Origin: Klebsormidium nitens
Taxonomy: Eukaryota > Plantae > Klebsormidiophyceae
DNA: 64,000 bases
Direction: 5' to 3'
Assembly: GCA_000708835.1 (NCBI GenBank)
Contig: DF237111.1
Location: 1-64,000, forward strand
In this document: one piece after another, positions 1 to 64,000 of the stretch
Layout of the letters: each line of letters opens with the position of its first letter
How positions within the stretch are numbered: the first letter of the stretch is position 1
Translations under genes and position numbers: made by a program
Notes under the pieces: generated by a model
The model's input: only the letters and a program-made list of their open reading frames with translations
The model's database searches: none
What the model was told of the DNA's origin: nothing

Positions 1-106
1 ATCCCCGCGAGGGGCTCGGAAAGCTAGCGCCGTTACAGCTTGCCTGATCACAGGAATGACAAAAAATCCAGTCGCAAACACGAGCTTAACCTGGTTCTTG
101 CAGCAA

Positions 107-965
107 TCAATGTTTGTTGAGGCGATGAGGAGTACTTACATCTGCGACAATCTGCACCACAGTGCTGAAGTTGTGGCCACGGTCAAAGTAATCTGTTGTC
201 AAGAAACCGGCGGGCGCGTCATGAAGGATGTGTGTGCAATCGATTGCACCCACGCAGTTAGGTATGCCGTGCACAGCCTCCATCTGAGCGATTGCAGCTT
301 CTCGCTCCTGTCCTTCTTCAGGGTACTTTAGACGGGTGGGCCCTTCAACAATCAGAATGGCTTGCGCGACTCTCCAGTCAACATCACTAACGGTGCTAGT
401 ACCAACGCCAAAGAGCTCCCCCACTCCAAAATTAGATCCGCCATGTCCTAGCTTGTACAAACCTACTGCAAGTTGCTTTGTGACAGTCAACAACCTGCTT
501 GGCAAGGCTCTTGCAAGGCTATCAGGGGGTGTGCAAGTAAGTTGCGCTCTCAAAGCCTCCTCAAGATAAAGGAAAGTGGCTCTTCCAATTCTAAAGAGTC
601 GTCTCCACCTTTCATCATCGTAAACCCGCTGTACAAAAGTCTCAAACCATGTCAAAGATCTGGGTTTGATATACCCGGTCGCCAATATTTGCCCCAAAAA
701 GTTGCACATCTGTAAGAACTTCTTCTCCAAAGAGGGCTGCCACAACAGCAGCAGCGTCATCCATCTCCATTGTTGCGGCCAAAAATGCAAGATTATCCTC
801 CTCATCGTCATCCTCGGTGAAGTAAGCATCCCTGCTTGCGTAACTGGAGGCTCGACCCTCAAGAATGTCCTCAATCGACCAAGAGACAACCCCATGGATA
901 GAAGCTACTGCCAACAGTAGGCTAGCTGTGGTCACTGCAAGGGTGGTCAATGTTGCAGCATCCAT
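107..965 (-). pseudogene. PIF/Harbinger (DDE_Tnp_4, HARBI1-like) transposase, frameshifted; likely continues beyond the window start
   Basis: The ORF 107..895 C-terminal part has Harbinger motifs: KPRSLTWF, WRRLFRIGRATF, KQLAVGLYKLGHG, FGVGTSTVS and GIPNCVGAIDCTHI (first catalytic Asp). The acidic N-terminus (ATG at 965, MDAATLTT) is in another frame, with the switch near 668-674. A GTAAGT donor follows VVQIVAD at 139. Confidence 0.85.
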
Positions 966-1078
966 GGGCTCTGAGTGCAGGGCTGCCCGGCCCGGTCCTG
1001 CTGTTTGTCTCAGGCTCTTGCCGCTTTGGCCTCCCTTCTCAGTCTGCTTCCTTTTGCTTCTTTCGATCAATGACGGTT

Positions 1079-1141
1079 ACAGTGACAGTGACAGTGACAG
1101 CCGTGCATGACCACAGTGCATGCCACTGGCACTGGCACTGG
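1079..1141. repeat. Imperfect foldback: (CAGTGA)x3 ... (CACTGG)x3
   Basis: acagtgacagtgacagtg (1079-1096) matches the reverse complement of cactggcactggcactgg (1124-1141) at 15/18. Confidence 0.7.
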
Positions 1142-1827
1142 CCCGCCCGCGCTTAGACTTTCGCGCTTTCAGCACCGAGCGCCGCGGTAAACCCCACTCC
1201 ATGCGACACTGTTTCCGCTAAATTGACGAGGCACGTGTAACGCGTGATCCCGCGATCGGCCCCCTAAAAAGTTTAGCGGTAGAGGGTGCATGCGACACAC
1301 CCCTTACACCCGCCAAAATTCATAATCGTTCGCGGCCTATGATTTGTTTATCAGCCCGCGGCCTGCCAATCATTACAGTAGCTGTTCGTGAAGTCTAAAA
1401 GGTCTGACAATCATGTGGGTAAAGACAGTAGTTTTCCTGACTTTTAGAGGTCCTTTTCCTGACGCTGGCAAGGAATCAGCAGGCTGTCCGGTCGCTGCAG
1501 ATCCTCTCATGGCGCCATGCATTGGTTCTAAGTTGTCTTGCTGGTGCAATTGACATAAATTCCTGGTAGGCCGTAGATGGCATTGTTAAGTCGCTGTCAC
1601 CAGCAGCAGTGGCAAGGCACCTGCTTGACGGGTCTTTGCCAGGTTCAGCAGAGGTGTCAGCAGGTCGAGAGGCAAGGCATATGTAAGGTGGAAGGAGGTG
1701 AATCTGCTCTACCAAAAGCTTTCTCTTTTCTTTAAGGGCATTCTTTTGCAAAAGCCTTTCAGGGAGCGCGGCCCTCGGTGTTAGTGCCGGCACACTCACC
1801 TTTGTTCTTTCCACTAAAGTTACCCCG

Positions 1828-4800
1828 ATGGCGTCCCATCTTTCTACCCCCTTCCTGCTGATCCTGCTGGCCGCCGGCTGTTGCCAGCTGTCGCCCGCCT
1901 CTGCCCAGGTTCCAACACCTGTCACCCAGCTCCCATTCAGCTCCAGCGAGCTCGCTCCGCAGACTGCCGCGCGGGCTGCTTACTTCAGCGCCATGCTCGC
2001 AGGAGGGGGCGGAGATGCAGCCAACTTGGCTGCCAATGTGAGAAACTTTGCGGCGACTCCCGTCGGCCTGGGGGGTGGGTTCATTTCGCTGGCGACATTT
2101 GTCGTGAACACCGCGATTGGGACGCCTCCTGTGACGGTTCCGCTGATCGTTGACACCGGAAGCCATGTGTGCTTTACACAAGGACCAAACTGTACGACCT
2201 GTCCGAGTGGGGGCGGGTGCCAGAACAGTCCCTTTGGTGCGAACTCAGGCTCGACTTGTCCCTATGGGGGGCCGATATACGATCCCTCCCAATCTAGTAC
2301 AGCTGTCACCAGCACAACGTGTGCCCAGTGCGCAGGTGAATCGTTTGGGGCGACGGGGTGCCTCGAAGAGGCATTCTCCCCCCCTAATACGTGCCAGTTC
2401 GAGATCAGGTTTGGGATTGGCAATGCCGCGGGCCGGTTTACGCAGGACGTTGTGTCGGTGGGGTCTGTCTCCTCAGGGGGTCAGCGCCTTTTCATCGGGA
2501 CTACCACCTTTCAGTCCGCCTTCGAGGGCACAGCGGGGTTGCTGGGCTTCGGGCCGGCCGTGACTTCCCTGCCTGTCCAATTGAAGCAGGTATGTAGTGC
2601 TGGTCGGTCTGTTCAGTCAGGTATCGCCTTTCTGAGTTGTTCTTTCTTCGGAGGGGTTTTCTCCCGGCGCGCTAAGCAGTGTCGCCCAGAATGTTGGCTC
2701 CAGGCAGCTGGTCGGTCAGGAGGTGTTGTTAGGAATGCGAAATAGTCTTGCCTAGAAGAAACGGACCAAACCCTCCGAAGGTTACACAGTCTGTGAACGC
2801 TGAGGAAACTCTTTGGGAAACTTGCTGTTGGGGGCTTTTGAATATCATCTCTCTCTTGCATGCACCTGTTCTTGACAGCAGTTGCTTTAACAAACCAGGA
2901 GTGTGAAAGCTCACGCCTTTGACCTTGATAGGAAGGAATGTTGAGCGCTGTCCCTTCTGTGCGGAAGATCAAGAACCACCTAAGGACAATCTGTCTCTTT
3001 CAACTACACCACATGTCATGTGTTCGCCACTCTGTCTGTGTTGCATAAAATTGTCAACGATTCTCACCCTCTGGCCAGAGTACATTAACCTTAACCTTAC
3101 ACTGTCGCTTCGATCCAAAGATCATTAATTCAGCACTTTGCATCCGTACGATCCGCATGTCAGCAAGGATCGCCCACCACCCACTTTGCCATTTCCTCTT
3201 CCCCAGCATTCAGATCCTGTTCTCGATTCACATGTTGCCTGTTTGGTGCCTTACCAGACTTGTTGGAAGAGAAAGGACCAGACTCGTGAGTGTTTTTTCG
3301 CAAGTACGACCGTCAACATTGACAAAGAATCTCGTCGCCTCATGCTAATCACTAAAGCAGATTCATTTGTAGTTGGCTCTCAAGCAGCAACCTCACCTCT
3401 CACAATCTGTAACGCCAGTCTATGCCCCCGAAAAAGCAATTTGTTGCGTCTTTTTTGTTTTCCTGCTATTCCTCAAATTTGGGGTGGTTTCAGCTCCGAC
3501 CCAAATTGGGCAGAATGACCGCTGCAGCACAAGAAAACCCTGAAACGCCAAAACAAGAAGATCGCGTGTTGCAGTCATGTACAAGTCCAATGTAACTTAT
3601 TGCGATGCTCACCCTTGCATGCCTGTCCAGGTCGGCGCCCTTCCTTCCTCCACCTTTGCCCTTTGCCTGGCATCCGGTACCAGCAACGGAGGCACGCTCT
3701 TCCTTGGGGGGGTCCCTGACCAGCCTGGCGGCGCCCCCTACGACATTTCGTATACGGGGCCCCTGCTCCGGAACCCTTTTGTCTTTTTCATCATACCGAA
3801 CCCAACGAACGTCCTGTTGAACGGCAACCCTGTGGCTGGGGCTGCTTCAGCGCTGCAATCTGACACCAATGCAGGATCCGCTTGGATCGTGGACTCAGGT
3901 ATTTAGCCTCACCCACATCTTTCCAATTGCAGCTTGTTGTCTTAGTTTTAGCCAACTTGAGCCTGGCTCTGAGACTGCAAGAGTCGAACTTCTGAATCTG
4001 CTTTGTTGATTGTTTACTTTGGATGAACCTGTCAATTTGGGTGGTTCTCACGTGAGTCTGGGCATTTTAAGAAGCTTGTTACGTCAGAGAAAAAGTTTGG
4101 GGGGACTTTTGTTCGAACCAAAAAGGGTCACCGGAGAAACGGCGACAAGCACCAATTGCAAGCACGAGTTGCCGCGACTTTGCTTGCTCAGATTTCTCGT
4201 GTCTGTCAGAATTCATGAGCATCACACGGGTTTTTCTGGATCTGTGCACCACTTGCTTTGACTCCGTCAAAAAGGTAAAGCCAGCTTTCTTGGACGAGCT
4301 TTTGCAGATTGCGGCCCTTTCAAGATCTAATGACAGCCCGAGGTCCCAGGCGTTTTTGCAGTTTATGATGATTTCCGCGACTTCTATCACTATCACTAAC
4401 TCACGCGCTTCGTGTTACCTTCCAATCAGCCTCAAAAAACATCTAGCTCGAAGCACACTTTCATTATGTGTGAGCAGCAAAGCGGCAATCTTTTTATTTG
4501 TTCGTCATCTTCTGAAAGTCGTGCTTCATCCTTGCAGGGACCACGCTCACTGTTCTTGGCACCCCCTTGTACGACGCACTGCTGGGCGCCATAAAGACAG
4601 CTGTCGGGTGCCCCAACACAATCTCCCGGGTCGGCTTGGATTTCATCGAGTGAGATTTGTTCCTTTTGCTCCAAAATGCGATTCACCTTGGGGCACTGTT
4701 TCTTCCATTTTAGCGTAGCATTCTCTTTGTATCTCAAAAGTCTCGGGTCTTCTGTTACATGGGGAGTCGCATCAGTTTTGGTGTTTGATGAGAAAGTGCT

Positions 4801-7800
4801 TCGGGGAATGGAGGACGAAACGACTCGTGTTTCAGGGTTTGGAGGAAGCAAACGTCCAATGGTAGTTACGACAAAGTTGCTGCATTTGCCGTTTACTTAA
4901 GGTCGTCAACCAGATGACACCTGTCAAATCTGTCCTTATTTCCATAAGTACTTTCCTCTTGCTTTGCTCAACATTTTTATCTGCTCTTGACTCATGTGCA
5001 TCTCATTTTTTTGCAGCCTCACGACGTGCAACCCACGTAAGTTCCTCCCTTATCTCTTCCGTTATATTTGCAGTGTTGCCACAGGAATTTCTCTCACTTC
5101 CGTTGCCGTGGCGGGCAGCTGCTTGTGTTGTTATACAGTGCGAACGTGCTCTCCTAGAGAGCATGCAGAGGGTTGTCAGCGGAGCTTAACTTCTCTGGAG
5201 TGTCTAAAGCGCAGAATTTTTGTAGTTTATTCTTGTGTCCCCCGTACTCGAGGTGTTGCTTTTCTCACATACAGTGCTTACAAACTGATGGTTTCTCGTC
5301 GTTTGCGCTCTCCTTGAAAACATCCATTTTGTGTAGTGCTTCGCGGTTAGTCTTTTCTGATGCCTTAAGGATCAGATATCCCGTAACTTGACGCGCTTAG
5401 ATGCACGTCCCTTGACAGGCTCCTCGCCGTATGGGGATCCGCCCCTCTGCCATCGACGCCTTTTCATTCCAAAAAGCGTTCATTTCTTTATCCCTGCTCC
5501 TCTCCTGGAAAAATCAAAGCCGCCCCCATTTTACCCATTCCGCAGCGTTCACGTCTTTTTCCAACGATGAGCTCTACTCGCGCTTCCCCACTCTGACGCT
5601 CCAGCTGCAAGGCACGCAAGCGGTCGCGCGGCCAAAGTCGTACCTTTACCCCCTGGACGGCACTAACCGTTTCGTTAACCCGGGCATTGATGACGGGGGC
5701 CCGGCCTCTTCTAACCCGAATAACGCGGCTGTCCGAATCGTCGGCGACAGTTTCATCACCGATAACCTGGTACGGTTTCATCTCGGTTCTGGCCAACTGA
5801 AATGTTCCATGCGGAACGAGGCACGTCTGACAGCATCTATGAAGCACCAGTAATGATACTCTGTTGGTTGGAGCTTGGATTGGTAGTTTTGGACACGCCC
5901 AGGGGACTGCTGCTTGTAATTCCATACAATCTGAGCCCTGGTATAGCGCGAAAATTTGTCCGCAATCTTGAGAAAATCCAGGATTTTTGTTGACGTCAAC
6001 GCGAACAGTGTCCGAAGCTTTTGTCCGAGGTTCGTTTGGCCAAGCGCATCTTGGCGTGGCTTAAAGGTGACCGGGGCAACCTCAATCTGGTTCCTTTTGA
6101 GGTTGGACGTAGCAAACTTTCTGTCTGGACGTCTAAGAACCTGAAAAAGGCTGTGAAAAAGCTCGAGAACTACCGCTCTTGTACGCAAAGTTATGCCTGG
6201 AACCGAGCGCCTTCTGTTTCCAGGTCGTTTTTGACGCAGAGAACAGCCGGGTGGGTTTTGCGAGCGTGAACTGCGACACTCTGTGTAAGTCGCCTATACC
6301 CGCTTGCGCCTTTGGGGACTGCAAGCAACCATTCTTCCCTTGTACGACAAACCAGGAAGTAGACTCTCAATGAAATCTCATTTTTGCATAAGCTGAAGCT
6401 TCAAGTCATCCGGCCGTTCTGAGAGATAGGATTCCAAATTTCCTCACTCCCTTGGAGCTTCACGAGTCAAGCGTTTCTTGGCCAAGCTTGTCCTTTCACA
6501 TTTATCTGCGGTACGTCCACGCCCACTTGGAAGATCAGAGACTTATGACAGGTGCCACGAACAAGGGCGGGGATCAGTCTCGTAGGATTGCTTTTCAGGG
6601 CTTCCGTCTCGATGTTGTTCCAGATCCGCTCGTACGACTTTCTGTCCATTTTTAAGCCTTTGTCTGCACCGAGCGAACAATCAAGTGATCTTCGTCGCTG
6701 CAGCATCTCGATCAGTATTCTTCCTTCGCCGGTTGACGCTCCCCGCACTTGCTTCTGCCTCTCACCTCCCCTGTCCAAAAGGAAATCTAATATTGTGCAT
6801 TGAGCAACCTGGCTCCTTTTACGATCCTTCCCCAAGAGTTGTTCCGCTGATGGCCGCGAAACTGTCCATCTGCAGTGCCTCTCGCACCCGCTTCAAGCAA
6901 CCCCTCCCCAACTGTTTCTCCCCCGACCACTCCCGTCTCCCCGGGTGTTTCCGCTAACCCGGGGCCGGACGGCACGTGCAGTTCTTTCCTCGCCACCCCC
7001 AACCAGTGCTACACGGCGGACGGCACTGGGTCTATCTGCTGCGCCGGCCAGGTGGATTTGGCTGGGTTTGGTTGAATCTGGCTGGGTTTAGCTGGGTTTT
7101 GCTGAGTTTGGCTGGGTTTGGCTGGGTTTAGCCGGATTTCGTTTGGCTTGGTCGGGCTTGGTTGGATTTGACAAGCTGGGCTACATGATAAGGACAGGAA
7201 AGGTAAGGAGATGGAGTAGTAGAAACGCATCGGGCAACGTTCATCACACATTCAGCGCCTGCTTCTGCCCATTGCTTTTCTTTGCACCTTTTGCGTCAGA
7301 GAAGATGTAATCAAGGGAGCAGAAACCCAACGGAGGGGTAAATAAGATCAACAGGAAGTGGAAGGAAGACGTACTCAAAATTAGTAAAATCAAGCGCGTT
7401 TGAGGACCCGAGCATGGGTCATAAGGGACCCATGTACCCTGTCTACATCATCCTGGTCGTGGTTGATCATCGAGGTCTCCTTGAACTGTGCTTGGCCATA
7501 CTTCCGCTACTGGTTTTCCGTTGGAAGATAGAAAGCACCCCTTTATGCCGATCAATGGAATACAGATGCACTCGTTGTTGGCCCTTGCGATATGTTTCAG
7601 TTTCGAGGCACTTTTGCTGTGTTGCCGTCAGCGTAGGCAGTTTTTCTGGTTCAACAAAAGCTTGCACTATGTTCATTCTTTGCAGAGGCCAGCCGCAGGA
7701 TGCATCAATAATTCCACATCCGTAGCGTCTTTCTGATCGTAGAGCAGAACACCGATTGCAAACATGCTGCCTGCCAAACCGTTCTTTTCTGTTGAAGCCT

Positions 7801-10025
7801 CGTTCGTAAGCGGCACCTGCTCGGCCAACTCCTGCTTTACATTGGGATTGGCTTCCATCTCAAAGCGGAGGTCTAACACGTGGCAAACGTAACACTCAGC
7901 AGCGTCGTTTCCAGACATCCTATAAGTTCCGCGTCCCTTGTTTTCGTCCAGTGCCCCAACCCCCCTGCCGTCGGAACCCCAAATTGCGGAGCTGGCTCTG
8001 CGGCCCCCCCGACCACGCCTGCCCCAACCGTCGCTCCCCCGACCACTCCCGCCCCGACCGTTCCGGTTCCGGCCCCGACCACCTCCGCCCCAACCGTTCC
8101 GGTTCCGGCCCCGACCACTTCGGCCCCAGTACTTCCGGCTTCGACCACTCCGGCCTCCCCCGGCGGTTCCGCCAACCCGGGACCGGACGGCACGTGCAGC
8201 TCTTTGCCCGCCACCCCCAACCAGTGCTACACGTCGGACGGAACGAGGTCCATCTGCTGCGCCGGCCAGGTGGGTTATTCTTCCATTGTTGTGCATGAGG
8301 CTGTCAATTGCGAACTTAGAAAGAGGACTCTAGGGCTCCAGTCACCATCGCGGGCAGCCTGTCAGATTCAGAAGAAAAGGTGCTCGACGAGAACGGGATA
8401 AGGAGCGAGCTGAGTCAGGTCAAGGTCGACATGAAGTACTCGTCTTGGATCCCCTAGTCAGTACGCACGTTTTGGGCCTCTTGACACAACGGGTCTTTTG
8501 ACCAACCGCTGGGCGAATGTGTCAAAGCAAAAGTTCGGAAACGCGGCGACGCGCTTACACAAATCTCGTGCAAAAGTCGCCGGCGAAGTCTAGAGGCCGA
8601 CTTTGCGGTTGGCAGAGAGCAATTGATGCGACCTCCATCGGATGGTCCGGAGGGTCGAAGTTGGGGGCTGCCCCCATCGATCGACGGTTCTGAACTTTTG
8701 TTGCCGGCACCACGAGCGTGCGCACTGACTGCCCCAGTTGTACTGACGTCCGCCAAAAGCAAGTGCTGGCCGGTCAAGCGTATTGTGACCTCTCTGACGT
8801 CGTTGACATCAAGTACTGTCTCCACGCCGACTGATTGTGTCTTGTAGCAGTAGCAGAATCGATTAACGGAAACATTCAGAACCTTCTGAGTGGACACGTT
8901 AAGCACCTTTTGATCAAACCTCCAAGAACCTCAGCTGGCTATCTGCAAGACTTGGTTGGATTTCCGATACTCAATATGCAGAATGCTACTCACACTCAGT
9001 CGCCCACGGTCAAAGGACAAGGGGCTAAACTGGAGTCACTCTTTAAATTGTATCGTACTTCTTAACCCGATGTAACCTTGTCTTTTCTCAGTGCCCCAAC
9101 CCGCCCGCCGTTGGCAACCCGAGCTGCGGAGCGGGCAGCCCCGCCGCCCCCACCCCGACCAACCCCGCGCCTGCAGCGACAAACCCGGCGCCTAACCCCA
9201 CCACTAACCCGACCACTCCCGCGCCCGTGGTCCCGGCCCCTACCACCCCCGGTGTAAACACCCCGGCCCCCACGTCAGCTTCGGGGACACCAAATGTCTT
9301 CCCCGCAGGGGGCGTGTGCAACCCTTCGTCGTCGTTTCCGAACCAGGTGCGCGCAACTACTAGCCGGGTGTTTCGCTCTTTGTCTCTTTCCAAATTCTGC
9401 GGCCACGCTAGCTTTTCCTCTTCGCGAACCGCCCGTGCTTTTCTTTCTCGCAGTTGCGCTGTGTATTGTTCCGGCTTTCTCGCGTCTGCCCAATCTGGGG
9501 AATTGCTGAATTGTGCCTTTGGATCTTCGGGTGTGATCTTGATCGATGAGATTCTTGGAGGTGCCCGTCTGACGGCGTGCTCGTACTGTGACGAAACATC
9601 GCGTAAGAGATGGAGATTTTCTCTCGTACCTTCCATTTGAGGAAGGTTAAGATGCATTCTACTATTAACAAAGGCGCCAGGGGATGGTAGGGTTGGTCGG
9701 GTGCTTAAGGTGGTTTTGGTGCATAGAGCGTAAATTTTGGGTCAAGTTTTAGTCCGAATGCGTGGATTACTTGATCGTTAAGTGAAATGAAAGGGTATTT
9801 GAAGTGGGAGCTACCAATATTGGTGAATTGTGCTCCTCAACGACTAGCAACACTGCGTCCCGTTAGGCTTGAGAATCCTCAATAAGTTGTGACAATTACC
9901 GTTGTTGTTGATTGCCGTTACGGTTGTTGTTATGTGCGCAGTGCTTCAACGCCGACGGTTCCGCTTTCACCTGCTGCTCGGGACCTTGCCCCGGGACGCC
10001 CGGCAACACTCCGTCCTGTACCTAA
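1828..10025 (+). CDS. Secreted pepsin-family (A1) aspartic protease with C-terminal Pro/Thr linkers and three six-Cys modules, about 759 aa
   Basis: Signal peptide, catalytic LIVDTGS (exon 1) and IVDS|GTT (exons 2/3), plus GTLFLGG, FPTLTLQL, RIVGDSF and VVFDAENSRVGFA. Exons: 1828-2589, 3631-3898, 4538-4649, 5017-5036, 5546-5769, 6224-6284, 6876-7051, 7952-8269, 9092-9346, 9942-10025. All introns are GT-AG, phases are consistent, and the total is 2280 nt. Confidence 0.92.
7051..7170. repeat. 10-bp-period minisatellite (consensus GCTGGGTTTG), about 12 degenerate units, starting at the intron 7 donor
   Basis: Successive 10-mers include gctgggtttg, gctgggttta, gctgggtttt, gctgagtttg and gccggatttc. 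Confidence 0.9.
9681..9753 (+). repeat. Decayed copy of the G-rich core family (see 28345 and 58457) in the last protease intron
   Basis: gggatggtagggttggtcgggtgcttaaggtggttttggtgcatagagcg...ttttagt aligns colinearly with the core gggacgggtagggttagtttggtggttagggtgggtgcgggtgcggagcg...ttttagt. No clear arms. Confidence 0.55.
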
Positions 10026-11768
10026 GGTAAGCCCCGGTGCTTTACCCCGAGTAGAACTGTTTCCGCTCACCCCTTATCATCTACTTGAGTTGACGCCGCC
10101 TAAAGTGGTCCAGATTGAGAAGCAGCCTCGAGTCTTTGAAAAGGTCGGATTCCGTTTCAGGAAGTTTTAGTCTTTGGAACTCTTTGGAGCGGACTCTGTT
10201 TCGTCCGCTTTGTGCCTCTCACAAAATCTGGCTGCCTGACTCAAGCTTGCTCTCTGCGGATTGCCTGGGACGAGGCGTTCGATCTGGGCGGTATGGCGGA
10301 CCTGACAGATCAATGTATGCTTTAAGATCGTGTCATAAATCGGGCGCCGTTTATGGAAACGCCTTCGCGACTTTCGGCTGACTTGCATTGAACCAGGCGG
10401 CCGAGCTCGACGTGTCAGCAAAAATTCGTCGTTTAGGACTGGGATTCGTACTGGCATGTGCGAAAAATGCGCCAACTCGTGGCCTTTGAGATTCCTTCTC
10501 GCGGACACTGCTATGCCATTAAGGGCGGTGCTCAGTGGGCAATTCGTGTAACATCAACATTGGTTGGAAGGAGGCACTTAGAAGCAGCGAGAGGTTTAAC
10601 AGCCGCAAGGTTTGAACGCTGCCTCACCCCCTTGTCGAAGGCCAATTTTCTCACACTACTGACTTAACTTCGCGCGCGTCGCTGATCATTTCATCCAATT
10701 CATGCTCTTTTCGCAGTCAACACATCCCTTGGATTATGCAATCCAGCCAATCCAGTCAAGACGTCCGGGCCCTTGCAGGGACTCGTGGCGCACAGGAGTC
10801 TCTAAATGAGAGTATTTATTCTGGCCGGTCGCGCAAGCACGCTAGAACGGCGTATAAGGAGACGTCCGGATTTTGGTCGGTCTGCCTAAGAGGATCAAAC
10901 TGAGATTTCTAGATATCAATCACACCATTTTGTATTCCGAGCAATACACGCGTTGAGAGAAGCAGTTTTGTACCCGGCTGTATTTTGTCGTACCAAGCGT
11001 GCGAGCCCACTCGATCAAAGAGGCGTTCTGAGAATACGCGCTATCCAGCAAACATTCTAGGCCCCCACGCGCGGGTTGAAAGGAATCATCGTCCGGACTC
11101 GGAAGAACCTTCTTGTGGACGGAAGTGTACGCTATTTAGTGTCGAGCCCACATTGACGGGCTTTGGAGTTGATTACTTAAGTTGAGACCAGGTTGCAAGA
11201 GAGTAGCCCGTCGCTTGCGCCGAATTTAACAAACATAACCTGTCACGTGTTGGTCGTTCTAGAGGTATAAAGTAAAGCGCATGAAGGCCTTCTGATAGGT
11301 AAAGTCTGACGCTAACTCGTACGGTGAAACTGCGTCTCCAGATATTGAACAATTCTTCTAACCGTCATGATCTATCTTGCTCAGATGCTTCACTGGGTCC
11401 CTCACTAAGCTCGAAACGTCGTAACCATCGATATCCTAGAGGCAACCGCTGGCACTGAGCAACTTAATTCAAGTCATGACCAAATGCGTAATTGGATTGC
11501 GAGGTCACATGTCGCCTCTATGTAGTCAATGTTTCAAATTTGTTGACGCTTATCTGTCGAGATCCGAGCAAAGCGATGACAGATTTGAACGGAGTGCTGG
11601 CATGCCAAACACTGTAGTCCTAGCAATCGACACCTCGTTCAGGGACGTAGACTCAATGACGAGCACAATTCTGCCACGTGTACAACCATACTATGCGTGC
11701 GCGCGCGGTGACGACTTAGTTCCCAATCGCTAGTGTGCACGAAAGCTGCACGGTGCCGGGCGCTGCAG

Positions 11769-11926
11769 CTAGTAGCTGCAGCGCACTGCAGTGTGCACTG
11801 CTGCTGCGGCAGTGCGGAAGGCCTTGCTTGCACACGTGGCGCGCAGAAAGAAGGGGGGTCCTGGCGCGCGAGCAGTTCCAAGATGACAAGCAGAATGTCG
11901 CCCGGAAGCTCCGCCATGGGCGCCAT
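11769..11926 (-). pseudogene. Truncated, frameshifted F-box-like paralog of the 12518 gene
   Basis: MAELPGDILLVILELLARQDPPSF continues in another frame as LRATCASKAFRTAAA. The intact paralog reads GNDVLVLILNKLCQQDPPSLLRATCASKALLSAAA. A 1-nt deletion (tctttctgcgc vs tctttgctgcgc) lies near 11846, and a stop follows soon after. Confidence 0.85.
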
Positions 11927-12517
11927 CGCTGATTACACCGCGGAGGCCCAACAGTAGATCAAGTTCACCTGTCCTTCAAAGTCGCAGTCGATTCTGCTCG
12001 GGACCTGCTTCACCGTACTAGCGGCCCTCTCCCTCAGCGTCTCGGACGTCAAGAGGCTTTGGAATGGTTAACCACTTACCGAGAACTGTTACTGCAAAGC
12101 CCCACCCTCAAAACTCACAGCCGCGACCCAAGCGCCGTACGTGCTCGCCTTTGCGGACTCTGCTCATCTGCTCCGTCCGACTCGAACACGCGCCCGCGCC
12201 TCCCCGACCGCCGCCACCTGACTCCGCAAACCCTGCGCAAAGCCGGCCGCCGTTCGTGTATAGGTACGTGGATCTAGACACGCGTGTGCAATGGTATCTA
12301 CCAATCATTGCATGACGCCGCCATAATCTTTGTCATCGTAACATGTCCGGCAGCTGCCGTCCAGTTTTGCTTTGGCGGCGCGTCCGCGATCGGTCCCAGA
12401 TCGATCCTTAGCCCTCCTCCAAAACAAACTTGAGCCCGTCTGATCGAGGTGGTCAACCAAAGATAGACGTCACCTTGCCTGCACAACAGAAACGCTGAAA
12501 CTCGCACGCGCGCGGTG

Positions 12518-13438
12518 ATGGCGGGTGGCATCGAGAGCCTCGGGAACGACGTCCTTGTCCTGATTTTGAACAAGCTCTGTCAGCAGGACCCCCCTTCTTT
12601 GCTGCGCGCCACGTGTGCTAGCAAAGCCTTGCTCAGCGCCGCCGCAGAAGCCCCCCACTTCTGGAGAAGGGCCTTTTTAGACTTCGCAGAGAACCCACAA
12701 AACGTGCTTCATCTGTCTTCCGAGGAGGAGGAGTTGGACAGAGAAGTTGAAGCCTTTGGTGGGTACCGGCGCTTGCTAACTGCCCGCTGGAGGACCGATG
12801 CAGGATACCCTGAACAAAGCCGGGTTGAATCGGCGTTGGGCGATCATGAACGTCCCGCTTTTGGCTACCATTTACAGACCAAGTGCAGCTTTCTACTCCT
12901 GGTTAGGCTGCAAGAAAGGGCTCTCGCGTTCAGCTTTCGCCCTTTGCAACGTGCCGCAAGGAGCATTGAAGGGTTTGATGGCTGGAAACCGGGCGGCTGG
13001 GAGTCCCTCGCTCTTCAGCCTCTGATTCCGTTCCAAGAAGTAGAAAGTGCGATGGTGAAAGCTACGGAAGAGTGTCCGAGAGCATCGGGTGCAATAGATC
13101 CCGGCCTTCTGTACGAACCTGAGATGTTTGCACTTGAAATTCACGCGCAAAGCGAAGGTGACGGTCAACTTTGGCATGGCACTTTCGTCGTCGCAAGAGT
13201 GGAAGACAATCTCCTGTCCACCAAGAGGTCTGGTGATCCTCTGGAGTGGTTCCGGTTGTGCTTTGGCACAATCCAGCCCGGACTTCGCCACAGAGGAAAT
13301 GGAAGAACGAGAGGGGTATGGGCGTATCTTCATTTCAACACTTCTGAGTGTCCTGGCTGGGGTTTCGAGTGGGAGGTACGTTTAGGACGCTCACAATTAG
13401 CCCAGTCTTCCCATAAGGAGAGTATCTTTGTCTACTAG
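12518..13438 (+). CDS. Intronless F-box-like protein with an unrecognised C-terminal domain, 306 aa
   Basis: The N-terminal LGNDVLVLILNKL...LLRATCASKALLSAA...FWRRAF has the F-box pattern. The ORF is long and uninterrupted, and has a paralog at 14976. Confidence 0.8.
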   Translation: MAGGIESLGNDVLVLILNKLCQQDPPSLLRATCASKALLSAAAEAPHFWRRAFLDFAENPQNVLHLSSEEEELDREVEAFGGYRRLLTARWRTDAGYPEQSRVESALGDHERPAFGYHLQTKCSFLLLVRLQERALAFSFRPLQRAARSIEGFDGWKPGGWESLALQPLIPFQEVESAMVKATEECPRASGAIDPGLLYEPEMFALEIHAQSEGDGQLWHGTFVVARVEDNLLSTKRSGDPLEWFRLCFGTIQPGLRHRGNGRTRGVWAYLHFNTSECPGWGFEWEVRLGRSQLAQSSHKESIFVY

Positions 13439-14975
13439 CGAGATTTTACACAAAAAGGCGAAGGTTTCGTTGCAACGGCTAGCTCTGATTCCAGATATTC
13501 ATCTGCAACAGTGCTCGTTCGAAGGGTAAGCTTTGTTGCTCGGTCTAGCGTGTAGCCAACAAGATGCATAAACTGGATGCGGAAGCATATGGTGCATACG
13601 AAGTGTATATGGATAGACATTCCGAGCAACTTTCCAAGAGTGTTTCCAATTGCGTGTGTTGCTCACAAGGGAATTGATTTCTGGTGGAATCACAACAGAT
13701 CGTCAAGATGAACGAACGTTCCCCGCTCGTTCCTTCAGCCTGTCAAAGCTCTGATGCCTTCAAGTCACTCACTGCACGTGGCTTACGAAAAATGTTGAAA
13801 GGCGTTCGATAGGCCGGCCCCCCATCTCCCGAGGACCGTAGTACGCGCCCATAAAGGAAGCCGCTTATACTCTCTCCAGGCTGCTGCCTTGATTTAATGT
13901 ATAAGCTTTCGGCTCTTGTTGGGCCCGCATCTCACAAAGTCTGCGAAGCTAGCTGGACGGGTGAAAGTGTGTGGCTATGTTGCGGCCCAAACCGACCTGG
14001 ATTGCCCAAACCGTGACGTTACCCACAAGAACAATGGTCCCTATGCGTGTTGACAGTCCGCTCTACTTCGGACTTGTAACCCTCAGCGGGTTAGTATGAA
14101 AGAGAAGCGCTAGCGTGCGCAACGGTAAATGAAGTAGATTCGAGAATGACAATGACGAATGAAGGAAGAGATAACAAGCGAGCTTGAAGAAAAAGCTTTC
14201 CAAGTATTGCCCGGTGTTTTTTCCAACAATTTAGAGCATCGAAGTTGATGACGAATGCAATTAGGCGGAACACAATGAGCGGCAGGGATACTAAAGGGAT
14301 ACCCATGCGGAAAGGGTACTGGAATTGCTGCAGGAATAATGTCAGAAGCCTCATACCGTACTACGTCCGGTGCCATTTGTGCCTGTTTCTACACAGCGGG
14401 TGCGGCAATCTCCGCTTCGAGATCTGTTCCCAGGAGCGAATCTTTTGCTAAGGCGGTCCCTTGGAAAAGCCTGCATCCAAACAATCAGTTTGAAAAATAT
14501 TAGGCCGTAGCAAATGATTTTCTGGCCGCAAACCCGAAAACCCACCTCTTTAAAAATACGTCGGCTGCATGGATTTGTTCACTCTCGCCATCAGAATGAA
14601 AACGGCGACCCTGTACTGCTTTTCTCGGTGTTCAAAGGCCTGCGCTGCTAGTAGTGCTACGCTTGAGCTGTCTGGAATGGTTTGGCAGAAAATCGTTCCG
14701 TCGAGTCTGATTCCGCTCAACGTTCCGTCGCCGCTAGGACGCGCGGCTCCATGTCTCGCGCATGGGAACATTGTGGGCCGACGTAACGTGCGGAGGCGGG
14801 AACGTCGCGCGCGCTCACGACGAACACGCAAACCTTTCGCGTTTGGAAGGATTCGGGGACTGCTTTCAGGCTTACTTGAGCCCGTCGGGGAATCAGCCAA
14901 GGACTGTAGAATCGATGTTTTTTCCTCTAACAACCCGCTGCAATACAGAATCGCTGAAAGTTCGCATGCGAGGCG

Positions 14976-15846
14976 ATGGCGGCTGGCATTGAGATCCTCG
15001 GGAACGACGTCCTTCTCGTGATTTTGAACAAGCTCTATGAGCAGGACCTTTCTTCCTTGTTGCGCGCCACGTGTGCCAGTAAAGCCTTGCTCAGCGCCGC
15101 TGCAGAAGCCCCCAACTTCTGGAGAAGGGTCTTTTTGGCCGTCCCAGAGAACCCACAAAGCGGAACTCATCTGTCTCCTGAGGAGGAGGAGTTGGACAGA
15201 GCAGTCGAAGCCTTTGGTGGGTACCGGCGCTTGCTGACCGCCCGCTGGAGCACTGACGCAGTATCCCGTGAACAAAGCCAGGTTGAATCGACGTTGAACA
15301 ATCATAGGGAACCCCTGTTTGAGGTTCACCTAGCGGCAAAGTGCAGCATTCTGGTCCTGGTCAGGCTGGAAGAGACGGCTTTCGCCTTCGCCCTTCTCAG
15401 CGTGCGACAAGGAGGATAGAAGGGCTCGGTGGTTGGCATCCGGGCAAATGCTGGGAGTCCCTCACCCTTCAGCCACTACTTCCGGCCCACGAACTGAACA
15501 GTGCGTTAATGAAAGCTTTGCGGCCAGGAGCTTTGAGTGCAACATATCCGGCTTTCTGTTCGACCCTGAGACGTTTTCAGTTGAGATCCACACGCGAATG
15601 GATGGAGACGGTCAGCTTTGGCAAGGCACTTTTGACGGCTTAAGATGGGGAGACAATCTCCTGTCCACCAAGGGGTCTGGTGATCCGCTGGAGTGGTTTC
15701 GCTTGTACGCCTTTGGCGAGATCCAGCCCGGAATTTGCCACAGGGGAGATGTAGGAGTGAGAGGGGTATGGGGGTATCTTCGTTTCAATACTTACGGGTG
15801 TCCTGGCTGGAGTTTTGACTGGGAAATACAGGACGCTGACGATTAG
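14976..15846 (+). pseudogene. Tandem paralog of the 12518 F-box-like gene with two frameshifts
   Basis: Homology runs through three frames in turn: ORF 14976 to about 15385; ORF 15341 (RRIEGLGGWHPGKCWESLTLQPL) to about 15540; ORF 15433 (FLFDPETFSVEIH...DNLLSTKGSGDPLEWFRL...GVWGYLRFNTYGCPGWSFDW). Confidence 0.85.
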
Positions 15847-18456
15847 CCCAGGCTTCTTAGAGTACTAAAGGACTTCCTCGATGCCTCATAGCGAAATCTT
15901 TGCGCAAGAAACAAAGGCTTCGCTTTTCTGCTCAACGGTTGGATCTGATTGGCAACAATTTTATCTTCAGTTGCCCGTCCGAAGGTCAAGTTCGAGGATG
16001 AACTGCTCGGTCCAACATATAGTCAACAAGATGCATAAGCTGGCAATGCACCGGCAGCCTATGGGGCATACGCATACACTCTCCAAGCGAGCTGCGGCCG
16101 TCGACTTATAGGTATGTGATCCGCATGGCAGTCTCTGCCAGCAGTATCTTAGTACGCCGCAGGAGAAAGACTTGTAGTACCCGCCGTCAAATACGACATA
16201 CACGGGCTTTCTTATGGTCAAATAACGAGAGTGTGCAATTTTTGAAAATGGCCTCTTGCTTCTCCTTCTTTGCTCTCGAGAAAATGACGGATGGTCGCTC
16301 GAGCGATCTTCTTTCTCCTCATGTCATTGCGTATGTTGCTCATAAGGGGTTGGATTTTTGGTGGAATCATAACAGATTTGCAAAGATGAGCGTACGTTTC
16401 CCGCTCGTCTCTTCAGCCGGTAAAGCTGCAGATTAACGCTTTTCGATGCCGTCAAGTGTTTTCATGCTTCAAGTGCTCACGAACAACTTTCTGGGAAGCG
16501 CTCGATGGGCCGGCCCCGTTTTCTGAGCAGACCGTTTGACGCCCCCAGAAATAACTGTCGCTTTTGATAATCTACTTCTCAAGCTTCGCTACACGATTCT
16601 ACATACGTGCTGGGCGATGGCCATGGCACCGAGGGCTGCATGAGCTTTCGGGCAAGATATTGCGCAATCATTGAGATCATGTGGCATCGTACGTATATCA
16701 AGGCCGGGCCCTCCCCCTGCTGCCACGTCACTCCTGCGTGCCAAAATATATGTGCGCGGTTGCGGCCACTACTCCTGTCCTCAACTGATGGATAATCATC
16801 TTGATTCACCCCCTTGGAAAAGCTGCCTACACCCCTAAGGTCGCCCCTTAGTTGGGCATGTCGGAAAAGTCTGAGAAGTCAACTGAAGGGAGGAAAGTGG
16901 GCCGAGTGTGCCCAAACATTTTATGTCAGTTGCAAGTCGCAAGCTCTTCCTATACGAATGGCAGAGCCGGAAGCATTCTTATCAACAATCGAGTTACATA
17001 CACGGTTAAGGTTTGCGACGCACTAAGGCTAGCACGCCCGGACGTGAATTTGCCCCGATTGCCAGGTCTTGCAGATTTGCGATCGAGTGACTCCGTTGAT
17101 CGACGTACCGATTTTGTGAATATGCCGTAATGATTTGAAACCAGTGAAATGCGTAAGAGAATAAATATGTTATGTCCCTTGCATATATTAGCACATGCAA
17201 GCGGCCGTGCCAGCGCAATATTCAGTGTGCCACGTAAGGTGGTACATGACACTACTGATTTCTGTCACGCTAGCTGCACAATTGAACCCAGTCGATCTCT
17301 TATGTCTGAACACATACTGCATGAAATTATATATACCGTGCATAGCGCGTCGAATGGCATCGAACAATCACGCTGAAATGAACACGACTTCATCCGATAC
17401 TAATTCCATGATAACCTCTGCAACTTATTTAGTGCCGGTAACTCAAGGGATTAGATAGAGATCGGGGCATCTGGTTGCGGGGCAATGATCAGGTTTGCTT
17501 GGTTAATGATTGTCTCTATACTAATGATCCATGCACAAAGCTCAACTGAACTCGGGATGTCAGACTCGCGTTTAGTTGCAACATGTTCCTACGGAAAATC
17601 ATTGCGCATCTAGTTGGTCACCTCTGCAATGGTCCGAGCAGATGAGACCGTGGATCTTCCGACCGAGGATGCAAGTAATCCAAGGTCACGTTCACTCTTA
17701 ATCGTGACCTGAATGATACGCTTGAGGTCAACCAGAAAACTTTTATGGAGTTGTGCCAATGACAAATTTTGGATGCATTGGCCCTCGAGAAGCTAGATAC
17801 TACCGTCTCACCAGACAGTTGGCAGTCAAATTATGCTATCGAATGCTACGCTACCGCTCGCATACACTGTTTCCTATGCACTTGGCAGGGCCAGCAAGCA
17901 CTAACCAGCAACCGGACCGCTTGGCCAGCTGACAGTATACAAGCTCACAGCCTATATGCATGGCGCCAAAGCTTTGGCACACCAAACTTGTTCCACCAAG
18001 CTCTCCTTGTCATCCCCTGTCGTTTTTCTAAGCCGCAGTAACCGAGCTCAACCCCTGCGTCGCTGAGCAAGGGTCACAATCTACTCGCGCCCCTTCCAGG
18101 AATCCTCCCATCCCAACGCCGACATGTTCGCTCTCGGGCAATTGCGCGAATCATTGCACTCCTCAACCGTCTGTGTTACTATGATACAGGTCCTTCAAAG
18201 TCCTTACCTCAAGCCATTCACGTGCATGGATTAGCCGCAGCGATAAATCCACACTCGTAACCTGTCTATCTCTCCTTCCCCCGGGTTAGTTAGCTCCTGT
18301 CTATAGCAGGACTCCCCCACTTGTCCACGGCTTTGAAACCTCCGTATTCACACTCTCTTATATCGATCTTCCAGTTCCGCCGGGGCCTTTCCCTTCCGAT
18401 CGCCCCCCTTTCTCCAAGATCACCGCCACCCCCGTTCCAGCTGGCACCATCAGCTG

Positions 18457-21400
18457 CTATTGCATGTGCCCGTGACCATATTCCGTGGCGTTCTGGTGGA
18501 CTTTTTGGCTCAACAAATACTGGGCGATTTGCGTCCCCTCCAATGGACCCGTGATGGTGATTTTTCTGCACGACGACAAAGAACGACGGTTAGACAGGTA
18601 CGAACGATCCACATATCATTCCCCGATCGCAGAGCAGGTGGACGGGACTGTGATTTCTGAAAGGGATACTTCAACAATCATTACAAAAAGGGTCGTATCT
18701 CATCGGCATGGGAAGGTTTGTGTGGCATCAGCCTCCTGTCACGATAATGAAAACACTTAAAAGCTGAATTAGCTGCATCACACCTGACTGGGGCAGTTCC
18801 GTTTGGCTGACTTTCTATGCGGTTAGCCTGACCACCTTTCACGGGTTCGTTGAAACAAAAAGCAAAGAGAGAGCGCCACGCCCGGTTGATGCATGCGCTG
18901 TGACAGACTAGGCTCGTAATCTCTTTTGAACGTGACGGTTCCTGTCTAATGTGTTGGTCGCACCTGTTAGTGGTGCCCATAACGAAGTCGCCCCGGTCCG
19001 AAATTTTGATTCGGACGCCCGCCATCTGGAGACGAAAAATGGCGCGTTAAAAGATTGAGCAGCAAAGGATGTACAAGTCAGGAGAAGACCGCTGGAATGG
19101 AGGTGATCTATTGCAAAGTCTGGCAGGCTGACAACGTGAACAGAACTGCGGCGAAATTATGGTGGGCAGAAGGGAGGACAGAAGCGAGACGTCCTCTGCC
19201 TAAACGCTTGATCGGCAGGAGGGCTTCAAAGCTGAAAGAATGCACCCGGGGTTGCTTTGTAATCCTTTTGCATTCGAGAGACAACTGTTCCAAAGTTTCG
19301 CTTCGAAAGATGAAAGCAGGTCTCCTCCCCAGGGATCTGAAACAGGTCCAGAAAGTTGCTTCTACTAAAAGCCTGGAAAGTTCACGGGGCCGGTGAGGCG
19401 ATATGTTTAATAGGCAAGAATTCAATGCTCTGTAACAAACGTGAGTCGTTCTGGACAAGGTCCAGAAACTCAAGCGTCCGACTCCCCTCTCACTGAAATC
19501 CGGATCTCACGGAGCCTCCGCATGGTCTTTCAACGTACTATCTTCTGAAGAAGTGCCTCTACCTGGAAGGTCGTGTATCGCCGAAGCCTAACTTAAAGGA
19601 CTCTGCTGTGCTCGCCTGCTTGAAATGATCAGGGCTCCCCAAACAACTTGCTGACTCGGGGCGGACTTGTCCACCAAAGAGGACGCTCCTGCCGAAGTTC
19701 AGAACGCTCTGAGAACCACCATTTGAAAAGCTTTCTCGTCCTGATGTCCCTTATCAAGTATCGCTTCTCCTTACTCCCTTGGAAAACCGTCTACTCGATG
19801 CACCAAGATCCAACTCGCCCTACAAAGTCCGGTGGTGTACGGTCTTCCTCCAATTAGAAGACTTCCGGCAGAGAAAGCTGTGTCCTTAACCAGGTTCCCC
19901 AATTTGAATCGCGTGTTTGATCCTCCCCGTGACCCACAACGGCCCATATTTTCCTTCGTCCCCCAAAACGTTATTCACCAGTGGAAGGTTGAAAGTCGAA
20001 GCTCACCTGCTGAATCTCGGTGATCGTCCTTCCCCCCCGCCCAACAATGGCCCCGACGTGCTCGTCGGGCACGGCAACCGTGATTGCGTGCGTTGGAGGA
20101 CCCCCCGGTATCATTCCCGCCAGCTGGGCCATGTGTTGGGGGGGCAAAATGGGGTGCTGCGAGCAAGCCAAAGAGAGTTTTGAGCATAGCACGAGAGCTA
20201 CCCGTCAGAGGCGAGCTATCTCCCCACGTTTGGCGGACACCCGACATGGAGTGACCGGGAAGAAAGTTTCCAGGTCCGTGAAAATATGGACGTGCACTCT
20301 GCGATCAATCAAATGCAGATACGGATGAAAAAGCAAATGAAGTACGGCCACTATATGATATCATTTCATAGAAACCCTCGCTTATGTTGAAATTCGGGGC
20401 CAGAATGAGTTGCTGGACCATGGCCGAATCAGCACTGCGCCCCGAAAGGGCTCAGCGATACATCAAACGACAGAATGCGTCCCAGAACGGGCCGAGAGTC
20501 CCTATATATTATGCATGAGGCCTGCTGCTGCAAAAGGTCCCAAGAGAAACGTTCCGACAGCTCCAAAAAGGTCCGTCTGAAAAGTGAGGGTCCGATAGAG
20601 CGTTGAAATCTATTGCAAGAAAAGCCGCCAAGCACTTCGAACCGAAGTAGCGTCCAGAAGCCTACGCATGAAGAAATCCAAAGGGGACCATCTGGGTGAC
20701 CATCTTCAAAGCAGCGCTGCAAAAGCTTTGGTCCCTAACGTCATAGTTTCAATCCCCTTTCCGCATTTGAGGAAACGAATCGTCGAGAACAGCGCCCAAA
20801 GATGTTGAAAGCGAGCCGCGTGAGGCCCGAAGCGACGAGACGCGAATATGTTCAGCCAGACCGAAAGGGGTCTCAAAAGTGTTCGTAAGACGTCGACAAC
20901 ACGTCCTTAAAGTCGAAGCAGCCATCGAATGATGCTCAAGCGAAGCCAAGCGAAAAAGCTTGCATGTCCGAAGGAACGTAAGAAACAATTGCGGAGCAGT
21001 GCTGGCAAGTACGCCCCCAAGATGGATTGTGAAGCAGATAGAAACACCGTGAGGATAGAGTAGCTACCTGCTGGAATGGCATGCCCTGACCAGGGCCCAT
21101 GGGAAACCCGTGCAGGGGCATTGGGCCGTGGGGCATGCCTACGGGAGTGTAAACTGCAAGAAGCAAAAGCCGTACGTCGTATCTTTCATGCCACTTGAGC
21201 AGTATATCCAGGGGATAAATGTCGATGTTCGAAGAGCTCAGTCATTTTAAACAAGAAGCGAGCCAACGAACGACCAATGAAGAATCTGTGATCCCTCTCG
21301 TGTAAAGATACACGCAATCAACATAACCATCAAAGCATCCGATCACAGATAAAAATGCAACCTCCCTGCTGCTGCTACTCACAAAGCGTCAAGATTGAGA

Positions 21401-24400
21401 CAGCGTCGAATCCCCTCAAAGTGTCTTTTTGCCTTTAAAAGAACACCAGGTTCTTTTTCGCTTGAAAATCAATCTTCCTGTGAAAGCGACAACAAATCAG
21501 TGCAGAGATTCCCCCAGACAATGCACCTGAAGACCCTCTTTGTATTGCTTCACTGCATACACTTCAAACAATAAATGGCGCCCTCACTCCCCGCATACGC
21601 CCTATGAAACTAAAGCAGCAACAGAAACCAACTCACCGGAGTAGGAGAGCGGCATGTTGGAGTACAACATGTAGTTGGGATCCTCCGTCATTTTGGCCAG
21701 GATGAGCGCCACTGCGCGCATCTGCTGCTCCAGCTTCCCCGTGATTGTAACAATGCGGTCCGTTACCCCAGGGACCGCTTGGTCCTGCCCCGACAGCTTA
21801 ATGTTGGCCGCGCTGTCTTCTACGTACGCCCTGAGACGCCGAAAGAAGTTGAGTTAAGGTTACGACTTATGATTGAGGTTATATAAAGGAACAGCCTGCT
21901 TGCTCATAGCAGGCAGATCCGCCGCATGCCCTTTTCAATGATGGCCACGACTACCATGGGGCTGCATGTGGGAACAATCAGCGGCCTCGCAAGTAGTATC
22001 CTCCAAATAAACGGAACAGCTTGTATAAGATGCCCTGTGAACTACTCTCGAGCATGCTGGTGCTAGGTCACGAGGAGGTGCAATCATTGGGGAGAAGACA
22101 GTGCTGGTCGTTGTGTAGCTTCTGGAGGGGTCAGAAGGCAGCTTTGAGAGGACTTCGAAGCAATCCTCGTACTCTTCTGAATGATTCGACGTGCTACAAC
22201 TAAACACAGCTCGAAGCCATCGTTTGTTTTCTCCTGATCGATTCAACAGCCTGAAACTCACCAGAATTTTATCTCAAATGTTCATAAGTGATTCGAGGTT
22301 CATCCTCACGTATACAGTCATCGAATTCATGTGACTCCACATTCATAAAGCCTCACTCGATTCTGCCACAACGACGTCTGACACACCGCTAAGCCCTTGA
22401 CATAGGTTCAGCGCCAACGAACCAATCACGTCACTTGCTGACCTTATTGTCGCCCCTCCTTTGCCAATGATCCCCCCGCAGACAGCGTTGGGAACTATGA
22501 GCTTCACCTGGCTCGTTTTCTGAGAGATGTCTCCCCCCCCAGCCTCCTGCAGAGCAAAAGTTGGCAGTCAGAGCCAGGTCCACACGCCCTCTTTCAAGGA
22601 AAAAAACCCTGAATGATGTCCAATGGCATGGTGAATCTGACTGCCACAGTTGAAACCTTCTCAAACAAACCATCCATAATTGCCCTAACCCATGTTTATA
22701 CCCAACGCTGAACCATGATCCTCCAGACAATCGAACCCTTCACGCACATGGAGAGATGACAAGAGTACAGTCTCCAAAAGAGCCAAACCTTTACAGATCC
22801 TTGAACCCCAGTACAGAGACCTTTGTTGCAAATTCATGGCAAACACAAACTCTCCAAGCGCCAAAACCTTGTTTTAGACTGAGTCTCTGCGTTAACCCAC
22901 CTCGGTCATGATCTTGGAAAGGATTAAGTGCAGTGCGGTGAGAATGGCGTTGATAGTCCCGCTGAGCAGGATGATGCGGTCAGTGGTGCCCGGGAAAAAC
23001 TCGCGGTTGCGGGACAGCTGTATTCTGGCCCCCGACTGGAGCTGGAATTCGCTGATGGTGGACCCCCCCTTGCCAATGATGGACCCGGCGGAAGCGTTGG
23101 AGATGAGGAAACGGACGGAGGAGGGGGTGTCGCTGGCGTTGTCTGGAGGAAGCGCGATTAGAAGGCAGTTAGTGGCGTGGCTCAAACTTTAACAAGGTGT
23201 CTACAGAGAGCGCATCAGCAGGCTGGCGCTAGGTTGTACATGGTTGAGCAGTTTTTGAGACACGGTTGGAGGAAATGGCGGACGGTGACCTCCAACAGTG
23301 TAGAATTGTAATGGGAGGAGTTGCCTGCATACAGAACAATCAAGATCAAGGTCGGTGTGAATGGGTGACAAGATGGTATGAGAGCAGCATTCAGCATTCC
23401 AGCAACCCGGTTATCCTCAGCTGAACAAGGTCAATCAAAGAGATGACTGTCTTGTTGAAGTAGAAGTTTTCTCCATCAAAAGCATGCCACAAAGGGAGCC
23501 AGCCCCTACGAAAGGATGTGTGGGACTGGAATGCTTTGCTAAAAAGGGCATGCTCCTTTGATTGCCGACCACCTTGTCGCACCAGATCTAACTGACTGTT
23601 ACCATGACTTGCATGCAACATCCTGCAAAAGGACCAGATATTGGAATACTTTTCACAGCCTCACCATGCAGGAAGCAAAGAAACGTGAATGGAAAACTAT
23701 GAACCATTACTAGATACTTAGAAGTGCCAGAGTTGAGAAAAAAAAAAAAGCAAACCACTGTGCAGGAGAATGAATGCTGGCACCTGACAAATCAAATACT
23801 GGATAGCAACATGAAGGCACAGCACTGTTTGCTGTGCTGTGCCGCTGGATTCTGAGTTGCTGCAATGAGTATCGAAACTTTGACATGTCGTCAACAAAAA
23901 AAACAGTCTGCAATTGAAAACAGCGTTGCTATCGGACTATGACCTCCTGTCAGAGTAATGTAGCAAATCATGCAATCGGGACTTTTTTAGCTTGTGATGA
24001 TTTCTTCAGAAGCTCTGTCTGACAAACCTGCTAACAATCTCATGTCCTGGACACTGGGTCAGACAATCGCACCGCCCTCTACTTCAGCAAACCAGAAAAG
24101 GGCACAGGATCGCTTGCCACTAACGTCTCTGAACCTGATCGGTTTGTGACAGGTCCTCTTCCATGCACAAGCAATAAGATTAGGGGGGAGGGCACCTCAG
24201 TGAAAAACAGGAGCAGCCCTACTTGAACTGTTAAGTGACAGTCATTGACCAGCTGTTCAATGGATTCTCATATGATGCTCCTTGCAAAAATCCAACCAAG
24301 AATTTGACATCCCAGCGAAGGCCTACAATAGCGCACCAGTGGCTCTTCGTTGCCAGACGTGCTTACAGACTAACCTAGGTAGACACTCCCGAAAGAAGCA

Positions 24401-25866
24401 TACAGCTCCTGATTGAAGTGTTTGTGTTGATAGGTACATTGTTCAATTCTTTCTGAATGCAAACCCCATCAAATGCAAGCAAAATACAAGAAAAACTAGA
24501 AATCAGTTTAATGGAAACGTTGCATCACTTAGTAATATATGTGAGGCATTCGCTCTCCTCAAAGGGCTTTGCTGAGAGATCCAGGAAAGTCTTTACTGCT
24601 TGGGTGGTGCAACGGGCGTCCTTGCATATAGCGACCCCTGTGAAATACACAGGCTACAGAAAAACTGGAAATGAAGAAGGGAAGACAAACCTACAATGCT
24701 CCGTGCTACATCGCAGAAAGTCAAGCAGAGAAACTGTCTGCCTGTTTCAGGATGCTGCTCTGCAAACTGCATCTCTTTTCCCCCTTTCAGAACGAAATGC
24801 TGTCATGGTCTATTCTGTCAGATCTCAGAATACCAGGATTCAAGATCAAGGCATGAATGCATTGATCCACATGGTGGCACCGATCCCTACTCGGGCGTAT
24901 CAACAAGCAAAATATGCGGACCGTGCCCTGACCATCAAGTCAACTCCATCAAAATGCAACAATCAACGACCGAGCAACAATCAATTGAATCAAGCATAGA
25001 AGATTTTAAGCATGCAATCTGTGTGCATCATGCAAACGTGAAGTCTATCTTTCAACTCTCCACAAGAAGCTTCTACTCAACTCCAAACTTGCTCCCGACA
25101 GATCGACTGCTGTCAACTGAGTTGACACAAGTTCCGCTCGCTAGCAGGATGCTTGATGACATCATGCATGACCAGCAAGTTGCATTCAGATCTGTAACAT
25201 CACAGCTACAGAGAACAGACATTCGCAATTAATGCAACACCACCTTCTCAATGCCTACCTTGCAGACCAAAAGTGCCCCATCTCACAGCTTACTGCTTAT
25301 CACTGGTTTGCTCAGCAAACACTTTACAAACATCCACAACAAACAAAATCCAAGCATCTCAGGGGACACAAACGTAAGTGTTCTTTCAACAGGACGGATC
25401 TTAGCGAGCACCAACGACAGCATTGCATCTTGACTACCTAAAACCCTTGCTTAGAAGCACCGCCAAGGACACCAATGCATGCATTGTTCCCCTTGCATGC
25501 GCACTACACCAGAAACCCTTGCATGTATGCCGACAGAAGCACTTCTCAGACGGCAACCTCTAGATCAGGGGCTTGTTGGAGTGCATGATACTCACCGGTG
25601 TCAACCTGTAAGTTCCGCTTTTTTGTGGGGCTAGCATGCTCCTCCTCCCGCAACCCCTCCTCTTTCTCTGGAGATCTTTTCATCCTCTCAGAGCTGCCCG
25701 CTTGTTCCTTTTGCTCGTGCTCCTGGAGGAGGGCTGTCAAGTTAGGGGAGGAGTTGAGGGTGAGCCCCGCAACCCTGTTCAGAGGGCTGTCCAGCTGACC
25801 ATTCAGACTGCCTGCATCGCCCTCCTTTGGGGGTGGGGATGAATGCCCTGCGCCGGAATCGATCAT
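18457..25866 (-). CDS. BTR1: Three-KH-domain RNA-binding protein, BTR1/NOVA-like, about 405 aa
   Basis: KH1 [23 protein letters not shown]2 [23 protein letters not shown]3 [50 protein letters not shown]. Exons: 25866-25596, 23142-22901, 22546-22443, 21830-21637, 21153-21068, 20156-20007, 19025-18964, 18565-18457. Phases are consistent. The start codon could be a later Met (MKRSPEK). Confidence 0.92.
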
Positions 25867-28344
25867 CTTTCGCCGCAGTAAGGTTAGGCAAGGAGAGGAT
25901 TTTGTGATTGGCTACTTGAAGGTGGTGAGTTCATCTGGCGGAGAAACGGCCAGCCGAATACAGCTGCATGAAGGGAATGTGCAATCAGCTCCGATGTGAC
26001 CCTACTTTCCTTATGGGATCGGGGCCCTGGCACACTGCCCAGCTAGGACGGCATTGTTGGATGCAGTTGTCTGACACCATTGGATTCAGCAAAATCAGCA
26101 AGGACAACGATGGCCGCTGGCCCCGATCGTGAGCTCGTCCTTTTGGAAAGAGAGGACAAGAAGGATTGACCCAGCCAGCCGCCTTCGGAATCAGGAATTG
26201 ATTGAAAGCCTATCGAGCATGCTAGCAAGGCTGCAACTTCAAGCTTGTGAAGGTGACGCCGCGCAGACTTTTCTCTTCAGCTTCAGCATGGCCTGCTGAT
26301 TGCCGCGATTCTCTCTTGCATGGTGATTGGCCGGCGTGGCGACTGTCCATGCCTCGTTAGGTCTTTACAGTACCGAATAAACCCTATTCGTACGGCCGCT
26401 AATTACGTTGGTACGACTGTGTCAGTAGGTCCGACAGGTGGATTATTGAAAGATACGAGACGTCAGGATTCGACGCCGAAAGTGTAGTTGACTTATGTTT
26501 TGCAGCAAACCTGGAACGTAGCGATCACGTCGAAGAATGTTTCGGGGCGGAGCAAACTTTCGGACAGAGGCTCGATTTACCGGTCAAATAACCGGTATAA
26601 CCTGTTCTCAAAATGTCAAAAAAGTGGTTTGGATATCCTTCTCAAACCGGGACAGGGCCCGGTCATAGGGCGGTACATCTGGTCTACCTAGCTGGGGCCG
26701 GGCACGCAGGGCTTGCCGGTTACCGGTGCTTCTTGTACGCTGGGTTTACCTGGCCCAGGCCCAGGGCCAGGGGCTTTAGGAGAATCCCGAGATCTCGGAA
26801 GCTGGAGTTGTATGAGATTGTACCATCCATGACCATGACCAAGCAACGTACCTACCGTACTTTACGATGATACCATGCCGCGTGGGTGTTTCTTTCTCCC
26901 GAAAAATGCGCTACACCGTCGATTTCAAAGCCTTACCTATGCAGTCCGTCGATGACTGTAGAAAACCAACGCTTTGGAACCAATGGATGCTGTGCGTATG
27001 ATAAAAGCTCGTATAAAGCTTGATGCGTGAATTTTACTAGTCACATTTCAAAGCATCGATCTCAAGACCGATGGATGACTCGTAGAGCTCTCTTTAATCT
27101 TGTTTATTGATGCGGCAAAATGCCTTGCGAAGCACAATAAGCCTTCCGTTTGAAAAATAAGCTCTGGGTATAACCTTATGGTACGCTCAAGTTTTTGCTC
27201 GCCTATGGATGATGTCCAATCAGTGTACACCATCAAGCAATTATTGCATGAAGTAAACCGCGCCGGGGACCCGGCTACCGCACGTTAGTACGTCGCAGTC
27301 GGCACGGGAGGCGGCGCAGTCAGCCTGCCAAGCAGAATGTGGCAGAACTTACTAAGAAGCCTGACCTGGGCGCTCCACAGAATAGGTATCTCAGCTTCCT
27401 ACAGGTACCGTACCCACCTAGCCTGGCACAAATGTCGTCAGTACTTACTGGTCGACGAAGGTATATCTGCATTTTGCCAGCACAGTGCTGAGCACTGGCA
27501 AAGCCCGCGCCGTCACAAAAGCATCCCGATTCCCCGTAGACTGATACTGTAAGCCAATATTACTGTAGGACACAAAGTTTCCAGCTCTCAAAGTGTACCA
27601 TACCACCATTATTCTCTTATACAAGCATGATATTTAGGTACTATCGTTTTGCTGTTAGGCCAGCAAAGAAGACTCAGCTGCCTTCAAGAACTAGGTATAG
27701 CGAGGCGCCATGGCAGTACTACTACCAGCGCTATCATGAATGCATCTGCAACGCCCCCGTGGCGGCCCCGTGCCTTGCATATTCCGGTGTGGTGCTGTTG
27801 GCTGGAGTTGTTCAAGGTTGGAAATGACTTTTGTGTGCAAACAGATTAACGGAGGAGTGTATATCCTCTGCCTCAGGACGAGCCGCTCCATGCAGTTGTG
27901 ACAATGCCCATGCCGGCGCCTAGTGCATTGTCTGCATGTATGATAACCGAGTGTCTTCGGTACAGTCACAGTGCCGGCGCCAGTACCTGGAACTGGTAGC
28001 AGCACATTGATAGCAGTTCGAGGGCCGCGCCTGGATCAGCAACCTCTCCTTCAATCAGTAGCGCTGAGCCAACGTACGTGCAGATCTGGAGGACCTATGC
28101 AGACAGGCAGCATGCTTCTCGGAACAGGCTGTATAGCGTTCTAACCTAAATACTTCAGACGATTAATGAAAGTTGTTGAGTGCTCTTGAAATGGACGGAC
28201 TCAGCAGCATGCGATGGGCAATGGACGGTAGTCTTGAGTCACTGACAGCTACTACTATTTGACAACCTGCTTCTGGTCAAGGCAATCCATCCGTTGGCCC
28301 GGAACAGCAAAAATCAGGAGTCATGACAATTGAGGGATAGTAAG

Positions 28345-28487
28345 CTTTAAGAATAGTAAGCTGTGAGTTAGCTCACCAGCCTGGGACAGGTAGGTTAATT
28401 TGGGGGTTAGGGTGGGTACAGGTGCGGAGCGGGTAGGTGCTAAAAGTTACGATTTTAGTGTTTCGTTTGAGCTTACTATTCCTAAAG
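28345..28487 (+). mobile_element. MITE-like unit P: G-rich core (28383-28459) flanked by 18-bp inverted arms
   Basis: ctttaagaatagtaagct (28345-28362) matches the reverse complement of agcttactattcctaaag (28470-28487) at 17/18. The core gggacaggtaggttaatttgggggttagggtgggtacaggtgcggagcggg...ttttagt is homologous to the 58.5 kb cores. Confidence 0.7.
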
Positions 28488-29182
28488 TGTCGCGTCATAA
28501 AAACTAGGAATTTCTCCTGATTGTTTTACAATTTCGTACCCCAAAATTGGATTTTCACTTCCGAAAAGATCCACAGGGATATGTCGTTGTACATGGCCTG
28601 AACATTTAATCTGCATTGATTTCATGCATCGCTGAGCTGACCAGTGTTCGTACAGTGGCTGTAGACGTTTGCAGCTCGCGGACTCCAGTTTGGTGATAGG
28701 TGCATCTACTTGAGTCCACGTCAATTCCGCAGCTTGAGTCCGCTTTGTTGGTCATAGACCAGTAGGTGGAAGCCAATCTTCCTGATCACGATTGACAACA
28801 CTTCGACGCGTATTCATCCAATCCCCAAAAGCGAAGTCGCTGACCTAATATCCGAAACATTGAAACCGATAAGCATGATACTCCGGAACCAGAGTGTTTT
28901 TAAGCTCGTGACGTGAGCAGAGCCTGGCACTGAAAGAACAATTTGCAAAGCTCTTTGAAATATATATAAGACTTGAAGCCGACTTCTTCGTGCAGATACA
29001 TTACAGGCTTCGTAAGCAGGATAGAAGATTGAGGTCAACTTTTAGACAAAGCCGTTTGGGGGCGTCAGTACCCCCTGATCCTCCGGTCAGTCGAGATGAA
29101 GGTTCTTCCTTCCACTCCACGTGAGCTGCACGAATCACCTAGGATCACGCCTAGGATAGTTCGTGTACGAAGTTAGAACCCT

Positions 29183-31791
29183 CTATGAGAGCTCACGGTT
29201 TTCCTCTGGAGCGAAGAGTGAATGTGACCTCTGCACGTGTTCTATCTCGTCCAGCAAGGATCCCTCCAGTTCCTGCCAAGCCCTTTCAACTGAGGTCACA
29301 TACTCTGCAACAGAAGAGATGAGCCTGATCGAACTACAGGAAGACGTTGCAGCCATCAAGGTTGTATCAAAGCAGGCCCAAGAAGGGTAAAAGGAAAGCG
29401 GACTCGTGAGAATGACAGTTGGAGCCTTCCAGTTTCTCTGTTTGCGATCAGACAATCTTCAACTCATCGAACCTTTGACTCACTCACAAGGCGTCACTTC
29501 TTATTGAGCCACTCAAGGAGTTTGATCAAGTATGCAGTTTACCACAGGTATATAAGAGCATGTTATCGTTGTCAGGGTCAGTACCTCACCGTTGAAATTG
29601 GGATCAAGGAGATAACGCTGCGAAGAGTCGCGAGACACATATCAAACGGCATTCAGGAAAATTGCAGAGTTTCCTGTTCTTGAGCTGGTCAACAGCTTCC
29701 CTGACAATCGGCGATTGACTTGCACCAAGGGTAGGGAAAGCCCTAATGAAACCGCGGCACGCGAGCGACCACCGTATTTTTCAACATCACGAAAGTGACA
29801 CAAAGTAATAATGACCAAGGCATGAGCTGAATAACGAGAAGGGTATCGTCAAGTTACCTTGATCCGCTCTTTGAGACGATGTTTTCTGGCCGCCGCGTGC
29901 ATCTCGCTCTCCGTTTCGGCCTCTGCAGCCCCAGTTGTTGAAAATGAATATTGACCTTTCAAGCATCTTCCGATTCCAGCAGAAGGTACCCGCATTCTAC
30001 GTGGTCGCCTGGCTCAAATATGCTATCGGAATCTCAAACTCTTGAGATTATCCACGTGAAGCAATACTGCAGTTGAGCTTTTTAAGCCTAGGAAGGACTA
30101 TACCTGCGCCAACTTCTGCGGCGATCCAGAGTTGCTGTTGACTGCCGACTGGGACGAGATCCCGGCTTCGTGAGCTGCAAAAAAGCCAAGATTTGTGAAA
30201 TACTGAGTAGGCCCCTTCAACTGGATATTCCCCCCCAGCAATCCATGCCCTCACAATCATCTGCCTGGTTTCCCTGGTTCACTAGCAAGATTGACGGTGG
30301 AGGTCTGATTTGGATGCTTTCGGCGATCAGAAAAGACGACTCTCCTGAATATCGACTGAAGATCAAAGCGCGTACTTTTGTTGAATGCTTGAAGCGCATA
30401 ATTTCGCTACGTAAGCAAAGCGCATATTCTGATAGAGGCCTCGCCTTGTCAGTTGGTCTGATTCTTGTACCGGATTTGGTTGCTGAACGTTGTCGACACT
30501 CACAATTGCCATCCGCTCGTGCCGCGAATGGTCGTTGCAGAAGGTCTCCTGAAGTTACACCACATGTCAGGCGCACGATGGTGAATCTGGAAAGCATGCT
30601 TTCGATCGATAGAAGCTTCCAGGAACCGTTTATCCACAAATCAATTGGTAGACGATTTCAGCAGTCTCACTTGAAGTCCAGTCATCGGTGAACCATTTTG
30701 GGTGAGACATGCTTGAATCGCGATAGTGATCCGCACCTTCAAAGTCCTCCAGAAGTCGGCTGCGCTTTCGGCAGTCTGAAAGTAAAGCACAGTCTTTCTG
30801 ACCTGAGACGAGAAAACAGAGAAAGGCCTGATCAGACAGCTACAGCTTTCTTTTTCTGGATTTGGATGAAGTAGCAGGAGAGCCGAGAACCGAACAAGCT
30901 ACTGTCCTTGACATCCAGTCCCCTTTTCCGTTCAGACCTCTCAATAGGACTTAATTTTTGCCGTTGCTAAAGTCTTGCCTGTAGAGATTCCAGCATCATC
31001 ATGCAGACCTCTTTTGCTGGACATTGTACCGTCTACACAAGGTCTCTGCACTTACAAACGAAGTACGCACTAAACACACTCTTGAGACCGCTGGCACTGG
31101 AGACGAAAAGCTGCTTCACAAAAGCTTTCTCAAACCACTGGAAGCGCACGCGAGCGTACCGTGCCGTCGCCATGTACAAGCAGAATCGAGCGACCTCTTT
31201 CTCCGCACCTTTGACCTCGAAAGCAACCTAGGCTGGATAAAGCACTTCTGCCCTGTCGCAACAAGGAAATTGGTTAAGTCAGCTCAAATTTGAATTTAGA
31301 CAGGATCATATGCTGACCGGCACGTGTCCAGGCGCAGGGCAGCAAACGCGTGGTTGCTATTGATGTAGCAGGCTTTTGCAGTACTCTTTTGATCCAAACT
31401 CTATGCAAAAGTCTTGCTAAGAATCTCTGATGCAGGTTACCTACGTACGCTGCAGAGTGCGCCCTAAATGCCTTTAATCGTGTTGCTTACAGAGGGAGCA
31501 GGAAAAGCGAGGATTTCGGACTTTGACATTGAAGTTGCGAGGCGTCCTGCTGAAGTTCATGTCCTCCCCAATAGTCCTTACCAGGAGTTGACCTTTGAGA
31601 TGGATTGACAGTTGGCTACCCTGAGGATGCAAACCTCTTGTCAGCGTAATCGAAGCGCAGCCACTGCTTTTCAACCAGGAGCCGAAGGCTGCATTCTTCA
31701 AGGGTTGAAACTTGCATGGATGTGGTTGAGGCACAGCTGGAATGAAAAGCGCAACATGTGCCAGCCAGCTATTGGACGTCCCGTTCTCCAT
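29183..31791 (-). CDS. PHS1: Probable PHS1/REC114 meiotic DSB-formation protein (PH-like N-terminus, helical C-terminal motif); middle exons only partly resolved
   Basis: Exon 31791-31582 gives SWLAHVALFIP...FGSWLKSS...LSIHLKGQLL. An exon ending at 31160 gives RGRSILLVHGDGT, spliced in phase to 30802-30737 VRKTVLYFQTAESAADFWRTLK. Exons 29922-29858, 29617-29590 and 29304-29183 give LKERIK-RYLLDPNFNE-YVTSVERAWQEL. These match the order and pattern of REC114/PHS1 signature motifs as I recall them; no database search was run. Confidence 0.68.
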
Positions 31792-31946
31792 GCCCCTCAG
31801 CAGTCAGCGCTGCTCCTCCAAACGTCTGTGTGTTTGATTCAAGAAGCTGTTTCTTTCGCAGAGTGTGGATGCCTCGCGCTGGCCTTCACCATGTCTCGAA
31901 GTGAGCTGCCGCCGGCGGGTCCGCCAACTACCACCTCCTGCTGTTT

Positions 31947-32173
31947 CTGGTGTCAAAGAAAGAACGTAAAGCAAAAATTGTTTCGGCGTTCAGAGAGCTA
32001 AGAGTGACACCAACTGCGTGATGCGCAGCGTCAGCAGGTCGTCTTCGAACGTCCTGGTGTCAAGAGCGGAAAAGTTGGTGCGAGCAAGAAACGTCATGCC
32101 GGTCGAAGCGCTACATAACACCAACTGCTTGGTGCCTGCCTCGAGCGGGTCTTTCTCGTCGGTCCTGGTGTCA
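31947..32173. repeat. About 110-bp degenerate tandem duplication
   Basis: ctggtgtca occurs at 31947, 32054 and 32165. acaccaactgc occurs at about 32007 and 32118. Confidence 0.65.
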
Positions 32174-34706
32174 GAAACAGAAACCATGATGCACGCAGGC
32201 TCTGCTGTAATTCCGTCCCTTTTTCAGAATTGTACGCCTCTGACTTTACATTCCCATTCACCAACGTCAGCACTTCAAAAGCCTAACCAATTAGCCGCCT
32301 AGGCAATTGGCGCTCCTTAGCATTCAACGAAGAATAGCTGAAGAGATTATGGATCGTGCCCGAGCTAGCGCTGCGAATCCCAAGGGAGCAATTGATCAGA
32401 CTCGATTCTTCCAGCAGGCTTCACCTGTAGGTCGGATCATTGTTTCGGCGTTAAGAACCCTGCTGAGCCTTTTACATGCTGTCTTTATACCTTCTCTCCG
32501 CCATGGCGACCAATATTGAATGGTACCGCGAGAGGGTACCTGCGGCCAGCTGGTACGCACTTGTCTCAGTTGCAGTTTGCGTCCGCAAACCTTGACCCAT
32601 GGAATTTTACTTGGCTGTAGTTTCTGTGAATTGCGCGGCATCCAATTAGACTTCTTACTCGAATATAGGTGGTTCAACATGATTTTGAAGGTAGGTATAC
32701 GGATCAACGTAGATATGGGGAAGGTCGCCCCGGCCCCGCCCCGGGCCGTAAAACTTTTGTATAAGCGCGAGAATAGGCTTCACGCATTCACTCAGTCAAG
32801 CGCCAGGCGCTCTCATGGAAGGGAGATGTGACCAGAATTCTGTTATTTCGTCGAGCGGTCCCCATACATGTTCTAAAGACCGCTCAGCGCGACGGGCACA
32901 CCTGAACAAACTTGCAAGCTATGCATCTTGGCGGGGCGGCGGCCTGCATGAACGAATATACAATTTAAGCCATGCATGCGCCAAAACATGCAAAGCCTGC
33001 TAATATGCAGGTCATGCACTATATACTGTCATGGTTGCATGCGGCGTCAGCTGCACCAAGGCACGTTCACGATCCGTTTTAATGCAAATTAGGGTGGCCG
33101 CAAGCTAGGTTTAAACTAGGCAGTGCCAGGCTGAGCGCGCGGAAGCGGGCCGGCGGCCACCGTTGGCACATGTATGAGAGCTAGACGGACCAACTGATTC
33201 TGTCTCCGCCTGCAGCGGCCAAATGTCACCGCGAGCCTGCCGGGGCATTTAAAATTTGCAGCAGAACAGCTCTGGCTGCGGCTCCGTGGCAGGCCGCCTG
33301 TTTCGTAAGCCCGCGGATATATGTGCCTGCACTGCCTGGCGCCGCAATCCGCAATCTCGCGGATCACAAAAATCCCGGAGAGTCTGAGCTTGACTTAGTG
33401 AGGCCCTGAGGCCTCATTACGACATGAACACCACCTTATCCACTGGCTCTCTATGTTTCATAAGCTATAACTCTGGCATATAGTACGACAACGGTTTCTG
33501 TATTGCTGAGATGACCCGGCGCTGACCATGGCGCTGTGTACTGTTTGACGTACTGCAGTTGTACCTTGCGACACGGAGCCAGCCTGTGGTCGATTCGTAG
33601 CGAGCATCATCGCTCATCAACGGCAAGTAGGAAACGAATACGTTGCTACACGAGAAGAGATAGTCGGCGCAAGTCTCGTCTTCCCGCCCGTTTGACAAAA
33701 ACCACATTCGTTTGCAAGAAGTGTCCTGGGACGGATTGAACCTGCTGAGTGGCTAGCGATCTCGATCAATTGTAGACTTCTGAGTATGTACATTGGTTCT
33801 TGTGAATCAAGCAGCGCCTTCCTGCTGCGGCGCTCGTGGCTTCCCGCGAAAAGGTTAGACTCCCCCATCTCAACTACGGGGCTACGTCTCCATCTCTTTC
33901 AGCTTTTCCCAAGGCCCGCTTTTGGTGGCGTACCTGCACAAGTGTCAAGATTCTTCATCAGACAGCTTTTCCGCACGAAGCTAGTGTGAGAAGCGGACCA
34001 CGAAGAATGTTTGTGTAGCGCCTTTTCCAAGGTGACAAAATCAGGCTGTACTTTTGTTCGATTCTCGCTGAATGAGTTTCGCTCCAACATTCGTTAGCAA
34101 CGGGATGGTTCAGGACGTTGTGTACTTGCACGGAGACGGCACTTGTACCCCGCGTCTTAAAAAGGATCACCGAAGATCGACGGGCCCGTGTGTGCGTGAC
34201 CACTCCATTCCGGCGTCTTTCTTTCAAACGGCTGAGTACGTTGGGTTGCCGTTATCAGCTCCATGTGGACCTAAATCCGAACAGATCGGAGTCTAGTCCG
34301 CGTCTCGGATGTTACGGGCGCCTATTTGTCGGTTTGTTTCGCTATTTGATTGCTGGAATGTAGTGCAGCAGCTCTGTGACAGATGACAACACGAAACTGT
34401 GCGTGCGGCAAGAACCTACACGTTTCGATTTGTGCTTGTCGGCACGTTCTCTAAATTGTAGAGAAAAGCCACCGACTGGTGGGCCACAGGGGACAGGGGA
34501 CCGACGGGACGCCAACTTGCCATAGGTAGAGCGGGTAGTGGTTTCCAAAAGGGAGCACTCAGAACGCAACCAATAAGCGAAGCGCTCTGACTCGACCACC
34601 AAGGTCCGCGACCCGCATCTCCAGACGTGACTCCCACCAGCTTCGATTCAGACACCAAACTTCAAACCTTGCGATCCAGACTTCGCACTCGAAGCTGCTG
34701 GCGTAC

Positions 34707-37700
34707 CTTCCCACTCCTAGCAGGGCTCGTACGGACATGAGCACTGCGAGGCCTATCCAGACGCCTTTAATGCCCAGGGACTGGGGGGTGAAGAACATCA
34801 CCGCCATCGCAGGGATCGCCGCGAGCACCTGAGCAGGACATGCGTATTGTTCAAGACTCTAGGGTATATGCCGTTTGGGGGTTGAGGATGAGCGGACCTA
34901 AAACTTTTGATATTGGGGGTGCGAGTGAGAAAGGTCCCGTCCCTTGCGCGGGATCTCTGAGTACGTCCGAGGTCTTTCAAATTGGTAGGAACGCGTCGCT
35001 TAAACCGTAGCCTTGATTCCGTCTAGGTGGAACAGTCACGGGCATGTGAGATTCGCGCTGCTAGGTACACCGAAGCGGGGTAAAGTCAACCGGAATGAAA
35101 GAGTGAGAACTACGATAACAAAACAGATTACCTGATGTCTCAAGAGGAGTCCAGTGGTGATCCAATGCTGTCCTGGAAATTCAATAACCAATCCAGTCTC
35201 CACAAATCCTGAGCGCTGCTGATGGCTGAAACGAAGGACAGAAGAAGAGGCTCCAAAGACGAAACGCGCCTCACCGAACAGAGACTGTTCCTTCAAAGAT
35301 CACAAGAAGTACATATCTCGTTTTATCAATCAGCTAACGGATGGGGGGGACTTTGCATAAGGGCGCCCAGACTGCAAGCGTCGTTCTCTTTGGCGGGCCT
35401 GACCAACTTGCTAATCGCAAGGCTGTCTTTCGCCTTTATGCTTTCTCAGCTTCCGCCTGACCCATTAAGATTGGCCCCTCTGGCAGACAAGTTGAACACG
35501 ACGGATCTGCGTGCGAGCAGCGAAGAAGCGCGAGCAGCAAAGGGCTTATTCATACCGGTCCTTCGCTTATCGTAACCTGGGCGCTGTAGACATGGTCGGT
35601 CGCTCTCGCGAGCAGCAAAGGGCTTATTCACACCCGCTTTCAACCCACTGTAATCCCCATAATTACCACAACTGGGCGCAGTCAGGACGTCGGCCGCTTT
35701 AGCGAGCAACCAAGGCCTTCTTCTCAACCGTGCATTTCCACTTACCATAACCTGGGCGCTGTAGACGAAGTCTGACGCTCCGTAGTGCAGGCCGTCCCAC
35801 ACAAAGGCGAGCGCGTTGACGGGCTGAGTCAGCACGATGAAGGGGAGAAGGGACGCGATGATCGCCAGGACCGCGGGGTCTTGCGTGAAGGCCTGAGAGA
35901 AGGTATGCGAGCTTCACACTTTGCCTCAGGTACCAAAGAGAAGGCATGGGTTCATAAGTAGAATCGCTCACTGAAATATACGCCGTTTGCTTAAAGGATG
36001 TGACTGACGAGTGCGCATATTTGTCAAGCCAAAACAGCGAGGGCGGCATCGAAGTCTGCAAGCATACTCGTTCTTCCAGACTTTGAATTCTCAGGGCATG
36101 CAGCCCCGTCAACAGTCACGCGAACAACGCTCGTACCTCTTTCGGGAATCTTTCATTCAAATGACGAGTATACGAAAACATTACTCGTGTATCGAGGAAG
36201 AAATGAAGAGTAAGACGTTTTTCAAGGGACATAGCGAGCAAGTCCGCATAGGCGTTCTGGCAAACGAAAGGGTGCGGCAAGTCGCAACTTGACTATACAG
36301 GAAAGGGGCAAGAAAGACAGTGAAAAGGAGCATAAATTGGCTTTGCACCTAGCATCGCTTCGTTTCTAAAATAGTACCAAAATGTACCTCGAAAAAACAG
36401 ACAACGCAGCTTTGCATCAAAGGATAGCTTCTCTTACCAAGGGTATAGCGTATTGCCCAAAGAGGAACACTGCGGCCATGACCCCGCCCATGACGAGCCC
36501 CAGCTTCATGATCCGCTTCGCGACCGTGTCTATCAGCGTGACGTCATCCTGCGCAAACGCGCGTGCCAGGATGGTCTGCCCCGCGAGAGCCACCGAGTCG
36601 GACAGGAGCGACGCCGCGAGCCAGACCTGAAAAGACGGTCAAGTAGGGAAGGTTATTGGAAAAGATAGTAAAGGATAGAAGGCGGCTGGAAAAGATGGTA
36701 AAGAAGAGAGGCTTGTGAAGGCACCTTCCGCAAAGGCTCCTGCAACTTTCGCAACTCGGAAGCTTAACGAATCAGGGTTAAATATGGATGGGATGAGATT
36801 CCTCCTCCGAACAGCTTCCGAATTTGTTTCTCGCTTCCGTACACTGCATTAGAAATCCGTAGCAAGATGCTCTCGTTAGACATTCACCGACCTTTTTTTA
36901 GGATTCATTCTCATCATAACATTGCCTTTCAAAGCGGAAGGGGGCAGAAGCTTCTTCTACGGTGCCCTGAGCTGACCATGCAAACCCATGCAAACCTATC
37001 AGAGAAAGAGAAGGAGATCATGCGACCTCTTGGCCAAACTGCAGATTCTGATTGCGGACACTCTGATAATCTTCGGTCTACGGATCTTTAAGAGTCGGTC
37101 TACGGATCTTCAAACACGACCACCCGTATGCAAGTACGGTGTTCCGCCATGCTGGCCGTTCCCAACCGTAATCCAGCCACTATTTTCTCATCTAGGTCAA
37201 CAAGCCCTTAACCAGATCATGAACTCGATCTTCTGATTTCATGCCTCTGGCCAACCTGCCTCGTAGTATCTTTTGCCGCGGCTCGAACAGTGGCCGCAAC
37301 TTTCGAGGTCGCTTGCATGAAGCTGGAAGCAGCCAGTGAGTCAAGTGTCCAAGCTTTGACCCCTCCGCAGGAACTCAACGGTCTATCTGGACAGCGTTGA
37401 ACGTCCATAACCACCCATAACTACCCATAACCACCCATAATTAAACGATTATTATGTTACAATCCCACAGCCCACCTGTATGCAAATCTGGTGTGCTGCC
37501 ATGCTGGCCGTTCCCGTTCTCGCCGCCATGGACGTCGCTAACGACATGGTAAAGAGGCTCGCGAGCGTCCGCCCGAGAAGCACCCCGCCTGAGAAAGACA
37601 TTCAGGAAGGGGTGAGCTGGCATTATGTCGTCCGTCAATGAAGCCAAGTAACGTCGGTAATGACATGGTGAACAAGTTCGCGAGCGTCCGCCCGAGAAGC

Positions 37701-40700
37701 ACCCCGCCTGAGAACGAGATAGTGGAAGGTGTGAGCTGGCATAATGATTAACGGCCGTCGATTAAGCCACGTGGCAGTCCGGCAGGACGGGTGAGTCCAG
37801 AAGGGACCTGATGGTCAACTAGCATGAGCTCCAAACCTGAAAGCGAACGACATGGTGAATAGGCCTGCGCAAATTAGAGATTCAAGGTTTCAGTATATAT
37901 TACCTCTAAAGGTCATCACCCCTGAACTCGGGATACTTGAAGAAAATGGAAAGGTGATGACAAAATGACGGCCGTTGATGAAGCCATGTGGCAGTCTGGA
38001 AGAAGGGCCCAGTCCAGAGTCGATGTCATAGTCACTAAGCAAGACCTCGGAAGTTGAAAGCGTACTCTGCATATGTCTAGTACAGAACTACCAAGTAGCA
38101 GCCTCCGAAGTGCCGGGTTGCTGGAGAACCACAATCTGAACCGCCTCATTCAGCACAGCAAATTGCTTTGAAGCAGTGGCAAAGACCTCTTTTTTCCCTT
38201 GAGGGGTGTCATGGCGATCGAGGCGGCACGACCCAAAAGGATTCAGAAGCACACGGGAACCTTACATTCAGGCTCGCATCCTTTTCACTCCGCACAAAGA
38301 GCGACTATCCGAAAGACTCTCCCCCACCTGCTCAAGGAAACCGATTGAAGGTTCCGCAAGCGGCACGGGAACATTCGGCAGCGCCGCGAGACGTGAAAGG
38401 TTCCAGAAGAATAAGCGAGCTCACAAAGTCAGACTCGCAGCCAAATCACTCAGCGCAGAAAGGTTTACTGTCAAACCAACGCTCGCCTGCTCCGAGGAAC
38501 CTTTTGAATCGAAGGTCTTGCCACCGGCGCGGGATGATCCGGCAGCGCCGCGAGATGCAGAACAGCAGGATCGCCATTTGGACGTATTGGGACGCGACTG
38601 TGGCGGCAGCGGCCCCGGCAATGCCCCAGCCGCAGGTGAACATGAACAGGGGCAATAGAGCAACGTTGAGGGCGTTGCCGGCGACCTGGAGAGAGAGTTC
38701 GTAGCAAGAGTTAAGGGAGGGTCTGAGCAAGTGTGAAGGGAGGGACTCGCGTCGACTGTGAACTGCACAGGATTCTAGACTCTCACCTCCCGTCCAACTA
38801 CGCTTCTGCTCCGTCGGATCGACGTGTTAAAACTTATTTCGGGATCCATCCAAACGAGCACATCTATTGACGAAACGCAGACGAGCTCTCGCACATTCCG
38901 GCCGATGCCAAACCCTAAGCGCGCTCTGGCTAGGCTTTCGCAGGATCCACGCAGAACCGGATGCTTCAACATCGCTAAACGGCACCGGCTGGTTTGTTTG
39001 TGGTTGTCTAAAAAGCGGGCCCCGACGAAAGCAGCAGGTTGCTGGCCTGTCACGGCCTTACGGAGCTCTGGCGATAGGAGCCGGAGCTCCTATCGCCTTA
39101 CAACTGGAAATCAGTCGCTTGCACACCTTTTAGCAATCTGCGCAAGCTCCAATTTCAAAAGCAGGGCCAGTTGACCCTACTACTGGCCTACCAAGCTGAG
39201 TCTCTCCCCCCCTAGCCAACCAAAGGAGGCCACGTGGCGCTCACCTGCGCGTACAGCGGCGTCTTCGTGTCGCCGAACCCGCGGAACGCCCCCGAGACGG
39301 CCAAACTCACGACAAGCGCCGGCGCCCCTACCGCCCGTAACGCCAAATACATGCTCGCCGGTCCCATCATTTCTGCGTTCGCTCCATACAAACCCAGAAT
39401 GTGAACTGCGCCTAACCCGAGAACCAGACTCTCTACGATACCGAGCGCCGCGCCCACGAGGATCGACGCCGAGACGGCAGTGTTGACGGGCTTGGCACCG
39501 TCCAAAGAAAGCTGATCACCCGCCAGCGGACGCCCGAACTCGTCCAGAAGTTCTCCGTTGCGCTGCGCAAACCCGGTTTTGCGCTCCTTTTCAGTTTTGA
39601 GCCCCGTTTCAATTCCGCCACCTATCCGGTACTCGCTATTTTCGAGAACCCCGTCCCCTTGCCAGATGTCCGCTTCGGACCACACCGCACTGCCGGCCCG
39701 ACCGCGACTGTCCGAACTTGCGCCGCTGGAAGAGGCGACCGCACCGCTTTCCCGCCGTTCGCGGAGGTCCCCTTCGGACACCGCTTCATCGCCCCAATCA
39801 TACGCACGCTTCTCTGCGTCCGAATCCTGCCCCGATTCACCAACCGTCCGAAGTCGTTTCCGGATACTGTTCTCGCTGTGCTGATTGTTGGACGAAGAAG
39901 CTTGCTGGCCAGATTGCAACTCTTCAGCCGGGAGTCCATTCTGCTGATGTGTCTGAGAAGCAACCGAAGCTTCGTCCTTGGAGCGCTCGGCTTGAGCGGT
40001 TTGCAGGGCTGTGAGGAATTGCTCCCGCTCTAGTTGCCTCTGCGTCTCAGCTTCGGCGACGAACGACGTGGTCACGTTCAGGAGGGGGAAGTTGAACAGC
40101 TTGCACAGGGTGTTGAACACGTTGATTGACACTCCGGCGGCGGCCAGCTGGGCGGGGCCTGCGAAAGAAAAAGCTGGTGTTAAAGAAACGTCAAAAGGTG
40201 CCAAGTCAAGAAGGCTCAAGCAGAAGGCAGCGCAACTGTTCGAGCTAAAGAGGGCCTGTCATATGGGCAGCAGTGAAAGGTAGTGAAGGGAAGAAAGTCA
40301 GCTCAAAGAAACCCAAGCTACCCCGTAACGAGCAACAAACGCTCGAGAACCAATCTCCTCCCGTTTGTTTCAGAGATCATGGCAAAATGTCCCCATTCAA
40401 TACTCGCGCTTATGACCTCTTTGGACTTGCTGTCGGTTTTAGCCAAGAAGATCTTTTCACAGGAAATCTTGTAAGCCTCGGGCAGAAATGCCCGCTTCAA
40501 ACACCTCTTAACAACACCAAATAAGCATAAAGTGTGGATACTCTGCACTTTGGGTTATGTCCAACATCCCAATTCACTAGCAATCGAGGAGCTTTAAAAA
40601 CATTGTCAAATGACAAGATTTCTAAAGGGTACAGCTCACCTAGATTTCCAAGGAGCGAGGTTTCGAAAAGCGATGCGACTGGGTCTGCTGCAAGAGCTAG

Positions 40701-41642
40701 CAGTGCAGGGAAGGCCACAACGAGGATCTCCCACCACAGGTCGTCAATGTTCAGACGGTCACGCCTGCAAAACAGTAGGGACTGCTCGTTAGCAATTGAG
40801 TTGCAAGAAAGTTGATAAACTTGAACGTGTATACCATTCACGGAAGTTGCATTCTGTGATGGTTTGAATCCGCAGGGATTGGCTGAAAGAAGTGAAGGCA
40901 TGCTGAATCGACCATTCAAAGGAAGCCCTCTGAATGAATTAACACACAATAGGAATGAATCTTTGCGCCTTTCTCACCCTCAAGCAGGAAGCGAGCACAT
41001 TTCTCCCCTCGAATGTTTAAGCAAACCAAGGTCCTCCAAAATTTCGCCAACCAGAGCAAATAGACATGACGTACCACTTGGAACCTTTTGTTATCAGCAG
41101 GAGTTTGTGTGCAAAGCGACGAAGACAAACAACAAGTTTGCAAACCAGAACACTGTCGTTTGAGGCACTCACAGAACTAGGCCCAGACTCGCTAAGACGG
41201 ACGACTCAGGCGAAGGCGGGGCTTGCGACTCTTCACTTCTTGCAGCGCCTGCCCCGTCCGCATCGACCTGCACCCCTCCATCTGTCGCTGGCCTGTCCTC
41301 AACAACACTGCATCTCTGACTAGTCCGTCCCGGAGGCTTTCTCTCCGGTCTTCTAAACGAACTCACACGATTTGCTGTTTTCAAAACCCCGTGTGCGTTG
41401 CGTTTTCTGGATCTTGGGATGCATGCTGAGGTACCAACTGCTCGCGCGAGTGTGCTTGTGAAAGGAGGGGGAAAGGCACAGGGAATGCTTTTATGTTGAT
41501 GGGAAGGGAGGCGACTGTAGCACGAGGAAGGGCGTGTGTCTAGAAGCAAAGCAGGGGTGCTGGTTTGACTCCGTGCTAGTCTGATGGAAGGTGGTCGAGA
41601 AGGTATCCCCGTGGAACTAGGCTTGGGCAAAAAGGTTGCCAT
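34707..41642 (-). CDS. MATE/DTX family transporter (DTX42-47/FRD3-like clade) with a predicted plastid transit peptide; terminal exon unresolved
   Basis: Motifs: EILVVAFPALLALAADPVASL, QLAAAGVSINVFNTLCKLFNFPLLNVTTSFVAE, LRAVGAPA, GAFRGFGDTKTPLY, MAAHQICIQVWLAASLLSDSVALAGQ and TQPVNALAFVWDGLHYGASDF. Exons: 41642-41173, 40764-40640, 40158-39245, 38685-38487, 37588-37476, 36626-36438, 35892-35746, 34828-34707. The N-terminus is Ser/Pro/Arg-rich. Confidence 0.93.
35520..35770. repeat. Intronic partial duplications of a MATE exon end and donor region
   Basis: taacctgggcgctgtagac occurs at ~35573 and ~35748 (the real exon end). gcgagcagcaaagggcttattca occurs at ~35529 and ~35608. Confidence 0.8.
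37119..38010. repeat. Partial duplications of the MATE exon 37588-37476 and its flanks
   Basis: A copy of the acceptor plus about 50 nt of exon sits 119 bp upstream (decoy exon start 37707). A copy of the exon 3' half (gccatgctggccgttccc) is at ~37145. ggccgt.gat.aagcca.gtggcagtc occurs at ~37753 and ~37968. Confidence 0.8.
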
Positions 41643-43451
41643 GGGTATGGAAAGGTTTGCTGGGGGGGGAAATTAGGAGTGGGAGTTGGGATCCAATTAA
41701 CCTGACCGCAGGAGTGGTTGCTGTGAGGCCCAAACTGCAGTGAAACACCTGACAGGTTAGAGCTGGCCCCAAGAAAACCGCCAGATCCATACAAACCGTG
41801 TGGCAAGTAGCACCTGAAACTGATTGTGGTGTATCGGTTACAGCATCTCATAATAGAGAGCCTCTGTACAGGTGCTGTTTTGAGAGGATCATTTTACTTC
41901 ATACCAAACAGGCTGGGCAACAAAGCCGGCTTTTTCAATGATACACGGAGCAGAAATGCTTATGTGTTTTTCATCAGGAGTGAGTCGCTGGTTGCCATGA
42001 TTAAACTCAAAAAGATCCAGTATGCCAGTGAGGCATTGGCCTCTCCAACTCATTCCTTTTAAGGACAGCCTTTGGGCAAAATCCAGTCTTTTCCCACCAG
42101 CCGCATCAAGCTTTTGCATCCTTGGTTCGATCCAGACAATGCCAACGACTGAAGAAGGATCCCAGCGCCCAGTTATACGCCTGAAATGCAAGAAAGGACT
42201 AGCTCTTCTCTAATCAACCACTTACATTTCGAAGTGTGGGTACCACCAGCTGCATCACTGAAGCGCAAGAAAGGGCCCCTCAAATATGTGCAGGCCTCCT
42301 TCCCATCTGCAGATGCTAGTTATTGCAGACGCCATTGCAATTCTACCTCCCTTTTCTCTAAATGCGCGAACTTAAAGTTAAAGCCAGCCTTAGGCTTCAG
42401 GCTTAACCACGCCCGGGCAGAGAGTACTGCTTCGGGGATATTATTGAATTCTTTTTATATTCAGCTTGAAATGACATCTGACCTAGAGTCTGTTCTCATA
42501 AGGGCTTGGTCATCTTTGGAGATCTGACAACTGATACTGCACTGGAAGTACTGGGTGCAGGTACAAGAGGGGGTGTGTTCAGGTTATCTATTGCAACAAA
42601 ACTGGCCATTTTCTTGCCAATGGGGCCTGGTTATGCATACGAGGTCGGCCTGCATACTCCGGTCATGCCCGGGAGTGATAAAGACAGCCCCGGGCCAGGC
42701 CTGCATATCGATCCAGGCCGGCTCCAATATGCAGTTAACGTACCCTTCTCGGTACGGTAATACTAATATTATGTTTAGATGTCCCGGCTTTTCAAGGGAG
42801 TGCAATTCAGCTTTCTGGACTGTATAGGGGCTAGCTAGCTATACAAGAAGCCTCAAGTTAACCGTCGGCTTGACTGGATTTGGTCAATGGATGTCAAAGG
42901 GGTGCGCTGCTCTACTTGGCTCGGCTCACGTGCCCCGGTCTAAATCGTCGATCGGAGCACGCGTACGGCTGCATGTGAGTGCTTGGCGAGAAGCGATCTC
43001 CTTGCGCGCCCTCGGGACCCCGTTCCAACCAATTCTCTGCCGACAACACCATTCCGGCCGGAACTTGGACCTCACGCCGGAGCCGGAGCCGGCGGAAGTC
43101 GACCAGGCGGAAACCGGAAGGAATGGCGGAACAAGAAAGGGATGGGCCTTGACACCATATCCAACGTCTCGCTTTGAAACAGGAGGGGGGAGCTTCACAA
43201 GTGTCAGTAAGTGTCGTAGCTGCTTCATCATCGAGAGTGACTTGCTGTGTGCAGTGTGCGCTGCCTTACGTGCGCCCGCGCCCTCTCCTCGTCTTAGCTG
43301 GATCTACGAATCAGATTCGAAGCGTGCTTGGCGTGCGTTTGGGCGGCCCCTGCAAGCAAGGAGGTATAGGAGACATACCGTCCATTATTTCTAGAGGCGG
43401 GTTCAGAGGCGCACTGATCAACCTGCGGCGTCGCGTCGGCCTGCCAAAAAC

Positions 43452-44759
43452 ATGGAAGGTCCTGAACCTTCATCATCGAGAAGTGTTGCAATGTCCCCTT
43501 TTGACAGGCTTCCAGAAGCAGTCATTCTGCAAATTTTAAGTCGCGTCCCGGGGAATAAAGATTTCCTTGATTATAGAGCAGTGTGTAGAAGTTGGCGGGC
43601 TTTGTCATACCAAGCACAGTGCTTGTACCACCCCTATGGGGGATCCGGGAGATATATTGAGGACTCAAAAGCTCTCTCAATCTGCGCATCCATTTCAAAG
43701 CTATTGCCAGCCCTCACGCAGTTGAATCTGGACGCCAGGTTGCTTGAGCCCTCTTTTGCCCAAATAGCCAAGTTTTTGCCCCACCTACGAGATCTCTCTA
43801 TTCAACATGTGACCAAGATAGAGAAGTCGGTGCTTCTTGTTGGATACTCCAAGTTCGAACTCTTGTGCAAGCTCCGCTTCGTGGAACTTGAGACAACTGA
43901 GGAGGAGTTCCATAAGCTCCTGGATCTATGCCCGAGACTGGAGGGTCTGCGGATTGGGAACTTACGGGTTGAGAAAACGGATGCCGATAGCGAGCATCAT
44001 GACCGCTCGCTCGAGGTCATCTGCCCTCGCTTGAAGGAGTTTGAGATTCTGTATTCCCGCCACATCTACGGACTGGCTCGAATCAACCTCCATACACCGC
44101 TCCTAGAAGTTCTTAGGGTGGACAGGTTGGAACCTCCATTTCAACTCCATTTAGGAGAACACCAGTTGACAAGTCTTAGGATGTCGGTAAACCCGCCGTT
44201 TGCGGGGCAAACCCTTCTCCTGCCCAAGGTTACAGAGCTCACACTCTTGACTCCGGACCCTTCTTGGTCGGGCCACTACAACATTCCTGGTGGATGGGAG
44301 AGAGTTCTTCGGATGATGGTGGATCCGTGCCTTTCACTCAAAAGCCTGGCAGTCCCGCAGAACCCTCCAACACATTCAAGGTTTGCAAGAAAGCCAGATC
44401 CTCATCCTTGTCACGGAAACCAGGAGCCAGCAATCTGCATTGCGCGCTTTTGTACACAATTTAGAATACTAGAGAACTTGGAGATTGACCGGGATCTTTT
44501 TGCAAATCTTATGGTGTCCCCCAGCGGCAAGGCATTGCAAGACCAACTCCCATGTCTGTCGAAAATAACGGTGTCTTTAGGAGCTCCCTTAACAGAAGAG
44601 AATGTAAATTGCCTCAGGTGGTTTCTAGATAACGCTACTGCTCTGCGGAACATGCACCTGCGTGTGAAGGATTTTGGCGTTTGCGAGGACTCAGATGCCT
44701 TGAACATGTTAGGAGAGATCCAAAGAGAGTATCTGGCGGTCAACTTTGCAACCTTCTAA
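43452..44759 (+). CDS. Intronless F-box/LRR (RNI-like) protein, 435 aa
   Basis: The F-box motif is FDRLPEAVILQILSRVP...RAVCRSWRAL. LxxLxL repeats follow (LTQLNL, LRDLSI, LEGLRI, LKEFEI, LEVLRV, LTSLRM). Confidence 0.88.
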   Translation: MEGPEPSSSRSVAMSPFDRLPEAVILQILSRVPGNKDFLDYRAVCRSWRALSYQAQCLYHPYGGSGRYIEDSKALSICASISKLLPALTQLNLDARLLEPSFAQIAKFLPHLRDLSIQHVTKIEKSVLLVGYSKFELLCKLRFVELETTEEEFHKLLDLCPRLEGLRIGNLRVEKTDADSEHHDRSLEVICPRLKEFEILYSRHIYGLARINLHTPLLEVLRVDRLEPPFQLHLGEHQLTSLRMSVNPPFAGQTLLLPKVTELTLLTPDPSWSGHYNIPGGWERVLRMMVDPCLSLKSLAVPQNPPTHSRFARKPDPHPCHGNQEPAICIARFCTQFRILENLEIDRDLFANLMVSPSGKALQDQLPCLSKITVSLGAPLTEENVNCLRWFLDNATALRNMHLRVKDFGVCEDSDALNMLGEIQREYLAVNFATF

Positions 44760-45098
44760 GATTGGAAGGAAGAAGGAGCCGAATTTCACGTAGTCAACAG
44801 TAGCTACTAAACTGAGTCACGGAAGACATATCATGTAGTCAGGGATAATTAAAGGAGAGGACAGACAAATACAATTGCTGATTGATTCAATAGCACCATA
44901 TAGGGTTGTAAGATGTCCGATCGTATGGTATCTTTCTAAATATCAGGTGTTGAGTTAAATCGACTCTTATGTACGTTGTAATCTTGCATCCTAATAAGTT
45001 GCTGGCCGAATCAGCACGTGCGTCAAAGTGTTGATGCAGCCCGCGATCCGCCCGACTGCTGCCTACTAACAAAAGTCGTCTTGATAATCTGGTGTGAT

Positions 45099-45170
45099 CG
45101 TGGTCAACCTATTACGTACTAGAGTATATAGTAGCTACTATATACTCTAGTACGTAATAGGTTGACCACG
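45099..45170. repeat. Perfect 72-bp palindrome with no spacer
   Basis: cgtggtcaacctattacgtactagagtatatagtag (36 nt) is followed immediately by its exact reverse complement. The centre lies between 45134 and 45135. Confidence 0.98.
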
Positions 45171-45814
45171 TGACCAAAAAGTGCACTTGTCTGTCGTCAA
45201 ACACTGCAGCTGAGATCCGGATGGTCCAACACTGACACATGCGTATAGCGGGCCTAGATCTCGCACGCATGCAGTGCCAGACGGTTCGACGGTCGAATCA
45301 TTGCATGACTCAGAAACATCATGTCTTTTATGGAGTGACGTAGACAATGTATATACGAACGGTTCAATCATAGCTACACCGTGACATGCACATGACTGGG
45401 CCAGGATCATCGATTTATCAACAGCGAAACACGCGTAAAACAACAATATACCAGCGTACATGCGTATATACTTGCTTTTGTAAAGCCTCAGTGAGCCCGC
45501 TGAGCCATCGGGCAACGCTTGTATGGATGGTACGTGTTTTACATGATCAGAAAGCACTACAGATCGAGTCGGAACACCAGCACCACGATCTGATCGTCGA
45601 AATCCAACTAGGAGCAAGTATGTTCCCACGATCGAACTGATAAGACCCGTTGACTTCCACAACTTTGCTCAATTCAGGAGGACAGCTAAAGCTCTGGAAC
45701 CCCGTCCAACCCTAATCCGAGTTCCAAGTCAAGGACAAAAAACAACTTTGACGGAACATTGAAGGTCTGTCCTCAGAGGTCATCATCTGCTCAAAGGAGC
45801 GACGAAAGCCGGCT

Positions 45815-48800
45815 TTATAGTTTTAAAAAGCCTTCCCTTTGCTTTCCATTCAAGCTCTGCATATCAATCTCCGTGGGGCTGCTGTACCCCACACTCCACG
45901 GTCCTCGTACCCGCCAGTACCATTCTAGGCCAACAAACACGATTAAGACAAGTATCCATACAAACGTGAATGCGGCGACAGCCGACGACTCTGCCTCGTA
46001 TATGTATAAGCCGACATAGATGTTGACAATTGCAAGGACGACCGCGGATCGGCCCACCCAATGATGGTACAGGTTCCATTTGGGCCGGTTCTCGGCATCC
46101 TTCTTGGGGCGGAACACGGCAGCGAGGACCTGGCACGAGGGATTTGCGAAGAAATGAGAAGACGGATGTATTTTATTTTGGTACAGAGAAGGGGACTAAT
46201 TAGATGAGGAAACGAAGCATTGAAATGTCAGCTTTCATACCTGAACCTTCTAAGCAAAGGAGAGGTTGATAATGATCTGAGGGAAATTCCGGTCAAGCTA
46301 GGAACCATTGACTTTCGGCGCTCATAGGTTGGGCTACAAGCAGATACTCTGCGAGTTCCCTTGCAGCAAAGACAGGTCTCCTTCAAATAGCTATCCCGAG
46401 CTAGCAAACATCGATGCTCATGAACTGATGGGCTGTCGTTGGTTCAAACGCATCTCCACAAGGGTCGTCAAGAGAGCCTCTGCAAACAGGCCTCCACGGA
46501 TACCTTGAACTTTAGGCAGTGTCCTTAACCAGCCCGGTTAATGTCCAATGGCAACCGCTGTGCAGGACAGGGAAGAGAGAGATGTTCCGCCAACCAACCT
46601 GCATGATGACCATAATAGGGAGCAGGAAGGCGAACGCAAGGTGCGCCAACATCCCCTGTTCCTGCTTCCCCTCCGCTTTCCAACCCAGTAACCAGGCGAT
46701 AACGAAGAAGAAAACCCCAACGCCCTGGAAGCCCCGGTGCAGGTTCCACCAGCGGGGGTCCAGGTGGCGGAAGAACCGGGCGGCGATGATCCCCGCGGGA
46801 AAGAGGACGGCCCAGACGAGAACCATGAGGAAACCGTGCGCCTGCGGAGGAGGGGCGCGTTAGTATTTGGATTTCAGGGGGGAAATGGTTCGAGACGCTT
46901 TTAAAGATCTTCTTTGGCCGGGGAGAGTGCCGAGAGTGGGAAAAATATGGCTGTCCTCAAAAGCCTTTTGACTTTGAGGACCATCGCACAGGGGCTGAAG
47001 CTGGTCGAGACGAACATAACGATGTACAGACGCGCAGAAGGGAAACGTCGCGAAGTAGAAACCGACGTGGTTAAAATAGAGGAGCGCACATTTGAAAGCC
47101 CCAAGGACATTCTGCTCTTGTGAGAAGGGGTTTTAAGGCAAGGGGCTTTTGACCGGAGCTGACCCAGTTCGAGAACGGTTCGAAGAAGACGGCGAACCAG
47201 AAGAGAACCCCGATATGCCTGGCGCTGCAATAGGCAGAGGACGCTGGTAACAAAGAGCTTTGGAAGTGGTTGCAAAGCTTGTGCCCAACTAGAACCGAAG
47301 GATCTCCAACCAGGAAGGAAGTGATTTTGGGTCCAACAGGAAAGGGGGTCAGCGTAAACGAGAAATGTGAAGGAACCAGAGGCCTGGACATACGGAGGAG
47401 AATGATGACAAAGAGTGATAGATGTTGCAGATTCACAATACAGCACCAATGCACTCAAGGTCGTCAGTCTCTCGCTCACGAGCAGGGAGGACAAGCGTAA
47501 GAACGACCATGAGGAAGACCGTGAGAAGCTAACGTTTTGAAAGAGTTATACGGGCGAGCCCTGAAAGGAACTGCGCACTTAAAACAGAAGAAAGAGCAGA
47601 AAGGCTGCGCTGAGTATGAAGAGTGGTTGCTCTTTTGAAAGCCTCGGACTTAAGCTCCCTTGAACGGAGGGAGAGGAAGAGGCCCTGCGCAAAATCGAGT
47701 AGTGGAAGTACGGACCTTCACTTGATTAGTATCTTCCTGCATGTTGCCCGATTGCTGAAGGACAACTGTCAACTTGGACGCACAATAGCACGAAAAAACG
47801 GCGTTTAGACAAGAAACCTTCAGACGCAGCGCCCCCGTACCTGTGTAAAAGTGTCATCTTCTTCCTCTGGGGGCCCTCCTTCCGCCCAGTCTATTGTGGA
47901 TTTATAGTAGTTTGAATGCTGCGGGATCCGCCCGGTGGTTTCGTCCCCGGGGGGGCCGCGTGCGAAGATGACGTCAGCTTTTGCATACTGCTCCTTCGAG
48001 AGCGTCAAGGTGAAGAGCATCGTGAGGAAGCCGTTGGAGTACTCTGCAAGGATTCCGTCCGCGCCTAGTTGCAGGGTGCCCTCACCGGGGGTCACCAAGT
48101 GCTCGTCCTTGCCCGCCAGAAAGTACTTGTTGGAGTAAATGCCCCCTGACAAAGAGGAGGAGTATAAGAGATTGAGAGATCCACAGGATGACAGGGAAAC
48201 GCTCAATATCTCTAGCAAGAGACCGAAAAGCGTCCAAACCATTCGCACCCCGAATTGATTGGAAGTATGCCACCTGAACATAGGAGACAAGCGTGCGACT
48301 AAAGAAGGAATGGAGAGTCCTTGTAAGAGGCGGGGAAAGGAAAGCTAGTCTTGTACCTCAGCAAGCTCCGATATCAACGATGACTCTCATGAGACAGGAC
48401 TCAGGGACAATTCGTGAGCCACTAGAGAGAACGCTGTTGGCAACGACTGCAAACTCGGCATGAGAGTCAATCAGGTGCTCAAGACAACATTCGAAAAGGC
48501 CTGATTGGGAAAGAAGTTAAGTTTGTGACCACCGTCAAGTCTGAACCCCCAAGAACAGTGCGCAGGACAGTATGCACAGAAAAACAAAAGGCAACGGCCC
48601 GTTTCTACTTTCCGGCGCCGGCTGCTCACCCGCGGTTGGAAACGCCGCTACCACGCTCGAACCGATCATCTGCTTCCCCAGCCCGAAACCTGCCCACCCC
48701 CCCAACTCGTCACGGCGAGTTGCACGACTCGATCCCCGAGGTTGTTCCAATGGAAAATAAACCCGCTCGGGTCTTCTTGACAGGTTTGGAAGGAGACATT

Positions 48801-49999
48801 ACCCCCCTGAAACATGATGGTGCAGCCGGAAGCAGCGGAATGGTGGTGGCCGGCATGCAGGCGGCGGGGCTCGGCGCGCCTGGAAATCGATTGAGGGGGT
48901 TCGGTTTAAAAGTCCTGGTTACCAGTAACCCAACTGGGTTAGAAGATGAGCTGGTTGAGCAGACAAAACAGAACCTTGTTTGAGGGGCAACTGAAGACAA
49001 AGTTCCATCGGGTGCATATGAAAGTTAGTCTTCTTGATCGTTGGGTCAGGGTGCAAGTTGTTCATCTGTTGTGATGTGGGTTCTCGTGCAAGACATGGGG
49101 CAAAAAGAGACGGTTTAGTATCCGGGGGGCCGTTTGTTAGTGGCGTTCTCTTGCACAGTTGGTCATGATTTCTGAGGATAGTCTTTCCACTGAGTGGTCA
49201 AATAGAAGGGCAGAACTGTATGCTGAAGGACGTTTTTCATTGGGGGCCTCTCTGGATTTGAACCGTCGAAAGCTGCATAGTAGCATATCATTCATCGCCT
49301 TTCAGCAATCTGTGAGAAAGCTTTGTATTGTAGTGAACGGCAAGATATTCATGACACGTGTAGATAGATCGATGAGAATGTCTGTTTAGCCACTCGAGTA
49401 AGAATTTTGTAATCACCAAGGTCGCAAGCCCATTGAGCGCCATATACTACTGCAATATTCCACTCTTCACACAGTCTCAAAATTCTGTGTAGTAGACAAT
49501 ACTATAATGGCCAGATTCTTTTTAGGGGGATTGCTATTACAGAAATAACCAGTTCTGTTATACTCAACCGTTTGCTGAAGTGTTTCCAAGTTGCTTCAAA
49601 TCCCAAGGTACAATTGCAACCTGTCAATGGAGCATATCTCTGCCAGATGATGTGAACATTTCCCTGGCACCAGCATTTGGTGTTTCCCACTTTAGCATAT
49701 TGTGATATCCAAACAAACAGCAGATGCAAACTGCCCGCACGTCTTCAAAGCAGAAAAGAAAAGTGGTGCCAACTCACTTTTTCAGTGTCTGCACTTTACT
49801 AAAAGTAAACCATAACAACCGCACTTCTTTTGGATACTGTTTCTCATCAATCAACTCACCCTTTGACCGCATTGTCAGTGCTGGAAAGAGTCCAAGCTCG
49901 GCTCATAGCTTGCTGAGCCTCCGCAGAGGGCACATTTGCTATCATCATCAACAATACTACAGCTGCAAGAGAAAGCCTATGACCAGGGCGTACCGCCAT
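45815..49999 (-). CDS. DOMON + cytochrome b561 protein (CYBDOM / ferric-chelate-reductase-like), with an apparent 1-nt frameshift in exon 2
   Basis: Signal peptide; DOMON motifs FQTC...FIFHW...LAV, WAGFGLGKQMIGSSVV and RIPQH; b561 motifs AHGFLMVLVWAVLFPAGIIAAR, WWNLHRGFQ, LAH, FRPKKDAENRPKWNLYHHWVGR. Exons: 49999-49860, 48879-48630, 48145-47841, 46841-46599, 46129-45815. Confidence 0.9.
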
Positions 50000-52206
50000 G
50001 GTGCCCGGGCAACTGGCTGCAGTTGACGAAACCATCTTCTTCTGTTGTAGGTTGCTCCAATTCAACGGACTGGCTCCTTCCCTTTCCTCTAGCTGACCAA
50101 GAACATTTGCAATGGGCTTTCAAGTTTCAGCGGTCAGACTAGACTTATGAGAAGGAATGTCTTTTTACCACCTTTCCAAGGAGGTAGGTGCTGCCACTCA
50201 TGACACCATGCTTTCGACGCATTCCGCGAATACAAGTTCAACTTCAAGCAGCAAGACGTCGATCCAGATTGATCGGATTCAGAGCCAAAATGCACTGAAC
50301 GGAAGGTTTGATAGCGCGCGCAACATCTGTCTGTTGACGCGCCTCGAATGAAGTGGCAGTTGTGTCTTTTCGGATTTCAGGCAGTCTGCAGACCTTCTCA
50401 ACTTTCGGCTCAGCAGAGCAAGAACAAAGCTAGCAAAGCTACATAAGAGCTACATAGGGAGGGGCGGCCACTCCCCTATAAAGGTGGAATATAGCCGCGT
50501 CTGCTCGTCCTGTTTTGGGACCCTATGCTAAAACCGCGCCAGTCTTTTCGGGCACTCTTTCTATAACGGCTTGGGCCATTTTTTGACCCCTATTCGTAAA
50601 ACGGAACAGACGCAATTCTAGCAAGATTCCCCCTCAAAGGTACTGTAAAACGTGGAGCCGTTTCTCTCATATAATATCTCAGGTTTTTCATGCATGGCTG
50701 TTGATAATCCATCGGACAAGCTGGAAATGTAGGATAAAATGTGTCGGCTTATTAAACTGGAAGGAGGCATGCCTCCGTTGGCCCACCGGTATATCGGTGG
50801 CCTTATTATTTAGTGTCTTGGGGATAACCCAGGCGCACTTCCCCACCCCCTTTACCTATAACAACCGTTATAGAGCTCGGCCCAATTTCCAGAACCTTTG
50901 GATCGACGCGGCTCCCTTCCAAATACGCTATCTCCAGGGGGAGAGTGACCGCCCCTCCCTACATAGGTATCCTGACATCGTTCCAACGGAAGTAATTCAA
51001 TTAACTTTGATCATACTTCTGTCATTCTGTAGGCACTGTTCGACTGAGGTCTGTGGCCCAGGGGTGAAAACGGAGCTTGAATGTAAGCTTCTCTACGAGA
51101 TTGATTAGGCAATTGCGACATGAAGAGGTGCACCAGAGAACCAAAATCCGAAGGCTTGCCACATGACACATTGACTTTGAAGGGCTTTACTAGGCGCTAA
51201 GCAACTGAGTTTGCGCCCCCTCTTGCGGCCTCTAGCATGAGTTACGTTGGGGGGAGCGAGAGAGGATCAAGACAGTGCCGATTTTCGAATTCTCAACCTG
51301 CAAAAATTTCACTGCCTGAGCTCGCATGAACACGAATGCAGCTCAAGGGTCTGGGCAACGGCTGGGTGTGCAATGAGGGAGACATGTCAAGGAATTAAAG
51401 TGGATTGAAGTATAATGAATATCTAGACGCTTCCGTACAAGCAACAAAAGTCTCAGAAAGCAGATAACTTGTGTACGGCGCTAGTGGGGTTGGTGCCAAA
51501 GAGAGGATCAGGCGTTAGTGTGCTAACGGTGAGTGGCCTCCAAATTGCTTGAGTGACAAAGCTTTACTTTGCTCAATCTCAAGCTGGGCATAAATTGTCA
51601 CCGGCTGCGAAGATTCTTTGAAAGTCAATTCAACATTCTGTGCAGTCACAGTCAGGCCGATCATAAAAAGTGCCTCACTCGGCACCACCAACAGCTCACC
51701 TAGGATGAACTGCATGTGCGTCCTTTCATTGAAAACCAATCAGTCATTTGGCAAAGCAATGCCGGAGTGGAAAGCAGTTGGACCGACAGCTGAACTGAAT
51801 TCATTCTGGCCTTGAGGGGTTTCAGCTTCCTAGTTCTTCTTGCATGCTGCCTACCCTTCCAGTGGTTTTCAAAGGCTGGCATGATGCAAGCTTGAGCCCC
51901 GTTAAGCAATGGATTTCAGCCCTTGACATGCGTTTCAAGAAACATCAGCACCCTTGATTCGGCGTTTTGTATGTTAGATCAGATGTAGCAGATCCAATTG
52001 GTGCAGTGGCTCAGGATTCACAACTTGGACAACCAACCCCTCTGTTCATATCTGGCTGCAGCTCTTCTAGCTTCGAGCGACCTGTCGGACTAGTCTCTCA
52101 GCCTTTCAAGTTTGCACAGGGCTTTCTTCGTGGGGACTTGAGCGATGCACCAAGCAAGCGGATAGGCCAACAAACAATCGCCTGAGACTGCCGAGGGCGT
52201 CAGAAG

Positions 52207-55200
52207 ATGGATTCCCCGGGGGTGTCTCCATCTACTTTGAGCAAGCACGGCTTTAACAACATTCCACCGCGGACCCGGGAAGAAAGACAAGCGCACCACG
52301 ATCATGTGAGCTTTGATTGGTTCTTTTTGTACAAATGACAATGTTTTCCCGAAACTGGTTTCAGAAGCTAGGTGACCAAAGCGTTATGACCGTGTCGCTG
52401 GCGAGCTCTGACTTCCAAGTTTCTCTCTTCTGACAAGTTACAGGAAGCCTTTTAGCATTATGTAGAGCTACTAATTGCGCAATCTCGCTCAGAAAGCAGG
52501 CACACCCAGGGAGGTGCGATGCAAGCTCGTTGCAGTGGCAGCCTTCGAAAGGGCAATCGCCACTTTGTTACATGGGTACTGCTTAGTCGTCTGTCAAGCT
52601 TTTCAGAGCAGGCGTCGCATCCTTCTTCAATCACTTCCGGTTTGCTTGTTACCAGACCCGCCATTAAGTGGCGCAGCACGTAAGAACATTACGTATGCAA
52701 GATCACTGATTGTTAAACCGTGTGGACAGCAGGGTCTTCCGTGCAGACTATCGGAAGCTCTTCGTTTCGTCCATGATGTGCCCGATGTCAGCGCAGGATT
52801 GGCACCTTCCCGATACTAACACCGCTTCAAGAACGCATCTCGCTTTTATCCCAGGATATGCTCGAGAGGAAGCGACTAGCCGTTAGGCGGGTGTTTCCGT
52901 CTTTTCACCCGCGGCTCAACAGGCACTGTCCAATTACAACGTCACCTTCGATGTACTGACCAATGACCGCTTCACTTGTATCTTTCTTTTTCCTCGGATA
53001 TGCCCGACAAGCAGCTGCTAGCGCGTCAGGCGGAGGGGCTGCTGTGATATTTCGCCGACGTTTCGTCCGCCACTGTTGGATCATTGATTCAATCTTCAAA
53101 GGGTCGACCAAGATGACGAGCTCATTCAACTGCCTCGAGGAGCAGCTACTCGAGGAGCAGGGACTCTCTCCCTCACTAGTAACAGCCTCGAGGAGCAGCG
53201 GCTGGCCCTCAAGCGGATTGACGTCTCCCACTCCCTTTCCGCATTTCAACCGTCACTCTCTGACATGCGGTTACTTCGACGTGATGACCATAAGAGCGCT
53301 TTTCGACAAATCATTTTTTCGTTTTCTCAGGACACGCTCGAGAAGCAGCGGCTGGCCGCGCGGCGGGGCGGTCACTTCCACTACTCCGGGCAGTCCGACC
53401 CGGTGTCCGCGCCAGAGGGATCCCTCGCGTACGCGGACGAGCACGAGCGCTTCGACCGCGTCGACCCCGCAGACGACGAGCACGTCCGTCGGCAGCGGGA
53501 GCTCGAACGAAAAGCGGTGCGATATTGCGTGATCTTATGTTCGGTTTCTTCGATTTGGCTTGGCTTTTCTCTGTTCTCTTCTACTTTACCATTCAGTACC
53601 ATACTCAACGTCCTGATACCAACGATTGCGCTGTAATAAAGGCGGAAGCAGCTAGTGCGGACGATGCACGTCATCTTTGGACAGTTGTCCAGATTGCCCA
53701 TCGCCGGAATCACTCCGGTCGGGGTGGTTATCAATATGACTTTTGTCGTGTTTTCGTTCTTCCCGATTACCGACGTGCCTTTTGGTGGCATAGCTCCGCA
53801 AAAGCCGTGAGAGCGGTATCACATCGCTGTTTCTGTTTACAGCGCCTCTTACCTGCTTGATTGGAGCAAAGTCTGGTTTCCCGTCAAGCGGTTGGTAACG
53901 ACCCTCCAGCACCAAATTCCTCTCATCTGGAGTTTTAAATGTGAGTAAATCACATTTTCGAATCTAGCAAATTAAGGTTCTCCTCACCCGTGGACAATTC
54001 CGGAACTATGTCGTGAGATTCTGACCACGGCCCGCCTGGTTGAGACATAATAACGATCCAGTGGACCAGTTTATCTCGAAGAGCCACAGACTGGTACAAT
54101 CACCAGCAGGCGCAGACGCCGTCTGCGGAAGTACCGCAGCGATCAGAACATCAGAAGCGGCACCGCAAGAGAGCTTTTGGCCCGCTCACATCCGCAAAAG
54201 CAATCTTGTCACTCTCTTCCCGGATATCACTTTTTCTTCGACCGTCAACATTATCCTGAGAGTTCACAAGATTGCAACGTGCTTTTCGCGTCTCCGTATA
54301 CCTTCGATCATTGGTAAGCTCAAATAAGCACAGATGGTGCTAAGAGACAGGCCCCACTTCCGGAAGTGGACCTGAGCGATAGCACCTGTATAAATCGCAT
54401 AGTACGTCAAGATATTTGAGGATAACTCAATCTCTGCTAACGTTATTTCCTTGGTCACAGGCGATCCTGGATAAGAAGCGGGGGGAAGGCATGGCCCGGG
54501 AAGAGGCTCGGTGGGCGGGAATGGAGGAGCAACTAGAGCGGGCGACGATACGCGAAGCGGTGAAGCGGGAGACGGTGGGCAACCGGAGGAACGCCCCAAG
54601 CGTCGCGTACAATCCAATCACACTCGCGTACAGCGATAACCTGGACGGGGTGCGGCTCAAAGTGGTGGACGATACCGTCAAGTGAGCCTTTTCCCCGTTG
54701 CATTTCTTATTTCGAGGGAAACTCTGGTGATTGCATTGATCCATGTCTTTCCTTCTGGACAGAAGAAGCTGAAGAGTATGACAAGATAATAAAAGGAACA
54801 GTTCTCCTTCTGGACAGACGAAGCTAAGGAAGTAGGAATAGTATATGCAACGGAGCCAGAGCCCCAGAAAAACGATCCAACTCCGCGACTTGTCCTGCAG
54901 TCCTTGGGAGACTTTCCATCTGTCGCGTCAAGAAACCTTATGTTGGCCTGTCTTTCTGGTGTTTTGGTCCAAAAGAAGCGAAAGTGGCTTAAAGCGGTCG
55001 AAGAAAGCCATACGAAGACCCGCCTTACTTGAGTCTGCTCTCCAGCGTCCCTGTTCTCCGACGGACTTACTTCCTGATAGCTCGGTCTAGCTGTCTGGAC
55101 GACCTTGTTATGGAAAGCAGCTCGAGAACGTGGAACGCAGCCCGAACACGAACGTGGAACGCAGCCCGAACGCTCGAGAACGTGGAACGCAGCCCGAAAA

Positions 55201-55443
55201 CACCTCTTTCGGGCCCTTTATTCCCTTAACCCTCTATGAATACTGAGTGCTTGGGCGGAGCCCTGACGTAAGAGTGACGTCACTTCTCGCAGGTACCACG
55301 CAGCAGTGCGCGCGAGCAACCTGTATGAGCGGTCCCACATCGAGCGGTTCAACATCGTCACCGGCGAGGAGCTACCGCAGCCGATCAGGGTGCCTTCAAA
55401 GCCAGCGGTACCGGAGTTGCTCGTGCGGTCAGGAAAGATATGA
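52207..55443 (+). CDS. Unknown protein, 218 aa, with a charged helical middle and YNPITL / FNIVTG motifs
   Basis: Exons 52207-52305, 53331-53516, 54461-54681 and 55293-55443 have canonical GT-AG sites and consistent phases (657 nt). Exons 2-4 are GC-rich islands against the flanking introns. Confidence 0.78.
55126..55198. repeat. Three exact copies of the 21-mer GAACGTGGAACGCAGCCCGAA in an intron
   Basis: Copies at 55126-55146, 55150-55170 and 55178-55198, separated by 3 and 7 nt. Confidence 0.95.
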
Positions 55444-55469
55444 ACCCGTGCTTAAGAAGGCAGTGATTT

Positions 55470-55750
55470 GGCCCTTGGGGGAGCATTACCGGGGTTCAAA
55501 AAGGGGCTAGGCAGCGAATGGGGAATCTTGGGCTCATCCGGGGAAAGGTGATATAACCCGGGCTTCAGCAGGCAGTAGTCTGGCGCTTTGGGGAGAACAC
55601 CGGGGTTGAAAAACTGGCCAGCAGACGTGCATTCACTAGCTTATCTGCTTTGGAATCTGGTCATCGGGCTTTAGAAGGAAGTAGCCCCGCGCTTGGGGGA
55701 GACTGCCGGGGTCGAAAACGGAGTCATTCGACGTGCATCTACTTAGCGTG
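55470..55750. repeat. Three degenerate ~110-bp-period repeats downstream of the 52207 gene
   Basis: ttgggggagcattaccggggttcaaaa (~55475), ttggggagaacaccggggttgaaaa (~55588) and ttgggggagactgccggggtcgaaaa (~55693). gacgtgcat follows the last two. Confidence 0.75.
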
Positions 55751-57152
55751 AGCCGCATCCCGTGGGCAAAACGTTGGAATAGGGGCGCGGCGGGCCCTGC
55801 GCTCTCTGGCGGAAATTCGAGATAGTACAGCGTTCAAATAGTGTCAGATTCTCAGGAAAAGACTGTCAGATTCTTCGAGAATGCACCTCATGGAGGCAAG
55901 TGCTGTTGGAACGTGCAAGCTTCCCTTCTGGATCCTGTCAGGCAGGTCAAGCGGATTGATGAAGCTCAAGCGCAAGGCATGAAACGACAGCTCCGTCGCA
56001 AGGTCGTGAATAGATAAGCTAGCCGGGGGCAACGATCACGAAAGTATGATCGGATCGCGTCCTACTTCCCCTGCGCGATCCAATCGCTTTTCGTCAACAC
56101 AGGACGCGCTCGGGGCCGGCTGGAACGTTTCTAAGTCCATAATCCAGTGTAATGTAAGACCCGGGAATGATCTGTGAGATGAATGGCAATTAACTGCGAA
56201 CTTGCATTCAGACTGTATGGACCTATTAACACTTGGAGCTTCGGGTTGACGAACGGCAGCCCATAGGATGCGGCAATTACTGACAAAAAGCGGCTCACTA
56301 TGTTGCATATATTTATTCTTCTAGGTCCGTCTTGACTACAAGTAGATCCGTGCAGGCCACAGGCTTCTCGTATCATCAAGCCCTATGCAAAAAGCTAGTT
56401 TGAGATTCTGCATTTAACGCTTCCGATTTGCTGGGCTGCACGTACATGCGGTCCGAATGTTATGTCAACCTGAAACGGCGCTCAGTGTGGGCATGGTTCA
56501 TCCGGACATGAAGCAGACTCATCGTTCTAGCTTGATGAATAGTTGCCGCGGGATCATGTGCACAAGTTACCTATAATCAGTCAGGATCAAACCATTATGC
56601 AATCGCATAGCTTCTCATTTCCAGTGGCATAAGCATTCGCTGCCCACACAATCTACACCTGTTCTCAAGATGCAGCCGGCAGCCACGGGGGCTCTTAACA
56701 TGGCCCGTTTTGGCAGCTGTTTGCATGGAGATCAGTCAGCTACCATTTTTGCGTACGTCGACTACAAATTTTGGGCAAATATTGACATTCAATCGAGCTG
56801 AGAGCTTACTTTTTCAGGGACGATATCAGGGTACCCGCAACGTCTGACTATCATGAACATGACCCAAGAGTGATTGTTTAGTTTGATGGCCCACAAAGGA
56901 CTGTGAATTCAATGTGACTTCCTACCTAGTGTCTAGTTCACCGACTCGACGCAAAAAATGTTATTTGGACACGCCTGGTTCTGACGCTCAGAATCGCACC
57001 CCATTCTAAGCTAACCAACAATTACCCTCCCCTTATCACAGAACATTCCGCCACCCCCTGATTGTCAAAAACTGCTCAGCTCTACCAAAGCTCAAGCTTT
57101 CAAAGATCGATCTGATTCTACACTATCTATTTTCTTGTGTTACGGGCTGTAC

Positions 57153-57806
57153 TCAAACGAGGTCAAGGAACGGGACGAGCCTGCTCGTGCGCGCCTTCCA
57201 CTGCGCAAAGGCCGGGTAGCGCGACAGCGACGCGTCCTTCCTCTTCATGTTCGGAAGCCATATCAGGGTCATGATAGACGCCAACACTGCGATCGGCCAC
57301 CAACTCCGGGCCAGCAGGCCGTACCCTAGGTAAGTCAGCAGCTCACCCAGGTAATTTGGGTTCCGCGTAAGGGAAAACAGCCCAGTGGTAATCAGGGTTC
57401 CCTTGCAGTACTGCATGTGCATGTGCTTCTGCATGTCCGCGACGAAGTGGGAGAAGATCCCGAGCGTAAAGATGGAGATGCACATCCCTTGGTACCACGC
57501 GGGCGGTTCGGTCTTCGCCGCCATGACGATCCACCCCCCGATCCAGTAGAGCGACATTGCCGCCCAGCGCATTACGACGCCGAACAAGATGCTGCACTTA
57601 GCCTCCCACTGCCGATCGCCGAAGTGGGCGCTTTTGTATAGCCACAGGAGAGCGTACGTTCCGTGACACGATAGGTAAATCCAAGCGGTGGACTTTTTCC
57701 AAGCATCATAGTACGCCATCACTGCTAAGAAAGCGAGGGGCGTCACGACTTTGTGGCTGTCGATGAAGGCGCGCTGCGTGAAATGGTACCCCTTCTCGGC
57801 ACTCAT
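57153..57806 (-). CDS. Intronless DUF1295 / steroid 5-alpha-reductase-like membrane protein (ICMT/PEMT-like superfamily), 217 aa
   Basis: Several transmembrane helices, with FIDSHK, HGTYALLWLYKS, FSHFVADMQK and LITTGLFSLTRNPNYLGELLTY...SRYPAFAQWK motifs. Confidence 0.85.
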   Translation of the reverse strand: MSAEKGYHFTQRAFIDSHKVVTPLAFLAVMAYYDAWKKSTAWIYLSCHGTYALLWLYKSAHFGDRQWEAKCSILFGVVMRWAAMSLYWIGGWIVMAAKTEPPAWYQGMCISIFTLGIFSHFVADMQKHMHMQYCKGTLITTGLFSLTRNPNYLGELLTYLGYGLLARSWWPIAVLASIMTLIWLPNMKRKDASLSRYPAFAQWKARTSRLVPFLDLV

Positions 57807-58456
57807 GGCTGGAGTCTGGCGGGGACTGCTGAAGGCTGGCGCTCAGATCTGGGGAGTGCGCGCTTGTACTAGAGGCTAGGCTAGGTCAATCGAAAAACGA
57901 CTCAATGGAAGAAGCTGCGGCTGATCAGAGGTTGCGGCAAAGGATCTCGCGGGCCTCTGCCAGCTCAAATCCTCTTGCTCACTGGCAAGGCGGTGCTCCG
58001 CTGCAGCTTTGACGTTGAAAGACAGTCTGGCAGTGGCAGTGACAAAACCTTGGGATGTATGTACCTACAATCAGGATGCAGATACGCCCTAACGTGTACC
58101 TCCTGGTTCCTCAGCACTGCACGAAATTGTGTAACAGTTAGTGCGTAGGTAGTACGTATTACGTACACTCAGCTCTGTACGGGGTCACCCACGTACGACC
58201 AAAGCGTACGCGTATGATGCGGACCGGTAGCTCGATCGAGTTACGACTCACGAGTACCTTAAAATACCCCGGCTACTCAAATAGCTGATTTCGCTATCTA
58301 TAGCATGCCCGGTAATTGGGTCGTGACATGCGACAGGCTGTCATTAATGCGCGCTGATTGCTGACGTCAGTTGCGACTTCGCCGCAAATTAGCCATGCGA
58401 ATCGAACGATCGATACTGGCCAGCCGCCAGTGGCAACGCTCGCTAATTGATCCCGA

Positions 58457-58619
58457 TCGATGTAGTGAACAGTAACAGCCAGTGAACAGTAACGGAGACG
58501 GGTAGGGTTAGTTAGGGGGTTAGGGTGGGTACGGGTGCGGAGCGGGTGTTTCCTTAGGTTAGGGTTTTTAGTAACCCCAAAATGCGTACTGTTCACTGGC
58601 TTGCTGTTCACTGGATCGA
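58457..58619 (+). mobile_element. MITE-like unit Q: G-rich core (58494-58572) flanked by about 35-bp inverted arms
   Basis: gccagtgaacagta (58478-58491) and tactgttcactggc (58587-58600) form a perfect 14-bp inverted repeat. It extends outward to tcgat with 3 mismatches and a 2-nt indel. Confidence 0.75.
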
Positions 58620-58627
58620 GAAACACC

Positions 58628-58806
58628 GCTAATTGCACTAAAAGCCGCTTGCACTCAGATACACAAGTCCCGGGCGCCCAAACTAAAATGCCTAACCAAA
58701 CAGATCACGCGCTCCGCACCCGCACCCACCCTAACCACCAAACTAACCCTACCCGTCCCCCGGTGCTTATCTTAGCTTAGTGCAAGCTGCTCTTAGTGCA
58801 TTAAGC
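58628..58806 (-). mobile_element. MITE-like unit R: the same core in reverse orientation (58682-58760), flanked by different 31-bp inverted arms
   Basis: gctaattgcactaaaagccgcttgcactcag (58628-58658) and cttagtgcaagctgctcttagtgcattaagc (58776-58806) are inverted at 26/31. The core matches unit Q at 47/51 over its first 51 nt. Confidence 0.78.
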
Positions 58807-59729
58807 TACCGTTGCCGGAATAATCGAACGGAGATCTGGCGCCCGCAGCGAGTTGATCTAAGCCTGGCCAGTGGCCACCCACGCCTGACACCCTCATTGC
58901 ACCCTAGACCGATATTAAGCGATAGGTATACATGCAGTCATGACTTGGACGAAGTTTCACGAAGAGCCGAGGCTACAAACAAGTATAGTGTCCAGCACTG
59001 CACATCACAGCTACTTCTGGCAGATCGTCATTGCTAATTGGTGCAAACCTTGCGAGTCAACGTTTGGCGCCGCGGGCAGCAAGTACCGCTAGTGAATGAC
59101 AAAAAGGTCGCCCAGTAATGATGAACTTCATGTCAGAGTAGCTGGCGTTGGCGCCGTATCATGACGCGGCTTGTCACTTCCAGCGGTGGTCATTCATCCA
59201 AGGTTCTGAGGCCGTAGCAGCGTACGCTCTATGCATCCACGTCAGGAGCAGCACTCTTTCGGAGTCCCTTCAACCTTTCCCTTGCAGAGAAAGCCCGTCG
59301 AAGGTTTGCCAAACCAGCTGTACAACGTAACATCCACGAGTGACGGCACAATTTGGCGGCGCCGCTAGTATCGGTGAATGTTAATGTCGGACAAGCGCGC
59401 AACGTCTAGCTGCAACATCAAACTAGAGGAATGCGCGATATAAGTCCGCCGAATTAAGCCTTCGCTGTCTTGTACTGCTCCCGACAAATTTGGGCTATGG
59501 CGAAAACTCATTAAGTCAACCTCGTGCTGATGCAATATGTCATTGACGCTCAACCGTGCGACTCCCGACACAGTGCAGCGCGGCCGGCTTACTCTCAAAA
59601 CTGATCATCATAGAGCCAGCTTTTATGTTGATGATGTTATGTACATAAAGGATGGAAAATGGGTCCCAATAAAAACCGTTCCCAATGGTCTGATTAAGCT
59701 CTCCGAGTCGTACTTATAATAACGGCCTG

Positions 59730-62700
59730 TCAAGAATACTCCGAGGCCAGCTCTGCTAACCCTTCCTTCATGCTGACCACCCGGCTTGTATCCAAGCTCC
59801 TTTTGGATCTTCGCTGTCTTCACCGTGACGTCACGTGCCACGTAAGCAAGGATCTGCCGGCTGACCAGCGGTTCCCGGGTGACCCCATAACCCAGAATCG
59901 GAAGACTTTCCAGGAACCACTCGACTCCCCACAACAGCCAAAGGGGGACCGTTCCGGTCGGGGTAGCGACCCCCGGTTGCGAGCAGACGTACCACGTGAT
60001 GAAGTCCTTCCAAAGCTCCGCTTTGCCGTCAGTAACGAAGTAACTTCTGCCTCCTGCACGAGGGGATAAAAATGAAGAAGCTCAGTAATGATTGCTTGAA
60101 AAGGGCGACGTGATGGAGTCCTTCCAGAGCTTGGCTTTGCCGTCAGTGACGAAGTAAGTTCTGCCGCCTGCACGGAAAAATGCTGCTCAATAGTGATCGC
60201 TTGAGAAGGGCCACGTGACGAAGAAACTCCTGCATGAAGTAAGAATCAGTACGATGCTTAGAAAGAATCGATTGAGAAGAACTACTTTACAACGTTCTTC
60301 CAGAGCCCCGCTTTTCCATCTGTGACAGATCTACTTTTCCCTTCTGCAGTTAGAAGGCTCATCAGTGCTCAGAAAAGATTGCTTGTGACGATTGCGAAGG
60401 GCGATGATTGCCTTCTGTCAACAGCGGCGACGTGCCGTGGCTTGCGACAGCAGACAGACCTCGGCGGCGTTCAGATAGAAACAACTACGTAACCATTTCG
60501 AGGCTTATTTCATAAGATTATCAGACAGCCGGAATCTTGGCTGTCAGTCGTTCCCTTACCTTAAAACCCAAAAGTAGAGTGCTGACAGCTTCTTGACGAA
60601 GCTCTTTCCCTTGAAAGCCAAGACGTTGTCGCTGATCAGATGTGTTCAAAGACCGGGAAAACTGAATCTTCGCGTGCTTTGTGCGACTTATGACACTGTT
60701 CGTCGGGTACTCGTGTCGCGAATGCGTTGCGAAACCTGCCGCGCCTCTTACGAGAGCCACAAAGCTGACCGGGTAAGCCAACTAGACTTCGCAACTGCCC
60801 ATCACCAGTTCGCAGCTTTGGCAGGATCTGATCAAACTAGGCATGCGAAAATACGCACCTACACCTTTGACGGTCGCGGCGAGGCGCAGCGCATGGACGG
60901 CGTTAGAGACGTGGGTTGTCGCTACTCTGGCAAGCGGCGTAGTCCATCGGAAGAGACCCGCCTGGATGATCTTGGTGAAGCCAGGCTTGAGAAGCGTGTC
61001 GCCACGACCCCAGCAAAAGCTGGGCTTGATCACGACGACTGCACACGACGAGAGAACGGCGCCCGATTTGGTGTGGTTTCTGCTCGGCTGATCGACCTTC
61101 GGGTGCTTCCATGCTTAGCAGACGCAGTTCTTATCCGGAGCTGGATTTCGCTTCAAAAACGAACGGGCCTCCCTGCGTGTGTCACCAGGCAAAGTGCGAT
61201 GCGGGAAATGGAAAAATAAGCGTTTGAACGTGTTTCGCGCAAGCGCTTCGTACAGATGAGACTGCGCAAACTTGACTGCAACGATGCGCAGTGAACGACT
61301 TGAATCAGAACCAATCCGCTCAAAGAGCGCTACGTACAGTGCTTCACGTGCAGTGGCAAGGAAGTCACACCTTGGAACGGTACATACGAAGAAAGTGCAA
61401 GCACCGACAACTTTGCCTCGTCAAACTGAAAGGACGGGATTAGCTCTCAACTTCCTCTGAGGGACGCCCTAATTGATGATGGAAAAGCGCTTTCAAGCAA
61501 TGGCAGGACGCCAGTAAAGTGTGGATCCTACTCACCCTGAAAGCAGCTAGAGCACATTCGCTTTAGTCACGTACAGCTCGCTGGAAAGAGGGAGACCAGT
61601 CGGAAAGCCCCACCTTCTCGTTCGAAGCCTCGAAAACGAAAGCTTGCTTCACGGGGAAATGGACGCGCGGAAAGGTGTCTACCTTCAAAACGTGGTGAGT
61701 CGTTTGCAGCCAGAGCTACTTTCTCCGCTTCAGCCTTGCTCTTGGAATAAGGAGCCCAATCGGGAGGGTCCATTGGGTCCGCCTCGCTGGCGTTGCCAAT
61801 TGCACCAGACGCCTGAGAAAGAATGTGGGCTCCTCGTAAAGTTCTGAATAAAGCTCGAAAGTGAGGTTAAAGCCAGCCTCTTGTTTTGCAGATTGTGGGT
61901 TGCAGAGGCGTGGGTAAACGAGAGCCCAACGCCTCGAGCTACCAAAGTGTTGAAAGACCTCCAGCAGCACGCGTGCAGGGCTTTCCCTGCAAACGAGCGG
62001 GTACGCTTGTTCTGATTGGTCGCTAGTCGAATGAACGGAGGTTAGTAGCACCTTAGATTCGCCGAAGGCCTTCCATCTTGGAGCTCACAACAAAGAAAGG
62101 CAAAGGTAAAGCTGCGCTTTTGACAAGCTCTATCCTAAGCGAGGCTGACAAGATGACTCGCAGAGTGCTGAAGTGTGAATTTCACCTTAATGTTTGCAAA
62201 GATCGTGCTGACGTGCACAAAACGAGGCACGCCAGCTGCCTTTGCCGTGTCGACCATACTTCTGGTGCCCTCAATTGGGAAGTCTGCCCACTTCCCCCAA
62301 CTTTGGACCTTGGCTGCCAGATGAATGACAGCATCGCACCCCCGCATTCCTGCAGCAAAAAGGGGCTACTTACTTAGTGTCCATCCACAACACCACATAG
62401 AAAAGAAACTGCGTTCTTCCTTGCCCTTTACTGATGGGAAAACATCAAAGTCGACAGCCTGATTCAACTGTCCTTGAAAGCTCAAAGTGGCAAGTGATTC
62501 CACACAGAGAAAGAGCTTTTATACAGAAGTACATGCACCTTCGTGGATGTAACAGAGAAATCTGCTCATGTTTGCGCTTTAGCTGCAGTACAGAGGAGGT
62601 ACTTGCTTTCTCTGATGGCCCCTAGACTGATTACATGCATGTTCGCATGCAACGTGAGCTTCCTTTTGCAGCTAGCTTGACAACTACCTTAACCGTCACC

Positions 62701-63459
62701 TGACCCAGCCAGGCTGAGACAGGGATTTAGCTTCTATTCCCCAGACTGCATAGCTATTCAATTAGTATCTCAATCAGCGGTGAGACTGCATCCCAATTGA
62801 AAGCTCTACGGGCAACTGGGCCTAGAAGCAGACCTGCAAACTGAGACACATGTCTACTGCTGATTTGCAACTGCTTTAGACCAATGAAAGTGAAGCCGTT
62901 CCCGTTGCAGAGTGACATGCTGCAGGTGGCTGGGTTGTGCAAGAAAAAACTGCCTGATTCATCAATTATGCAATGCTAGTGTGAGAACATCTCTGATTGG
63001 CAAGCGTCATCTGGTTGTGTCCCAGGCTATAATTGATGGCCCTTCATGCTGAGCCGCGCAACTCAGAAGAAGCAATAACAACCATAAATAGGACTCGGAA
63101 ATCCCAGAATATTCAGATGCGGTAGCATCTGAGCAGCACAAAAGCAATCAGCCCCTGTCATACTGACACTGCCAACAGCTTGGCAGCTCCTTCGGCCACT
63201 CACCTTGCAGGATGGCTGCTCTGCTTTTCAGATCACCCCTCACAATCTCAAGTCTGCCCACAATGCCACTGGACTGAGGAGGATTTGCCTTAGTGATCGA
63301 CGGTCTATCTTTTCCAGGTCCCGCTGCTGCCGCCTGCTGGAGCTTCTCGTCAGAAGTGGCGCTTCTAGACAGAGCTACCACAGAGATGCCACTTTGGATT
63401 AAGGAGTGGACCAAGTGACGGCCAACGAAGCCGGAAGCTCCAGTCACAAAGAACTTCAT
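59730..63459 (-). CDS. NAD-dependent epimerase/dehydratase, 3-beta-hydroxysteroid dehydrogenase-like extended SDR, with an apparent +1 frameshift near the C-terminus
   Basis: MKFFVTGASGFVG Rossmann motif, GCDAVIHLAA, RFVHVS, catalytic YSKSK, VIKPSFCWGRGD, HVSNAVHAL, YFVTDG and KIQKELGYKP. Exons: 63459-63204, 62349-62186, 61812-61683, 61038-60859, 60053-59730. An upstream N-terminal extension is possible. Confidence 0.9.
60090..60350. repeat. Degenerate intronic copies of the SDR last-exon acceptor and first ~60 nt
   Basis: A decoy starting at 60167 (minus strand, gtgcag|gcggcagaacttacttcgtcactgacggcaaagcc) encodes GGRTYFVTDGKAKLWKDSIT; the real exon encodes GGRSYFVTDGKAELWKDFIT. A weaker third copy lies at ~60300-60345. 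Confidence 0.85.
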
Positions 63460-64000
63460 TCTGCTGTTCTGCTTCAATGTGATGTGTCGCAGATCTGGCC
63501 CGGAGTCCCCTGGCGCTTGTGGCTTCTCTGCTGTCGCAACAGTGTAAACCTCAAAAGCCTGCTTCAAAATGCTTCGAAGACTGACCGATGCAGGCTCCAG
63601 GAAAAGGGACAATTTGTGGGGGCAGTACCAATCCACCAGTCACAGATTTTGTCGCGTTTGATTTTGAAATGCAAATGACGGAAACCTGGTCTGGAACGAG
63701 ACTCCCGGTTGTTTCCAGATGCCGATGCCAAGCTAGGTGCTGCTCATGAGCTCAAGCTCAACCACCAGTGAAGCTCAATCATGGTAAAGAAGTCTCTGCA
63801 CATGGGGACGCCGGCGGACTACTGTTATAGGGATGTTGAAAGCCCACTTTCAACGCTAGCCCAGCTGCTGATGAGGGCACCGCAACAACGTGAGGAAACT
63901 AGATGCCAGGCACTCTTTTGCAGCTCGAGGTGAGTTCTTGCTGGATCAGGCTTCAGTACCCCTTTCGGAGGTTTGATGGTTTTGAGTCCGAATGAACATG

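Follow-up and report, generated by a model that had tools for sequence, protein, structure and literature searches.

Among the described systems closest to the elements reported here, transposons of the MULE type make target-site duplications of 8-10 bp, and subterminal repeats raise Muta1 binding and excision (PMC5499845). Tm1, a Mutator/Foldback family of root-knot nematodes that belongs to the Phantom subclass, has 9-bp duplications that enclose asymmetric 7-bp ends, and its arms contain repeated motifs (PMC3169594). In the CMITEs of Acropora corals, which are short and non-coding, a 75-nt interior is better conserved across families than the inverted ends; these elements can nest and build new elements, and it has been proposed that the interior may have a role in transposition (PMC2872659). 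Paper searches found no description in the literature of an element family of this kind from Klebsormidium. Here, we describe such elements in the first 64,000 nt of contig DF237111.1 of Klebsormidium nitens (the window) and conclude that they are an unusual form of an already known type of transposon rather than a new type of element.

A core profile search identified three copies of a G-rich core in the 64-kb window, named Q, R and P, and the invariant 17-nt motif of this core has three matches in the window versus 0.04 expected from shuffles. The features of the three elements and of their surroundings are the following.

58450-58626 (+), element Q, 177 bp, the younger copy, inside an arm of R, delimited by its flanking 9-bp direct repeat and by folding
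58441-58449 (+), target-site duplication of Q, left copy, CGCTAATTG, part of the R arm
58627-58635 (+), target-site duplication of Q, right copy
58457-58491 (+), left arm of Q, with the doubled motif AGTGAACAG at 58464 and 58481
58587-58619 (-), right arm of Q, with doubled motif
58494-58572 (+), core of Q, G-rich and conserved, from the profile search
58409-58821 (-), element R including the nested Q, outer limits tentative, firm arm stem 58432-58816
58432-58661 (-), R arm split by Q into 58432-58449 and 58636-58661
58773-58816 (-), intact R arm, with a doubled motif around TGCACT
58682-58760 (-), core of R, from the profile search
58400-58408 (+), candidate target-site duplication of R, left copy, AATCGAACG, 23 nt outside the stem, tentative
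58822-58830 (+), candidate target-site duplication of R, right copy, 5 nt outside the stem, tentative
28318-28498 (+), element P, 181 bp, arms 28325-28362 and 28470-28491
28382-28459 (+), core of P, from the profile search
28309-28317 (+), degenerate target-site duplication of P, left copy, matching the right copy (28499-28507) at 7/9 positions
58219-58368 (no strand assigned), conserved non-coding block in the host context, 81% identical to another Klebsormidium
about 57816-59760 (-), last annotated intron of GAQ83789.1, holding Q and R, from mapping the protein exon by exon

A reading of this DNA made from the sequence alone (the sequence-only reading) had placed Q and R tail to tail, 8 bp apart, and had seen no target-site duplication. 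The 8-bp gap consists of the 7-nt end of Q and the first base of its duplication, and Q lies within an arm of R. Q inserted with a 9-bp duplication, the two copies of which are identical at all nine positions and bound the element exactly; random placement in comparable zones gives an exact 9-mer match in 0.2-1.6% of cases. When Q and one copy of the repeat are excised in silico, the interrupted R arm matches the other R arm at 34 of 41 positions, ungapped. Since this removal restores the R arm, we conclude that Q jumped into it and that the two units are nested; the intact arm of R documents the empty site of Q. The arms of Q are perfectly paired over 15 bp and match at 30/35 positions overall, with 7 non-inverted bases beyond them at each end (58450-58456 and 58620-58626). 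Q folds back with a z score of -4.9, and the 7 bases at either end stay unpaired.

The layout of P is the one found in Q: a 9-bp duplication, 7 non-inverted bases, an arm with a doubled motif, the core, the second arm, 7 bases and the duplication. Its arms match at 17/18 and 19/22 positions, folding again leaves 7 bases unpaired at either end, and its best flanking match falls in the 7/7 register expected from Q, where the probability of such a match by chance is 0.0017 for a single fixed register. In R, the arms match at 28/34 positions, and the candidate duplication is 9/9 but asymmetric with respect to the stem. As a second, chance-level 9-mer match occurs near R, the outer limits of this element are tentative. 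Between its candidate duplication and the stem there are about 18 extra bases (58409-58431) with a small hairpin (58415-58431), and these could be an excision footprint. Standard target-site duplications, which the sequence-only reading had regarded as evidence against its proposal of a new element family, are thus found at Q and probably at P and R. Its arm counts, on the other hand, are borne out by our measurements, both for Q (given as 14 bp perfect, extending to about 35 bp) and for R (26/31), and its 17/18 for P was found again.

As MITE criteria, we used a size below 500 bp, absence of coding capacity, terminal or subterminal inverted repeats, a target-site duplication and evidence of insertion. 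All three elements are non-coding and small, R measuring about 227 bp without Q, and their inverted repeats are subterminal, lying 7 nt from the ends in Q and P. Duplications are present at 9/9 positions in Q, 7/9 in P and, tentatively, 9/9 in R, and insertion is documented by the rebuilt empty site of Q and by the presence or absence of the core between orthologous introns. The copy number is three in 64 kb, and no two of these copies have the same arms. The ORF spanning Q matched no Pfam family and, as the sequence-only reading had noted, the elements encode no enzyme: a Pfam scan of 47 longer ORFs of the window (at least 130 aa) detected no transposase family.

The core is the conserved part of these elements. 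Q and R agree at 47/51 positions, the count of the sequence-only reading, which was obtained again on realignment; Q and P as well as R and P agree at 44/50, so that the K. nitens cores are 88-92% identical to each other; the number of copies behind the statistics is three to six. The core has the same placement and orientation in all three elements and ends in the same T-rich stretch. Conservation is strongest in a GC-rich motif that closes the G-rich stretch on its 3' side, rather than in the TTAGGG words. These words and the G-rich strand are shared with interstitial telomeric repeats. The telomere repeat of Klebsormidium, however, is TTTTAGGG (PMC3622300), a unit that occurs in none of the six cores examined, and one of the six has no TTAGGG at all. 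With no tandem array called at the cores by a tandem-repeat scan and a different invariant core motif, an identity with interstitial telomeric repeats was rejected, and the telomere likeness is superficial. The cores had also been called G-quadruplex-capable, which by pattern holds for Q, the only core with the canonical four-G-run arrangement. The maxima of a G4Hunter-type score are 1.4-1.9 in the cores, and 2.8% of the bins in the window score at least 1.5. Quadruplex formation by the cores is possible; judged from sequence, the quadruplex pattern is not their conserved trait. An Rfam scan matched no family and a tRNA scan was empty.

The arms, by comparison, are not significantly similar among Q, R, P and a fourth copy from the other Klebsormidium (p 0.09-0.97), and no arm type is common to any two copies examined. 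This agrees with the claim that the arm sequences are unrelated, and the doubled motifs reported for each arm set were found as well. A common arm motif, TAA..GC, had been spotted by eye; it was not significant and was dropped. The sequence-only reading was right in its general picture of a dispersed family of mobile elements in which the interior is conserved and the inverted arms diverge. It had presented this arrangement as a reversal of the usual MITE pattern; the pattern is real, but it is not new, as the coral CMITEs have it (PMC2872659).

Regarding the known systems, the elements have the 9-bp duplication, the composite arms made of repeated motifs and the sub-TIRs with short non-inverted ends of Mutator/Foldback transposons. 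They resemble Tm1 in the 9-bp duplication, the 7-bp non-inverted ends, the repeat-motif arms and the MITE-sized non-autonomous members. In Tm1, however, the arm and end motifs are common and the interiors vary, whereas in Klebsormidium the interior is common and the arms and 7-base ends vary; moreover, a coding member with a transposase is known in Tm1, while the Klebsormidium elements are known from non-autonomous copies alone. With Muta1 and Muta1NA1 of Aedes aegypti they have in common the MULE fold-back ends, the subterminal repeats (transposase-binding in Muta1) and a duplication of 8-9 bp (PMC5499845), but in Muta1 the terminal motif is symmetric and palindromic and each end has as many as nine repeats, in contrast to two repeats per arm and non-inverted ends in Klebsormidium. 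The better conservation of the interior relative to the inverted ends is a likeness to the CMITEs. These, however, have piggyBac partners, duplicate TTAA and share CC[C/T]T at their termini, whereas in the Klebsormidium elements the 9-bp duplications are of unrelated sequence, a common terminal motif is absent, the composite arms are longer and the core is G-rich. In the absence of TTAA duplications and CC[C/T]T termini, membership in the CMITEs was ruled out. Non-autonomous elements of the Helentron/HINE type have subterminal repeats and a 3' hairpin and make no target duplication. An identity with them was rejected, given the 9-bp duplication of Q and the presence of a small hairpin only at the outer end of R and not in Q.

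The gene model hosting Q and R, GAQ83789.1 (57153-63471, minus strand), comprises a 3-beta-HSD/epimerase part and a DUF1295 part with a 1.9-kb intron between them. In the assignment of the window to DF237111.1, this protein maps exon by exon, and locus L003 is 100% identical to the window over 16.8 kb. The DUF1295 part, an intronless ORF, has stand-alone homologs of about 50% identity, the named ones being mostly bacterial. Upstream of this part sits the conserved block at 58219-58368, a possible promoter, and the annotation may have joined two separate genes. The gap between the block and the outer end of R is about 40 bp, and homology with the other Klebsormidium (run SRR23617307, comparison locus L001) breaks off at the left copy of the candidate duplication of R, at about 58408. 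At the Q/R-orthologous position of that locus, adjoining the same conserved block, there is a different, coreless fold-back (L001:9100-9420), and the position is a possible insertion hotspot. Within the window, Q and R are an ordinary nested MITE pair adjoining a conserved non-coding block.

Several further features of the window were recorded. A perfect 72-bp palindrome with 36-bp arms and no spacer lies at 45099-45170. At 50450-50966, 27-bp inverted arms (85%) are 463 bp apart, with a short word at both outer ends, and this is possibly another non-autonomous element. At 12467-16400 there is a tandem gene duplicate with a spacing of 2.45 kb and 78-87% identity; the gene belongs to a large Klebsormidium family, and its K. 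nitens relatives are labelled F-box proteins. The region 6924-9250 is rich in repeats, with a 10-bp tandem array (7053-7130), a 36-bp array (8037-8128) and dispersed duplicates of 135 bp and 82 bp.

Outside the window, the fourth arm set surrounds a core at L001:3217-3302 in the other Klebsormidium, where a clean flanking duplication is absent. An intron of the same Klebsormidium holds an armless core (L005:11856-11931) and the K. nitens ortholog (about 36640-36720 of the window) has no core; it is in these orthologous introns that presence and absence differ between the two Klebsormidium. No core was found at the sites of the other Klebsormidium orthologous to Q/R and P, where the DNA is too diverged for a clean empty-site reading. 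A metagenome pattern scan for the core gave one match (L002), and the coreless fold-back of L001 has pieces of 42 bp and 17 bp that also occur around this copy. Pattern scans for the core gave no match in viral contigs or in bacterial and archaeal genomes, and blastn of the core against phages gave none. Another 126.8 kb of K. nitens DNA yielded one weak, rearranged and armless match (L006:6044-6100), and from this single match the core density is estimated at 0.2-44 per Mb. The surrounding segment (L006:5960-6140, minus strand) is distantly related to the core but rearranged; it lacks arms and contains a 14-bp direct repeat. Neither new intact copies nor arm matches turned up in five further loci of K. 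nitens or in three taken from other samples; a 15/15 match to the left end of P (L006:2468-2482) has no partner arm and was taken as chance. The armless copies of L005 and L006 are the most diverged cores. That a core is common to two Klebsormidium lineages whose introns are no longer alignable hints at selection on it.

Taken together, we interpret Q, R and P as short non-autonomous cut-and-paste transposons (fold-back MITEs), probably moved in trans by DDE transposases of the Mutator/IS256 type (MULE). A MULE-type transposase encoded elsewhere would bind the repeated motifs of the arms and cut 7 bases outside the stem, and the target would be cut with a stagger of 9 bp. More tentatively, the different arms might represent subfamilies paired with different transposases, close to the third option of the sequence-only reading (several inverted-repeat subfamilies with one core). 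Equally tentatively, the core might be an inherited cis element kept because it aids transposition, as proposed for the coral CMITEs, perhaps by binding the transposase or a host factor. In favor of the MULE interpretation, we count the 9-bp repeat of Q together with the restoration of the R arm, the 7/7 register of P, the 7 unpaired bases at the ends, the likeness of duplication length, ends and repeated arm motifs to Tm1 and other MULEs, the occurrence of cores at different sites in two Klebsormidium and the lack of an element-encoded transposase. Against it are counted the lack of an autonomous partner with matching ends among the window ORFs scanned and the loci compared, the lack of a repeated arm type, the asymmetric duplication of R, the L001 copy without a clean duplication, the armless copies of L005 and L006, and the arm length of 22-41 bp, which is short for fold-back elements.

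The armless cores could also mean that the core is a separately spreading module, which came to occupy the centers of unrelated fold-back MITEs through insertion, template switching or gene conversion between elements, the arms alone setting mobility. The pieces common to the coreless fold-back of L001 and the L002 surroundings, as well as the unrelated arms, are consistent with this. We consider it unlikely, if the foremost of the alternatives, since core position, orientation and T-rich end are constant in Q, R and P, no duplication is found around the core itself, and the armless copies, given their divergence, may be decayed; moreover, it would account for the origin of the core and not for the movement of Q. 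Also unlikely is that specificity resides in the core: one Mutator-type transposase or a host protein would bind it as an internal enhancer, and the ends would need only self-complementarity at the right distance, such that arms could drift or be swapped while paired arms stay matched. Similarly unlikely is that another DDE superfamily moves the elements, namely hAT (8-bp duplication) or P/Galileo-type fold-backs. One base of the 9-bp match could be fortuitous, the duplication then being of 8 bp, and fold-back structure arose under several transposases (PMC3169594), but it is the 9-bp reading that leads to symmetric 7/7 ends in Q and P, and the short, conserved terminal inverted repeats of hAT elements are absent.

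The sequence-only reading had further suggested that arms are made from the target at insertion, or that an enzyme of a new kind recognizes the core plus any closing stem. Every arm pair compared differs, as would fit, and in the closest case the Q arm shows a weak alignment to 58410-58433, on the left of Q, with a score of 20 and a p of 0.10-0.27. However, the empty site of Q, as given by the other arm of R, has no significant match to the Q arm, and for all three elements the reconstructed empty site is no more similar to the arms than random window DNA is (p 0.10-0.66). Since ordinary direct duplications flank the elements, an inverted target duplication is unsupported, and these proposals are highly improbable.

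If specificity did reside in the core, this would be a eukaryotic cut-and-paste element recognized mainly from inside. Under the favored MULE interpretation, the Klebsormidium elements are, after the coral CMITEs, a second and independent case of a conserved interior with differing ends, here with Mutator-type anatomy and no common terminal motif. As to the reason for which such interiors are conserved, the Klebsormidium family offers a short, testable core.
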